From Macrostomum lignano (taxonomy: Eukaryota): a stretch of DNA of 64,000 bases. Positions 1 to 64,000 of the stretch are shown in pieces. A program made the position numbers and the translations under genes. The DNA is taken from positions 248,001 through 312,000 of the forward strand of contig NIVC01001182.1 in the NCBI GenBank assembly GCA_002269645.1, read 5' to 3'. Below the pieces are notes generated by a model that worked only from the letters and a program-made list of their open reading frames with translations, did not search any database and was not told the origin of the DNA. Positions within the stretch are counted from its first letter, which is position 1, and each line of letters begins with the position of its first letter.

Positions 1-804
1 GTCGTCAACGTGCAAGTCGGCCAGAAAGTGCTAGTGAGATCGGTAAATAAGCTGTGTCTGCTTGAGAGTCAAGCGGAGCCAGCTGACTGATTTTTGGCCT
101 TGACGATGTGACACGTTTTTTTTCCGGAGCACAGCAGTTATTTTTGGTCTGCAGTCAGTGTTGCGTGACCTTTTGGTGCTGATAGCGTTTGCGGTCCAGG
201 AGAGTGTAGCAGCTTGAAATTTTGTTTTCACATTTAGTGTTATTTTGGTGGAGGGTTTTTTTTCGTTTTCCTTTTGGTTTATGCACTTTGTGCTGGCTAT
301 AGACTGTTAAATTTAAGCGGTTTTGAACGCCTTTGCCCATGTGTTCTTTTTTTTCAATCGTAACACGCGCTTTTTTGGTTTTGTAGTAGCCGTTCAGGTT
401 TATTGACATTATTTTTTATTGCATCGGAGGGTTCCTCATTCGAATATTTGGTGAATGTGCATTAACGGTTTTTGCTGCGGTGGCGGTGCATCTTCGCGAA
501 TTTGATTGCTGATTGTGTTCTATCAGGAAGGGGGGAATGTTGCGTAGGCTTTGTATTTTATGTTTCGTTGTTAGTTATAGTTGTAGGTCTCATTTTAGTA
601 TATCGACGATATGTACGTCTCCGGGCCCCGCCCCCCATTATCGCTTAGTGTACATGCAATCTCAGCCCCACCCCAATCTTTTGTGTGTCATTTAGCAGTT
701 AAATATAAAAGGAACGATGGCTTGAATTTGTTCGTGAGAGTGCGTTGTGGCAATAGTCAAAAACCTGCCGAGAGTTTGAACAAAAGTTATTTGTCTTTAG
801 AACA
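1..804 (+). mobile_element. 3' end of an LTR retrotransposon (ORF end 1-90, polypurine tract 525-537, 3' LTR 538-804)
   Basis: A purine run AGGAAGGGGGGAA (525-537) is immediately followed by TGT. The segment ends ...TTAGAACA at 804, directly against the 30-bp repeat, and has an internal TATAAAA at 704-710. Positions 1-90 encode an ORF end (VQVGQKVLVR...) loosely like Gypsy integrase C-termini. The 5' LTR and TSD are not in the window. Confidence 0.5.
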
Positions 805-1231
805 CAACCTACACTTCCGGTTAGTATATACAGACAACCTACACTTCCGGTCAGTATATACAGACAACCTGCACTTCCGGTTAGCATATACAGACAACCT
901 ACACTTCCGGTTAGTATATAGACACCCCTCACTTCCGGTAAGTATAGAAAACCTACACTTCCGGTTAGTACATACAGACAACCTGCACTTCCAGTTAGTA
1001 TATACAGACAACCTACACTTCCGGTTAGTATATAGACACCCCTCACTTCCGGTAAGTATAGAAAGCCTACACTTCCGGTAAGTATAGAAAACCTACACTT
1101 CCGGTTAGTATATACAGACAACCTACACTTCCGGTTAGTATATACAGACAACCTACACTTCCGGTCAGTATATACAGACAACCTGCACTTCCGGTTAGCA
1201 TATACAGACAACCTACACTTCCGGTTAGTAT
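805..1231. repeat. 30-bp minisatellite (CAGACAACCTACACTTCCGGTTAGTATATA), about 14 units, in the RMDN intron
   Basis: 30-bp periodicity read directly; some shorter variant units. Explains ORFs 611-1081, 699-1238 and 787-1011. Confidence 0.95.
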
Positions 1232-1238
1232 AGCCCAC

Positions 1239-1881
1239 CTTCCTCGGCCCTCAGCAGGTATTTCAACGCCTCATCATAACTGGACGATGGCGGCGTGGCA
1301 AAGAAGGCCGCAGCCAGTTTCCGCTGATACCAGGGCAGGTCGGCCACTTCAAAGCACCAGGCTCCGAGGCAGTGCAATACGACGGCGTCATCTGGCTTGG
1401 CCTCGACAGCCCGCTGAAAGTGATCCCGAACTAAATAGGAATTTTCTATTCGTTTCTTTGTACCCTCGAACCGGCCCGTGAGCTCCAGCAGAATCCCCAT
1501 CCACTTGTGGCAGGCAGAGTTCTGTGGCTCCAGAGCCAGGCCTTGCTTGGCGAATTCGAATGCCTCGTAGGTCAGCGCTTTCCTAGCTGATTCGTCGTGT
1601 GTGGCGTTGGCCATGGCGCGGGCGCCGCGGGCTGCGCGCCAGAACACTTCGGCGCATTGGTAGACAGCAGAGCCAGTGGCGAGGGCGTTGCACAGCTGGC
1701 TGTAAGCCTCAGCTTCGAAACCAGATGTGTGCAGCTTGTCTACATTGGCTAGAAGCTGCTCCAGGCTAGCAGATTCGATTGTAGGCTGGTTTTCTGTGGT
1801 GGGAACAAATTGTGTTTCCCTATAATGAGGTTTATTGTACTGTATAAGCTTAGTTATGGGCATTTCTGTAGTTGCAGTCAT
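1239..1881 (-). CDS. RMDN1: Regulator of microtubule dynamics protein (RMDN1/FAM82-like, TPR-like); first coding exon, C-terminal exon not in window
   Basis: Motifs WRAARGA, ACHKWMGI, HCLGAWCFEVADLPWYQRKLAAAFFATPPSSSYDEALKYLLRAE match RMDN1 as recalled. The exon ends at donor GAA G|GTGGG (1238). The final ~50 aa (the DPNFY... exon) were not found in 1-1238. Confidence 0.9.
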
Positions 1882-3633
1882 AAAAGCAGTTTAAACAGAG
1901 TTTTTTGCATTTATTATTATCACTATCAGTAATTTTTTATAATAATTGATAATGAGAAACTATAACTATAAAAAAACTTCAAGGTACCATATTTCCATAG
2001 TTGCCATAATAGACCCTATCATAAAGCTATAATTACACTAAAACAATAGAAATGATATGTTATATTATTTATTTTTATCAAAATCTGGCTTTGGATTTGG
2101 ATAAAAAATAAAACATCTAAAATAAAAGATATTAAATAGGATCAATCCTGTTAGGACTAGGTAAATAAGGTCAAGATACCAATTTTTTGGGATTTAAGAC
2201 ATTTTCAATAGGGTAAAAAACTATTCCAGCTCTAATAAAAATCCAGATTATTAAATATAAATAAAGGTAAAACAAAACACAATAGAAATATAAAAATAAA
2301 TAAATTTTGATACCTTAAGTTAAAATTAAGGTATTGGGTAAGGTATAAGGTATATATAAGGTATAAAATAAGGTATAAAATTAATTAAATAGAATAATTA
2401 ATCAACACAAAAAACATAAAAAAGCTTCATGAAAAAACAAATTAAAAATGTTACATTAATATTATTTTCAAATTCAATTCAAAACGATACTTGTTTCTTT
2501 AATTTTTATTCAAATAATTCTTACCTTTAGATTGAAAAAGTGAAAAGGCCAATAGATAAACTGGATTGCAAAATAGAATCAGCCACTTATGACCAGACTT
2601 TGATAGAATTGGAATCTAAAAAAGGTTAAGTATTTATATTTTTAATTGGGGTTAAAATAGACAATGTCTTACATTAGTTAATCTGATGAAGTAAGTAGTG
2701 TTTTTTTCTGCATTTCTATATCTACAATTACATATTCAAAAATAAAAACGCTTTTGCACTCACTTTGCCTCTTTTGAGCCTGAATAACGCTTCGTATTGG
2801 GTCTTTGTCCTCAGAATGTTCATAAATTTGGTTGGGTTCTGTCGCAAGCCATTTGCAATAAAACTTATGTAGTTTAAACTCAAATTCTTGAGAAGAAAGG
2901 ATCGCAAAGCCATTTTAAGTCGGTTTAAAAATTGTTCACCTCCACCAAAATATCAGCGAATACAGAATAGAAGTGAGGCTAGTTGGCCTTTAAATGATTT
3001 ATGTGAAAGATTGCCAAAAAATCTCGATTCACTTGTGACGGAGTCAAATTCTGTCCGATACTTCTGTTGACTTCGTCACACTTTTATCCTCAAATTGGTG
3101 AAATTTATAGAGATTTCTTAGAATAATTAAGATTTAAAACCGCTTAGGCAGTGCTTTCAAACAAATAGCACAATTTCGATTGTCAAAAACAGCCTATAAG
3201 AAAGGATTGTAATAGCTTAAATACATTTAATCTAGGTTTCAGAAAACTAAAAAATTTACAGTTCAGAGTAAGCTACATTTCCGACTAAGTTTGTCCTTCG
3301 TAGCCGAACATGTACATAGACAGTTTAACTTACAGAACAGGAGGCTCTGGCTTTGTGCATCTGTAACTTTACAAGGCGTTATAATTGTTTAAATCTTCAA
3401 TAGTAAGAGTATTTTTAGATTAAGGATTCCATTAGATGTTTCACTAAAAATTAAAGCGTGTGCTGCAAAATCATGCTGTACCATCGATGGTAGACTTGAC
3501 GTTTGATTGAACTTCTTCAATCAAAATATGCAGAAAAATCGTCCTTACACAGCTCAAGCATTGAATCAAGCAGAAAACGAACGTTCATACGACTTCCATT
3601 CCTCTGACTCAGTATGCCGATCATAGCATCAAA

Positions 3634-6600
3634 TCATGAATTTTGTAGGTTAGCGTAACTGTCGCACTGACAGCTGCTTCGACAGGCGCACTGAAACGCT
3701 TTGGTGCAGGCAAAGCATGAACTCCGACGGCACTCCCGGCAGATTGTCCGGCCGCACCAGGGACAGATGTTTTCGTAAACGTTGCCAGAGATGCTGTGCT
3801 GAACGCAACGCTCGTTAGTTGGCAGCGACATCGACAGGCTGTCGATGCAGACTAGGCAAACCGGTTTCTCGCAAGAGTGACAGTACGGCTGCATCTGCTG
3901 TCTCTGCTGCGATTGGCTAGCTCGGACCAGCGACCTGCGTCCTCCTCCGCCGCCGCCATCGACTTTGCCAATCTCGACCATCTGGTGCAGCAGCATGCGA
4001 CAGTCTGAACAGGCGATAGCCGTGCAGAATGTGCAGAGACTGCGGCGACATCTCGGACAGACGTCTTTACGGCACGTTTGGCACAGTTGGACCTGCAGTA
4101 GATAAATGGCCCTGTTTTTTTGTTTGCTTTTGTTTTAATTGATTGCAAGTGTACGCATAGTACATGATGTGACCTAGTCTATAAACCTAGACCGCTTTCT
4201 GGCTTGTTTGCCTTCGTCAGTGAGCCATAGCCCTCTTCCACGACTTTCGGTGTGCAAGACGTTTATTTTGCAGCGTACAATGTAGTTTTAAAAGTAACAG
4301 GCCCTTCGCCAACGTAGAAGCAAGGACCACTGTACTCGTAGCTATATACAGAGTACATATGTATATGTAAAAATTAATCGTGAAGTTTGAAAACATCACG
4401 TGACTTTTATGGATCACGTGACCGATTGCAATGATAGACACTCCCCAGTCTATCCGGAGGTGAGGTTGCTGCAAATGTACAGCCAAAAAATGCGAGATCG
4501 GCTATGGAGCTTCTATGGATCACGTGACCAATCACAATTATTGACGCCTATTGGAGTGAGGTTTCTGTACATTTTAAGTCATAAAAAAGCGAGATCAGCT
4601 AGGAGCTTTTGCAGATCACGTGACCAACTGCAACCGCAGACTCCCAGTGTAGCGGAGTGGGGTTGCTGCGAATGTACAGCCATAAAAAGCGAGATCAGCT
4701 AGGAGCTTTTACGGATCACGTGACCAACTGCAATCACAGACGTCCAGTGGGACAATCTTACCACTGAATAAAACAGCTCGCCCTTCTTGTCGGTCTTATA
4801 GGTAGTCAGCGGTACCAGCGGACACTCGATGGTACGCCGTAGTGCCACACTTTTCGGCGGATCGTGCACAGGATCCTCTGGAAGCCGATGCGCCGGACGC
4901 CTTTCGACTGCGCCTGGTCTGTAGAGCTCATTAATTGGCGCATTGCCCAACGATTCTAATTCGTCGCTCCAGGCTACACCCTCGGAGGTGATGGTCACCA
5001 GCTTGTTCAGGCTAGAAGCACCAGCGGTTGTGCCGGAATTCTTAGACCTGGCCGACTTCTTGCCTGACTTCTTTACGGGCCGCTTCTTTTTTATAAAGTT
5101 GATACAAAACGATTTAGAAGTAAGTATGAATAATTTTCAGTCATAAATTTATTACGAGTACAATATTTATTTCTATTTTTTTATTGCTTTGCTCCTTTGC
5201 ACCTGTTTTGGGAGCTCCCGACTCTTGCTGATTCTTTTTAAGCCACTCTTAAACTCCTAAGTACCCCTCTGTCTCACCTCTCTAATACCCCTCTATCTCA
5301 CCTCTCCAATACCCCTCTATCTCACCTCTCTAACACCCTCTATCTCACCTCTCTAATACCCCTCTATCTCACCTCTCTAATACCCCTCTATCTCACCTCT
5401 CTAATACCCCTCTATCTCACCTCTCTAACACCCTCTATCTCACCTCTCTAATACCCCTCTATCTCACCTCTCTAATACCCCTCTAACTCACCTCTCTAAT
5501 ACCCCTCTAACTCACCTCTCTAATACCCCTCTAACTCACTCTCTAATACCCCTCTCCCTCACCTCTATTCCCTTGTATTAAAATAGCTCAATTATGATTT
5601 TGTTAGCATTCTGATACTACTAAAAAAATCTTTTAAGCCTTGGTAGGCTCGTGAAAAGACCAACTCGTATCAATAAGTGCATTATAAGTGCCTGCAAAGA
5701 AAAAACAGGACTCAGACTCACTTTCGCTAGTTTCGTATTCCCACCGCCCAACTCGCGACTTTGCCCAGCAACAACCTTTTTGGCAGCTCTGCCTGCAGCG
5801 GGGCCTTTGCCTGCGGCCGCGCTTTTACCAGCAAAACCGTCTGTTTTTGCAACAGTCGCAGTTTTTCCTGCTCCGCTGGTAATGACGCCGCCAGCCCCAC
5901 CGACCACAGTGCCGGCGGCGCCGCGTTTCAAGAAACGGTCCACCCTGACGGCGTCGATAACCGAATTTGTCGCTGCGCTGAAGTTCACCAGCTGGTGATC
6001 ATTGTCAAGGTTCGCGTCCGGTTGCTCGCTGCCGGAAGATCTCAACAGGGCCGTCTTGTCGTTGGTGTCGTCGCTCTGTACGTGACGATGGCGTCTCCGA
6101 CGGGATGTCGCTGATGACTTCGAAGTTCGAGTAGCAGTTGGAGTCGGTGTCCGGGCTGTTGTCGACGATGGTAACGAGACCAGCCGACTGGCTGACACAG
6201 CCGTCAGGGTGGTGGCGCAGGAGCGAGGGCTCCTCCTGCCGCTGCTCCTGGCGGAGCGACGAGTGCCCGACTTAGCGCCTGCGGATGACACTTCAGCTGC
6301 TGCTGCAAGGTGTGACACGACATCATTTGGGACCACCCGGTGAAGCGTTTGTATGAGTGCGTGTCTGCATACAGTCAGAGGAGTGAACAGAATTGCCCCA
6401 GAGCTGCCTCGCAGCTCATTGCCTCAGGAAAAATGACGTCGAATGTGTTAGCGCCAGAGTTCCCACTACTTTCCTACGATAATTTACATTTGTTGATTTA
6501 TAAATACAGACAGCTCCAGAGACAGACAGAAAACAGAGACAGACACCAAGAAAAAACAGACGGAGCAAACCAACCTGGCACCAAGTCAACGGCCTCAATT

Positions 6601-7214
6601 GTAGGCAAAACCTTGACCGAAGACGCTGGTGCTTCTCTCAGTTCGTTGGCACATTCGTTTGTTCTTGAAGTCGAGGATCTCACATTGGCCGATGTCAGCT
6701 CATCAGCGGTGGCGTTGTTGCAGCGCTGCCGTTCGCTGCTCTCATCGATTCTCTTCAGCGGCTGCGTGCGCAACCCAGCGACCTCTGGACCAGCGTTAAC
6801 CAGTTCGCCTTCAACGCGTTCACCTCCTCGCAGACAGCCGGCCAGAACTGACGACAAACGACGGGCAACACGTCGACGAGCTCCGTTGGCCCGCTGCAAC
6901 CAATTCCTGGCGGTGGCTGCCGACCGGCTGGACTGAGTAGTCAGTGGCGATGCTAGATGGTTATATTTAGCTTCATTGGGCACCTCCATAGTTGCAGGAG
7001 ACGCCTGATGCTCCTGCTGATGATTTTGACGCTCTTGAACTTCGTTCAATCTACGTTGAAGGAACTGCTCTAATCGACCAAAATCCATGTAGTGCAACCG
7101 TCGCCTGGTTGACGTGACGGTTGAACTTGTACATGTATTGTCCTCTGCTGCTGAATTGCTGCTAGCAAGTAAGCTTGGATTTTGTCTCTCCATGGCTTTG
7201 GGTAAGCTGCTCAT
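3634..7214 (-). CDS. Uncharacterised protein of about 700 aa: low-complexity N-terminus and C-terminal Cys-rich (CxxC, Siva-like) zinc-finger modules
   Basis: Proposed exons are 7214-6575, 6422-5722, 5085-4762 and 4092-3634 (2124 nt, in frame). Donors GTGAGT (5721) and GTAAGA (4761) and acceptor CTGCAG (4093) are phase 0 and join YSV|VQLCQTC. The first junction uses a weak GAG acceptor and is uncertain. The last exon has more than 20 Cys, mostly in CxxC pairs. Confidence 0.6.
4396..4740. repeat. About 100-bp tandem repeat, each unit carrying the palindromic E-box TCACGTGA
   Basis: ATCACGTGAC cores at 4396, 4414, 4520, 4616 and 4716, with shared flanks GCGAGATC(A/G)GCTA...GGAGCTT. Confidence 0.85.
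5262..5566. repeat. 24-bp minisatellite (TATCTCACCTCTCTAATACCCCTC), intronic
   Basis: Direct periodicity. Confidence 0.95.
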
Positions 7215-7424
7215 GCTCAGGACGGCTCTATAAGATCAATTCATTTATTATTGAAGAATTTCTTGTTTGTCTTGTCTCAGACAAAATAGATGCAAATTTT
7301 CAATCCTCATCATTCTCATTTCCAATACCATAGACTGCATATAAATAACTCGTACATGTAACTACGAAATCTGATTCTCGTGCTCAAAGACCAACAGTCA
7401 CCAGCTGTGCGCACGCGCATACTG

Positions 7425-8233
7425 CGCCAGCCACCCAGATCATCATCAATTACTGGGACAGCCTCTCAGATCCTCATCAGTTGCTGGGACAGCCTCTCAG
7501 ATCCTCATCAGTTGCTGGGACAGCCTCTCAGATTCTCATCAGTTGCTGGGCCAGCCTCCCAGAGTGTCAGTTGCTGGGCCAGCCTCCCAGAGTGTCAGTT
7601 GCTAGGCCAGCCTCCCAGAGTGTCAGTTGCTGGGCCAGCCTCCCAGATCCTCATCAGTTGCTGGGACAGCCTCCCAGAGTGTCAGTTGCTGGGCAAGCCT
7701 CCCAGAGTGTCAGTTGTTAGGCCAGCCTCCCAGAGTGTCAGTTGCTGGGCAAGCCTCCCAGAGTGTCAGTTGCTGGGCCACCCTCCCAGAGTGTCAGTTG
7801 CTGGGCCAGCCTCCCAGAGTGCCAGTTGCTGGGCCAGCCTCCCAGATCCTCATCAGTTGCTGGGACAGCCTCCCAGAGTGTCAGTTGCTGGGCAAGCCTC
7901 CCAGAGTGTCAGTTGTTAGGCCAGCCTCCCAGAGTGTCAGTTGTTAGGCCAGCCTCCCAGAGTGTCAGTTGCTGGGCCAGCCTCCCAGAGTGTCAGTTGC
8001 TGGGCCAGCCTCCCAGATCCTCATCAGTTGCTGGGACAGCCTCCCAGAGTGTCAGTTGCTGGGCAAGCCTCCCAGAGTGTCAGTTGTTAGGCCAGCCTCC
8101 CAGAGTGTCAGTTGCTGGGCCAGCCTCCCAGAGTGTCAGTTGCTGGGCCAGCCTCCCAGATCCTCATCAGTTGCTGGGCCAGCCTCCCAGATCCTCATCA
8201 GTTGCTGGGCCAGCCTCCCAGAGTGTCAGTTGC
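7425..8233 (+). repeat. 28/31-bp minisatellite, family A (CAGTTGCTGGGCCAGCCTCCCAGA-GTGT/TCCTCAT)
   Basis: Direct periodicity; the same core occurs at 10795, 21103 and 60930. Confidence 0.95.
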
Positions 8234-8608
8234 ATATACATACATACATACAAACTTTTTAGATTTATAGTTATATAGACTACAGAATATCGTCTCGAGT
8301 GAAGAGAAAACCAAATAGTTCGCTCATTTCAAAAGTTTTTAAAGAAGCTTCAAAATTCCATTAAAATCCTGTTGCTTATGGGGAGAATTTCTGAGATGCT
8401 GAGATAGGTCTCAAAATTGGGAGTGGTTTGTAGGACAAACATTAAAGAAGAAAACTTGAGGTTAAGCCATGGCCGGATGCCTTTTTGCATCAAACATCAT
8501 TTTCCTTGGGAAATTTTCAATAGTGACTGTACAAGGCCAAAGTCTGTACATGGTTGCTTAAAAAATCGTTCTCTGTTGCCTTTCCAACGGGGCGGAGATT
8601 TAAAGGTG

Positions 8609-9088
8609 GTCGGGTTTCGGGGTCGGGTTTCGGGGTCGGGTTTCGGGGTCGGGTTTCGGGGTCGGGTTTCGGGGTCGGGTTTCGGGGTCGGGTTTCGGGT
8701 CGGGTTTCGGGGCCGGGTTTCGGGGTCGGGTTTCGGGGTCGGGTTTCGGGGCCGGGTTTCGGGGTCGGGTTTCGGGTCGGGTTTCGGGGTCGGGTTTCGG
8801 GGCCGGGTTTCGGGGTCGGGTTTCGGGTCGGGTTTCGGGCCGGGTTTCGGGGTCGGGTTTCGGGTCGGGTTTCGGGGTCGGGTTTCGGGGCCGGGTTTCG
8901 GGGTCGGGTTTCGGGGTCGGGTTTCGGGGCCGGGTTTCGGGGTCGGGTTTCGGGGTCGGGTTTCGGGGTCGGGTTTCGGGGCCGGGTTTCGGGGTCGGGT
9001 TTCGGGGTCGGGTTTCGGGGTCGGGTTTCGGGTCGGGTTTCGGGGCCGGGTTTCGGGGTCGGGTTTCGGGGTCGGGTTTCGGAACCCC
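8609..9088. repeat. 13-bp G-rich minisatellite (GGGGTCGGGTTTC)n
   Basis: Direct periodicity with 12-bp variants. Explains four overlapping repeat ORFs. Confidence 0.95.
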
Positions 9089-9534
9089 GAAAAAATTGCC
9101 ATCCCAAACACCCCTGCTGGATTTGAGTTAGAGATATTGGGGGTTTTTTTCTTTAGGAGACTTTAGAAGGGAATCATTGTTTTCGATATTTCTAAGTGTT
9201 TTAAAGTTCCAGCCTCCCCACTCCTACGCAGATTGCACTTTTTTCAGTTTCTGTACAGCCAAAGATAAGAATTAATTACTCAAAAGTAATAAGAAAGTAA
9301 AACAGACAGCCCTGAATGTAATCAATAAAGTGAGCTCAGCAGTTAGAAAATTTACTATTCATATTCCTTACAGAGATCGTGATCATAAAATCCTTAATGG
9401 GACTTCCTGCTCAGATTGCAATAATTTTTTATGTTGCTGGATTAAAATCTAGGGAAATAGAAATTTTATTGTAATCTTGACAGGAAGTCGAATTTGAGAA
9501 CTGCTGCTTGTCGATTTTTATGGAATCTTGAGTC

Positions 9535-9542
9535 TATAAATA
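9535..9542 (+). promoter_or_regulatory. TATA box candidate for the secreted peptide gene
   Basis: TATAAATA 88 bp upstream of the ATG at 9623. The region is AT-rich, so chance is possible. Confidence 0.45.
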
Positions 9543-9622
9543 AAAATTTCAGCGGCACGGACACCCAATCAATTCTTATACAATACAAGATTATTGACTC
9601 CAAACAGCTTCAAGAAGCAGGC

Positions 9623-9829
9623 ATGCGAGTTCTGTTTGTTCAGGTTCTGGTTCTCATCGTTTCTATGGTAGCAGTTGAAGCTTTTAATTTCAATCAATAT
9701 AAAAGCCCCCAGTGTCTAAGTGACAACTGCTTTTGTTTCAACGAAATATGCTATGGAGATTCCAGTTGCAACGTAGGGGACACGTGCAGTGCTACGTATA
9801 GTTGGTGGCGGTGGTGGTGGTGGGGGTGA
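9623..9829 (+). CDS. Small secreted cysteine-rich peptide (68-aa precursor, 6 Cys, Trp-rich C-terminus)
   Basis: MRVLFVQVLVLIVSMVAVEA (signal-peptide-like, VEA|F cleavage) followed by FNFNQYKSPQCLSDNCFCFNEICYGDSSCNVGDTCSATYSWWRWWWWG*. Upstream TATA; AATAAA at about 10085. Confidence 0.7.
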   Translation: MRVLFVQVLVLIVSMVAVEAFNFNQYKSPQCLSDNCFCFNEICYGDSSCNVGDTCSATYSWWRWWWWG

Positions 9830-10316
9830 TGAAGCTCAATAAGTTTCTATCGGTGTTCTGCGCTACTGACGCTACTGATGCCGTCGGGACGCTTCTCAGA
9901 CAAACCTGATCATGAAAGATCTATATGCGGAATATGGAAAATATACAGGGAATAATTGAATACATGAGCTCACTTCAGTGACTGCATTAAGCGCTGTTTG
10001 TTTTACTCGGTTCCTTTTTGCAAGTTTCAAATTTGTTGGGAGAAGATTTTTTAGTCTTATTGTTTTGAGTAAAGAGCCTCAAAGAATAAATTGCATATTT
10101 TCTTATCTTTTCGGTTGTAGAGAAACTGAAGACAGAAGAAATGTCAACCTGCGGCCCCTCATTGCGGAGGCAGCAAAAAAAATAAACACTTTGAATGAAC
10201 CACAATAATGTCGGTTTTTGACCTCGCACAGTCACTATTGTTAATTTCTTAAGGAAAATGATGCAAAAAAGCATTCACCTTAAAAGCCAGACAAAGAATT
10301 TTAGAAATTCTCCTCG

Positions 10317-10545
10317 TGAGCCTTGACATCTCAGCAATTCAAATCGTGAGCCTTGACATCTCAGCAATTCAAATCGTGAGCCTTGACATCTCAGCAATTC
10401 TCTTCCTGAGCCTTGACATCTCAGCAATTCTCTTCCTGAGCCTTGACATCTCAGCAATTCAAATCGTGAGCCTTGACATCTCAGCGATTCCCCTTATAAG
10501 CCTTGAAATCTCAGCAATTCTCCTCATGAGTCTTGACATCTTAGC
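10317..10545. repeat. 30-bp minisatellite (GAGCCTTGACATCTCAGCAATTCAAATCGT)
   Basis: About 8 units with two tail variants. Confidence 0.95.
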
Positions 10546-10794
10546 GATTCCCCAGGAATCAATTATGATTGACATGGCGATTCTTTCTGATTGCGTGTCC
10601 ATTGAGGTATACATCGTTTGAAAAGTACATTTATAAAGGTGAAAAATGTAAAACAAAGGCTTTTCCGTTTAGAAAATTAAAAAATATGATGGCACGTATC
10701 GCGTTGTGGCTTTGAAGGTGTTTAGCTGGCTTTTGGGGGGAAACCTTTAATGCGTGTGATTCATGCGTGTGTCTTTTTTCCAACTATAGTCTTA

Positions 10795-12141
10795 GCTGGG
10801 CCAGCCTCCCAGATCCTCAGTTGCTGGGCCAGCCTCCCAGATCCTCAGTTGCTGGGCCAGCCTCCCAGATCCTCAGTTGCTGGGCCAGCCTCCCAGATCC
10901 TCAGTTGCTGGGCCAGCCTCCCAGATCCTCAGTTGCTGGGCCAGCCTCCCAGATCCTCTGCAGTTGCTGGGCCAGCCTCCCAGATCCTCAGTTGCTGGGC
11001 CAGCCTCCCAGATCCTCAGTTGTTGGGCCAGCCTCCCAGATCCTCTGCAGTTGCTGGGCCAGCCTCCCAGATCCTCAGTTGCTGGGCCAGCCTCCCAGAT
11101 CCTCTGCAGTTGCTGGGCCAGCCTCCCAGATCCTCAGTTGCTGGGCCAGCCTCCCAGATCCTCTGCAGTTGCTGGGCCAGCCTCCCAGATCCTCAGTTGC
11201 TAGGCCAGCCTCCCAGATCCTCTGCAGTTGCTGGGCCAGCCTCCCAGATCCTCAATTGCTGGGCCAGCTTCCCAGTTCCTCAGTTACTGGGCCAGCCTCC
11301 CAGATCCTCAGTTGCTGGGCCAGCCTCCCAGATCCTCTGCAGTTGCTGGGCCAGCCTCCCAGATCCTCAGTTGCTGGGCCAGCCTCCCAGATCCTCAGTT
11401 GTTGGGCCAGCCTCCCAGATCCTCAGTTGCTAGGCCAGCCTCCCAGATCCTCTGCAGTTGCTGGGCCAGCCTCCCAGATCCTCAGTTGCTGGGCCAGCCT
11501 CTCAGATCCTCTGCAGTTGCTGGGCCAGCCTCCCAGATCCTCAGTTGCTGGGCCAGCCTCCCAGATCCTCAGTTGTTGGGCCAGCCTCCCAGATCCTCTG
11601 TTGCTGGGCCAGCCTCCCAGATCCTCAGTTGCTGGGCCAGCTTCCCAGATCCTCAGTTGCTGGGCCAGCCTCCCAGATCCTCAGTTGTTGGGCCAGCCTC
11701 CCAGATCCTCAGTTGCTGGGCCAGCCTCCCAGATCCTCAGTTGCTGGGCCAGCCTCCCAGATCCTCAGTTGTTGGGCCAGCCTCCCAGATCCTCAGTTGC
11801 TGGGCCAGCCTCCCAGATCCTCTGCAGTTGCTGGGCCAGCCTCCCAGATCCTCTGCAGTTGCTGGGCCAGCCTCCCAGATCCTCAGTTGCTGGGCCAGCC
11901 TCCCAGATCCTCTGCAGTTGCTGGGCCAGCCTCCCAGATCCTCAGTTGCTGGGCCAGCCTCCCAGATCCTTAGTTGCTGGGCCAGCCTCCCAGATCCTCA
12001 GTTGTTGGGCCAGCCTCCCAGATCCTCAGTTGCTGGGCCAGCCTCCCAGATCTTCAGTTGCAGGGCCAGCCTCCCAGATCCTCAGTTGCTGGGCCAGCTT
12101 CCCAGATCCTCAGTTGCTGGGCCAGCTTCCCAGTTCCTCAG
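10795..12141 (+). repeat. 28/31-bp minisatellite, family A (CAGTTGCTGGGCCAGCCTCCCAGATCCT +/- CTG)
   Basis: About 46 units. Explains ORFs 10750-12202. Confidence 0.97.
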
Positions 12142-12857
12142 TATTCAACTATTTCAAGTAGATAAACGGGAAACTATTAATTACGTTTCTTGGGAAATTT
12201 AGGAGGCTGATTTTACCGAGTAAAGTGCATTGCGAAGATGGAGGTTTTCATTTTTCGGCACAAGAATTGCTATTGGCTTTTAATCGGACACAAATGCAGT
12301 ATAGAGCTTTTCGCTTAGAAAATAAGATTCGACTAGCAATCTAGTGCCCCCATTCGGGCTGCGCAGTAAGCAAGGAGCTAAATTTATTGGTGCAACTGCA
12401 TTATAAAGCACATTTTCTTACGAACGAATTTCTTTTTCAGTTTTATAAATCACCTTATTTTCATCTCTTGCACACAGTGTTACATATAGTCAGCTATTTT
12501 AATGATAAAGTAGATTTATAAAACCACGCAATGACTAGCTAGAGACGTTGATTTTTATAGTATTTAGGCACAGGACGACATGTAAGATTGTACGTAGAAG
12601 AAAAAATGACATTGAACCCTAATTTTCTAACTGAAGAGCTTTATAAAGATCAATAGAGCTATACTGTAGGAAAGGCACAACATATCAAAAGATGAGCACT
12701 GGGTCTGCCTCCTACCAAAGCAATAAGAGTATTTGTTCTAAAAAATGAATACCTATATCCGTAAGGTATTTTTTCTTGTTTATTACACCGATCAATGGCA
12801 AAAATCAATTGATGCAGACAAAACATTTCTAGTAAATAGTTCATCCGCAATATATGC

Positions 12858-12867
12858 GGGAATTTCC
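12858..12867 (+). promoter_or_regulatory. Canonical kappaB-type site GGGAATTTCC upstream of the Mx-like gene
   Basis: Exact match to GGGRNYYYCC about 280 bp upstream of the proposed ATG at 13143. Function untested. Confidence 0.35.
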
Positions 12868-13142
12868 TAGAAATGCTGAGAGCAGTTCTTTACGTGCACG
12901 TTAAGACCTGAATGTACATTGATGAGAGGAATGTACAGTGTCGCTAGAGCAAGTGTTATAAGCTGGTTAAAATAGGTATATCTACTCGTAGAAAAGCCAA
13001 CGGATAGTGATGTACCAGTGAGCAAAGAGGAGTATATACACCGTTGTTATTCCTAATCTTAAGTTTTAATTTAACTTAAATTTTAAGTTTTCAAAAAACG
13101 CTTTATTTAGTTTTAGCAGAAGAGAAACTGTATCAACCTAAA

Positions 13143-13713
13143 ATGTCATCGCTACGTAGTGCGTCATGCTCTGTAGCAAACAAGCGGGTGAGCCATTTTG
13201 TACTGCATGCTTTGCTTTTGCCATAGAAGTTACTGTAGGAGTCGGAGTGTAGCTCATTGTAGCTCGTAATTCTGTATCTGTAAGTGTTAACGTTAACGAT
13301 TCCCGATCCTGCTGGAACAAGTTGTGTCCTTATTGAGCAAGACACTTAACTCTGCATTGCTTCAGTTCACCCAGCTTTGAAATGGGTGCCAGCATTAGCT
13401 GGGGGATAATTGAGGGTGTGTAGCGACCCCCCTAAGTCCTTGGACTAAACAGCCGTACGCAGTCTTCAGATGCGCCGCGCAATAACTGCGGCTGAGCTGT
13501 CGGTTGCACATCTGCATGGCCCCAATCGGGGCACGTATAACCAATAATATTGATTAATTATATTAACGTAAAATTATCCGTTTGTTTGGTCGTTAAGAAA
13601 ATTCCAGGTTTTGTTACCCACGGCCACGTACTGTCGTTGTTATAGGTCTGTAGCGGAAGACTAATAGAACAAAACGAAAGCTACAAGCTATTTGCTTGTA
13701 AACTTTTGTACTA

Positions 13714-13791
<78 letters not shown>

Positions 13792-13792
13792 T

Positions 13793-13845
<53 letters not shown>

Positions 13846-13846
13846 T

Positions 13847-13899
<53 letters not shown>

Positions 13900-13972
13900 T
13901 TACTACTACTACTACTACTAATACTACTACTACTACTAATACTACTACTACTGCTACTACTACTACTACTGT

Positions 13973-14007
<35 letters not shown>

Positions 14008-14008
14008 T

Positions 14009-14043
<35 letters not shown>

Positions 14044-17000
14044 TTACTACTACTACTACTACTACTACTATTACTACTACTACTACTACTACTACCTTTT
14101 CTCCCACAGCAGCACAAGTCCTCTGACGGCCCGACCCCGGCGAAACAGGTCAAGAGCCCTGGTGCCACTGAGACTGTGTCGCCAGACGCTGCTGCAGACG
14201 CCTCCAAGCCGTTCACTCCAGCGCTCAGTCAGCAGTATCGCGAGCGAATCCGGCCAGTGCTGAACAGCATCGATCGTCTCCGGTCGCACGGCCTACAAAA
14301 TGAGCTCCGCCTGCCCACAGTAGCCGTTGTGGGCGACCAATCGGTAGGCAAATCCAGCGTGCTGGAGGCCATCTCGGGCGTGGACTTGCCGCGGGGTAGC
14401 GGCATTGTGACTCGCTGCCCGCTGCAGCTGAGCATGCGCTCAAAGCCAACTGGAGACTGGACTGGCAGGATTAGGTGAGCATCTTTATAGTTCAGATATC
14501 AATTCACGTCCTTTGAACTCCTGTTTGACTTATTACAGTGTATGCTCACACAGGGTGTGTACAGCGGCCCTGACTTTCGTTCTAATCGTCAGGCTTTGGG
14601 GGGGGGCTGGCCTACGACACCCCCTGGGCCAATATTTGTGCGCACAAGTCCCAAATGAATGTGGTCGTAACATTGAATCGAACCAGGGGTCGTGGCTTTT
14701 TAGTAGATGCGTTTACATTCAACTTCGTTTCAGCCTGGAGCGCAGCGCTTCATTGATATTGTCAAAAATGAAATTGTTTCAAAATTGAAATTGATGAAAT
14801 TGTCTGCTCTTCTCTCCTCTCCCTGTTCTCTCCTCTGTCTCCCCTGTTCTCTCCTCTCTCCCCTCTTCTCTCCTCTCCCTGTTCTCTCCTCTGTCCCCCT
14901 GTTCTCTCCTCTCCCCTCTTCTCTCTCTCCTCTTCTCTCCTCTCTCTCCTCTTCTCTCCTCTCTCCCCTCTTCTCTCTCTCCTCTTCTCTCCTCTCTCTC
15001 CTCTTCTCTCCTCTCTCCCCTCTTCTCCTCTCTCCCCTCTTTTCTCCTCTCTCCCCTCTTTTCTCCTCTCTCCCCCTGTTCTCTCCTCTCCCCCTGTTCT
15101 CTCCCCTCTCCCCCTGTTCTCTCCTCTCTCCCCCTGTTCTCTCCTCTCTCCCCCTGTTCTCTCCCCTCTCCCCTGTTCTCTCCTCTCCCCCTGTTCTCTC
15201 CCCTCTCCCCTGTTCTCTCCTCTCTCCCCCTGTTCTCTCCTCTCTCCCCTGTTCTCTCCTCTCCCCCTGTTCTCTCCCCTCTCCCCCTGTTAGCTCTCTC
15301 CCCCTGTTCTCTCCCCTCTCCCCCTGTTCTCTCCTCTCTCCCCCTGTTCTCTCCTCTCTCCCCCTGTTCTCTCCCCTCTCCCCCTGTTCTCTCCTCTCTC
15401 CCCTGTTCTCTCCCCTCTCCCCCTGTTCTCTCCTCTCCCCTGTTCTCTCCCCTCTCCCCTGTTCTCTCCTCTCTCCCCCTGTTCTCTCCTCTCTCCCCCT
15501 GTTCTCTCCTCTCTCCCCCTGTTCTCTCCTCTCTCCCCCTGTTCTCTCCTCTCTTCCCCTGTTCTCTCCTCTCCCCTCTCCGGTCTTTTCTCTCCTCGCC
15601 CAAAGCCAGCCTGCAAAAGTTCTTCATGTGCTGTGTTCCAAGCTGCAACGTTACAAGTAGCTCGTAGTGCAAGATTCACTGACAAGACACCCTTCAAACC
15701 CCTGACAACAGCTACCAAAATCGCCAGGGCGAGCAGATCGAGCGCAGCATATCGAAAACATGTGAAGTAGACGAAATAGTGCGCAAAGTACAAAACGAAA
15801 TCACTGGCGACTCGAACGGCGTATCTACGGAGCAGATCGACCTGACCATTGAGAGCGCGGATGTGTCCGACCTCACCCTGGTTGACCTGCCCGGCATTGC
15901 CAGGTACTCTGAGAAGAATCCAAAGATCAACGAGGTCACCAAGCAGCTGATTCTGTCTTACATCAGCCAGGAGCAGGTGATCATCCTGGTTGTTGTACCC
16001 TGTAGCGTGGACATCGAGACAGTGGAGGCCATTGCTCTAGCCAAACAGGTGGACCCAGGGGGCACCAGGACGATCGGAGTCCTGACTTGCCCGGACCTGA
16101 CCAACCCTGGCAGCGAGGAGGACATCAAAGCCATCGTCAACAACCAAGGCAGAGTGCGACTGCACAAAGGCTTTGTCATGGTGAAATGCCGCAGTCCCAA
16201 GGAGCTCAGGAACAACATCAGTCTGAGCGAGGTGGCCAAAATCGAGGAGGATTATTTCAAAAACGATCCGCACTTCAGCCAGCTGCCAAAGGATATCGTT
16301 GGCACAAAGACGCTGGCAGAGAAGCTGACAAACGAATTGTTCAAGGCTGTGGCTGCTGGCATTGAGACTCTGGAGGAGAGTCTGAAGGTAAGTCAATTTC
16401 GGATGAAGCAAAACTCCGGCCCGCGAGGCCTCTCTATCCAGCCCCCGGGTCCTTTGAAACTTCAGAGTTACAATCTGGGGATCTGTTTGTGCTTGTGTCT
16501 TCTCAGCTCTCCCCTCTCCTCTCTCCCCTCTTCTTTTGTGTCTCCCTCTCCTCTCCTCTCTCCCCTCTCCTCTCCTCTCTCCCCTCTTCTCTCCTTTCTC
16601 CCCTCTTCTCTCCTTTCTCCCCTCTTCTCTCCTTTCTCCCCTCTTCTCTCCTTTCTCCCCTCTTCTCTCCTTTCTCCCCTCTTCTCTCCTTTCTCCCCTC
16701 TTCTCTCCTTTCTCCCTTCTTTTGTGTCTCCCCTCTTCTCTCCTCTCTCCCCTCTTCTCTCCTTTCTCCCTTCTTCTTTTGTGTCTCCCCTCTTCTCTCC
16801 TCTCTCCCCTCTTCTCTCCTTTCTCCCCTCTTCTCTCCTCTCTCCCCTCTTCTCTCCTTTCTCCCCTCTTCTCTCCTTTCTCCCTTCTTCTTTTGTGTCT
16901 CCCCTCTTCTCTCCTCTCTCCCCTCTTCTCTCCTCTCTCCCCTCTTCTCTCCTTTCTCCCCTCTTCTCTCCTCTCTCCCCTCTTCTCTCCTTTCTCCCCT

Positions 17001-19794
17001 CTTCTCTCCTTTCTCCCCTCTTCTCTCCTTTCTCCCTTCTTCTTTTGTGTCTCCCCTCTTCTCTCCTCTCTCCCCTCTTCTCTCCTCTCTCCCCTCTTCT
17101 CTCCTTTCTCTCTTCTCTCTCCCCTCTTCTCTCCTTTCTCCCCTCTTCTCTCCTTTCTCCCTTCTTCTTTTGTGTCTCCCCTCTTCTCTCCTCTCTCCCT
17201 CTTCTCTCCTTTCTCCCTCTTCTCTCCTCTCTCCCCTCTTCTCTCCTTTCTCCCCTCTTCTCTCCTTTCTCCCTTCTTCTTTTGTGTCTCCCCTCTTCTC
17301 TCCTCTCTCCCCTCTTCTCTCCTCTCTCCCCTCTTCTCTCCTTTCTCCCCTCTTCTCTCCTCTCTCCCCTCTTCTCTCCTTTCTCCCCTCTTCTCTCCTT
17401 TCTCCCCTCTTCTCTCCTTTCTCCCTTCTTCTTTTGTGTCTCCCTCTTCTCTCCTCTCTCCCCTCTTCTCTCCTCTCTCCCTCTTCTCTCCTTTCTCCCC
17501 TCTTCTCTCCTCTCTCCCCTCTTCTCTCCTTTCTCCCCTCTTCTCTCCTTTCTCCCTTCTTCTTTTGTGTCTCCCCTCTTCTCTCCTCTCTCCCCTCTTC
17601 TCTCCTCTCTCCCCTCTTCTCTCCTCTCTCCCCTCTTCTCTCCTTTCTCCCCTCTTCTCTCCTTTCTCCCCTCTTCTCTCCTTTCTCCCTTCTTCTTTTG
17701 TGTCTCCCCTCTTCTCTCCTCTCTCCCCTCTTCTCTCCTCTCTCCCCTCTTCTCTCCTTTCTCCCCTCTTCTCTCCTCTCTCCCCTCTTCTCTCCTTTCT
17801 CCCCTCTTCTCTCCTTTCTCCCTTCTTCTTTTGTGTCTCCCCTCTTCTCTCCTCTCTCCCCTCTTCTCTCCTCTCTCCCCTCTTCTCTCCTTTCTCCCTT
17901 CTTCTTTTGTGTCTCCCCTCTTCTCTCCTCTCTCCCCTCTTCTCTCCTCTCTCCCCTCTTCTCTCCTCTCTCCCCTCTTCTCTCCTTTCTCCCCTCTTCT
18001 CTCCTTTCTCCCTTCTTCTTTTGTGTCTCCCCTCTTCTCTCCTCTCTCCCCTCTTCTCTCCTTTCTCCCCCCTTCTCTCCTCTCTCCCCTGTTCTCTCCT
18101 CTCTCCTCTCCTCCCTTCCCTTTTCTCTCCTCACCTAAAGCCAGTCTGCAAAAGTAAATTTAACATTTTTAATTTTCACGCAGAGCAAGCTGAAGGACTA
18201 CGAAGAGGAGCTGAAAGACCTGGAGGACAGTCTGTGCGAGACAGACAGCGACAAGAGAGCCTACCTGATGCGCAAGCTGCAGCAGTTTGCCTCAAAAGTA
18301 CACGCCGCCACGGCCAGTTCAGAGGACGCATTCGCGACGGGCAGCTCCAGCAGTCTGTACAGCAGCTGTCTGACTAAATGTTCCAGCTTTGGCTACTCTG
18401 TGAGCAGGAGCCAGCCTGGTGAGTTGTTTTTTCATTACGAGTACCATGGCTCATGTACTCGGCGCTATCCACTGACGTCCATGGCAAACTGCCCATTTCA
18501 GACTGGATCGTTGACAACTCGAAAGGCGTACCCGACTATGTCTCCGGCGAGGTGCAGCTAAGAAGAGGACGCGAGCTTCCAACTTTCACATTTGTGTACC
18601 CTATTGTTCAGAAGATTGTATTCGAAAAGTATTTGCCAAAGATAGAAAAGCTGGCGAAGTGGCTACTCGGTGAGGTGCAGTCTCAAGTTACTAAAACGCT
18701 AGAGAAACTGGCCGATGACTGTTTCAAAGCGTTTCCAAGGCTGCTGCTACTTTTGAAAGAAACTGTTGTCAAGGCGATCGAAGCCCAAGAGGCGGAGTGC
18801 CGGGCCGACCTGGCTAAGCTGATTTCACACGAGCGCCGCTTGTTCACTCAGGACAGCCAGTTTTCGGAAAAACTGCGAGTTGTTACAATGCAAAAACAGT
18901 CTCCACATTTTGTTTTTCAGTGAGTGATTGCTTTGATTGGGCGTTTAAGGAAGGGTATGGGTGCTGGCGCCCCTTGGTGCTGGCGCCCGTTTGGTGCTGG
19001 CGCCCCTTGGTGCTGGCGCCCCTTGGTGCTGGCGCCCGTTTGGTGCTGGCGCCCCTTGGTGCTGGCGCCCCTTGGTGCTGGCGCCCCTTGGTGCTGGCGC
19101 CCCTTGGTGCTAAAGCCCCTTGGTGCTAAAGCCCCTTGGTGCTGGCGCCCCTTGGTGCTAAAGCCCCTTGGTTCTAAAGCCCCTTGGTGCTGGCGCCCCT
19201 TGGTGCTAAAGCCCCTTGGTGCTGGCGCCCCTTGGTGCTAAAGCCCCTTGGTTCTAAAGCCCCTTGGTGCTGGCGCCCCTTGGTGCTAAAGCCCCTTGGT
19301 GCTGGCGCCCCTTGGTGCTAAATTCAATCCATACTAGTACAAATAAGCCTCACTATGATGTTAATAATACTTTTAAACTTCCATAATGTTAATAATACTT
19401 TTAAACTTCCATAATGTTAATTAACCGTGACGGTCCTTGACCAATTCATTCCAGGGGACCAACAGCACTAGCCGCCTCAAGCGAGCCGTCACATGAGGAG
19501 CGAATTCGCCTGGGAACCAGAGCCTACCTGATGCTGGCCTCTCAGCGCATCGCGGACACGGTGCCAATGTCTGTGCTGTGCCACATGCTCGACAGCGTTG
19601 CCACCAAGCTGGTTGCCGACATGACCCGACTGTTTGCCGGCGGCAGCGACCAGGTGGACATCCTGGATCTGCTGCGAGAGAAGGAGGGCAGGCAGCGGAG
19701 AAGACGCTACCTGACTCAGGCCGCTTGTCAGATGCGCGAGTCGCGGAAGGAGCTGCAGAGCGCCAAGCAGAACCGCATGCTGCTGGAGGACTGA
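13143..19794 (+). CDS. Mx: Mx-like (myxovirus resistance) dynamin-superfamily GTPase, 6 exons, 692 aa
   Basis: Exons 13143-13187, 14110-14474, 15712-16387, 18184-18418, 18502-18919 and 19455-19794 give 2079 nt; all are GT-AG and phase-consistent. Motifs: Mx-type N-terminal helix ([19 protein letters not shown]), G1 [22 protein letters not shown] (G2), DLPG (G3), stalk RGRELP, and GED ([15 protein letters not shown]). There is no PH or proline-rich domain. Exon 1 is the least certain. Confidence 0.93.
13244..13545 (+). mobile_element. tRNA-derived SINE with CORE(MIR)-like central domain, near full length, in Mx intron 1
   Basis: A-box-like GTAGCTCATTG (13249) and degenerate B-box (ACGATTCCC). 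The segment GAGCAAGACACTTAACTCT...CAGTTCACCCAGCT..AAATGGG resembles the CORE consensus. Two further partial copies are in the window. Confidence 0.7.
13709..14095. repeat. (ACT)n microsatellite, about 390 bp, ending at the Mx exon 2 polypyrimidine tract
   Basis: Direct; explains the poly-T/V/S/Y ORFs. Confidence 0.98.
14805..15590. repeat. CT-rich low-complexity tandem array, Mx intron 2
   Basis: Units such as CCCCTGTTCTCTCCTCTCT. Confidence 0.95.
16495..18132. repeat. CT-rich tandem array with interspersed TTTTGTGTC units, Mx intron 3
   Basis: Units of about 19 bp (CCCCTCTTCTCTCCTTTCT). Explains ORFs 16489-18377. Confidence 0.95.
18959..19320. repeat. 16-bp minisatellite (TGGTGCTGGCGCCCCT / TGGTGCTAAAGCCCCT), Mx intron 5
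   Basis: Direct periodicity. Confidence 0.95.
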
Positions 19795-21102
19795 GACAAG
19801 CGATTCTGCTTGAGATGAAACATGGAAGGTGGTTTATGCGGCTTTAACCTAAACTAATGATAAAAGTTTGAATGGATCGCTACACTATACCATCGCACTG
19901 ACTCCTGGCTGAACTACTTTTCGAAATAACCCTGACGACCTTAACTATACATAGCTACTCGCTGCAGTACTTCTCTGCTCGGTATCCATCTATAACCAGT
20001 TGTTTTAAACAGTTGAATTCAATCTCGCTACAAATCTCTTTATAAGTATTTAATCGTCTAAAAGCATGATAAAAAACATCTTTGTGTTTGATTAAAATTC
20101 GTACTTTAACACTTTGTTTTCTACTCTTTTCTACCTACATTAGTCGCTTATAAGGCCAATAAAATCCTTTTAATTGCTAAAACAAAAATGGTTTCTGCTT
20201 ATTAATAAATACACAATTAAAGTTGCTAAAGTTGGGCAAATTCTGCTCAAATTAAATTACTCGTAAATAAATAAAAGGCGTGATTATTACAGTCACTTGT
20301 TACCTTGAAGTACTCGTAAAACAGGACGTAACACTTAAAGATCATATGGAAATTGTTTGGAGACCAATTTCCTGGGAAATGCACTGCGGAGATAATAAAA
20401 ATCCTATTTAATCAAAACAAAATTGAAATGATTTCATTTTATCTGGGGCAGTGAATATTACCATTATTTTAATTTACCATTGTTGCCCCGCTGTATTGTA
20501 GAAAAAATGCGCTTCGAAATGAAACTACGCCTACCATAGTGGCGCTCAAGAGCAGTACCTGAATGCAACATTTTATTGACAAATATGAATCATTAAAAAT
20601 GAACGAATCAATCAATCAAATGCAATCATCATTTATTTTGTGATTAAAATGATTTTTTTAATATCTCCACAGAGTACTTTTTCCAGAAAGTCGGCCTCCA
20701 AAAAAATTACACGATGTTTGAGTTTTACATGTAGGTCCAGTTTTACTAAAGTGGTACTTATTTACTTCAAGCTACGAACTTCAGCCTGAAGCAAGCATTA
20801 CTCTCATGGAAATTCTACGGTTTTTCCATGGATTTTCCGAAACAAAGTTTCCCTTACTGCGCACTACTGTTTACTCTAGCTGGTATATCAAAAGCAATCA
20901 TGATGGCAATGCATTTTTTCGGAATTTTATTGACCCCTAAAAATTGAACACTAGGAAAACAATTGAAAACGGGTCGCTTAAACTAAGATAAAACAGCAAT
21001 TGGTATATTTAAAGATTTTACAGATCCTAATGATAAAAGCACTGTTTTTTCTTGGATTTGACAACAGTCTTGAAAAACCGCTTTGGTCAGCAGCCTAAAG
21101 TC

Positions 21103-21380
21103 CCCAGTTGCTGGGCCAGCCTCTCAGATCCACACTTGCTGGGCCAGCCTCCCAGATCCTCATCAGTCACTGGGCCAGCCTCCCAGAGTGTCAGTTGCTG
21201 GGCCAGCCTCCCAGAGTTTCAGTTGCTGGGCCAGCCTCCCATGAGCGTCAGTTGCTGGGCCAGCCTCCCAGATCCACATCAGTGGCTGGGCCAGCCTCCC
21301 AGATCCTCATCAGTCGCTGGGCCAGCCTCCCAGATCCTCATCAGTCGCTGGGCCAGCCTCCCAGATCCTCAGTTGCTGGG
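21103..21380 (+). repeat. Minisatellite family A, diverged copy
   Basis: Same GCTGGGCCAGCCTCCCAGA core. Confidence 0.9.
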
Positions 21381-22086
21381 ATACATGTAGCTGCAGCAGC
21401 AGTGCGGTGTATACTTTATAATCCTAGCGAGGAAAAACAGCAATCGTAAGTGTTCGTAACATTGTAGTCCCGTCTGCTGCTGCCTTTTGTGAAAAACAAG
21501 AAACAGTCGAATTAGCTTTTTATTTTTAGTTCGTCGATCGTCAGTCTTACGCAACCATGGCGATTACATGTTTATATATAAATCTTCACCTTTTGATGCT
21601 TTATCGCTTTTGCCGACACAGAAGAAATTTTTCTTCAGCTTCTAGACAAGAAATTTCATCTTTTCGATCGAGCATTGAAAAACTATTTTCGAGATTTTGG
21701 GAACTATCATAAGATGTTAAAATAGCCCAAGAGAACTATAATTATAATAATTAATAATTAGCCATGGAATTGAAGACACTGCAGATTCACCTACTTACTG
21801 GGTTGCCCTGACAACGGCTGCTCTGAACTCTGCCGGTATGCCTGTTGAGCTGCAACAAGCAACCGCTAACACTTCGGTGAGAGCCAGCTGCTGTGCTCAA
21901 TAAATTAACAATAGATTCAGTTATAATGCATGTATCTTCCTAGTTAAAAAATGTACCCGAATATCTCTTATCTACTTGAAAGGAACAAAATTTCAGTCTT
22001 GAGAAGGCAGGTGTCTTTCAGCATTGTGAAGGCAGTTATATTCAGTAAAATATTCGGTCTTGTGAAAGCGACAGCGTCACAGCGAG

Positions 22087-22226
22087 GCTGTAAAATGGGT
22101 GCCAGCAGTAGCTGGGATAATTGAGGGTTTGCGTGGCGACCCCCCAGTCCTTGGACTGAACAGCCGTACGCAGCCTTCAGATGCGCCGCGCAATGGCTGC
22201 GGCTGAGCAGTCGGTTGCACATCTGC
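22087..22226 (+). mobile_element. 5'-truncated copy of the CORE-like SINE
   Basis: GCTGTAAAATGGGTGCCAGC...CAGATGCGCCGCGCAA...GGTTGCACATCTGC aligns with 13373-13516. Confidence 0.85.
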
Positions 22227-22894
22227 CGACCAGATATGCGCTAGATACTCGTATGGATGCAGCGCAATCCCAAGTCATGAAGGAAAATATATTGCTACTT
22301 ATAAAACACGAGCTAAAAAAATTAAATTTTAAATACCAAAAACAACACCGGTCCATTGAAAATTGAGCATACAAGCTGAAAAATAGACGTAATAAAATAA
22401 TGACGTCATAGCCAATCAACTTTTATTCAATAGGCTCAACAAGACGAACTAAGTCGCTGCGCTCTTTGAATACGCGGCAAGTAGCAATTTTTAATTATAA
22501 CAACAATTGACTGCAATCATATCAATATTTTGTCAGCACAGGTAAATTTTCAATAATGATGATTGCAAGGATAAACAAAACTTTGTCTAGCAGTACACAT
22601 AACATTCTTGAAAGTAGCCAAGGATTAAAAAAGATAATTATAATTATAATTATAATTATAACTTGGAAGCTGAGTTCTTTAATTAAAAAATCCTAGAGAC
22701 AAACTGACAATTAATAAGTTTTTAAAACCTAAAGAGCAAAGAGCAAGCTAAATTAGTATTTATAATAATGATCAATTATTAGCTTAATTTATTAATGACA
22801 AAACAACATCGATATACTTATTTAAAATTAACCAAACTGACTACTTTCAAGTTTCTTGAATTTTAAGCATATTTCAAGAATGGGCGGGGACAAA

Positions 22895-23790
22895 CGTGTA
22901 CATTAGAGGTAGGGGGTTGGGCTAAGGGACGAGTGTACATTAGGGGTAGAGGGTTGGGCTGAGGGACGAGTGTACATAAGAGGTAGAGGGTTGGGCTAAG
23001 GGACGAGTGTACATCAGGGGTAGTAGGTTGGGCTAAGGGACGAGTGTACATAAGGGGTAGGGGGTTGGGCTAAGGGTCGAGTGTACATAAGAGGTAGGGG
23101 GTTAGGCTAAGGGACGAGTGTACATAAGGGGTAGGGGGTTGGGCTAAGGGACGAGTGTACATAAGGGGTAGGGGGTTGGGCTAAGGGACGAGTGTACATA
23201 AGGGGTAGGGGGTTGGGCTAAGGGACGAGTGTACATAAGGGGTAGGGGGTTGGGCTAAGGGACGAGTGTACATAAGGGGTAGGGGGTTGGGCTAAGGGAC
23301 GAGTGTACATAAGGGGTAGGGGGTTGGGCTAAGGGACGAGTGTACATAAGAGGTAGGGGGTTGGGCTAAGGGACGAGTGTACATAAGAGGTAGGGGGTTA
23401 GGCTAAGGGACGAGTGTACATAAGGGGTAGGGGGTTGGGCTAAGGGACGAGTGTACATAAGGGGTAGGGGGTTGGGCTAAGGGACGAGTGTACATAAGGG
23501 GTAGGGGGTTGGGCTAAGGGACGAGTGTACATAAGGGGTAGGGGGTTGGGCTAAGGGACGAGTGTACATAAGGGGTAGGGGGTTGGGCTAAGGGACGAGT
23601 GTACATAAGGGGTAGGGGGTTGGGCTAAGGGACGAGTGTACATAAGAGGTAGGGGGTTGGGCTAAGGGACGAGTGTACATAAGGGGTAGGGGGATGGGCT
23701 AAGGGACGAGTGTACATAAGAGATAGGGGGTTGGGCTAAGGGACGAGTGTACATCAGGGGTAGGGGGTTGGGCTAAGGGACGAGTGTACA
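22895..23790. repeat. 37-bp G-rich minisatellite (GTACATAAGGGGTAGGGGGTTGGGCTAAGGGACGAGT)
   Basis: About 24 units; four G-tracts per unit. Confidence 0.96.
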
Positions 23791-24429
23791 ACTAGTAGTA
23801 AAAGCTGGATAGGATAAGTAATTCAAGAGCTACGACAAGCCCCTCTAACTAAACAAAAGATCCAAAACGATATATATACCAGAGCAAATTACTTTTAAAA
23901 TAAAAATTCAGCAGATTTAAGCAATAATAATTCCCGCAGAAGCAAACAATAATAATAAACAGGTGTAAATAAGGAGTTTATAAAAAACTGTAAATCACGA
24001 AACACTTCATTTTTTAAATTAAAAAGTGCATAATCTAAGCGGAAAAATAGGTGATTAAGAAGAATCAATTAAAACGATCGAGACAGGGAGGAGGGGAACG
24101 AAATTTGAAATTCCAGGAAAGTTCAGCATAAGCTTCTCAGATTCAGTTCAAATCTGGTCTAAGTTTGTGTGTACTGCATATTATAAGCTACAACTAGAAA
24201 TCAGGTAACTTTCAAATGACATAGCCTCTATTACAAGTCTGTAAAAATTTAAGGTTAATAATAACATATAATATTATATATAGTATTATTGGTAGCGCTG
24301 GGCTCATAGGAAAGCTTAATAACTAACAATAACAACACTTCAATACTTAAATAATGAAAATGAAAGGATAAAAATAATATTCGTTGGAACTGAGAGCCTG
24401 CAAAACAACTGACAAAGATTAGTCATTAA

Positions 24430-24660
24430 GGGGGTTGGGCGGGGCCGAGTGTACACTAGGGGGAAGGGGTTGGTTGGGGGGGGCCGAATGTACATTAGGG
24501 CAAGGGGGTTTGGGGGCCGAGTGTACATTAGGGGAAGGGGGTCGGGGGCGGAATGTACATTAGGGGGAAGGGGGTTGGGGGGCCGAGTGTACATTAGGGG
24601 GAAGGGGGTTGGGGGCCGAGTGTACATTAGGGGGAAGGGGGTCGGGCGGGGGCTAGTATA
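24430..24660. repeat. G-rich minisatellite of about 34 bp, related to the 37-bp array
   Basis: GAGTGTACATTAGGGGGAAGGGGGTTGGGGGGCC units. Confidence 0.9.
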
Positions 24661-24877
24661 CAGTAAAGAAATTTTCCGCTTGTCAACACAAGGCGCAATA
24701 CTTAGCTCTCTTATTTTTTCTCATATTCATACAGATTCATAAACAAACAAGTGTGACAAGATAGACAGAGATACGCATGTATATAGAACTACTATAAGTA
24801 GCCAGAATATGTACTAATACATATTAAAAAGAAATTTTGCAGTGACTGAATTGAATAAAAGAAATAAACAAACAAGA

Positions 24878-27800
24878 TCAATGCGAGCCGTGCATCTGCA
24901 AGTCCAGCTTAATCTGGACCTCGCCAGTGTCAACCTCGGACAATCGCAATCGTTTTGTGATTGGCCCGTGCTTCGCTTTAGCCAAGTCTTTGGCCACATC
25001 GGCAATGCGCAGTTCGGCTCGGCCTAGGAAAGTGTTCGGCGAAAAGAAATCACGATCGTACACAGTGATGGATAGGACGTCCTCGTTGGGGTCGGCAATG
25101 TGAAATTGCATTGCTTTGTTCCACACCGGATTTAGCGTAGCTCTAATCACTTCGGTGCACTGGCGTTGCGAGCCTAGTGAAACTTCTGCGTACGGGTCGC
25201 TTTTGTTGTCACCGCCCAGATTGCCAACCTTCAATGAGTAGCCCTGCTCTACTGTTAGTAGTAGCCGACCGACGCTCTCCCGGCTGAAGGCCCGGCTGCG
25301 TTGGTTGTTTTCTGCGTAGTTTTTATTGGGGAAAGGGTGGGTTCTACTCGTAGCACAATAAAAACTGAATAAGTTTAGGCGTGTTTGCTGTGGTTGGAAG
25401 ATAAGGAAGATAACTGTAGAGGGAGTAGAGGCTTGTGCGAGAGGCTCTCTGTGTAACAATTGGCGCTGAGTTGTCTAGGGGGAGTGGGGTGGGGGTTTTA
25501 TGAGGGGAGGCCCTGCGTACATCTGGGGGCAGTAATTGACTAGGGGGAGTGGGGCGGGGGTTTATGAAGGGAGGGAGGCCCTGCGTTACATCTGGGGGCA
25601 GTAATTGAATAGGGGAAATTGGGCGGGGGGTTATGTGGAGAGGTCCTGCGTACATCTGGGGGTAGTAATTGTCTAGGGGGAGTGGGGTGGGAGTTTATGA
25701 CGGGAGGCCTTGCGTACATCTGGGGGCAGGAATTGTCTAGGGAGGAGTGGAGTGGGTTTTTGAGGGAAGGCCCTGCGTATATTTGAGGGTAGGTGTTGTT
25801 TGTTTAGGAGTAGGGTAGGCTTTGTCTAGGGCGAGTGGGTGGGGCTCTATGATGGGAGGCCCTGTGTACAAGTGGAAAGTTTTGTTTAAAAAACTCTTGA
25901 GTTGGCCTATAAAGTCAAACAGCTCAAGTAATATTGTTAAAATTTAAGACACCCACTGGTTCATTAGGAATACAAGCATTATTGAGTTCATGGTTATACG
26001 CCAACAAAAGAAATAAACAATATTATTAAATAAAAATTAATTATAATAACTTTGCTTGGCTGATGCAAGCGTCCGTTGCTCCTATTATTAAGCTAAATAT
26101 CGACTTTTATACGAGTTACTACAATTACGAATATTTTTATCAACGATACCGTATAAGTTGTTTTCTGAACAATCTGATTAAAACTTTGAAGCACATGCAA
26201 TCAGATTTAATCAGAATAGCTATACATTTAAGAAATAATTCAAGGTTTAATAGTTGAAGAAAACCATCACCCTAATAGTAATTTTATAATCGGTTTTTTA
26301 TATGAATAAAATTTATTAAAATACCAGAATTTATAATAAAAATCTTCTGTTTTAATATCATCCTCAAGCCTAATGAATGGACTTTTCGTTAGTGTAATTG
26401 TAGCCAATCAACTATACTGACTAGGGGGAGGGGGCAGGCTACGACGCTGCAAGCCAATAGGAATGAGGAGAAGGGTAGAATGATGGAGGCGGGACAGAGA
26501 GATAAAAACCCCAGCCAATCAGCGAACGCAAAGTTTTTTACTATAGCGAAAGAGGCTACAGTGCAGCGACGCAGCGGACGACGTTACAATAATGAATTAA
26601 GCCAACTGCAAAACTACTGCCAATAATAAGTAGTGCGTTTACCGCGCTACGGTTTATATAAATAACCATTTTTCATCAGAGGCAGGGGCTGTGTGCACCT
26701 GGCGCACTTCAAATGAACATTGTCACACAACCGCCCGCCCATTACTGCCCATTCCACCGACTCTCCTGAGCAGTCATAAGCACAGGCACACACTCACACA
26801 GGAGTGTACAGCGGCCCTAGGCATGTACACTTCACTGTGCCTTGGGGTTGGCCCTCAAGGCCGTTAATTGCACGAGCAGAGCCAAGCCGAGATTCCAATT
26901 TAGCCTCAAATTAATGTGACTGCACTTGGAATCGAGCCTGGGCTGCTGGCAAATCAGAGCGCCTGCTGGATTATTGGGCTACGGCCCCCTCTAAAACCAT
27001 AGTTTGGTTTAATATCTGTAGTGTTCATTAATTTAAATCTTTAGTAGAACCGCACTGGATTAATGGAACTAATTAATAAATTAAAACTATGCCAGCCAAA
27101 AAAGTTTATCGTTGAAAGCGAGAGATTAAAATTGGTTAAAGACGATAATATAAAATTTAGTGCCAATTAGTCACACTATGCCGACGCCTATGTTATCAAG
27201 GGCAATTAATAGAAAACGTAATAACTGGTTATTTAAGACACAATGAATATAGTGGAGACTATGAAGTTGCCCAGTCTCAATAATTCAATCATTATCGAAA
27301 TTTATAATAAACTGCGTCTTTTATTACCTTCGATAGCCAATTTCTCTAAAAATATGAAATGAAATACAAACCATTTTTGTTGGTACTTTTAAAGCAGTAA
27401 ATAAGTTGAATTGAACAGAAATAGCTACTTGATGACTATTCACTGTCGACAATATTGGTTTGGGTTAGGGTAAGGTTAGGGGTAGGTGTGTAGGGTTAGG
27501 TAGGGTTGGGATTGGGTATGGTTAGAGTAGGGTTAGGGTAGGTTTGGGTAAGGTAGGGTTAAGATAGGGCTGGGTAGGTTTGGCGAGGGTTGGGTAAGGT
27601 TTGGGTTGGGGTAGGGTTTGAGTAGGGTTAGGTACGTGGTTTGGGGTAAGGTAGGGTTAGGGTAGGGTTGGGTAGGATTGGGTAGGGTTGGGGTAGGGTT
27701 GGGGTAGGGTTAGGGTAGGTTTGGGGTAAGGTAGGGTTAGGGTAGGGTTGGGTAGGTTTGGGTAGGGTTGGGTAAGGTTTGGGTTGGGTTGGGGTAGGGT

Positions 27801-30800
27801 TATGATAGAACAGTCAATTTTCGAATGTAGATTCAAAAGAACAATGGAATTGAAAAAAGACACTGTTAACGATTTTACTATACATTAGCGTCCTTAAAGA
27901 GTCAAAACAAAAATTAGAATTTGATTAACACTTTATTTACTGATATTAGCAGCAAATTTTAGGCGGTTATATAAAGGCAAAAAGCTATATTGCACACATG
28001 TGATTACTTTGAGATTAAAAGTACATCGTACACTTTTAAACAAAATAACAAGAGCCATTGTCTTTGACAATTATCATTATTATACTATAGTTTCAAAGTT
28101 TAAATTTGCTGCTAAGAACTTTAAGTAAAGTGTTAATAATGATATTGCAATGAGCATCTCATTAAAATTATCAGCTGATAGCAACTTACTCGATGCAGGC
28201 GCCTTCTAGCCATGCGTTCTACATGTAGACAGGTTGAACAAACAACAGTATAGAAGCTTGTCGCTATTTAATAATAACACTAATATGATTATAATACTAC
28301 TATTATACTACTAATAGACAGAAAATATTGATTTAGGAATCTATAACGACACCACGTAAAAATAAGTAAAACAAACAAATGCTATAACCACACCGTAGTG
28401 CGCATTGCATAGCTGTTGTGGTGCAATTAAAAATTAAAGCAGAGAATGCACGAACAGCATAAAGTGGGCTAATTATTAGGGATATATTTTATCGATTTTT
28501 TTGATAAATCACTTATGGGAGCTATTGATTAAAATCCCATTTGGGGAAGAATGGGATCACAAGCAGTCATATGGGAGCTACTGATTGAAATCCCATTTGG
28601 AGAAGAATGGAATCACAAGCAGTCAGATGGGAGCTACTGATTGAAATCCCATTTGGAGAAGAATGGGATCACAAGCAGTCAGATGGGAGCTACTGATTGA
28701 AATCCCATTTGGAGAAGAATGGAATCACAAGCAGTCAGATGGGAGCTACTGATTGAAATCCCATTTGGAGAAGAATGTGATCACAAGCAGTCATATTGGA
28801 GCTACTGATTGAAATCCCATTCGGGGAAGAATGGGATCACAAGCAGTCATATGGGAGCTACTGATTGAAATCCCATTCGGGGAAGAATGGGATCACAAGT
28901 AGTCATATGGGAGCTACTGATTGAAATCCCATTCGGGGAAGAATGGGATCACAAGTAGTCATATGGGAGCTACTGATTGAAATCCCATTTGGGGAAGAAT
29001 GGGATCACAAAAATTAATATGGGAGCTACTGATCAAAATCCCATTTGGTGAAGAATGGAATCACAAGCAGTCATATGAGAGCTACTGATTAAAATCCCAT
29101 TTGGGGAAGAATGGGATCACAAAAATTAATATGGGAGCTACTGATCAAAATCCCATTTGGTGAAGAATGGAATCACAAGAATTCATATGGGGGCTACTGA
29201 TTGAAATCCCATTTGGGGAAGAATGGGATTATAATTCATATGGGAGCTACTTGAAATCCTATTTGGAGAAGAATGGGATCACAAGTAGTCATATGGGAGC
29301 TACTGATTAAAATCCCATTTGGGGAAGAATGGGATCACAAGCAGTCATATGGGAGCTACTGATTGAAATCCTATTTGGAGAAGAATGGGATCACAAGCAG
29401 TCATATGGGAGCTACTGATTAAAATCCCATTTGGAGAAGAATGGGATCACAAGCAGTCATATGGGAGCTACTGATTGAAATCCTATTTGGAGAAGAATGG
29501 GATCACAAGCAGTCATATGGGAGCTACTGATTAAAATCCCATTTGGAGAAGAATGGGATCACAAGTAGTCATATGGGAGCTACTTGAAATCCTATTTGGA
29601 GAAGAATGGGATCACAAGTAGTCATATGGGAGCTACTGATTAAAATCCCATTTGGGGAAGAATGGGATCACAAGCAGTCATATGGGAGCTACTGATTGAA
29701 ATCCTATTTGGAGAAGAATGGGATCACAAGCAGTCATATGGGAGCTACTGATTAAAATCCCATTTGGAGAAGAATGGGATCACAAGCAGTCATATGGGAG
29801 CTACTGATTGAAATCCTATTTGGAGAAGAATGGGATCACAAGCAGTCATATGGGAGCTACTGATTAAAATCCCATTTGGAGAAGAATGGGATCACAAGTA
29901 GTCATATGGGAGCTACTTGAAATCCTATTTGGAGAAGAATGGGATCACAAGTAGTCATATGGGAGCTACTGATTAAAATCCCATTTGGGGAAGAATGGGA
30001 TCACAAGCAGTCATATGGGAGCTACTGATTGAAATCCTATTTGGAGAAGAATGGGATCACAAGCAGTCAGATGGGAGCTACTGATTGAAATCCCATTTGG
30101 AGAAGAATGGGATCACAAGCAGTCAGATGGGAGCTACTGATCAAAATCCTATTTGGAGAAGAATGGGATCACAAGCAGTCAGATGGGAGCTACTGATTGA
30201 AATCCTATTTGGAGAAGAATGGGATCACAAGCAGTCATATGGGAGCTACTGATTAAAATCCCATTTGGAGAAGAATGGGATCACAAGCAGTCATATGGGA
30301 GCTACTGATTGAAATCCTATTTGGAGAAGAATGGGATCACAAGCAGTCATATGGGAGCTACTGATTGAAATCCCATTTGGGGAAGAATGGGATCACAAGC
30401 AGTCATATGGGAGCTACTGATTGAAATCCCATTTGGAGAAGAATGGGATCACAAGCAGTCAGATGGGAGCTACTGATTGAAATCCTATTTGGAGAAGAAT
30501 GGGATCACAAGCAGTCAGATGGGAGCTACTGATCAAAATCCTATTTGGGGAAGAATGGGATCACAAGCAGTCAGATGGGAGCTACTGATCAAAATCCCAT
30601 TTGGGGAAGAATGGGATCACAAGCAGTCAGATGGGAGCACTAGGATTTGTGCTAAGAAACTCAAAGACTGTGTTGAGAAAATGTAGAAGATTTTGTCATA
30701 AATTTACAGATTTATAGATAAATTTCACGGATTCTGATAGGACAAAAGCGTGTCAGAAAGTCTAACAAAGATGCAGACAGGAAAAGACAAAAGCATCAAA

Positions 30801-33800
30801 TAAATCACGGAGAGCATAATTAACCATTCATCACAAGTCTCTAATAATTTATAATCTTATCTGAATTTTTGGATTAATAAATTTATAAAATAAAAATTGT
30901 TCAAATCTGTAAAATTAATAAAAATGACTTCAACTTAACCAAGTAGAATTATGGAAATTTGAATTGAAATGAAAATCTGAATTTCCTAGTGCCAAAGAGC
31001 TAAGCAAACTGCCAACAACATGTCTTACCAAATCTTCCTGGAATTAAAAAAGAGAAAATAAAGCAAATCAACAAAATAAATACGATTGGTCACTTGTTAC
31101 TAGGCAGTGCAAAGCGCTGTTTGAGAAGCAATTTTTTTCCAACAAAATCCCGTAAATAATATTGTATATGCAAAACACTGCAATGCACTACTCGCTATGC
31201 GAAGCTCAGGATACACACAAAGACTTTAAGGATATAAGAAAAGGGAACGAATGAGGGAGTGAGAGGGGAAGAGGGGATGAGAGGGGATGAGAGGGAAAGA
31301 GGGTATGACGGTAAAGACGGTCTCTGACTGTTTTTACCCTGGCTGCCTCTCTGGCGGCATTTCTCGGGGTTGTGCGCAATCCAATTGGCCTAGCACTCGC
31401 TAGCCCAATCAAATTAGAGTCCTCACCGGAGGTGATGTACAGTACGCATGTACGTATGTACGTATGTACAGTCACTGACTGTACATGCGCAACTTTGGGA
31501 ATCACCCGGCCGCCTCCACCGGCAACACACACATGTAAGTCGCTATTGGCTGAGAGCAGTCACGTGACTACTATTCCGTCCAATAGCGACTCACATGTGT
31601 GTGTTGCCAATAGAAACGGCCGAGTGAATCCCAAGGTTGCGCCCAAGCATGTGTACTCATCTAAAAATAACCCTATTTTTTCTTTCCAATTATTTCGGCC
31701 CTGGGCCTTGGTTAGGTGGGGGTGTACCTGGAGTGAGTGCGTACTCTGGACTGCAGTGTGGCTTAGAACGGGACTTGAGCTCCCCGGTCGCACCCGCCCT
31801 GCAGGAAAGAAAATGACCATTCACAAAGGTGTACGGTAGAGCCCAGTTAGCATGCCAGCCCTGAGGCTGAGCCCCGGGTTTAGGGTTCAGGTGCTCCTCC
31901 CATTGTTTTTATCCCCTTTGTGCTTTTATTAATGTAAGGCCTTTGAATTCCGCGCCAAAATTCTGGAGTTATGAGCTCTGCCCTCCCTGCCCGGTCCATC
32001 CTGCTTTCCCCGGTCCATCCTGCTGGCTCCTCTGGAAGTTCCCTGCCCTTGTGTCTCGGCTCTCATCTCTGACAGTGGATTGGAGTCCTGGGGTTGATGT
32101 TCGTCCCGAATCTGGGATACCGGCTGAGTCCGGGTCCTCTTGCTCCTTGTGCCCCTTCCCGACCCCTTGGCCTGGCCTCCAAATTAGAGCTGGACAGGAG
32201 ACTCGTCCTCGGAAACAAGCCTCCCAGACTCACTCCAATTAATGCAAGCCATTTCCGTAGACTTCGGGGTTTCCCCGCTCTCGGACCGCTTTCAGTAGTA
32301 TCCAATGCTTTTCCAATCTTTTTTTTGCGCACTCCCGGGATTTGTCTGCTGGGTGGTGGCTTGGGTGGACTCGGTCTTAGCACTGTCCTTGATTCCACTT
32401 CTGGGTTGGCGGTGTCTTAGTCCATAGGCTTGAGCTAGTAGCCCCAATTAGTGCTCTCTCCCTGGCCATGACGTCAGGTCCCAATCTGGGCTGCTCGGGC
32501 TATATGCCCACTGGTAGATGTGCCCCCTATACTCAGCGGCAGAGCCCTTCTCTGGGCTGATCCGCGGGAGCCCCTGGCTACCCACCCTCGTTTAACAACA
32601 ACAGAGGGTATGAAAAGGGATAAGAGGGGATGAGATGCAAGGGGATGAGTGAATGAGAGGGGATGCGAAGGGATGAAAGGGGATAAAATGGGATGCAAAG
32701 GGATGAGAGGGACAAAAGGGATGCGAAGGGATGAGAGGGGATAAAATGGGATGCGAAGGAATGAGAGGGGATAAAAGGGGATGCGAAGGAATGAGGGAAT
32801 AAAAGGGGATGCGAAGGGATGAGAGGGGATAAAATGGGATGCGAAGGAATGAGAGGGACAAAAGGGGATGCGAAGGGATGAGAGGGGATAAAAGGGGATA
32901 CGAAGGGATGAGAGGGTATAAAAAGAGATGCGAAGGAATGAGAGGGGATAAGAAGAGATAAGAGGGAATGATAGGGATGAGAGGGAATAAGAGGGGATGA
33001 GAGGGGATAAGAGGGGATAAGAGGGATAAGAAGGGATAAGAGGGGATAAGGGATAAGAGGCAATGATGAGAGGGGTGAAGCGATGGGGAAAAGAGAAGAG
33101 AAGAAAGGAAAGGAAAAATAAGGTGAGCTGAGCAGATGATAAGGAGATACGATTTAATTTATGAAAAATATGGTATCACGGTCGTGAGCAGTGAAACAAG
33201 TGATAGGGAAAAAACTAAATATACATAAGTAAGATGTATTGCACAAGACAAAAAAAGCAAATTTATCCTCTGTTACTTTAACACACAGCACTACTCACCA
33301 GTAGCATTGTGATATTCCTTAGCAGTTTTGGTTAGTCGATCTTTCCACCTGTCCCGATCTTGAGCACTCTGACAGCGGAACACCCAGTCCTCGTTAGGCA
33401 GCACCCGAATGCAGAGCAGCGGCGGCTCCGCCCCGCTGTCCCGATCTGGCTCTGGTACAGTCATCAGATCGTTCAGTATAATCGGCCTCTTGTACATTCG
33501 GTATTTCTGCTTCTGACTGTTGGCCAGTTGATCGTCTTCTGAAGCTGACGCGGCATTGCCGTCCAGAGCCAGCGAGGGGAACACAAACGGCCGGCCCTGG
33601 GTGTTGAAGACTGGCACTGTTAGCAGTAGGAAATCGTTGAATAAAAACACCACAAGCTCTTTGCCGCCCTTGTGCTTGAACAGGGTGCCCCAGTGCACTA
33701 GGCGGCGCTGGCCGAGGCAGTTGGTCTGCGAGTTGAACACCAGCTTCTCCGACAGGCCTTCGCAGATCACGTGCTCCTGGGAGTTTGGTTTGTTTTTGAG

Positions 33801-36800
33801 TATAGATGAATGCACATCTGCTTAATCTGTCAGTCAAACTGTGGCAAGTGTTACTAGTCGCTACTTCATTCACTCACTCACTCGGCTCCCTCATTCACTC
33901 ACTCGCTCCCTCATTCACTCACTCGCTCCCTCATTCACTCACTAACTCGCTCCCTCCCTCACTCACTAACTCGCTCCCTCACTCACTCACTAACTCGCTC
34001 CCTCACTCACTCACTAACTCGCTCCCTCATTCATTCATTCACTCACTCACTCCCTCATTCACTCACTCGCTGCCTCATTCACTCACTCAGTGACTTAGTG
34101 GCTCACTCACCAGACCAGCAAGGCCCCGCACTCACCTGGCACCACTCCAAGCGACCAGAGTTCTCAGTCTCTCGCACGCTCTCATTGACAGTCTGGCACA
34201 GCTTCTTAGCCTCATCCAGAGCCTCCTGCAGACTGCCCCTGTCCGGATGCGACTCGGGCGTAGCTTTGAGCAGCTTCTCAATCAGCAGCGGATAGCGAGT
34301 GATTCTTTGCATAGGCTTAACAAAATATTGAATTAAACCCATCAGCTTGCCGCTAGAGGTCTGCTGCTCGCAGTGGCGAACTAGTTGGGCGAGCTCGGGC
34401 ACGGAGTTAATCCGTTGAGTGAGCAGTTGAGTAGCCGCGCTCTGCCTGCCGCAGAATCTGACGTAGCAGGTGAGCTGGGGCAGGTGCTGCAGCATGATGT
34501 CACCGATGGCGTCTGTGCCGCCCTCTTTGCGTACCTGATCAAGTTTGCATAGTTTAGTAAAATGCTAGTCCGATAATCCATATAGAGACACGATAATCCA
34601 TATAGAGACACGATAGTCCATAAGGACACACGATAATCCATAAGGACACACGATAATCCATATAGACACACAATAATGCATCCAGACACACGATAATCCA
34701 TAAGGACACACGATAATCCATATAGACACACAATAATGCATCCAGACACACGATAATCCATACAGAAACACGATAATCCATACAGAAACACGATAATCCA
34801 TACAGACACACGATAATCTAAAAAAGGGTAATCCACACAGACACACGATAATCCATACAGACACATGATAATCCATACAGACACATGATAATCCATACAG
34901 ACACACGATAATTCACACAGACACACGATAATTCTAACAGACACACGATAATCCACACAGACACACGATAATCCATATAGACACGATAAACTATGCAGAC
35001 ACGATAACCCATATAGATTTCCCCATTAAAAAGCAACGCAACAACAAGCAGCCCACCTTCAAAGCCATGAGCAGACTGTAGGAGCAGTTCATCAGGTCGG
35101 TCCAATTCAGAAAGATGGCATCCAGTTGGTCCTGCGTCAGCAGACCAGATTCTAGCATTGGCTCGTGAAATTTATTCCAAACCTCTAACAGATCGTTGTA
35201 ATAGGTATTCTCGCTGTTAGTCAACTCGTTGACCACCATCTGGCGATTTGGCTCCTGCTGAGGCAGCGGTTCAACGTAATTTACAGGGAAGAGGCCTTCG
35301 CGTAGGCTAGCCGTCCTGCCCCTGTGCCAGTCTGGCTCGTCTTTGGAGATCACCTGGGCAAGACAGGTAGGATTGGATCAAATGAATAGCTTATTTACTT
35401 GTTGCTAAGGCTTGGTTGCTAGGGGCAATGCGGCCGTTTTTCTGGGACTTTCTCTAATTTTAGTATACTTCCTGTCAGCTCCAACTCCTAATCTCTCCCT
35501 TGTCTATCTACCCAATCTCTCCCTTGTCTATCTACCTAATCTCTCTCTTGTCTGTCTACCTAATCTCTTCCTTGTCTGTCTACCCGCAATCTCTTCCTTG
35601 TCTATCTACCCAATCTCTCCCTTGTCTATCTACCTAATCTCTCCCTTGTCTGTCTACCCAATCTCTCCCTTGTCTATCTACCCAATCTCTCCCTTGTCTA
35701 TCTACCTAATCTCTCCCTTGTCTGTCTACCCAATCTCTCCCTTGTCTATCTACCCAATCTCTCCCTTGTCTATCTACCCAATCTCTCCCTTGTCTATCTA
35801 CCCAATCTCTCCCTTGTCTATCTACCCAATCTCTCCCTTGTCTGTCTACCCAATCTCTCCCTTGTCTATCTACCCAATCTCTCCCTTGTCTATCTACCCA
35901 ATCTCTCCCTTGTCTATCTACCTAATCTCTCCCTTGTCTATCTACCAAATCTCTCCCTTGTCTATCTACCCAATCTCTCCCTTGTCTATCTACCCAATCT
36001 CTCCCTTGTCTATCTACCCAATCTCTCCCTTGTCTATCTACCCAATCTCTCCCTTGTCTGTCTACCCAATCTCTCCCTTGTCTATCTACCCAATCTCTCC
36101 CTTGTCTATCTACCCAATCTCTCCCTTGTCTATCTACCTAATCTCTCCCTTGTCTGTCTACCCAATCTCTCCCTTGTCTATCTACCCAATCTCTCCCTTG
36201 TCTATCTACCTAATCTCTCCCTTGTCTGTCTACCCAATCTCTCCCTTGTCTATCTACCTAATCTCTTCCTTGTCTGTCTACCCAATCTCTACCTTGTCTA
36301 TCTACCCAATCTCTCCCTTGTCTATCTACCTAATCTCTCCCTTGTCTGTCTACCCAATCTCTCCCTTGTCTATCTACCTAATCTCTCCCTTGTCTGTCTA
36401 CCCAATCTCTCCCTTGTCTGTCTACCCAATCTCTCCCTTGTCTATCTACCTAATCTCTCCCTTGTCTATCTACCTAATCTCTTCCTTGTCTGTCTACCCA
36501 ATCTCTTCCTTGTCTATCTACCTAATCTCTTCCTTGTCTATCTACCTAATCTCTCCCTTGTCTATCTACCAAATCTCTCCCTTGTCTACAAAATTTCTCC
36601 CCTTAAGAAAAAAATCAGACATGCGATGTCATGGAATTTTCGCGCCGGTAAGAATCAGAAGTCAGCGAAAAAACAATTGTGACGTAATGAAATTTCTGCG
36701 AAAATTTTGTATTGATAAGGAAAAAGTACTGCAGATTAACAGAAATCGTTATTGCTTATTTACGTAAATTGAAAGCAAATTTTAAATATAAAAAACTTGA

Positions 36801-39800
36801 TGCTATGAAATGAAATTCTAAAAACATAACGCTATCTATCATGCACACAACTTGCACTATTGTTGACATTAGGGTGAAAACATAATGAAGAAAGTAAAAA
36901 CGTCGAAATTATAAAAATCCTTTGATCAATATCCTAATCTACGCGACTACTATCAAAAAAGCCCTACTAAAAGTAATTAAAAGTCTAACACAGCCAGCCA
37001 TTTAATCATGTTTAGAATCAGATGCACTAAACATACTACTGTTTGATTAATTTTGCTAAGCGAGTCAAATGAATCATATAAAATAATGGTATGTACAAGT
37101 AAGATAATTAATAAAAATACTCTAAAATTGATAATGACTTTAGCAAAAATTGGCTTTGGCTTGGCAGCTTAATATAGATAATTCATTTAGAATCCCGCTC
37201 TTATATATTATTACTCATTAGACAGTGTTACATATTGGCATAACCACACTGGAGGGTCAGGAAGGGTGGCATAACCACACTGGAGGGTCAGGAAGGGTGG
37301 CATAACCACACTGGAGGGTCAGGAAGGGTGGCATAACCCCACTGGAGAGTCTGGGAGAGTGGCATAACCCCACTGGAGAGTCTGGGAGAGTGGCATAACC
37401 CCACTGGAGAGTCTGGGAGAGTGGCATAACCCCACTGGAGAGTCTGGGAGAGTGGCATAACCCCACTGGAGAGTCTGGGAGAGTGGCATAACCCCACTGG
37501 AGAGTCTGGGAGGGTGGCATAACCCCACTGGAGAGTCTGGGAGGGTGGCATAACCCCACTGGAGAGTCTGGGAGAGTGGCATAACCCCACTGGAGAGTCT
37601 GGGAGGGTGGCATAACCCCACTGGAGAGTCTAGGAGGGTGGCATAACCCCACTGGAGAGTCTGGGAGAGTGGCATAACCCCACTGGAGAGTCTGGGAGGG
37701 TGGCATAACCCCACTGGAGAGTCTAGGAGGGTGGCATAACCCCACTGGAGAGTCTGGGAGAGTGGCATAACCCCACTGGAGAGTCTGGGAGGGTGGCATA
37801 ACCCCACTGGAGAGTCTGGGAGGGTGGCATAACCACACTAGAGAGTCTGGGAGGGTGGCATAACCCCACTGGAGAGTCTGGGAGAGTGGCATAACCCCAC
37901 TGGAGGGTCAGGAAGGGTGGCATAGCCCCACTGAAGAGTCTGGGAGAGTGGCATAACCCCACTGGAGGGTCTGGGAGGGTGGCATAACCCCACTGGAGAG
38001 TCTGGGAGGGTGGCATAACCCCACTGGAGAGTCTGGGAGGGTGACGTAACCCCACTGTAGAGTCTGGGAGGGTGGCATAACCACACTGGATGGTCAGGAA
38101 GGGTGCCATAACCCCACTGGAGAGTCTGGGAGGGTGACATAACCCCACTGGAGAGTCTGGGAGGGTGGCATAACCCCATTGGAGAGTCTGGGAGGGTGGC
38201 ATAACCCCACTGGAGAGTCTGGGAGGGTGGCATAACGCCACTGGAGAGTCTGGGAGGGTGGCATAACCCCACTGGAGAGTCTGAGAGAGTGGCATAACCC
38301 CACTGGAGAGTCTGGGAGGGTGGCATAACGCCACTGGAGAGTCTGGGAGGGTGGCATAACGCCACTGGAGAGTCTGGGAGGGTGGCATAACCCCACTGGA
38401 GAGTCTGAGAGAGTGGCATAACCCCATTGGAGAGTCTGGGAGGGTGGCATAACCCCACTGGAGAGTCTGGGAGGGTGGCATAACCCCACTGGAGAGTCTG
38501 GGAGGGTGGCATAACCCCATTGGAGAGTCTGGTAGGGTGGCATAACCCCACTGGAGAGTCTGGGAGGGTGGCATAACCCCACTGGAGAGTCTGGGAGGGT
38601 GGCATAACCCCACTGGAGGGTCTGGGAGGGTGGCGCTAAATAATTTAAAATCGTCAATAAAATGAAGCATATTTGAAGATATGAATATCTATAAACATTT
38701 ATTAGAATGATACTCTATCCTGCGTTGTATTTTTGTGCCTATTAAAGTATCAGTTTTCATAAAGTAGTGATATTATAAATATATTTAACTAAATAATGTT
38801 ATCGTCGAATATATAAATTGAATATGATTTAAAAAGCACCCTATTTGATTATTATAATTCTAAGAGAGTGAATGAATAATTAAAATCAATCAAAATTGTC
38901 ATTGAAATATAAATTAATCGAATGTTTTAACAATCAAAAGATATGATTTGTAGCTTTTAATATATAGAGAATTAATTAATCCTTCTCATGATCATTCCCC
39001 TGCAAATGAGTGGGGGATACAGTTCTAGGATAAAATATACACATTTCATCTGCCAAGGTACAGTTGAATTTGATTTTATACAGTTTACTAAAATCAACTA
39101 TAAAAAGTACATCCTGCAGTATATTAGCAGCTAGGATAATAAAATTGAAATTATGAAATTTTAAACTGGCTGTGGCTCGACCATAAATCAATAATAGGTG
39201 CCAATGTTGAAACTTGAAAAATGTCACTCCAAATTAATTCTCCACTCTGTATACTTCTATAACTCCAAAAATTTCACTCCCATAATGTCACTCTGAAAAT
39301 GGCACCCCCATAATGTCACACTAGAACTGGCATTCCTATAATGTCACTCTGGAAATGGCACTCCCATAATGTCACTCTGGAAATGGCACTCCTATAATGT
39401 CACTCTGAAAATGGCACTCCCATGTCACTCCTATAATGTCACTCCCATAATGTCACTCTGGAAATGGCACTCCTATAATGTCACTCTGAAAATGGCACTC
39501 CCATAGTGTCACTCTAGAAATGACACTCCCATAATGTCACTCTAAAAATGGCACTTCAATAATGTCACTCTGGAAATGACACTCTCATAATGTCACTCTG
39601 GAAATGGCACTCCCATAATGTCACTCTGAAAATGTCAATTCCAGAATGTCACTCTAAAAAAATATAATTATACAGCACTCTGAAAATGATCTTAGTCTTG
39701 CAATGAATTGTCACTCTAAATGTCTAAATCTCACTCCGAAAACGTCGCACCTTTATGGCCTAGCATATTTTTGATGAACTCAATCAACATAGGCAAAATC

Positions 39801-40831
39801 TACATAAACATGGATTATAAGATTGAAGCATAATAAAGTGGGATTAATAAAGAACACAACACGTAAACAAACAGTGGATTTGCAAAACAATAATTAGCCT
39901 TACAAACTACTCACCGTGATAATCGTTCCTTTTTCAAACGTCAACTCGTCGTCATTTCGAGCCTGATAGCGATACTTAGCAACCACTCGTTCAACGCTAG
40001 ACGATGGAGCTTTGTTATAACTAGACGATAGAGCGTCATCGCTGGTTGCCATTGACAACGCCGCCGTGGGCTGCTGCTGAGCGGACATGGAGCCTGCTAA
40101 TGTAGGCGTAGCGGCTTTCTTACCAGCCGAGGCGAACAGGTCCGGGGTGGAGGCGGACACGGAGGCGACTCCAGCGGTATGAACTGAGGATTTCTTTAAC
40201 CGATCCTGGGGAGCAGCTGAGGCCACGGGCGCGGCGCTGGTAGGCATGGACTGATTGGAGGTGACGCTCTGTCTGGATGCCGGCCGCTGGTCGTTAGCAA
40301 CCGAGGGTTGTTCCAATTTAGTATAGGAAGCTGGGAACCAGCCGATTCGTTTGACGCCATTCTCAACGACTTCGCCGTTCCACCAGCCGCTGGCCGGCTT
40401 CTTTTTAACTACGATTCGCATGCCGACTCGGAGCGACAGCTGGCCCTCGCCGCCGGCTTCGAATGGGGCGGTTGCTATGGCGATTTCTTGCTGCTGCTGA
40501 GGCTGTTGCTGAGGCTGTTGCTGAGGCTGCTGATCGAATACGGAGCTGGGCGCCGAGTCAAAGGTGGAGGCGGCGTCGGCGAACGGATCCGCTGCGGCGC
40601 TGGTCGCCGACGCGTCGCCGAACGGGTCAGATGTGGCGGCTGGGGCGCCTAAAATATTGATGATATAAGAATAAGCCAGTATAAGAATTTTGTGCGACAG
40701 GAAATAAAAGCAGTATAGGGGAGGGAGGTCCAGGTTTTTCCAGACACACAGAGACAGACAGACAGACAGACAGGCAGGCAGACAGACAGACAGACAGGCA
40801 GACAGACGGGCAGGCAGACAGACAGACAGGC

Positions 40832-40868
<37 letters not shown>

Positions 40869-40873
40869 GGCAC

Positions 40874-40912
<39 letters not shown>

Positions 40913-40914
40913 GG

Positions 40915-40952
<38 letters not shown>

Positions 40953-40985
40953 CACAGACAGACAGACAGACAGACAGACAGGCAC

Positions 40986-41056
<71 letters not shown>

Positions 41057-41179
41057 GGCAGACAGACAGACAGGCAGACAGACAGACAGGCACACAGACA
41101 GACAGGCAGACAGACAGACAGGCACACAGACAGACAGGCAGACAGACAGACAGGCAGACAGACAGACAGACAGGCAGGC

Positions 41180-41220
<41 letters not shown>

Positions 41221-41253
41221 CACAGACAGACAGACAGACAGACAGACAGGCAC

Positions 41254-41304
<51 letters not shown>

Positions 41305-41323
41305 GGCACACAGACAGACAGGC

Positions 41324-41368
<45 letters not shown>

Positions 41369-44300
41369 GGCACACAGACAGACAGGCAGACAGACAGAGG
41401 CACACAGACGACACAAGCCACAAGCATCTCTAGCACGCACCGGAAGCAGCCGAGCCAGCCCTCTCGGTGACAAAGTTAGCGGGGAAAATGCCCCTCTGCG
41501 CCGGGTCCCTTCGCAGGTAGCCCTCCCACCAGTCGCCAAGGCCGTCGCTAATCACAACAATTTCTTCTGCTACGCCGAAATTCAAGTCGCCAGGCGTGCC
41601 GCTGTCGAACTGGTAGAGCGACACAACAATTCTCTGTTGCTGGGCGGTTGCCGAGGCAGGAGGAGCCACTACCGGCACGTTGACATAGTCGCTACTCTGC
41701 TGCTCGGTGGTGACGCAACCAGACGGGAACCAGCCCTCCGAGCTGTCAGTCATTGAACGGCCAAACAGCCAGTTGTCCTTGCGCATGCTGACGCTCACCT
41801 CGCAGCCGATGGTCAGACTCAGCTCGGACGGGCTGGCCGCCTGATGCTCGGCCATGGCAACCGCCGTGTATGGCGCCGACAGTTTGGTCACCTTAGAGAA
41901 GGCGCTCGCTGTTTCGTCGTGTCCACCGGGTGGAAACGACGCTGGAACTGGGGGAGCGTCGTTGGGCAGCTTGTCGTAGGGCTCGGCCGCTGCTGCTGCT
42001 TCGGCGGCGACCGCCTCGGCCGTGCCTTCTTCGGCGACGTAGTTGCGAGGCACCAGGCCGGCGCGGTCGGAACCGCATCTGTGGACACGGAGAAATTTTC
42101 ATTAGGATAGTGTCTGCTTAACGAATTCTGGGTACTTGTGTCTGTTAAGTACCTACGTGTGTATCTGAGTACCTAAGTGTCTATCTGAGTAGCTAAGTGT
42201 CTATCTGAGTACCTAAGTGTCTATATGAGTACCTACGTGTCTATCTGAGTACCTAAGTGTCTATATGAGTACCTAAGTGTCTATATGAGTACCTACGTGT
42301 CTATCTGAGTACCTACGTGTCTATCTGAGTACCTAAAGTGTCTATCTGAGTACCTACGTGTCTATCTGAGTACCTAAGTGTCTATCTGAGTACCTAAGTG
42401 TCTATCTGAGTACCTAAGTGTCTATTTGAATGCCTTAGTGTCTATATGAGTACCTAAGTGTCTATATGAGTACCTAAGTGTCTAATAGAGTACCTAAGTG
42501 TCTATATGAGTACCTAAGTGTCTATCTGAGTATTCTATTTGAGTACCCAAGTATCGATTTGAGTATCTAAGCATCTGTGTTAAATACCTAAGTGTCTATA
42601 TGAGTACTTAAGTGTCTATCTGAGTACCTAAGCGTTTATTTGAATACTTAAGTGTCTATCTGAGTACCTAAGTGTCTATTTGAATGCCTAAGTGTCTATA
42701 TGAGTACCTAAGTGTCTATATGAGTACCTAAGTGTCTAATAGAGTACCTAAGTGTCTATATGAGTACCTAAGTGTCTATCTGAGTATTCTATTTGAGTAC
42801 CCAAGTATCGATTTGAGTATCTAAGCATCTGTGTTAAATACCTAAGTGTCTATATGAGTACTTAAGTGTCTATCTGAGTACCTAAGCGTTTATTTGAATA
42901 CTTAAGTGTCTATCTGAGTACCTAAGTGTCTATCTGAGTACCTAAGCGTTTATTTGAATACTTAAGTGTCTATCTGAGTACCTAAGTGTCTATCTGAGTA
43001 CCTAAGCGTTTATTTGAATACTTAAGTGTATATCTGAGTTACCTAAGTGTCTATCTGAGTATTCTATTTGAGTACCCAAGTATCGATTTGAGTATCTAAG
43101 CATCTGTGGTATAAATACCTAATTGTCTATTTGAGTACCTAAACATACAATAGAGTACAATTAGCTCAAATTACCTAGCAAACAACCAACTCGCTTCCAC
43201 CCCAGTCTGCTCAGCAGCGCTAGCAATAATCAACTCGCCAACTTGAATGGACATCTCGTCGTGCCGGCTGCCAGTGAAATCGTACAGAGCTCGATAACTC
43301 GTTCGAATATCGTCATAAACAGGCTCCGAGGCCGCCGCCGCAGGCGCTTGTTTCAATCCACCGAAAGCGGCTTGAAACGCTTCCCAATTTTTCCTGTCCT
43401 GACTGGACTTCTCCGCCTCAATTTCATCTTCAAAGCTTCTATGGCCCGAAACGGCGTTGCCAGCTGTTGATATCGGCTTCTTTTGCTGCGGCTGTTGCTG
43501 CTGCGAGAACATATCGCCAAGATTGTTGCTATCGGTCGGGCCAGTGGAGGTCCAGTCTGAGTCGGCCCAGCCGAATCCATTCTCAGAAGCGGCTGTAGCA
43601 GCGGCCTCTTCGCCGCCGCCTCCTCCAGTTGTCGCCGTCGGTGGCCAGGGCGACGTCGATGAAGGCGCAAAGAAGTCGTCGCTATCGCCGAACAGATTGG
43701 CTCCGAAATCTGGCTGCTTTGGCTTGGCATTTTCCACTGTTGGCTGCTTCTGCGTCTGCTTTTGCTGCTTCTGTTGCTCTTGTAGTATTCGCGATTTCAC
43801 TTTGGAAATTTCTGCACGAATTTTGTCCGCCTCGGTTCGACTGCGGACTATGCGGTTTCTGGTGTTGGCCAGCTCTTCGCCTCGCTTGGTGAGGGCTCGC
43901 TCAGCTTCTGTTGATCTGCATCAGAAGGGGATTTAAATATTTAAAATTGAATATGTAGTAATTCAATCTGTGTAGCAATCTGCAATACAATCTGTGTAGC
44001 AATCTGCAATCTAATCTGTGTAGCAATCTGCAATCTAATCTGTGTAGCAATCTGCAATCTAATCTGTGTAGCAATCTGCAATCTAATCTGTGTAGCAATC
44101 TGCAATCTAATCTGTGTAGCAATCTGCAATCTAATCTGTGTAGCAATCTGCAATCTAATCTGTGTAGTAATCTGCAATCTAATCTGTGTAGCAATCTGCA
44201 ATCTAATCTGTGTAGTAATCTGTAATCTAATCTGTGTAGCAATCTGCAATCTAATCTGTGTAGCAATCTGTAATCTAATCTGTGCAGTAATCTGCAATCT

Positions 44301-47300
44301 AATCTGTGCAGTAATCTGCAATCTAATCTGTGTAGTAATCTGTAATCTAATCTGTGTAGCAATCTGCAATCTAATCTGTGTAGTAATCTGTAATCTAATC
44401 TGTGTAGCAATCTGCAATCTAATCTGTGTAGCAATCTGTAATCTAATCTGTGCAGTAATCTGCAATCTAATCTGTGTAGCAATCTGTAATCTAATCTGCA
44501 ATCTAATCTGTGTAGCAATCTGCAATCTAATCTGTGCAGCAATCTGCAATCTAATCTGTGCAGTAATCTGCAATCTAATCTGTGTAGCAATCTGCAATCT
44601 AATCTGTAGTAATGTTTAATTAGATAATATAATCTAATATGATAACCATGTAATCTGGAAGCAATACGTAATTGAATCTTTTGTAATCTGTTATATAATT
44701 TTAGTGTGTACTTTTAACCTAATAACTAATATGTAGCAATATACAATTCAACTCTGTAATTACTTGGCTTTAGCCTCAGCAACGTCCTTCTTCTTAGTGG
44801 AAATATTAGATTCCAGCGTTTTCCTATGCTCTTCCAGGGGATCGCTCTGCAGCAGCTTCAGCGACAGTTCCTCTTTAGCACGCTGGATTGCTTCAACAGC
44901 TGAACGCTTCTTCTCAAGATCAACCTGGAAGGAAGGGTCATAAAAAATATATTCCAGTCAAAAAACTGGATCACTTGTTAAATGAGTCATAGGTGATGAC
45001 TCATAATGAACCACTTATAAATGACCCACTTTAAGCTGCTCATAAATATACGAGGCTGGACAGAGCCAGATTCATAAAAACAGTTCTAAACCACATTTCA
45101 AGTCACTCATTAAGAGGGCTCATAATAGATGATTTAATAATTAATTAGAGGCATCATAAGAAATGACTCAATGAGTCATAAGAGATGACTCATAAATGAC
45201 TCACTTTTGAGTCGCTCATTCAGAGTCGCAATGACACAGTTACGCACCTGCTTAGCGCTAATATCAGCTAAAAGCTGATCTCGCTTAACTCGCATAGCCT
45301 CAATCTCAGCCTTGTGCTGCTCAATTTCGCCTCGATGCTTCTCAGCCCGCTGCTGGCATTCCCGACCCTTCTCAGTGAGATTCTCCAACTCCTGACGAAA
45401 GTTGGCCTCCCGCTGCTCAGCCTGAGCTAGGAGGTCCTGCTCCTGGGCCAGCTTCTGATTGGCTGCCGCGGCTCGCTGCTGCTCAACAGCTTCTAGCCTG
45501 GCCCGCTCGGACTCCAGCCGGGCCCGTTCGCGCTCTTCGGCGGCTTTCCGGCGGGCCGCTTCGCGCTCGGCTTCCAGGGCGCGCTGGGCCTCGCGCTGGC
45601 GCTCCAGCTCCTGCTGGCGGGCGCGCTCTTTTGCTAGGCGGGCTTGCTCTTGCTTCTCCTGTGGCCAAGATAAAAAAGAACAATTAACTGCCGGTTTATT
45701 GGTAAGATTTGAAGGGCTTGCTTTTGCTATGAGACCGAACGTGACCCTTCCTCGCCTTATGTGACCATTTCTGACCTTGTGTCCCCATGTGACCTTTCTG
45801 ACCTTATGTGACCTTATGTGACCTTTTGTGACCTTTTGTGACTTTATGTGACCCTTTCTGACCTTATGTGATCCTTTCTTACCCTATGTAATCCTTTCTG
45901 ACCTTATGTGACCCTTTCTGACCTTATGTGACCCTTTCTGACTTTACGTGACCCTTTCTGACCCAATGTGACCCTTTCTGACCTTATGTGACCCTTTCTG
46001 ACCTTATGTGACCCTTTCTGACTTTACGTGACCCTTTCTGACCCAATGTGACCCTTTCTGACCTTATGTGACCCTTTCTGACCCAATGCGACCTTTCTGA
46101 CCTTATGTGACCCTTTCTGACCTGATGTGACCCTTTCCTGACCCTATGTGATCCTTTCTGACTTTATGTGATCCTTTCCTGACCCTATTTGAACCTTTCT
46201 GACTTTATGTGATCCTTTCCTGACCCTATTTGAACCTTTCTGACCTTATGTGATCCTTTCCTGACCCCATGTGACTGTTTCTGACCCTATGTGACCCTAT
46301 GTGACTCTATGCGTTCCTTTCTGACCCAATCTTATCTGATCCTTTCTGACCTAATTTGACAATACTTCAATGTCTCTTCTGACTGCAAAACTGTCTCAAC
46401 TTAACTACTATTGTATATTACGAGAACAAGGTAGAAAAGCGCCGCGAATCTTCATAAAACAGACCTGCTCAGCCCGCTCCTTAGCCAGTCGGGCCTCCTC
46501 CATCGCTCGCATCTGTTCCTGCAGCGCCTCGCGCCGTTTCTCCAATTCAGCTTGGCCTCGACGGAAATTTTCCAATCGTTTCTCTTCCAGAGTGCTGGAC
46601 TGTTTGAACACGTCGGCAACTCCGCCGCCGCCGCCGCTGTCCTGGGAGATTCGACGCTGAGGCGGCGGTTCGACTGCTGCCGCGGAAGCTGGACGAGCCG
46701 GTTGATGAAACTGCTGTTGATGTTGTGGCTGCTGTTGCTGGTATTGCTGCTGCTGCCGGAAGCTTGGCGGAAGCATATCGGATGGAAGTGTAGACGGCAG
46801 AGGCCTGTTGGCTAAGCACTGATCGACAAAGTACATGGCAAGGACAAACTCGTCGGGTCCGAGACGGCCGTCACGATCGATGTCGGCCAGGCCCCAGATC
46901 TGCGGGGATTGGGGGTGTTAGATGAGGAAGGTGTTAGACAGGCCAAAAGGTCAGAGACAGGGAGCTAGAGGCCAAAAGTTTAGAGACAGAGGGTGTTAGA
47001 CAGGCTGAATGGTTAGAGACAGTGTTAGACAGGCTAAATGGTTAGATACAGAGGGTGATAGACAGGCTGAACGGCCAAATAGAGGGCATTAGGCATTCCA
47101 ACTGGTTAGAGGGGGTGTTAGGCACACCAATTTGTTAGAGGGGTGTGAGGCACACCAATAATTAGTTAGAGGGGGGTGTTAGACACATCAACTGGTTGTT
47201 AGAGAGGGGGTATTATACATACCAACTGGTGAGATAGGGGGTGTTACACATACCAACTGGTTAGAGAGGGGGTGTTAGACATACCAACTGGTTAGAGAGG

Positions 47301-48972
47301 GGTGTTACACATACCAACTGGTTAGAGGGGATACAGAATGTTAGACAGACTAAACTTTGCGAGAGGGTGTTAGACAGATAAATCGTTCAGAAATGTCAAT
47401 GTCACAAGAGCAATACAAAATTCATAACAGGCAAAACCCCAATGGATTAAGCACTGTAATTACCTGAGCAAGCACAGTCTGGTTGAGCCCGCTCTGCATC
47501 AGACAGGACCGGGCCTCCAGGCCAGTGAGGTAGCCTTTGCGCATCCGATCCTCCTGATTGAATCGCAACTTGTACTTGGCTCGAATATTGCTGGGCACGG
47601 ACCAATCCTCCGACGAGTGAGACAGCTGCTGACTCGAAGAGGAAAGATTGGAGGACATTGAGCCCGACAGAGAAACGGCACTTGATGGAGCTGCTGATGA
47701 AGCCACTGGCCCTGCTTGAGGAAGCTGCAACAGACTGGGTGGCAGCGAGTCCGGCAATGGATAGCCCTGGAATGAAGATGGTGCGATATTATATAGCACC
47801 CCCACAGCTTAACTACCTTACCGCCTGTCGGCACTTCAAAGAGCCGTCGCCGCCGTCGCCGCCACCCCACTCCCGCCTAAAACTTCAAAGAGCCGCCGCC
47901 ACCCCGCCCCACTCCCGCCTAGAACTTCAAAGAGCTGCCCCACATCCCACCCAATCCCGCCTAGAACTTTAAAGAACCGGCCCCGCACCCCACGACTCCT
48001 GGCTAGAACTTCAAAAAGCCACCACCGCCCCACCCCAATCCCGCGTAGAACTTCAAAGAACCGGCCCCGCAACCCACTCCCGTCTAGAACTTCAAAGAGC
48101 CGCCGCCGCCAATCCCCCTCCGCCTAAAAACATAAGAGCCGCCGCTACCGCCCCCACCCCAATCCCGCATATAACTTTAAAGAACCGGCCCCGCACCCCA
48201 CCACTCCCGCCTAGAACTTCAAAGAGCCACCGCCGCCCCCACCCCACTCCCGCCAAGAACTTCAAAGAACCGCCGCCACCCCAAACCCACTACCGCATAG
48301 AACATCAAAGAGCCGCCACCGCCAATCCCCCTCCGCCTAAAAACATAAGAGCCGCCGCTACCGCCCCCACCCCAATCCCGCATATAACTTCAAAGAACCG
48401 GCCCCGCACCCCACCACTCCCGCCTAGAACTTCAAAGAGCCGCCGCAGCCCCCACCCCAATCCCGCATATAACTTCAAAGAACCGACCCCGCACCCCACC
48501 ACTCCCGCCTAGAACTTCAAAGAGCCGCCGCAGCCCCCACCCCACTCCTGCCAAGAACTTCAAAGAACCGCCGCCACTCCAAACCCACTACCACAAAGAA
48601 CATCAAAGAGCCGCCACCGCCAATCCCTCTCCGCCTAAAAACATAAGAGCCGCCGCTACCGCCCCACCCCACTCCCGCCTAGAACTTCAAAAAGACACCG
48701 CCATCCTTCCAGGCGCCCTCAAGCCTAATTCGCACCTGCAACCGGCGCCGAATCAAAAAGCAAGCCGCACAGAACTCAGCCAGACTCATTCGGCCATCGG
48801 CATCGTAATCGGCCAGTTGCCAAATCCTAGCCAGCTCGGTGGATGGCAAATTGCTCAATAGAAAATGACCCCTAGCCTGCTGGCCGGTGATGAAGCCGCC
48901 CGAGGGACCCAAAGCAACGAATTGGGACTCGTATTTCAGCCGGTCCTCCGGCGCCAAACGCCACGGATCCAT
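24878..48972 (-). CDS. ITSN1: Intersectin, long form (2 EH, coiled coil, 5 SH3, DH, PH, C2), 12 exons, 1755 aa
   Basis: Exons 48972-48736, 47766-47464, 46899-46465, 45658-45248, 44924-44764, 43915-43175, 42078-41441, 40648-39915, 35353-35057, 34534-34136, 33776-33299 and 25311-24878 give 5268 nt; all are GT-AG and phase-consistent. Motifs: EH ([22 protein letters not shown]), five SH3, DH ([12 protein letters not shown]), PH ([13 protein letters not shown]), and C2 ending [10 protein letters not shown]. Confidence 0.96.
25470..25870. repeat. Degenerate G-rich tandem repeat of about 60-65 bp in the last ITSN intron
   Basis: GGCCCTGCGTACATCTGGGGGCAGTAATTG units, about 6 copies. Confidence 0.85.
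27460..27800. repeat. Degenerate telomere-like G-rich repeat (GGGTA/GGGTT/TTAGGG)
   Basis: Several exact TTAGGG units among pentamer variants. Confidence 0.8.
28515..30638. repeat. 56-bp satellite with internal hairpin, about 38 units
   Basis: GGGAGCTACTGATTGAAATCCCATTTGGAGAAGAATGGGATCACAAGCAGTCATAT; the inverted ATCCCATT/AATGGGAT pair forms the stem. There are no unique spacers. Confidence 0.97.
31309..32602 (+). mobile_element. About 1.3-kb insertion with an 11-bp target-site duplication and (AAC)n tail; putative non-autonomous or 5'-truncated non-LTR retroposon
   Basis: AGAGGGTATGA at both 31298-31308 and 32603-32613. The 3' end is TTTAACAACAAC. The GC-rich non-repetitive interior interrupts a GAGGGGAT-type array. 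No RT ORF seen. Confidence 0.6.
32603..33075. repeat. Purine-rich degenerate repeat (GGGATGAGAGGGGATAAAA...)
   Basis: Direct; a short related block at 31255-31308. Confidence 0.9.
33868..34110. repeat. (CACT)n-type microsatellite, ITSN intron
   Basis: Direct. Confidence 0.92.
34570..35010. repeat. 20-bp minisatellite (GACACACGATAATCCATACA), ITSN intron
   Basis: Direct. Confidence 0.93.
35490..36590. repeat. 24-bp minisatellite (AATCTCTCCCTTGTCTATCTACCC), ITSN intron
   Basis: About 45 units; explains ORF 35412-36767. Confidence 0.96.
37238..38636. repeat. 31-bp minisatellite (GGCATAACCCCACTGGAGAGTCTGGGAGGGT), ITSN intron
   Basis: About 45 units. Confidence 0.97.
39275..39660. repeat. 28-bp minisatellite (ACTCCCATAATGTCACTCTGGAAATGGC)
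   Basis: Direct. Confidence 0.9.
40742..41405. repeat. (CAGA)n microsatellite filling most of an ITSN intron
   Basis: Direct. Confidence 0.97.
42145..43140. repeat. 20-bp minisatellite (GAGTACCTAAGTGTCTATCT) with larger block duplications
   Basis: The block TATTCTATTTGAGTACCCAAGTATCGAT recurs at about 42531, 42785 and 43059. Confidence 0.94.
43960..44610. repeat. 24-bp minisatellite (AATCTAATCTGTGTAGCAATCTGC)
   Basis: Direct. Confidence 0.96.
45765..46350. repeat. 20-bp minisatellite (TGACCCTTTCTGACCTTATG)
   Basis: Direct. Confidence 0.93.
46915..47390. repeat. Degenerate repeat of about 30 bp (GGTTAGAGAGGGGGTGTTAGACATACCAACT)
   Basis: Direct, diverged. Confidence 0.8.
47830..48692. repeat. 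C-rich minisatellite of about 40 bp (AGAACTTCAAAGAGCCGCCGCC...CCCACTCCCGCCT), ITSN intron 1
   Basis: Direct; variant units recur in blocks. Confidence 0.92.
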
Positions 48973-49439
48973 GAGGTTACGGCTTGGTTGTCAGAGCTCG
49001 CTAGCTGATTAGCAGTCGGTGCCAAAATTAAAATCGGCATGAATAGTTTTATTGATTGCATAAATACATTAGGCGACAATATAGAAATCCCAATACCTGG
49101 CTTGGACAACTTTGAAGTGAATAAAAGTTCATTTAGGCAGCATTTAACTATGAAACTGTCCACGCGAAACATAATCACTGACTCAACAATCTCAACTCTA
49201 TCATTTGAGACTATTTCAGGAATCTCACCCCTAGAATTTGAGATTATCTCATGCTATATCTAACCACTAGATACATATTACGATATTTAATCCCTAGATT
49301 AAAGAAAATTTTCAAAGCATAGCTAGCCCCAATAAATTTTGAATCAGCTTGCAAACCTTACCGCTAAATACTAGCATCTAGCATAGCATCTAAATTAGCT
49401 TTTTAGCTTATGAATCAATCACCCCTAATATAAGAATGG

Positions 49440-49920
49440 CATAGAAATCTCACCATTTCATATTCGAGTTTCTTAGAAATCTCACCCTTTCATAACAGAG
49501 TGCCTTAGAAATCTCACCCTTTCATAACAGAGTGCCTTAGAAATCTCACCCTTTCATAACAGAGTGCCTTAGAAATCTCACCCTTTCATAACAGAGTGCC
49601 TTAGAAATCTAACCATTTCATAACAGAGTGCCTTAGAAATCTCACCTTTTCAAAGCCGACTGCCATGGAAATCTCACCATTTCATATTAGAGTGACTTAG
49701 AAATCTTACCTCCTCATAATAGTTTCGTAGAAATCTCATTTTTTAAAACATTTTCTTAGAAAGCTCACATATTTAAAATATATTCTTAGAAAGCTCACCT
49801 GTCTATAGCATATTATAGAAAGCTCACCTTTCTCCAGTAATTTCTTAGAAATCACACTTTTTTAAAACAGTTTCTTAGAAATCCCATCTTTTTATAATAG
49901 TTTTTTAGAAACCTCACCCC
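49440..49920. repeat. 32-bp minisatellite (TAGAAATCTCACCCTTTCATAACAGAGTGCCT) with degenerate flanks
   Basis: Direct. Confidence 0.88.
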
Positions 49921-50647
49921 TTCATAATATAATAGCACCTAAATCTAATTCTCAGATTGCAGTAGATATCAAAAAAACAAACGAACATAACGATTTTGAA
50001 TATCAAACAGATGGTGAGTTAAAAAAGGCTTAAACGTTACTTAGAATTTTGTGTATTTCACATTCTAGATTTCACTATGTTGTTAAAAATATAAAAAACT
50101 ACGAAACCGCAAGTTTTTAATTAATTAATTAAAACAAATCAACTATAGAAAGGAAAAAAATGGAGACACGTTGAAAGTTAGCTTTCTAATTATAATCTTA
50201 ATTAAAGATTCAAGCCTCTCAATTAAATTCATTAATACGTATTGAGATTTATGTAATTATTTTAATGGAGTAATAATTATAAAGAGTACTATTAATAATA
50301 ATTTCGTGTATTGAAGAGAGAGAAAACGCAAAAAAAATTCAAAGCGCAACAGCTGAGATGGCGGAGAGATTAATTTCTTGATCTACTAAATGTATATAAC
50401 TAAAAAACAGCTTGTTTAATAAAATAATTAGACAAAAAACTGAACTAATAAATAAATTAAAAATAGGAAAACATTTGTTTGGATTCAGCCAGTTTGCGTG
50501 CACCATTCGGGAAAGTTTGGAAGTGTGCGATTTTGGTTAGAAATTTTTGGCCAACTATAAAAAAAAACAACAATTTAATGGTTCCTACAGATATGTATTG
50601 TTCAGATCAAACTAAATCCCAACTTCTTGACTTCAATCCATCAGCAT

Positions 50648-52903
50648 TCATCTACTGCCAGTGTTGATAATCAGCAGTTCGAATCGGACCATACCGTCGC
50701 GGTCCATCTTGTCGTAGCGATAGTTCTTAATATTATACAGGCGGCAGGACACCATCAGTAGGACATTGCGGCGAGCGTTGGGGAATCTCACAGCAACAGC
50801 CGGAGTTGTGTAGCCCTTCTGGTTCAAATAGGGGAACAGAGCGCTGCTAAAGTAGCCATAGTCGGTGCCGTTCACAGTCACACCGGGATAGTACAGCAGA
50901 CTGCCGCTGCCGAATGTCGCCTTGTCGCCGTCATTCTCAGGTTCGCAACGCATCAGGGTGTGGTTGGACAGCTGCGGGTCTTCGATGTCCGGCAGCCAGC
51001 CATAAATCTTGTTCATCTTGATTATCACGCACGGGGTGGCGCTCTCGTAGCCAAACTTATTGGCTGAGGTGCAGTTGCCCCAGTGCTTACTGGGGTCGAT
51101 GCGGCAGATCTTCTTCTTGGGATCGAAATCCCGGTTGGCCTGTGGGGATAAGGTTGATGGGGAGATTCTCAGGTGTAGTTCAGGGCCGATTCTCAGGTGT
51201 AGTTTAGGTGCGGGCATTTCTCAGGTATAGTTTAGGTGCGGGCGTTTCTCAGGTATAGTTTAGGTGCGGGCGTTTCTCAGGTATAGTTTAGGTGCGGGCG
51301 TTTCTCAGGTGTAGTTTAGGTGTGGGCATTTCTCAGGTATAGTTTAGGTGCGGGAATTTCTCAGGTGTAGTTTAGGTGCGGGCATTTCTCAGGTGTAGTT
51401 TAGGTGCGGGCGTTTCTCAGGTATAGTTTAGGTTTCTCAGGTGTAGTTTAGGACTGATTCTCATGTGTATAGCTTAGGGGCGATTCTCGGGTGTAGCTTA
51501 AGGGGCCATTTTCAGGTGTAGATTAGTTGCGATTCTCGGGTGTAGCTTAAGGGGCCATTTTCAGGTGTAGATTAGTTGCGATTCTCAGGTGTAATTTAGG
51601 GGCGACTCTCACGTGTAGACTAGGGACGATTCTCAGGTGTAGTTTAGGGCTGATTCTCAGGTGTAGATTAGGGCCGATTCTCAGGTGTAGCTTAGAGCCG
51701 ATTCTCAGGTGTAGTTTAGGGCCGATTCTCAGGTGTAGTTAAGGGCCGATTCTCAGGTGTAGTTAAGGGCCGATTCTCAGGTGTAGATTAGGGCCGATTC
51801 TCAGGTGTAGTTAAGGGCCGATTCTCAGGTGTAGTTAAGGGCCGATTCTCAGGTGTAGATTAGGGCCGATTCTCAGGTGTAGATTAGGGCCGATTCTCAG
51901 GTGTAGTTAAGGGCCGATTCTCAGGTGTAGATTAGGGCCGATTCTCAGGTGTAGTTAAGGGCCGATTCTCAGGTGTAGTTAAGGGCCGATTCTCAGATGT
52001 AGTTAAGGGCCGATTCTCAGATGTAGTTAAGGGCCGATTCTCAGGTGTAGATTAGGGCCGATTCTCAGGTGTAGTTAAGGGCCGATTCTCAGGTGTGGTT
52101 AAGGGCCGATTCTCAGGTGTAGTTTAGGGCCGATTCTCAGGTGTAGTTTAGGTGCGGGCATTTCTCAGGTGTAGTTTAGGTGCGGGCATTTCTCAGGTAT
52201 AGTTTAGGTGCGGACGTTTCTCAGGTATAGTTTAGGTGCGGGCGTTTCTCAGGTGTAGTTTAGGACTGATTCTCATGTGTATAGCTTAGGGGCGATTCTC
52301 GGGTGTAGCTTAGGGGCCATTTTCAGGTGTAGATTAGTTGCGATTCTCAGGTGTAGTTTAGGGGCGACTCTCACGTGTAGACTAGGGGCGATTCTCAGGT
52401 GTAGATTAGGGCCGATTCTCAGGTGTAGATTAGGGCAAAAGCTACACAAAAAATCACAGACTAACCTCAGCATCCTCCAAGTTGCAGTTAGCGTACTCCA
52501 TATTCGGATCCTCTAGCGATTTATTCACAGAAGAGTAGGAATTAACCAGCTGATCCAGATTACCAACAAGCCTGTCCAGATTCTTCTGATCAGACGCGTT
52601 CACATTAATCAGAGTCCGTTCAACATCCGGCATGGGGCGCATGCCCAGACCCGGGTTCATCCTGATCAGCGACTGTTCGCCAGTCAGCATCGGCTTAGTG
52701 TCATCAATGATGCCGAACAGCAGTACGCTCAGCATGCCGACAAAAAATGCAGCCAGACAAGAGTAATAAATCAAATAGAATATGGTGATTAAAGCCCACG
52801 ATTTTGGAGTTCGGCCGAGAAAGGTGCCTCGATCTTTGTTGTAGAGGAACCGGCCGCAGGCGCTCATGCGCTGTCCGCAGGTTGGCTTGTTGTCGTCAGT
52901 CAT
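50648..52903 (-). CDS. ATP1B: Sodium/potassium-transporting ATPase beta subunit, 2 exons, 309 aa
   Basis: Exons 52903-52466 and 51139-50648 (phase 0). Features: FLYNKDRGTFLGRTPKSWA, a single TM segment, NPGLGMRP, FGYESATPCVIIKMNKIYGWLP, FPYLNQKGY, and six extracellular Cys. Confidence 0.96.
51160..52436. repeat. 24-28-bp minisatellite complex (GGGCCGATTCTCAGGTGTAGTTAA) filling the ATP1B intron
   Basis: Direct; blocks at 51195-51640 recur at 52148-52400. Confidence 0.95.
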
Positions 52904-53749
52904 GACCGGATTGTTTCTATTCAATTTAATATGGCTTCCGAAATGTTAGCTGAAATCAATGATGGATGTTCACAAATAATAATTGATGGATTTGAACTTA
53001 ACGAATTCTAAGAAACTCTGCTCGATGTTAAAAACTGTTTAACTGTGGGGTTGCATGCAAGTTTACTTAATAATTAAGATAAACATTGACGAACAACGCG
53101 GCTTATCATAAATGATTATAAATAAATACATTCTATTGGATTGTGCAGACATCACAATATTGGTTTAGAAGGGACAGCCATTCTGTGCACATAGGCAAAG
53201 GGCAGGCAATATGCTAAAAACATAAATAAAACAGACAAGTGTTGTTGGCTCTCGAGGCGAAAATAGTTTAGCATAAAGTACAGATGGGTCAAATAGTTTT
53301 AAAATAAAACTTCTCCACCAAAGTACATATTGCATTTTTACTTGCATAAAAGAAAGATTCTCTTAATGGAGGAACAATTTTTGGTCAGCAATGATTATAA
53401 TCATACAAAATTAGGTTTACAAGATTTTAGGTTTAAAAGATTTCATTGATTTCTGCGTATACCTCAAAGACGAAAGAAGAAAACGGTAATACATAAAATA
53501 AAGAGCAAATGAAGACTAAGTTTAATGCATAAAACTTGCAACTAAACTCTAAAAAATCAACAATCAGTGTCAGAAACTGACAACACAAAGACAGAGTAAA
53601 AAATTCAACGTTAGAAATTAGAAAAGAAGTTAAACAAAATAAAATAGTCAAACAAGTATTTATGGATATGTCTATCGGTGCGCAAACTTTTACTGTCATT
53701 TGGAAACAAGCAATAAATTTAAGGATGTGAATGGGTTTTAAGTTAGGGC

Positions 53750-54145
53750 ATGTTTGTTTAGAGTGTTTAGATTGGTGTGTTTGTCTAGGGTCTTGTGAAC
53801 TTTAGATTGGCGTGTTTGTCTAGGGCCTTATGTACTTTAGAGTGGCGTGTTTGTCTAGGGTTTGTGTACTTTAGAGTGACGTGTTTGTCTAGGGCCTTAT
53901 GTACTTTAGAGTGGCGTGTTTGTCTAGGGTCTTGTGTACTTTAGATTGGAGGCTTGTCTAGGGTCTTGTGCACTTTAGATTGGAGGTTTGTCTAGGGTCT
54001 TGTGCACTTTAGATTGGAGGTTTGTCTAGGGTCTTGTGCACTTTAGATTGGAGGTTTGTCTAAGGTCTTGTGCACTTTGGAGTGGTGTGTTTGTCTAGGA
54101 TCTTGTGTACTTTAGATTGGTGTTTGTCTAAGGCCTTGTGTACTT
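53750..54145. repeat. Minisatellite of about 33-35 bp (TTAGAGTGGCGTGTTTGTCTAGGGTCTTGTGTACT)
   Basis: Direct. Confidence 0.9.
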
Positions 54146-55105
54146 TTGGATTAGTTAGTTGTCAAGGTGCATTCTGTACCTAAGAATAGTGAAGTTAAAT
54201 ATAGGCTGTTTATGCGCAAACCTTTTTCAAATTATAAGCAATTCAATTTTTTACCAAGTAAATAAATAAATGTAATCAATGAATACTCATAACTAAAAAT
54301 TTAGAATTCGGGTCAAACGACAGATAGACCGATTTAAAAACTGAAAAGTAAGGAGAAAACGACGCCTTAGACTTAAATAGCAAGCTTATTATGACAAAGA
54401 TAAAAGGTTACAGACCGCTAAAAATAAATATTCATTGATAATCACTATTAAGTAGCATTAATGTACTCGTACAATCCGGAATTCTATCCTAATCGTGGCA
54501 AACTGATTTTAAATGGTAGTGACATAAAACTCTAATCAATACAATACATGCAATATCATGTATAAACAGTAGTGACGTGCGATCATAGTTAGCGGTATCA
54601 TATAAAGTACAGAAGATTATACATGTTCATTACTATCTGTAACAAAAATGGCAACCATTTTTGAGTAGTAAACCAATTTACCCCAAATAGAAATTAACTA
54701 AAAAGTAATTTTTTTTCAAAGTAACGCACAAAAGTGAATCACAGAAAATAACAACGTATTAAGGATCATTTAGAAAGGACCAATTAACATCTTTATAGAT
54801 TTTTATTGCTCTACTTTTAAGAAACTATCTGGAATCCAGATAACTACCGATATGTAGCGTAGTATACATAACTTTAGCTGCTAAAAACCTTAAGTCCGTT
54901 AATAGGAATAACTTACTCTGCCCCAAGGTTTTCGATTCTTAATTGAAGAGCAAAGGGGTTAAAATTACAAGATAGATAGATTCTGTAGTAGATAGTCTAC
55001 AGGGTAAAAGGCGAGAGCAAATTTGACTGCAATTCAATGCATTGATACCTCGTCATCTGATAAGTCTACAATTTACAAACCAACTCAGCTGCAATATAAG
55101 AATTA

Positions 55106-58100
55106 TCAGCGACTGTCAAGCCCCACAGTTGAGAAGTACTTAGCAGCCGATACGGAGATGAACTTGTCAAGAAATACTTCGCTATCCAGCACGGCGATAT
55201 GAGCGGCCCTGCCAATCAGAGAGTTGGTACTGCTTGGAAAGCAATGATGAACATCGTAGCGAACAGTTAGCACCTTGGATAGGCGCTGCAACAGGTTTGA
55301 CACCATCTCCATGTACACTGCGGACATTTGGCCCGTGTCTTTTAGGGCTCTGCAAATTAGTGAGGGATTATTCGCTTTGGTGTGACTTTGGGATAGAATT
55401 ATTTGCGACTGGATTAGTGAGGAAATTAGCGAATAAGGCATCGAGAGAAATGGCAAGACAACTAGCGAGTACAGAATCGATGGGATTAGCCACTAGATTA
55501 GTACACAGATTAGTAGAGAATGGAAGAGATTTGTGAGCAAATTAGTACAGAATTGAGTGGATTAGTGTGCAGACTAGTAACATTATCTACTAATCCCATC
55601 GGTTCTCTACTAGTCTGCACACTAATCCCATTGATTATCTACTAATCCCATCGGTTCTCGATCAATGGGATTAGTGTGCCGATTAGTAGAGAACCGATGG
55701 GATTAGTAGATAATCAATGGGATTAGTAGATAATCAATGGGATTAGTGTGCAGATTAGTACAGAATTGATGGGACTAGTGTGCAGATTAGTACAGAATCG
55801 ATGGTATTAGTGCGCAGATTAGTACAGAATCGATGGTATTAGTGCGCAGATTAGTACATAATCGATGGGATTAGTGTGCACATTAGTACATAATCGATGG
55901 GATTAGTGTGCACATTAGTACATAATCGATGGGATTAGTGTGCACATTAGTACATAATCGATGGGATTAGTGTGCACATTAGTACATAATCGATGGGATT
56001 AGTGTGCACATTAGTACATAATCGATGGGATTAGTGTGCACATTAGTACATAATCGATGGGATTAGTGTGCACATTAGTACATAATCGATGGGATTAGTG
56101 TGCACATTAGTACATAATCGATGGGATTAGTGTGCACATTAGTACATAATCGGTGGGATTAGTGTGCAGACAGTACAGAACTAAGTGGATTAGTGTACAT
56201 ATTAGTAGAGAACCGATTATTTTGGTGTGAGATTAGTTGAGAACCGTTGGAATTAGTAGATAATCAATGGTATAAGTGTGCAGATTAGCAGAGAACCGAT
56301 GGGATTAGCGAGAAGAGCCGGTGAGAATTGAAAACACGAAGCAACAAGCCCTCACCTGGAAGCCAGCTCAACCCGGGAGCTGTGGTAGGGCACATATCGG
56401 TCCTGTGGCGAGCTGACCAGCAGTACATTAGCAAACGAGTCCAAACCCGATGCGCTACTCAACTCGTACAGATAGGTCTGTCTCGGATCAGAATTGTCTT
56501 TCAATTTGAGTTGCAGAATCGAGCCAGACTTCTTCATCTTCTGTATAAACCACATGCCAGCATTAACTAGATTAGAAGTGTTATACAGAGCGCCAAGATG
56601 AGGCCCGCTCAGGCTTAGGAAGGTGTGAAATTTCGAACGCAAATGAGCCAGCCTGGAATCTGACACAGCAGCCCGTATTATAATAGTACCAAGTGAGTGG
56701 CCGATGAAGCTAATATGAGTCGGCTGACGAGACGCTGCGCTCAAGTGCGCTAGCAACTCCTCAACTAGATTGTTCCTCATCTGTTTAATATCAGCATAAG
56801 TGTCCAATTGATTACGGTCGGACATTAGAAAGTCAAATCGTTCATTAGGCAGAGCCATGGTCAGGTAGACTCGAACTAATCGAAGATCGCCCGAGTTGCC
56901 TTCGAGTCCGTGCGCGCAAACAACCAGGTGCCTGCCCGAGGAGCCGCCTCCGCTACCCAGGTCGGGCAGGTCTCGAAATGGCGGATCTGTAGAAGCCAAA
57001 GCTGACAGTCGGAAATCGCTGTACAGATGCAGGATAGAATCCAACTGAGTCAGCGCCATCTCTCGTTTCATTGCCTCTTTGCGTTGCACATTGGCCAGTG
57101 TAGTCTCTGAGAATGCGCTGACCAGCTTGCTGAGCTTCAGGTCTGACATTGATTTGGCATGGCTCAGGTGCACTGACTGCTGATGGCTGTGCAAACTGCC
57201 TGCTGCTGCAGCTGGCGGCGGCGGCGGTGGTGGCACATCGAGGCCCTAGCGAGAATAATGATTTTAAGAAGCATGATTTTCTATGAAATTAATCGCACGT
57301 ATTTTTGGTAAATGGCATTGTGAAACTTGAAATGGAATTTCGAAACTTGAAAATGGCATTCCGAAACTTTAAAATGGCATTCTGAAACTTAGAAATGATA
57401 CATGTATTCCAAAATTTGGAAATGGCATTTCGAAACCTGGTGAAAATGGCATTCCGAAACTTGGAAATGGCATTTCGAAACTTGAAAATGGCATTTTGAA
57501 ACTTGAAAATGGCATTTCTAAACTTGAAAATGGCATTTCTAAACTTGAAAATGGCATTTCGAAACCTGGAAATGACATTTCGAAACTTGAAAATGGCATT
57601 TCGAAACTTGAAAATGGCATTTCGAAACTTAAATATGGCATTTCAAAACTTGGAAATGGCATTCTAGAAAATTTGATTGAAATCCCAAATATAAAAATGG
57701 AATAAAAATAACTCAGAATTGCATGCTACTAATAGTAGAATAGAAGCAGAAGCAGTAATAAATCAAATGATGACAACAAATGCTAACCCGTTGTTGCTGA
57801 CGTTGGAATCCGTACAACGCCTCCATCACGGATTCTTCTCTACCCGAACTTCTAGTAGAACCCGGAGCTGCTGCTCCGCCTCTGCCGCCGCTAACAATCA
57901 CGTCTGCGTCATCGTCATCACCGTCTCGATCCTGATCAGCCAGACAGCCTGTACCGGACAGTTCTCCGCTCCCGCATCCAGAAGCTACTTGGTGCAAGTC
58001 TGGCAAACTGCAGGCCGTGCTAAGCGTGCCCAGGCCCCGGCCGCTGCCAGCACCGCCGCTGACAGTCAATAAGCTGGCATTGTTAGAACCGGGCCCGGTT

Positions 58101-61100
58101 AGAGAATCGTGAGCAACGCTAACCCCAGTTGAATTAGCCGCAGTAGTGGAAGAATCGCCATTAACTAATTTCCTATAGCCAATGAGCTGAGCGTGCTCAG
58201 AGTTGGCCTGCTCAGGCGGAGCTTCGTGGCCTGATAGGCTGCGCAGATTCGAACTCAGGGCCCGCTGAGCAGGCATGCAGGTGATGCGAGGAGGCGGCGG
58301 CGGAGGTGGTAGATTCTGACGCTGCTGCTGCTGAGCTGGAGTCGATGTCGACATTGATGAGGCGCCGGCGGAGGCATTCTGAGATGGCGAACTTGAGCTG
58401 CCATCCGTGGCTGATTGTGTCTGCTGGGGGGTTAGGGGGGGTTTAATTACACTCCGGTAAAGTTTAGGCATTCACAATTAAATACTGATTTAAATATTGA
58501 AACGCTTGTGTTGGAATAGAATCCCCGAATTACATGGAATCATATCTGCAAAAATGACACCAATTAAGCTACAAAAAAGGCATCTAAAGCTACAGAAATG
58601 GCATCTTAAGCTACAAAAAAGGCATTTCTAGCTACAGAAATGGCATCTCAAGCTACAAAAATGGCATCTTAAGCTACAAAAATGGCACAATTAGCTACAA
58701 TTAGCCTCTAATTAGAAACAATGGACACTTTCTTACCTCGAGTCGCGGCTGCTGAGGCGACCCGGTTTCGGCCGCCTGCGGCGCGGGCACAGCCAACGGA
58801 TCCGGTTCCGGTTGTCCGGAATGCGGCGGATAGACGTCCTCAAATATCAGAGGCATAGTGGCCGGATCGCCGTCCAATTCCGGACAGTGCAGAGGCAGCT
58901 GAGCTAGCTGAGAATAATAAGCCGAAGTGCGGATTAGCTGGGCCAGACTCTCATAAGGAGACGCGTCCTGCAGTCTGAATAGATCGCCAACCAGCTTCTC
59001 AGTGCGAAAGTAGCCTTCGGCGAAACGGCGAACCCGCATGGCGTGGTACTGCCTGGCGCACTGGTCGATGACCGACTCTTGTAAACAGGCCGTTGATATG
59101 AACCGTTCCCATAGCAACTGGAGATCCGTTACTAGGGCGGTCATGTGACCAGTAGCCAATCGGAGTAGCTCTTCGTCGCCTTGACAAGAGTGAATCTGCT
59201 CTGATAGGCTGGCCAGACGGGAAGAGCAGTCCACCTGGTCTGTGATTGCGATGAGAAATAGAGAACTAGGTGTGTACTTTTGCACAAATAGTACTTGTAT
59301 GCGCAAAAACTTGATATAAGATTTTTAATTATCAATAATCATATTGTACTTTTAACAGATTTTTAGTCATGCTGACACAAGATCTCACGTCTATTTGTTT
59401 AAGATCCTAGATCCCAGATCCTAAATCCCAGATCCTAGATGTCAGATCCTAGATTCTAGATCCCAGATCCCAAAATCCTAGATCCCAGATCCTACATCCC
59501 ATATCCTAGATAACAGATAACAGGTCCCAGATCCCAGATCCCGAAATCCTAGATCCCAGATCCCAAAATCCTAGATCCCAGATCCCAAATTCCTAGATCC
59601 CAGATCATAAATCCCAGATTGTAGATCCTAGATCCCAGATCCTACATGTAGATCATAGATCCCAAATCCTATATCCCTGATCCTAAATCCCAGATCTCAG
59701 ATCCTTGATCCCAGATTCCATATTTTCTAGCTCCTAGATCCTAGATCTAGCACAATGATATCAGATAATGATTTAATTAACAACACTAAAGCATGCTATT
59801 ATGATTTTAGTTACTAACCTTGTAGATAATAAAAATCATTGAAAAAAGCATTTCATTATACGTTAAGTCAACTACACAGAACAGATACAGTAAATATCTG
59901 TAGATATTGAAACAATAATAACCATGCTCAAAAAATAAACTTAATAGTAGAACTACAATACATCGTAAGCAATTTGTTAGATGTTAGTAATAAAAATAAT
60001 CACAGTAAAAACTGAAATATGTTCTAAACTATCAATCAGACAATACTGAGTTAAGAGATGCATTAACACAATTTATGCTTATCATTTAAAACAGAGAACT
60101 ACACCTAGTAAAGGCAAACTAGACAAGACGATTAGATCTTCAAAATATATATATACATGTATAATATAGGAAGCGGTGAAGAAAAGAAAATGCGATGCTC
60201 TATTAAAAAGTGCAAGTTTTATCCGAGAAAAGCCGCATATCATTTCAACTGACTCCTATTCGGCTATTCGGACACCTAACTCTGCACTGATTCAGTTCAC
60301 CCAGCTGTAAAATGGGTGCCAGCAAATTAGCTGGGGTAATTGAGGGTGTGCGTGGGCGACAGCAAAAACTGGTGTGCACAAAATTATAAAAAGAATCTGC
60401 TTCAAATATTTAATAAATAGATTACGTGTACATACTACATGTTATACATTTATTGTTATATAAATAACTTACTCTCTCGTTTGACAAGTTTGCGTATGTT
60501 TTTATCTGTTACCGGCAGTTACAAGTGGGTTAATTGGATAGGGGAGTGGGAGATGAATATGATATATGATATTTATGGCATTTATATATTAATAAAAATA
60601 TGCCACAGTTTTATAGTCAACAGTCCTCGATAACCAACTTTTTATAAAGTAAAAAAACTACTAAAACTCATAATGAATGTTACCGATTGCAGACTTACCC
60701 AGTTGCATCTGCTGCATTGGCGGCAGCAGGTCGATGGCCTGTTTAAGGCTGGCCTGCAAAGACTCGTAGGCTGATAGTAGTAAATGGCAGACATTGTTGT
60801 GCACTGTTAGCACAAGCTTGCGGCGCTGTTGGACTGACTGGAAGTTCGGGGATGGAAAGGAACGGGACTGAATTAATTGGTGTTGGATAGCATAGACATG
60901 GATTTGGCTCTAGGAGGAACTGCGAGGCTGTGTCCCTGCAACTGAGGATCTGGGAGGCTGGTGGCCCTGCAACTGACGATCTGGGAGGCTGGTGGCCCTG
61001 CAACTGAGGATCTGGGAGGCTGTGTCCCTGCAACTGAGGATCTGGGGGGCTGGCTCAGCAACTGAGGATCTGGGAGACTGGCCCTGCAACGAGGATCTGG

Positions 61101-61717
61101 GAGGCTGTGTCCCTGCAACTGAGGATCTGGGAGGCTGGTGGCCCTGCAACTGAGGATCTGGGAGGCTGTGTCCCTGCAACTGAGGATCTGGGAGGCTGTG
61201 TCCCTGCAACTGAGGATCTGGGGGGCTGGCTCAGCAACTGAGGATCTGGGAGACTGGCCCTGCAACTGAGGATCTGGGAGGCTGTGTCCCTGCAACTGAG
61301 ATTCTGGGGGGCTGGCTCAGCAACTGAGGATCTGGGAGACTGGCCCTGCAACTGAGGATCTGGGAGACTGGCCCTGCAACTGAGGATCTGGGAGACTGGC
61401 CCTGCAACTGAGGAGCTGGGAGGCTGGTGGCCCAGCAACTGAGGATTTGTGAAGAGAATCCTAAGAAACAGTTAAGTACATAATTAATTAAATTAACAAG
61501 CTAAGAATCTACGAGTATAAAAAGGCATTAACAGTCGGTCGCTGCAAATCTCGGGCTCAATAAAAGCACAAATATAACACTGACCTGATTCTTTCCAACC
61601 AAAATATCTTGCAAAGCTGACAAGCTATCCTCCGGATTCTGCACATTCAACGAAGTTAAAGAGCTGAAATTTTCGGCCGAAGCCTGCTTAGCCAGGTTGG
61701 TACCGCTGTGCGAGCCC
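55106..61717 (-). CDS. FAM135A: FAM135 family protein (C-terminal DUF676 lipase-like domain); 3' six exons, 5' end outside the window
   Basis: Exons 61717-61585, 60837-60699, 59239-58737, 58423-57788, 57245-56356 and 55349-55106 are phase-consistent. Motifs: VRRFAEGYF, CPELDGD..MPLIFEDVY, HLVVCAHGLEGNSGDLRLV, ISFIGHSLG, DRYVPYHSSR, LIGRAAHIAVLDSEVFL. Confidence 0.95.
55480..56310. repeat. 32-bp minisatellite (GGGATTAGTGTGCACATTAGTACATAATCGAT) with an internally inverted block
   Basis: Direct; 55583-55659 is in the opposite orientation. Confidence 0.93.
57320..57665. repeat. 21-bp minisatellite (TTCGAAACTTGAAAATGGCAT)
   Basis: Direct. Confidence 0.93.
58565..58700. repeat. Minisatellite of about 21 bp (AAGCTACAAAAATGGCATCT)
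   Basis: Direct. Confidence 0.85.
59400..59750. repeat. 7-bp repeat (GATCCTA/GATCCCA)
   Basis: Direct. Confidence 0.9.
60271..60360 (+). mobile_element. Fragment of the CORE-like SINE
   Basis: GACACCTAACTCTGCACTGATTCAGTTCACCCAGCTGTAAAATGGGTGCCAGC matches 13341-13390. Confidence 0.85.
60930..61445 (-). repeat. Minisatellite family A, reverse orientation, variant units, in a FAM135 intron
   Basis: GCAACTGAGGATCTGGGAGGCTG is the reverse complement of the family A core. Confidence 0.92.
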
Positions 61718-62169
61718 CTGCAGGGGTTTTTGAGTGTTCAGTCAGCCAAGTCTTGGGCTTGATTACATACACAAGAATCTTGCGCATAATGGAATTGAAT
61801 TCAATGAACAACTGACTGCACACACACACACGGAGAGAGAAGAGAGGTAGAAAGAAGTAAAAGAAAATTTGCTAAAGAAAACAGCACGCGGTTTCGCTTC
61901 TCTTGGCCTCACTTACCCTCCCCCCCACCCCCACCAGGCAAGGCCAGGCCAGAACCAACCAACCAGAACTAAACCAGCTTTAAAAAAATCTGACTCGAAT
62001 TAAAGCTGGAGATGGAACCCCCCACCCCCCACACTGCCCCTACCCTCCCCCTAAACCCTCTCTGGCCTCATTCTCTCTCTCACTCCCTCACCCCCTAAGT
62101 TTCATGGAGATCTATTTAGAAATAAAACTACTTGGATTAGAAAGCATCCAGTTATTTAGGGTTGGGGGC

Positions 62170-63127
62170 GCTTTCACAAACTGGACAATTCACAAACTGA
62201 ACAATTTACAAACTGTACAATTCACAAACTGAACAATTTACAAACTGAACAATTCACAAACTGAACAATTTACAAACTGAACAATTCACAAACTGGACAA
62301 TTCACAAACTGGACAATTTACAAACTGGACAATTCACAAACTGGACAATTTACAAACTGGACAATTCACAAACTGTACAATTCACAAACTGGACAATTTA
62401 CAAACTTGGCAGTTCACAAACTAGACAATTCACAAACTTGACAATTCACAAACTAGACACTTCACAAACTGGACAATTCACAAACTAGACAATTCACAAA
62501 CTGTACAATTCACAAACTGGACACTTCACAAACTGAACAATTCACAAACTACACAATTAACAAACTGGACAATTTACAAACTGGACGATTCACAAACTAG
62601 ACAATTCACAAACTAGACAATTCACAAACTGTACAATTCACAAACTGAACAATTCACAAACTAGACAATTCACAAACTTGACAATTCACAAACTGTACAA
62701 TTCACAAACTAGACAATTCACAAACTTGGCAGTTCACAAACTGGACAATTCACAAACTGGACAATTCACAAACTACACAATTCACAAACTGTACAATTCA
62801 CAAACTGAACAATTCACAAACTAGACAATTCACAAACTTGACAATTCACAAACTGTACAATTCACAAACTAGACAATTCACAAACTTGGCAGTTCACAAA
62901 CTGGACAATTCACAAACTGGACAATTCACAAACTACACAATTAACAAACTGGACAATTTACAAACTGGACGATTCACAAACTAGACAATTCACAAACTGG
63001 ACAATTCACAAACTGGACAATTCACAAACTGGACACTTCACAAACTTGACAATTCACAAACTGGACAATTCACAAACTGGACAATTCACAAACTGGACAC
63101 TTCACAAACTGGACAATTCACAAACTG
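62170..63127. repeat. 16-bp minisatellite (CAATTCACAAACTGGA)
   Basis: About 59 units. Confidence 0.96.
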
Positions 63128-64000
63128 TGTATTATTTGCACTAGTGTGTTTTAGAGCTAAGTTTAAGCCCTAGGCCTAAAAACACAAAGTATCATAAATT
63201 AAAAATGAAACAATACAGATTAACAAAACGTAATTCTGACGTCTAGAAATCCAGATTAAACATTTAGGCCTCCTTGGCCTAGAACCAGTGTTGGCTTTGA
63301 ATACTAAGGCAAAAACTAATTCAACAGCACACAAGCTAGATTGGTACCAGCATTGTACACTTCATCACCATGTACATTGTAACGCTCTATGCAATTTCTA
63401 AAAACCTTTCTCTCCTTACACTTTAAGTCTTAGCAAGTCTGTTTTAGTCTTAGCTTTGTTGCTAAATGCTTCCTGCCGGGTTTTTTCAACCAAATTAATT
63501 GAACAAACTGTGCTTAAAGCCCTACAAGTTTGCATTTGTTTGCATTGAGAAAAAAAGAAGGCAAAATAGACAATGCTTTCTATACTTTCACTTGCACATG
63601 CGCATTAATTAACTGACTGAGATTATAGTAGAAGGCATTATTTAAATAGTTCAAGTAACACAGTGAAGAGTCCATACACATATGTAGCATATTTCCAACT
63701 GAAGCTTAGCTGAAGGAAACCCAATTCATTATTTACCTTAGTCACGATCTTGGAATGCAATAAATTAAACTGGTTTAAAATGAACATAATAACTGGCTAA
63801 ATAATAAATAGGTATATTATAACATAAACACAAAGCCAATAAGTACTTTCGATTTGTTATTACTACAGAAAGTATACATTTTCTTCTCAGTTCAAATAAC
63901 ACACTAGACAGTGGTTTACGGCTATAAAAGCTACTACTGCAAGTAGAAGGGACTCGTTGTTTTGTGACCAGATCGAAATTTAATACTAGCAAACTAATAA

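Follow-up and report, generated by a model that had tools for sequence, protein, structure and literature searches.

The question raised by this locus is whether a short open reading frame (ORF) with the look of a secreted peptide is a gene or an accident of the repeat-rich DNA around it. In the window, by which we mean the whole 64-kb stretch of DNA that was analysed, 68 codons followed by TGA can be read on the forward strand from the ATG at 9623 to the TGA ending at 9829, and their translation is MRVLFVQVLVLIVSMVAVEA (leader) joined to FNFNQYKSPQCLSDNCFCFNEICYGDSSCNVGDTCSATYSWWRWWWWG (mature part) and a stop. A preliminary description of this ORF had given its position, a leader of 20 aa, a C-x4-C-x-C-x4-C-x5-C-x5-C spacing and a SWWRWWWWG-stop end, and all of these were recovered in our reading and translation of the sequence. 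The leader has an Arg at position 2, a hydrophobic core of 16 residues and V-E-A at positions -3 to -1; its best 14-residue Kyte-Doolittle mean is 2.96, and the ORF is the sole non-repeat ORF in the window to pass a rule-based signal-peptide filter. The leader is GTT-rich (six codons), and the idea that it is itself a tandem repeat was rejected, as TRF calls none there at a score of at least 30. The computed pI is 4.05 for the core, and the mature 48-aa peptide has a computed charge of -2.3 and a pI of 4.2. The features of the ORF and of its surroundings are collected in Table 1.

Table 1. Positions in the window of the ORF parts, flanking motifs, inverted repeats and neighbouring genes.
Feature	Positions	Strand	Basis or remark
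TATA-like box TATAAATA	9535-9542	+	Consensus match only; 81-88 nt upstream of the ATG
Inr-like motif cccAatc (A at 9567)	9565-9571	+	Direct read; degenerate, putative motif
Signal-peptide-like leader MRVLFVQVLVLIVSMVAVEA	9623-9682	+	Translation; 20 aa
Acidic core, 40 aa, six Cys in 25 residues	9683-9802	+	Translation
Trp tail WWRWWWWG	9803-9826	+	TRF and frame analysis
AATAAA	10085-10090	+	Consensus match only; 256 nt past the stop
Inverted repeat, left arm, decayed	8495-9370	.	Split by a 13-bp minisatellite (8608-9082)
Inverted repeat, right arm	9933-10263	.	Alignment to the left arm
Very stable 94-nt hairpin	9398-9491	+	Folding; shortly before the TATA box and 130 nt before the ATG
RMD1-3-like gene	1228-1890	-
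Mx-like gene, P-loop exon	14200-14475	+
Mx-like gene, G-domain exon	15683-16450	+
Mx-like gene, Dynamin_M exon	18423-18920	+
Mx-like gene, GED exon	19441-19791	+
Intersectin-like gene (EH, coiled-coil, SH3, DH-PH and C2 parts)	24881-48990	-	Exon translations read
Na/K-ATPase beta-like gene	50651-52945	-	Exon translations read
FAM135/DUF676-like gene	56355-59324	-	FAM135 exon also searched

The reading that we put first by a small margin, with a probability of roughly 0.45, is that of a lineage-restricted, young, single-exon gene or proto-gene for a secreted peptide in a Macrostomum-like flatworm, with the tail as read. If so, a transcript of ~540 nt would start at a TATA/Inr promoter near 9567 and end at a poly(A) site shortly past 10090, the leader would bring the product into the secretory pathway, and cleavage after VEA would release a peptide of 48 aa and 5.8 kDa in which three disulfides would hold the acidic 40-aa core. 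The last eight residues, WWRWWWWG, would have come from a (TGG)n microsatellite that happened to be in frame. The Trp run would have a strong tendency to partition into membrane interfaces, or into other surfaces that are hydrophobic or bind aromatic residues, so that the tail, instead of forming pores in the classical cationic manner, would tether the knotted core or make it aggregate, and the terminal Gly may be converted to an amide.

The combination of leader and Cys cluster argues for a gene, for it is rare under null models. In 100 Mb generated by a Markov-3 null fitted to the non-repeat sequence of the window, 147,518 ATG-initiated ORFs of 50-150 aa were found on the two strands, and only three of them had both a leader with a 14-residue hydrophobicity of at least 2.5 (2.96 in the real ORF) and six Cys in at most 26 residues (25 in the real ORF), which amounts to ~0.002 per 64-kb window; a looser filter raised this to ~0.03 per window. 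The marginal rates of the null agree with those in 110 kb of real DNA, where signal-peptide-like leaders were found in 1.7% of the ORFs (2.0% in the null) and at least six Cys in 1.9% (2.7% in the null). When strand-specific nulls were trained on the flanking DNA or on the ORF-containing island, so as to reproduce the local composition, no comparable ORF appeared in 40 Mb of either. The G/T-rich composition of the local strand was therefore rejected as the sole explanation. An ORF of this kind is thus unusual for a single window and not impossible in a genome-wide scan.

The flanking motifs add to this. The TATA box that had been noted upstream is present and correctly spaced, lying at about -32 relative to the A of the Inr-like motif, and the predicted 5' UTR of ~56 nt would contain no upstream ATG; translation would begin at the first ATG that follows the TATA box, which stands in a usable context with G (a purine) at -3. 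Past the stop, the AATAAA is followed by CA and a T/GT-rich stretch, which gives the predicted length of the mRNA. Among the 42 other ATG-ORFs in the window, TATAAA at -150 to -40 was found for three and AATAAA for 12, and none had both. When the ORF features (~0.002 per window) are combined with the two motifs (~0.02), less than one such case per genome is expected by chance, although the contribution of TATA and AATAAA has to be discounted because the windows for the promoter and poly(A) searches were picked after the data had been seen.

The predicted structure points in the same direction. With the mature sequence alone, AlphaFold2 returned a mean pLDDT of 73 and a pTM of 0.44, with residues 11-30 at a pLDDT of 81-84 and modelled as one beta-hairpin, whereas the single control, a six-Cys stretch also of 48 aa that was translated from non-coding DNA of the window, gave 44.6 and 0.20. 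Resting on one control, this contrast may favour a gene by perhaps 3 to 1.

The strongest rival explanation, which we place not far short of an even chance, is that the ORF is a chance product of repeat-rich intergenic DNA and that either no mRNA is made from it or no translation follows. A T/G-rich stretch and a microsatellite that happens to be in frame would then have produced leader, Cys cluster and Trp tail by coincidence, and the TATA and AATAAA motifs would be ordinary AT-rich hexamers. The strongest negative for a gene is the non-coding appearance of its synonymous codon use and its GC3. Over the 60-codon core, the synonymous log-likelihood amounts to -8.2 bits, compared with +14.1 +/- 9.4 for windows of supported exons and -7.5 +/- 12.6 for non-coding open stretches, so that codon usage is unlike that of known exons and only 2% of the exon windows score as low (2nd percentile). 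GC3 is 0.42, compared with 0.62 in exons and a GC of 0.38 in the non-coding background; by hand count the mature part reaches 0.475, the six GTT codons of the leader causing much of the deficit. By our estimate, codon use counts against an established gene by roughly 5-12 to 1; for a young gene its weight is smaller.

The absence of relatives also fits an ORF that arose by chance. The preliminary description had failed to recognise a family, and its impression of an orphan holds: there was no homologue in a word-indexed search of 5.8 billion protein clusters and no genuine one in an exhaustive HMMER search of 1.84 billion protein representatives. Three phmmer matches to long repetitive proteins (E 1e-10 to 5e-4; a bacterial HYR-like repeat, a PKD-like repeat and a translated tandem repeat) were rejected as artefacts of repeat summation, the single repeat units scoring 10-14 bits (E 7e3-1e5) with the Cys unaligned. 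Pfam gave no match at E up to 10 except a leader-driven one to Pilin_N below the cutoff, a PDB sequence search with the peptide and a look-up of the exact product found nothing, Foldseek against PDB with the predicted structure gave nothing below E = 7, and a scan of metagenome contigs yielded no relative. It had also been proposed to look for paralogues that conserve the Trp tail, and tblastn of the 64-kb window found no paralogue of the peptide.

We also compared two M. lignano loci with Mx-like genes (L001 and L002), the locus of the closest protein (P0124) being left out, and no homologue of the peptide was found in either. One cluster of tblastn matches, at L001 10326-10697, was rejected as chance, since it is non-collinear and in different frames with stops; it falls inside a short intron and an exon of the Mx-like gene. 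The two loci are paralogous and not orthologous to the Mx-like locus of the window, because their neighbouring genes (XRN and Lactamase_B in L001, GRAM/RabGAP in L002) differ from those in the window. No frame-keeping orthologue or paralogue was thus found in the databases, in the window or in these two loci. TransDecoder has a default minimum of 100 aa. Coding potential in the M. lignano annotation was estimated with this program (PMC5730564). Given that minimum, a 68-aa product is likely to have been missed by the annotation. Moreover, a lack of relatives and non-coding-like codon use would also be expected of a very young gene.

Chance is further favoured by the setting of the ORF, in which decayed inverted repeats enclose it, a palindromic hairpin lies beside it and minisatellites flank it, within a window of which ~38% consists of minisatellite and microsatellite arrays, and by the derivation of both its tail and its stop codon from a repeat. 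Furthermore, the nulls predict ~10-30 ORFs with such a leader and Cys cluster per genome of 0.5-1 Gb when promoter motifs are ignored, and therefore a genome-wide scan would meet some; our guess for real single-exon genes of this type is a handful to a few tens per genome. Against chance stand the rarity of these features together with TATA and AATAAA, the structural confidence that the non-coding control did not approach, and the position of the start codon as the first ATG after the TATA box.

The codons of the tail are TGG TGG CGG TGG TGG TGG TGG GGG, followed by TGA, TRF reports (TGG)8.7 at 9803-9828, and the codons for its Arg, its Gly and the stop are each one substitution away from the TGG unit; the tail is a decayed (TGG)n microsatellite, and its region holds the only run of at least four GGT/TGG units in the window. 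Six of the seven residues in WWRWWWW are Trp, and the tail has one Arg. It had been cautioned that the +1 frame reads as a poly-Gly tail and that a 1-nt assembly error could have created the Trp tail. The Gly run does exist (VGGGGGGGGDEAQ and a stop), with eight Gly instead of the seven described, and one spurious base in 9786-9805 would suffice; there is, however, no homopolymer longer than 2 nt in this stretch. Since the Gly tail requires a spurious base in 20 nt without homopolymers, the frameshift caveat is largely removed. The only homopolymer nearby is the G5 at 9822-9826, and an indel there retains the Trp tail: according to the frame analysis, the product would end in WWWWGDEAQ and a stop or gain an extension of 27 aa.

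It is nevertheless conceivable, if improbable, that the gene is real and its C-terminus different. An extra base in the assembly before the repeat would mean that the true tail is Gly8-DEAQ, or a splice donor in or near the repeat, such as G/GTGATG at ~9826, would join this exon to a downstream one. By the frame analysis, removal of any single base within 9786-9805 opens the Gly frame and gives an end of GGGGGGGGDEAQ and a stop, and GTGATG follows directly after the last codon. The CGG and GGG interruptions both fall on the T of TGG, and both are synonymous in the Gly frame (GGC, GGG) and non-synonymous in the Trp frame (W>R, W>G), a pattern with a probability of ~0.11 by chance. Poly-Gly is common in proteins, while poly-Trp is, to our knowledge, almost without precedent. 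The synonymy of the interruptions is given little weight because the antisense Pro frame shows it just as well. Besides the lack of any run longer than 2 nt where the error must fall and the retention of the Trp tail after an indel in G5, a different C-terminus is opposed by a stop in the Gly frame 12 codons upstream of the repeat, and for the splicing route a downstream exon was not identified.

Between the arms of the inverted repeat is a spacer of 562 bp (9371-9932) that contains both the ORF and its TATA box, and blocks of the left arm are collinear, over ~400 bp and at 66-85% identity, with the reverse complement of the right arm. The hairpin in the same spacer has a folding energy of -45.1 kcal/mol (z = -7.6) and could be a MITE-like palindrome or the precursor of a small RNA; in Rfam no family reached the threshold, the only matches to the hairpin being sub-threshold and miRNA-like. 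That the whole is a decayed foldback or MITE-like element or a source of hairpin RNA, with a non-coding transcript and an incidental ORF, is very improbable: the collinear arms and the stability of the hairpin speak for it, as does the recurrence at 92% of the palindromic element at 31482-31653 in an M. lignano locus, which indicates that palindromic elements exist in these genomes, but the arms have decayed too far to form long dsRNA or to have been mobile recently, neither spacer nor arm was found a second time in the window or the two M. lignano loci, no Rfam family was matched at threshold, and the features of the ORF are left unexplained.

If the peptide is made as our preferred reading has it, the question of what it does follows. 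The preliminary description had compared it with indolicidin and tritrpticin and suggested an antimicrobial function, a comparison that does not survive the charge calculation: with an anionic mature peptide, the case for such a function is weak. Like those peptides, it has a very high fraction of Trp, and its WWRWWWW is, on sequence, a Trp-dense segment that may insert at the membrane interface as they do. However, indolicidin and tritrpticin have ~13 residues and no disulfides, are strongly cationic and derive from cathelicidins, while this peptide has 48 aa, six Cys and a negative charge, and neither the net positive charge nor the several Arg or Lys among the Trp of cationic Trp-rich antimicrobial peptides is found in it. 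Indolicidin is amidated at its C-terminus. For the present peptide, amidation via the Gly before the stop is only a possibility, and the codon of that Gly (GGG) is a mutated repeat unit.

No other residue prefers the membrane interface as strongly as Trp does. Should the peptide be produced, the most likely mechanism would be anchoring or self-association through the Trp run, with the disulfide core as the presented or stabilising part. The nearest functional analogy may be the Trp-rich domain of wheat puroindoline-a, whose motif is WRWWKWWK and which is held responsible for binding to membranes and lipids (PMC8283790). Puroindoline-a is likewise secreted and disulfide-rich and has a compact Trp cluster with interspersed basic residues. 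In contrast, it is a basic plant protein with ten Cys and five disulfides whose Trp cluster is an internal loop, whereas the flatworm peptide would have an acidic core, only six Cys and a single Arg in a tail at its C-terminus; neither the sequence searches nor Pfam linked it to puroindoline or Tryp_alpha_amyl-type proteins, and the ten-Cys scaffold is absent.

The general plan, a signal peptide and a three-disulfide domain of 30-50 aa that is often restricted to one lineage, is shared with small six-Cys secreted peptides of invertebrates, among them knottins (inhibitor cystine knots), CS-alpha/beta defensins and toxins with a generic C-C-C-C-C-C framework. The Cys spacing differs from that of the first two: knottins have C-C-CC-C-C, and the peptide has no adjacent CC; CS-alpha/beta defensins have a pair of motifs, CxxxC and CxC, and the peptide has no CxxxC and a single CxC (CFC at Cys 2-3). 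No match was obtained in Pfam, among PDB sequences or with Foldseek.

A secretion product of glands (seminal fluid, adhesive or epidermal) would be at least as plausible as an antimicrobial role, because orphan secreted proteins are typical of the prostate and other glands of Macrostomum. For instance, 38 of 65 prostate-limited proteins of M. lignano have signal peptides and 31 of 76 prostate-limited transcripts had no BLAST hit (PMC5977470), and reproduction-related genes evolve fast in Macrostomum (PMC7336406). The prostate-limited Mlig-pro transcripts resemble the ORF in coming probably from the same genus, in encoding signal peptides, in often lacking BLAST hits and in evolving fast (PMC5977470, PMC7336406). 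They differ from it in that they were defined by in situ hybridisation, while the present case is known from the ORF alone, and no sequence relation between them was found.

A more specific form of the preferred reading is that a flatworm-specific secreted mini-protein was born de novo and that a (TGG)n microsatellite captured in frame gave its acidic three-disulfide core a hexa-Trp, possibly amidated anchor at the C-terminus. We regard this as doubtful. De novo ORFs and proto-genes resemble the present ORF in having no homologues, non-coding-like codons, a short length and a segment derived from a simple repeat. Candidates of this type are usually predicted to be disordered. The ORF is set apart from them by its textbook leader, its tight, even-numbered Cys cluster and its moderately confident predicted structure. 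If the specific form is true, the tail would be among the densest natural Trp runs known, and a simple repeat would have created a module for binding to membranes or surfaces. In any event, if the peptide is made, it would combine a disulfide-stabilised secreted domain with a Trp-rich interfacial anchor, a combination not seen before, in which the anchor follows an acidic core as its C-terminal end. It would also be a case of a microsatellite providing a young gene with a functional protein module, which bears on the origin of new secreted proteins in fast-evolving gland repertoires. If no peptide is made, the locus may serve as a calibration case, in which a leader, an even number of Cys, a TATA box, a poly(A) signal and a decent AlphaFold confidence occur together in an ORF that is still unproven.

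The ORF is intergenic. One of its neighbours is a gene on the minus strand (5.6-7.2 kb; probable start near 7214), and the other is the Mx-like gene (14.1-19.8 kb, plus strand). The latter encodes an Mx/dynamin-like GTPase (14100-19800); its first coding exon is at ~14.2 kb, ~4.4 kb downstream of the ORF, and Dynamin_M and GED domains were detected in it. The best relatives of its exons are M. lignano proteins, at 70, 60, 56 and 54% identity, followed by vertebrate Mx at up to 48%. Large CT-rich minisatellites lie between its coding exons (14807-15573 and 16514-18110). Immediately 5' of the first coding exon, a (TAC)129 microsatellite (13709-14095) is open in all three plus-strand frames, as poly-Tyr, poly-Thr and poly-Leu, and its poly-Leu frame continues without a stop into the P-loop exon. 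On the minus strand, a CxxC-rich open frame of 166 codons with a Gly6 run (3637-4134) had no Pfam match; its sequence suggests a zinc-binding or B-box-like domain, and it is possibly an exon of an unannotated gene. The identities of the intersectin-like and Na/K-ATPase beta-like genes were assigned by reading of translations, the exons of FAM135 and RMD1-3 being excepted, and the search with the FAM135 exon gave nothing above 63% identity.

More than half of the M. lignano genome is reported to be repetitive, with 15% simple or tandem repeats, and trans-splicing is widespread (PMC5730564). Some of the repeats in the window have copies of 88-92% identity in the two M. lignano loci. Among them is the palindromic MITE-like element of 172 bp, found at 31482-31653 and at L001 3470-3641, the two being 92% identical when aligned in one orientation and 84% in the opposite one. 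These shared repeats and the relatives of the Mx-like exons indicate that the window is animal DNA, probably of a macrostomid flatworm. Minisatellites fill many introns of the neighbouring genes. A family with a unit of 28-31 bp (GCTGGGCCAGCCTCCCAGATCCTCAGTT) occurs at 7446-8233, 10795-12142, 21105-21371 and, inverted, at 60914-61446, and a degenerate telomere-like array of GGGTTA and GGGTA units is located at 27462-27802, within the region of the intersectin-like gene.
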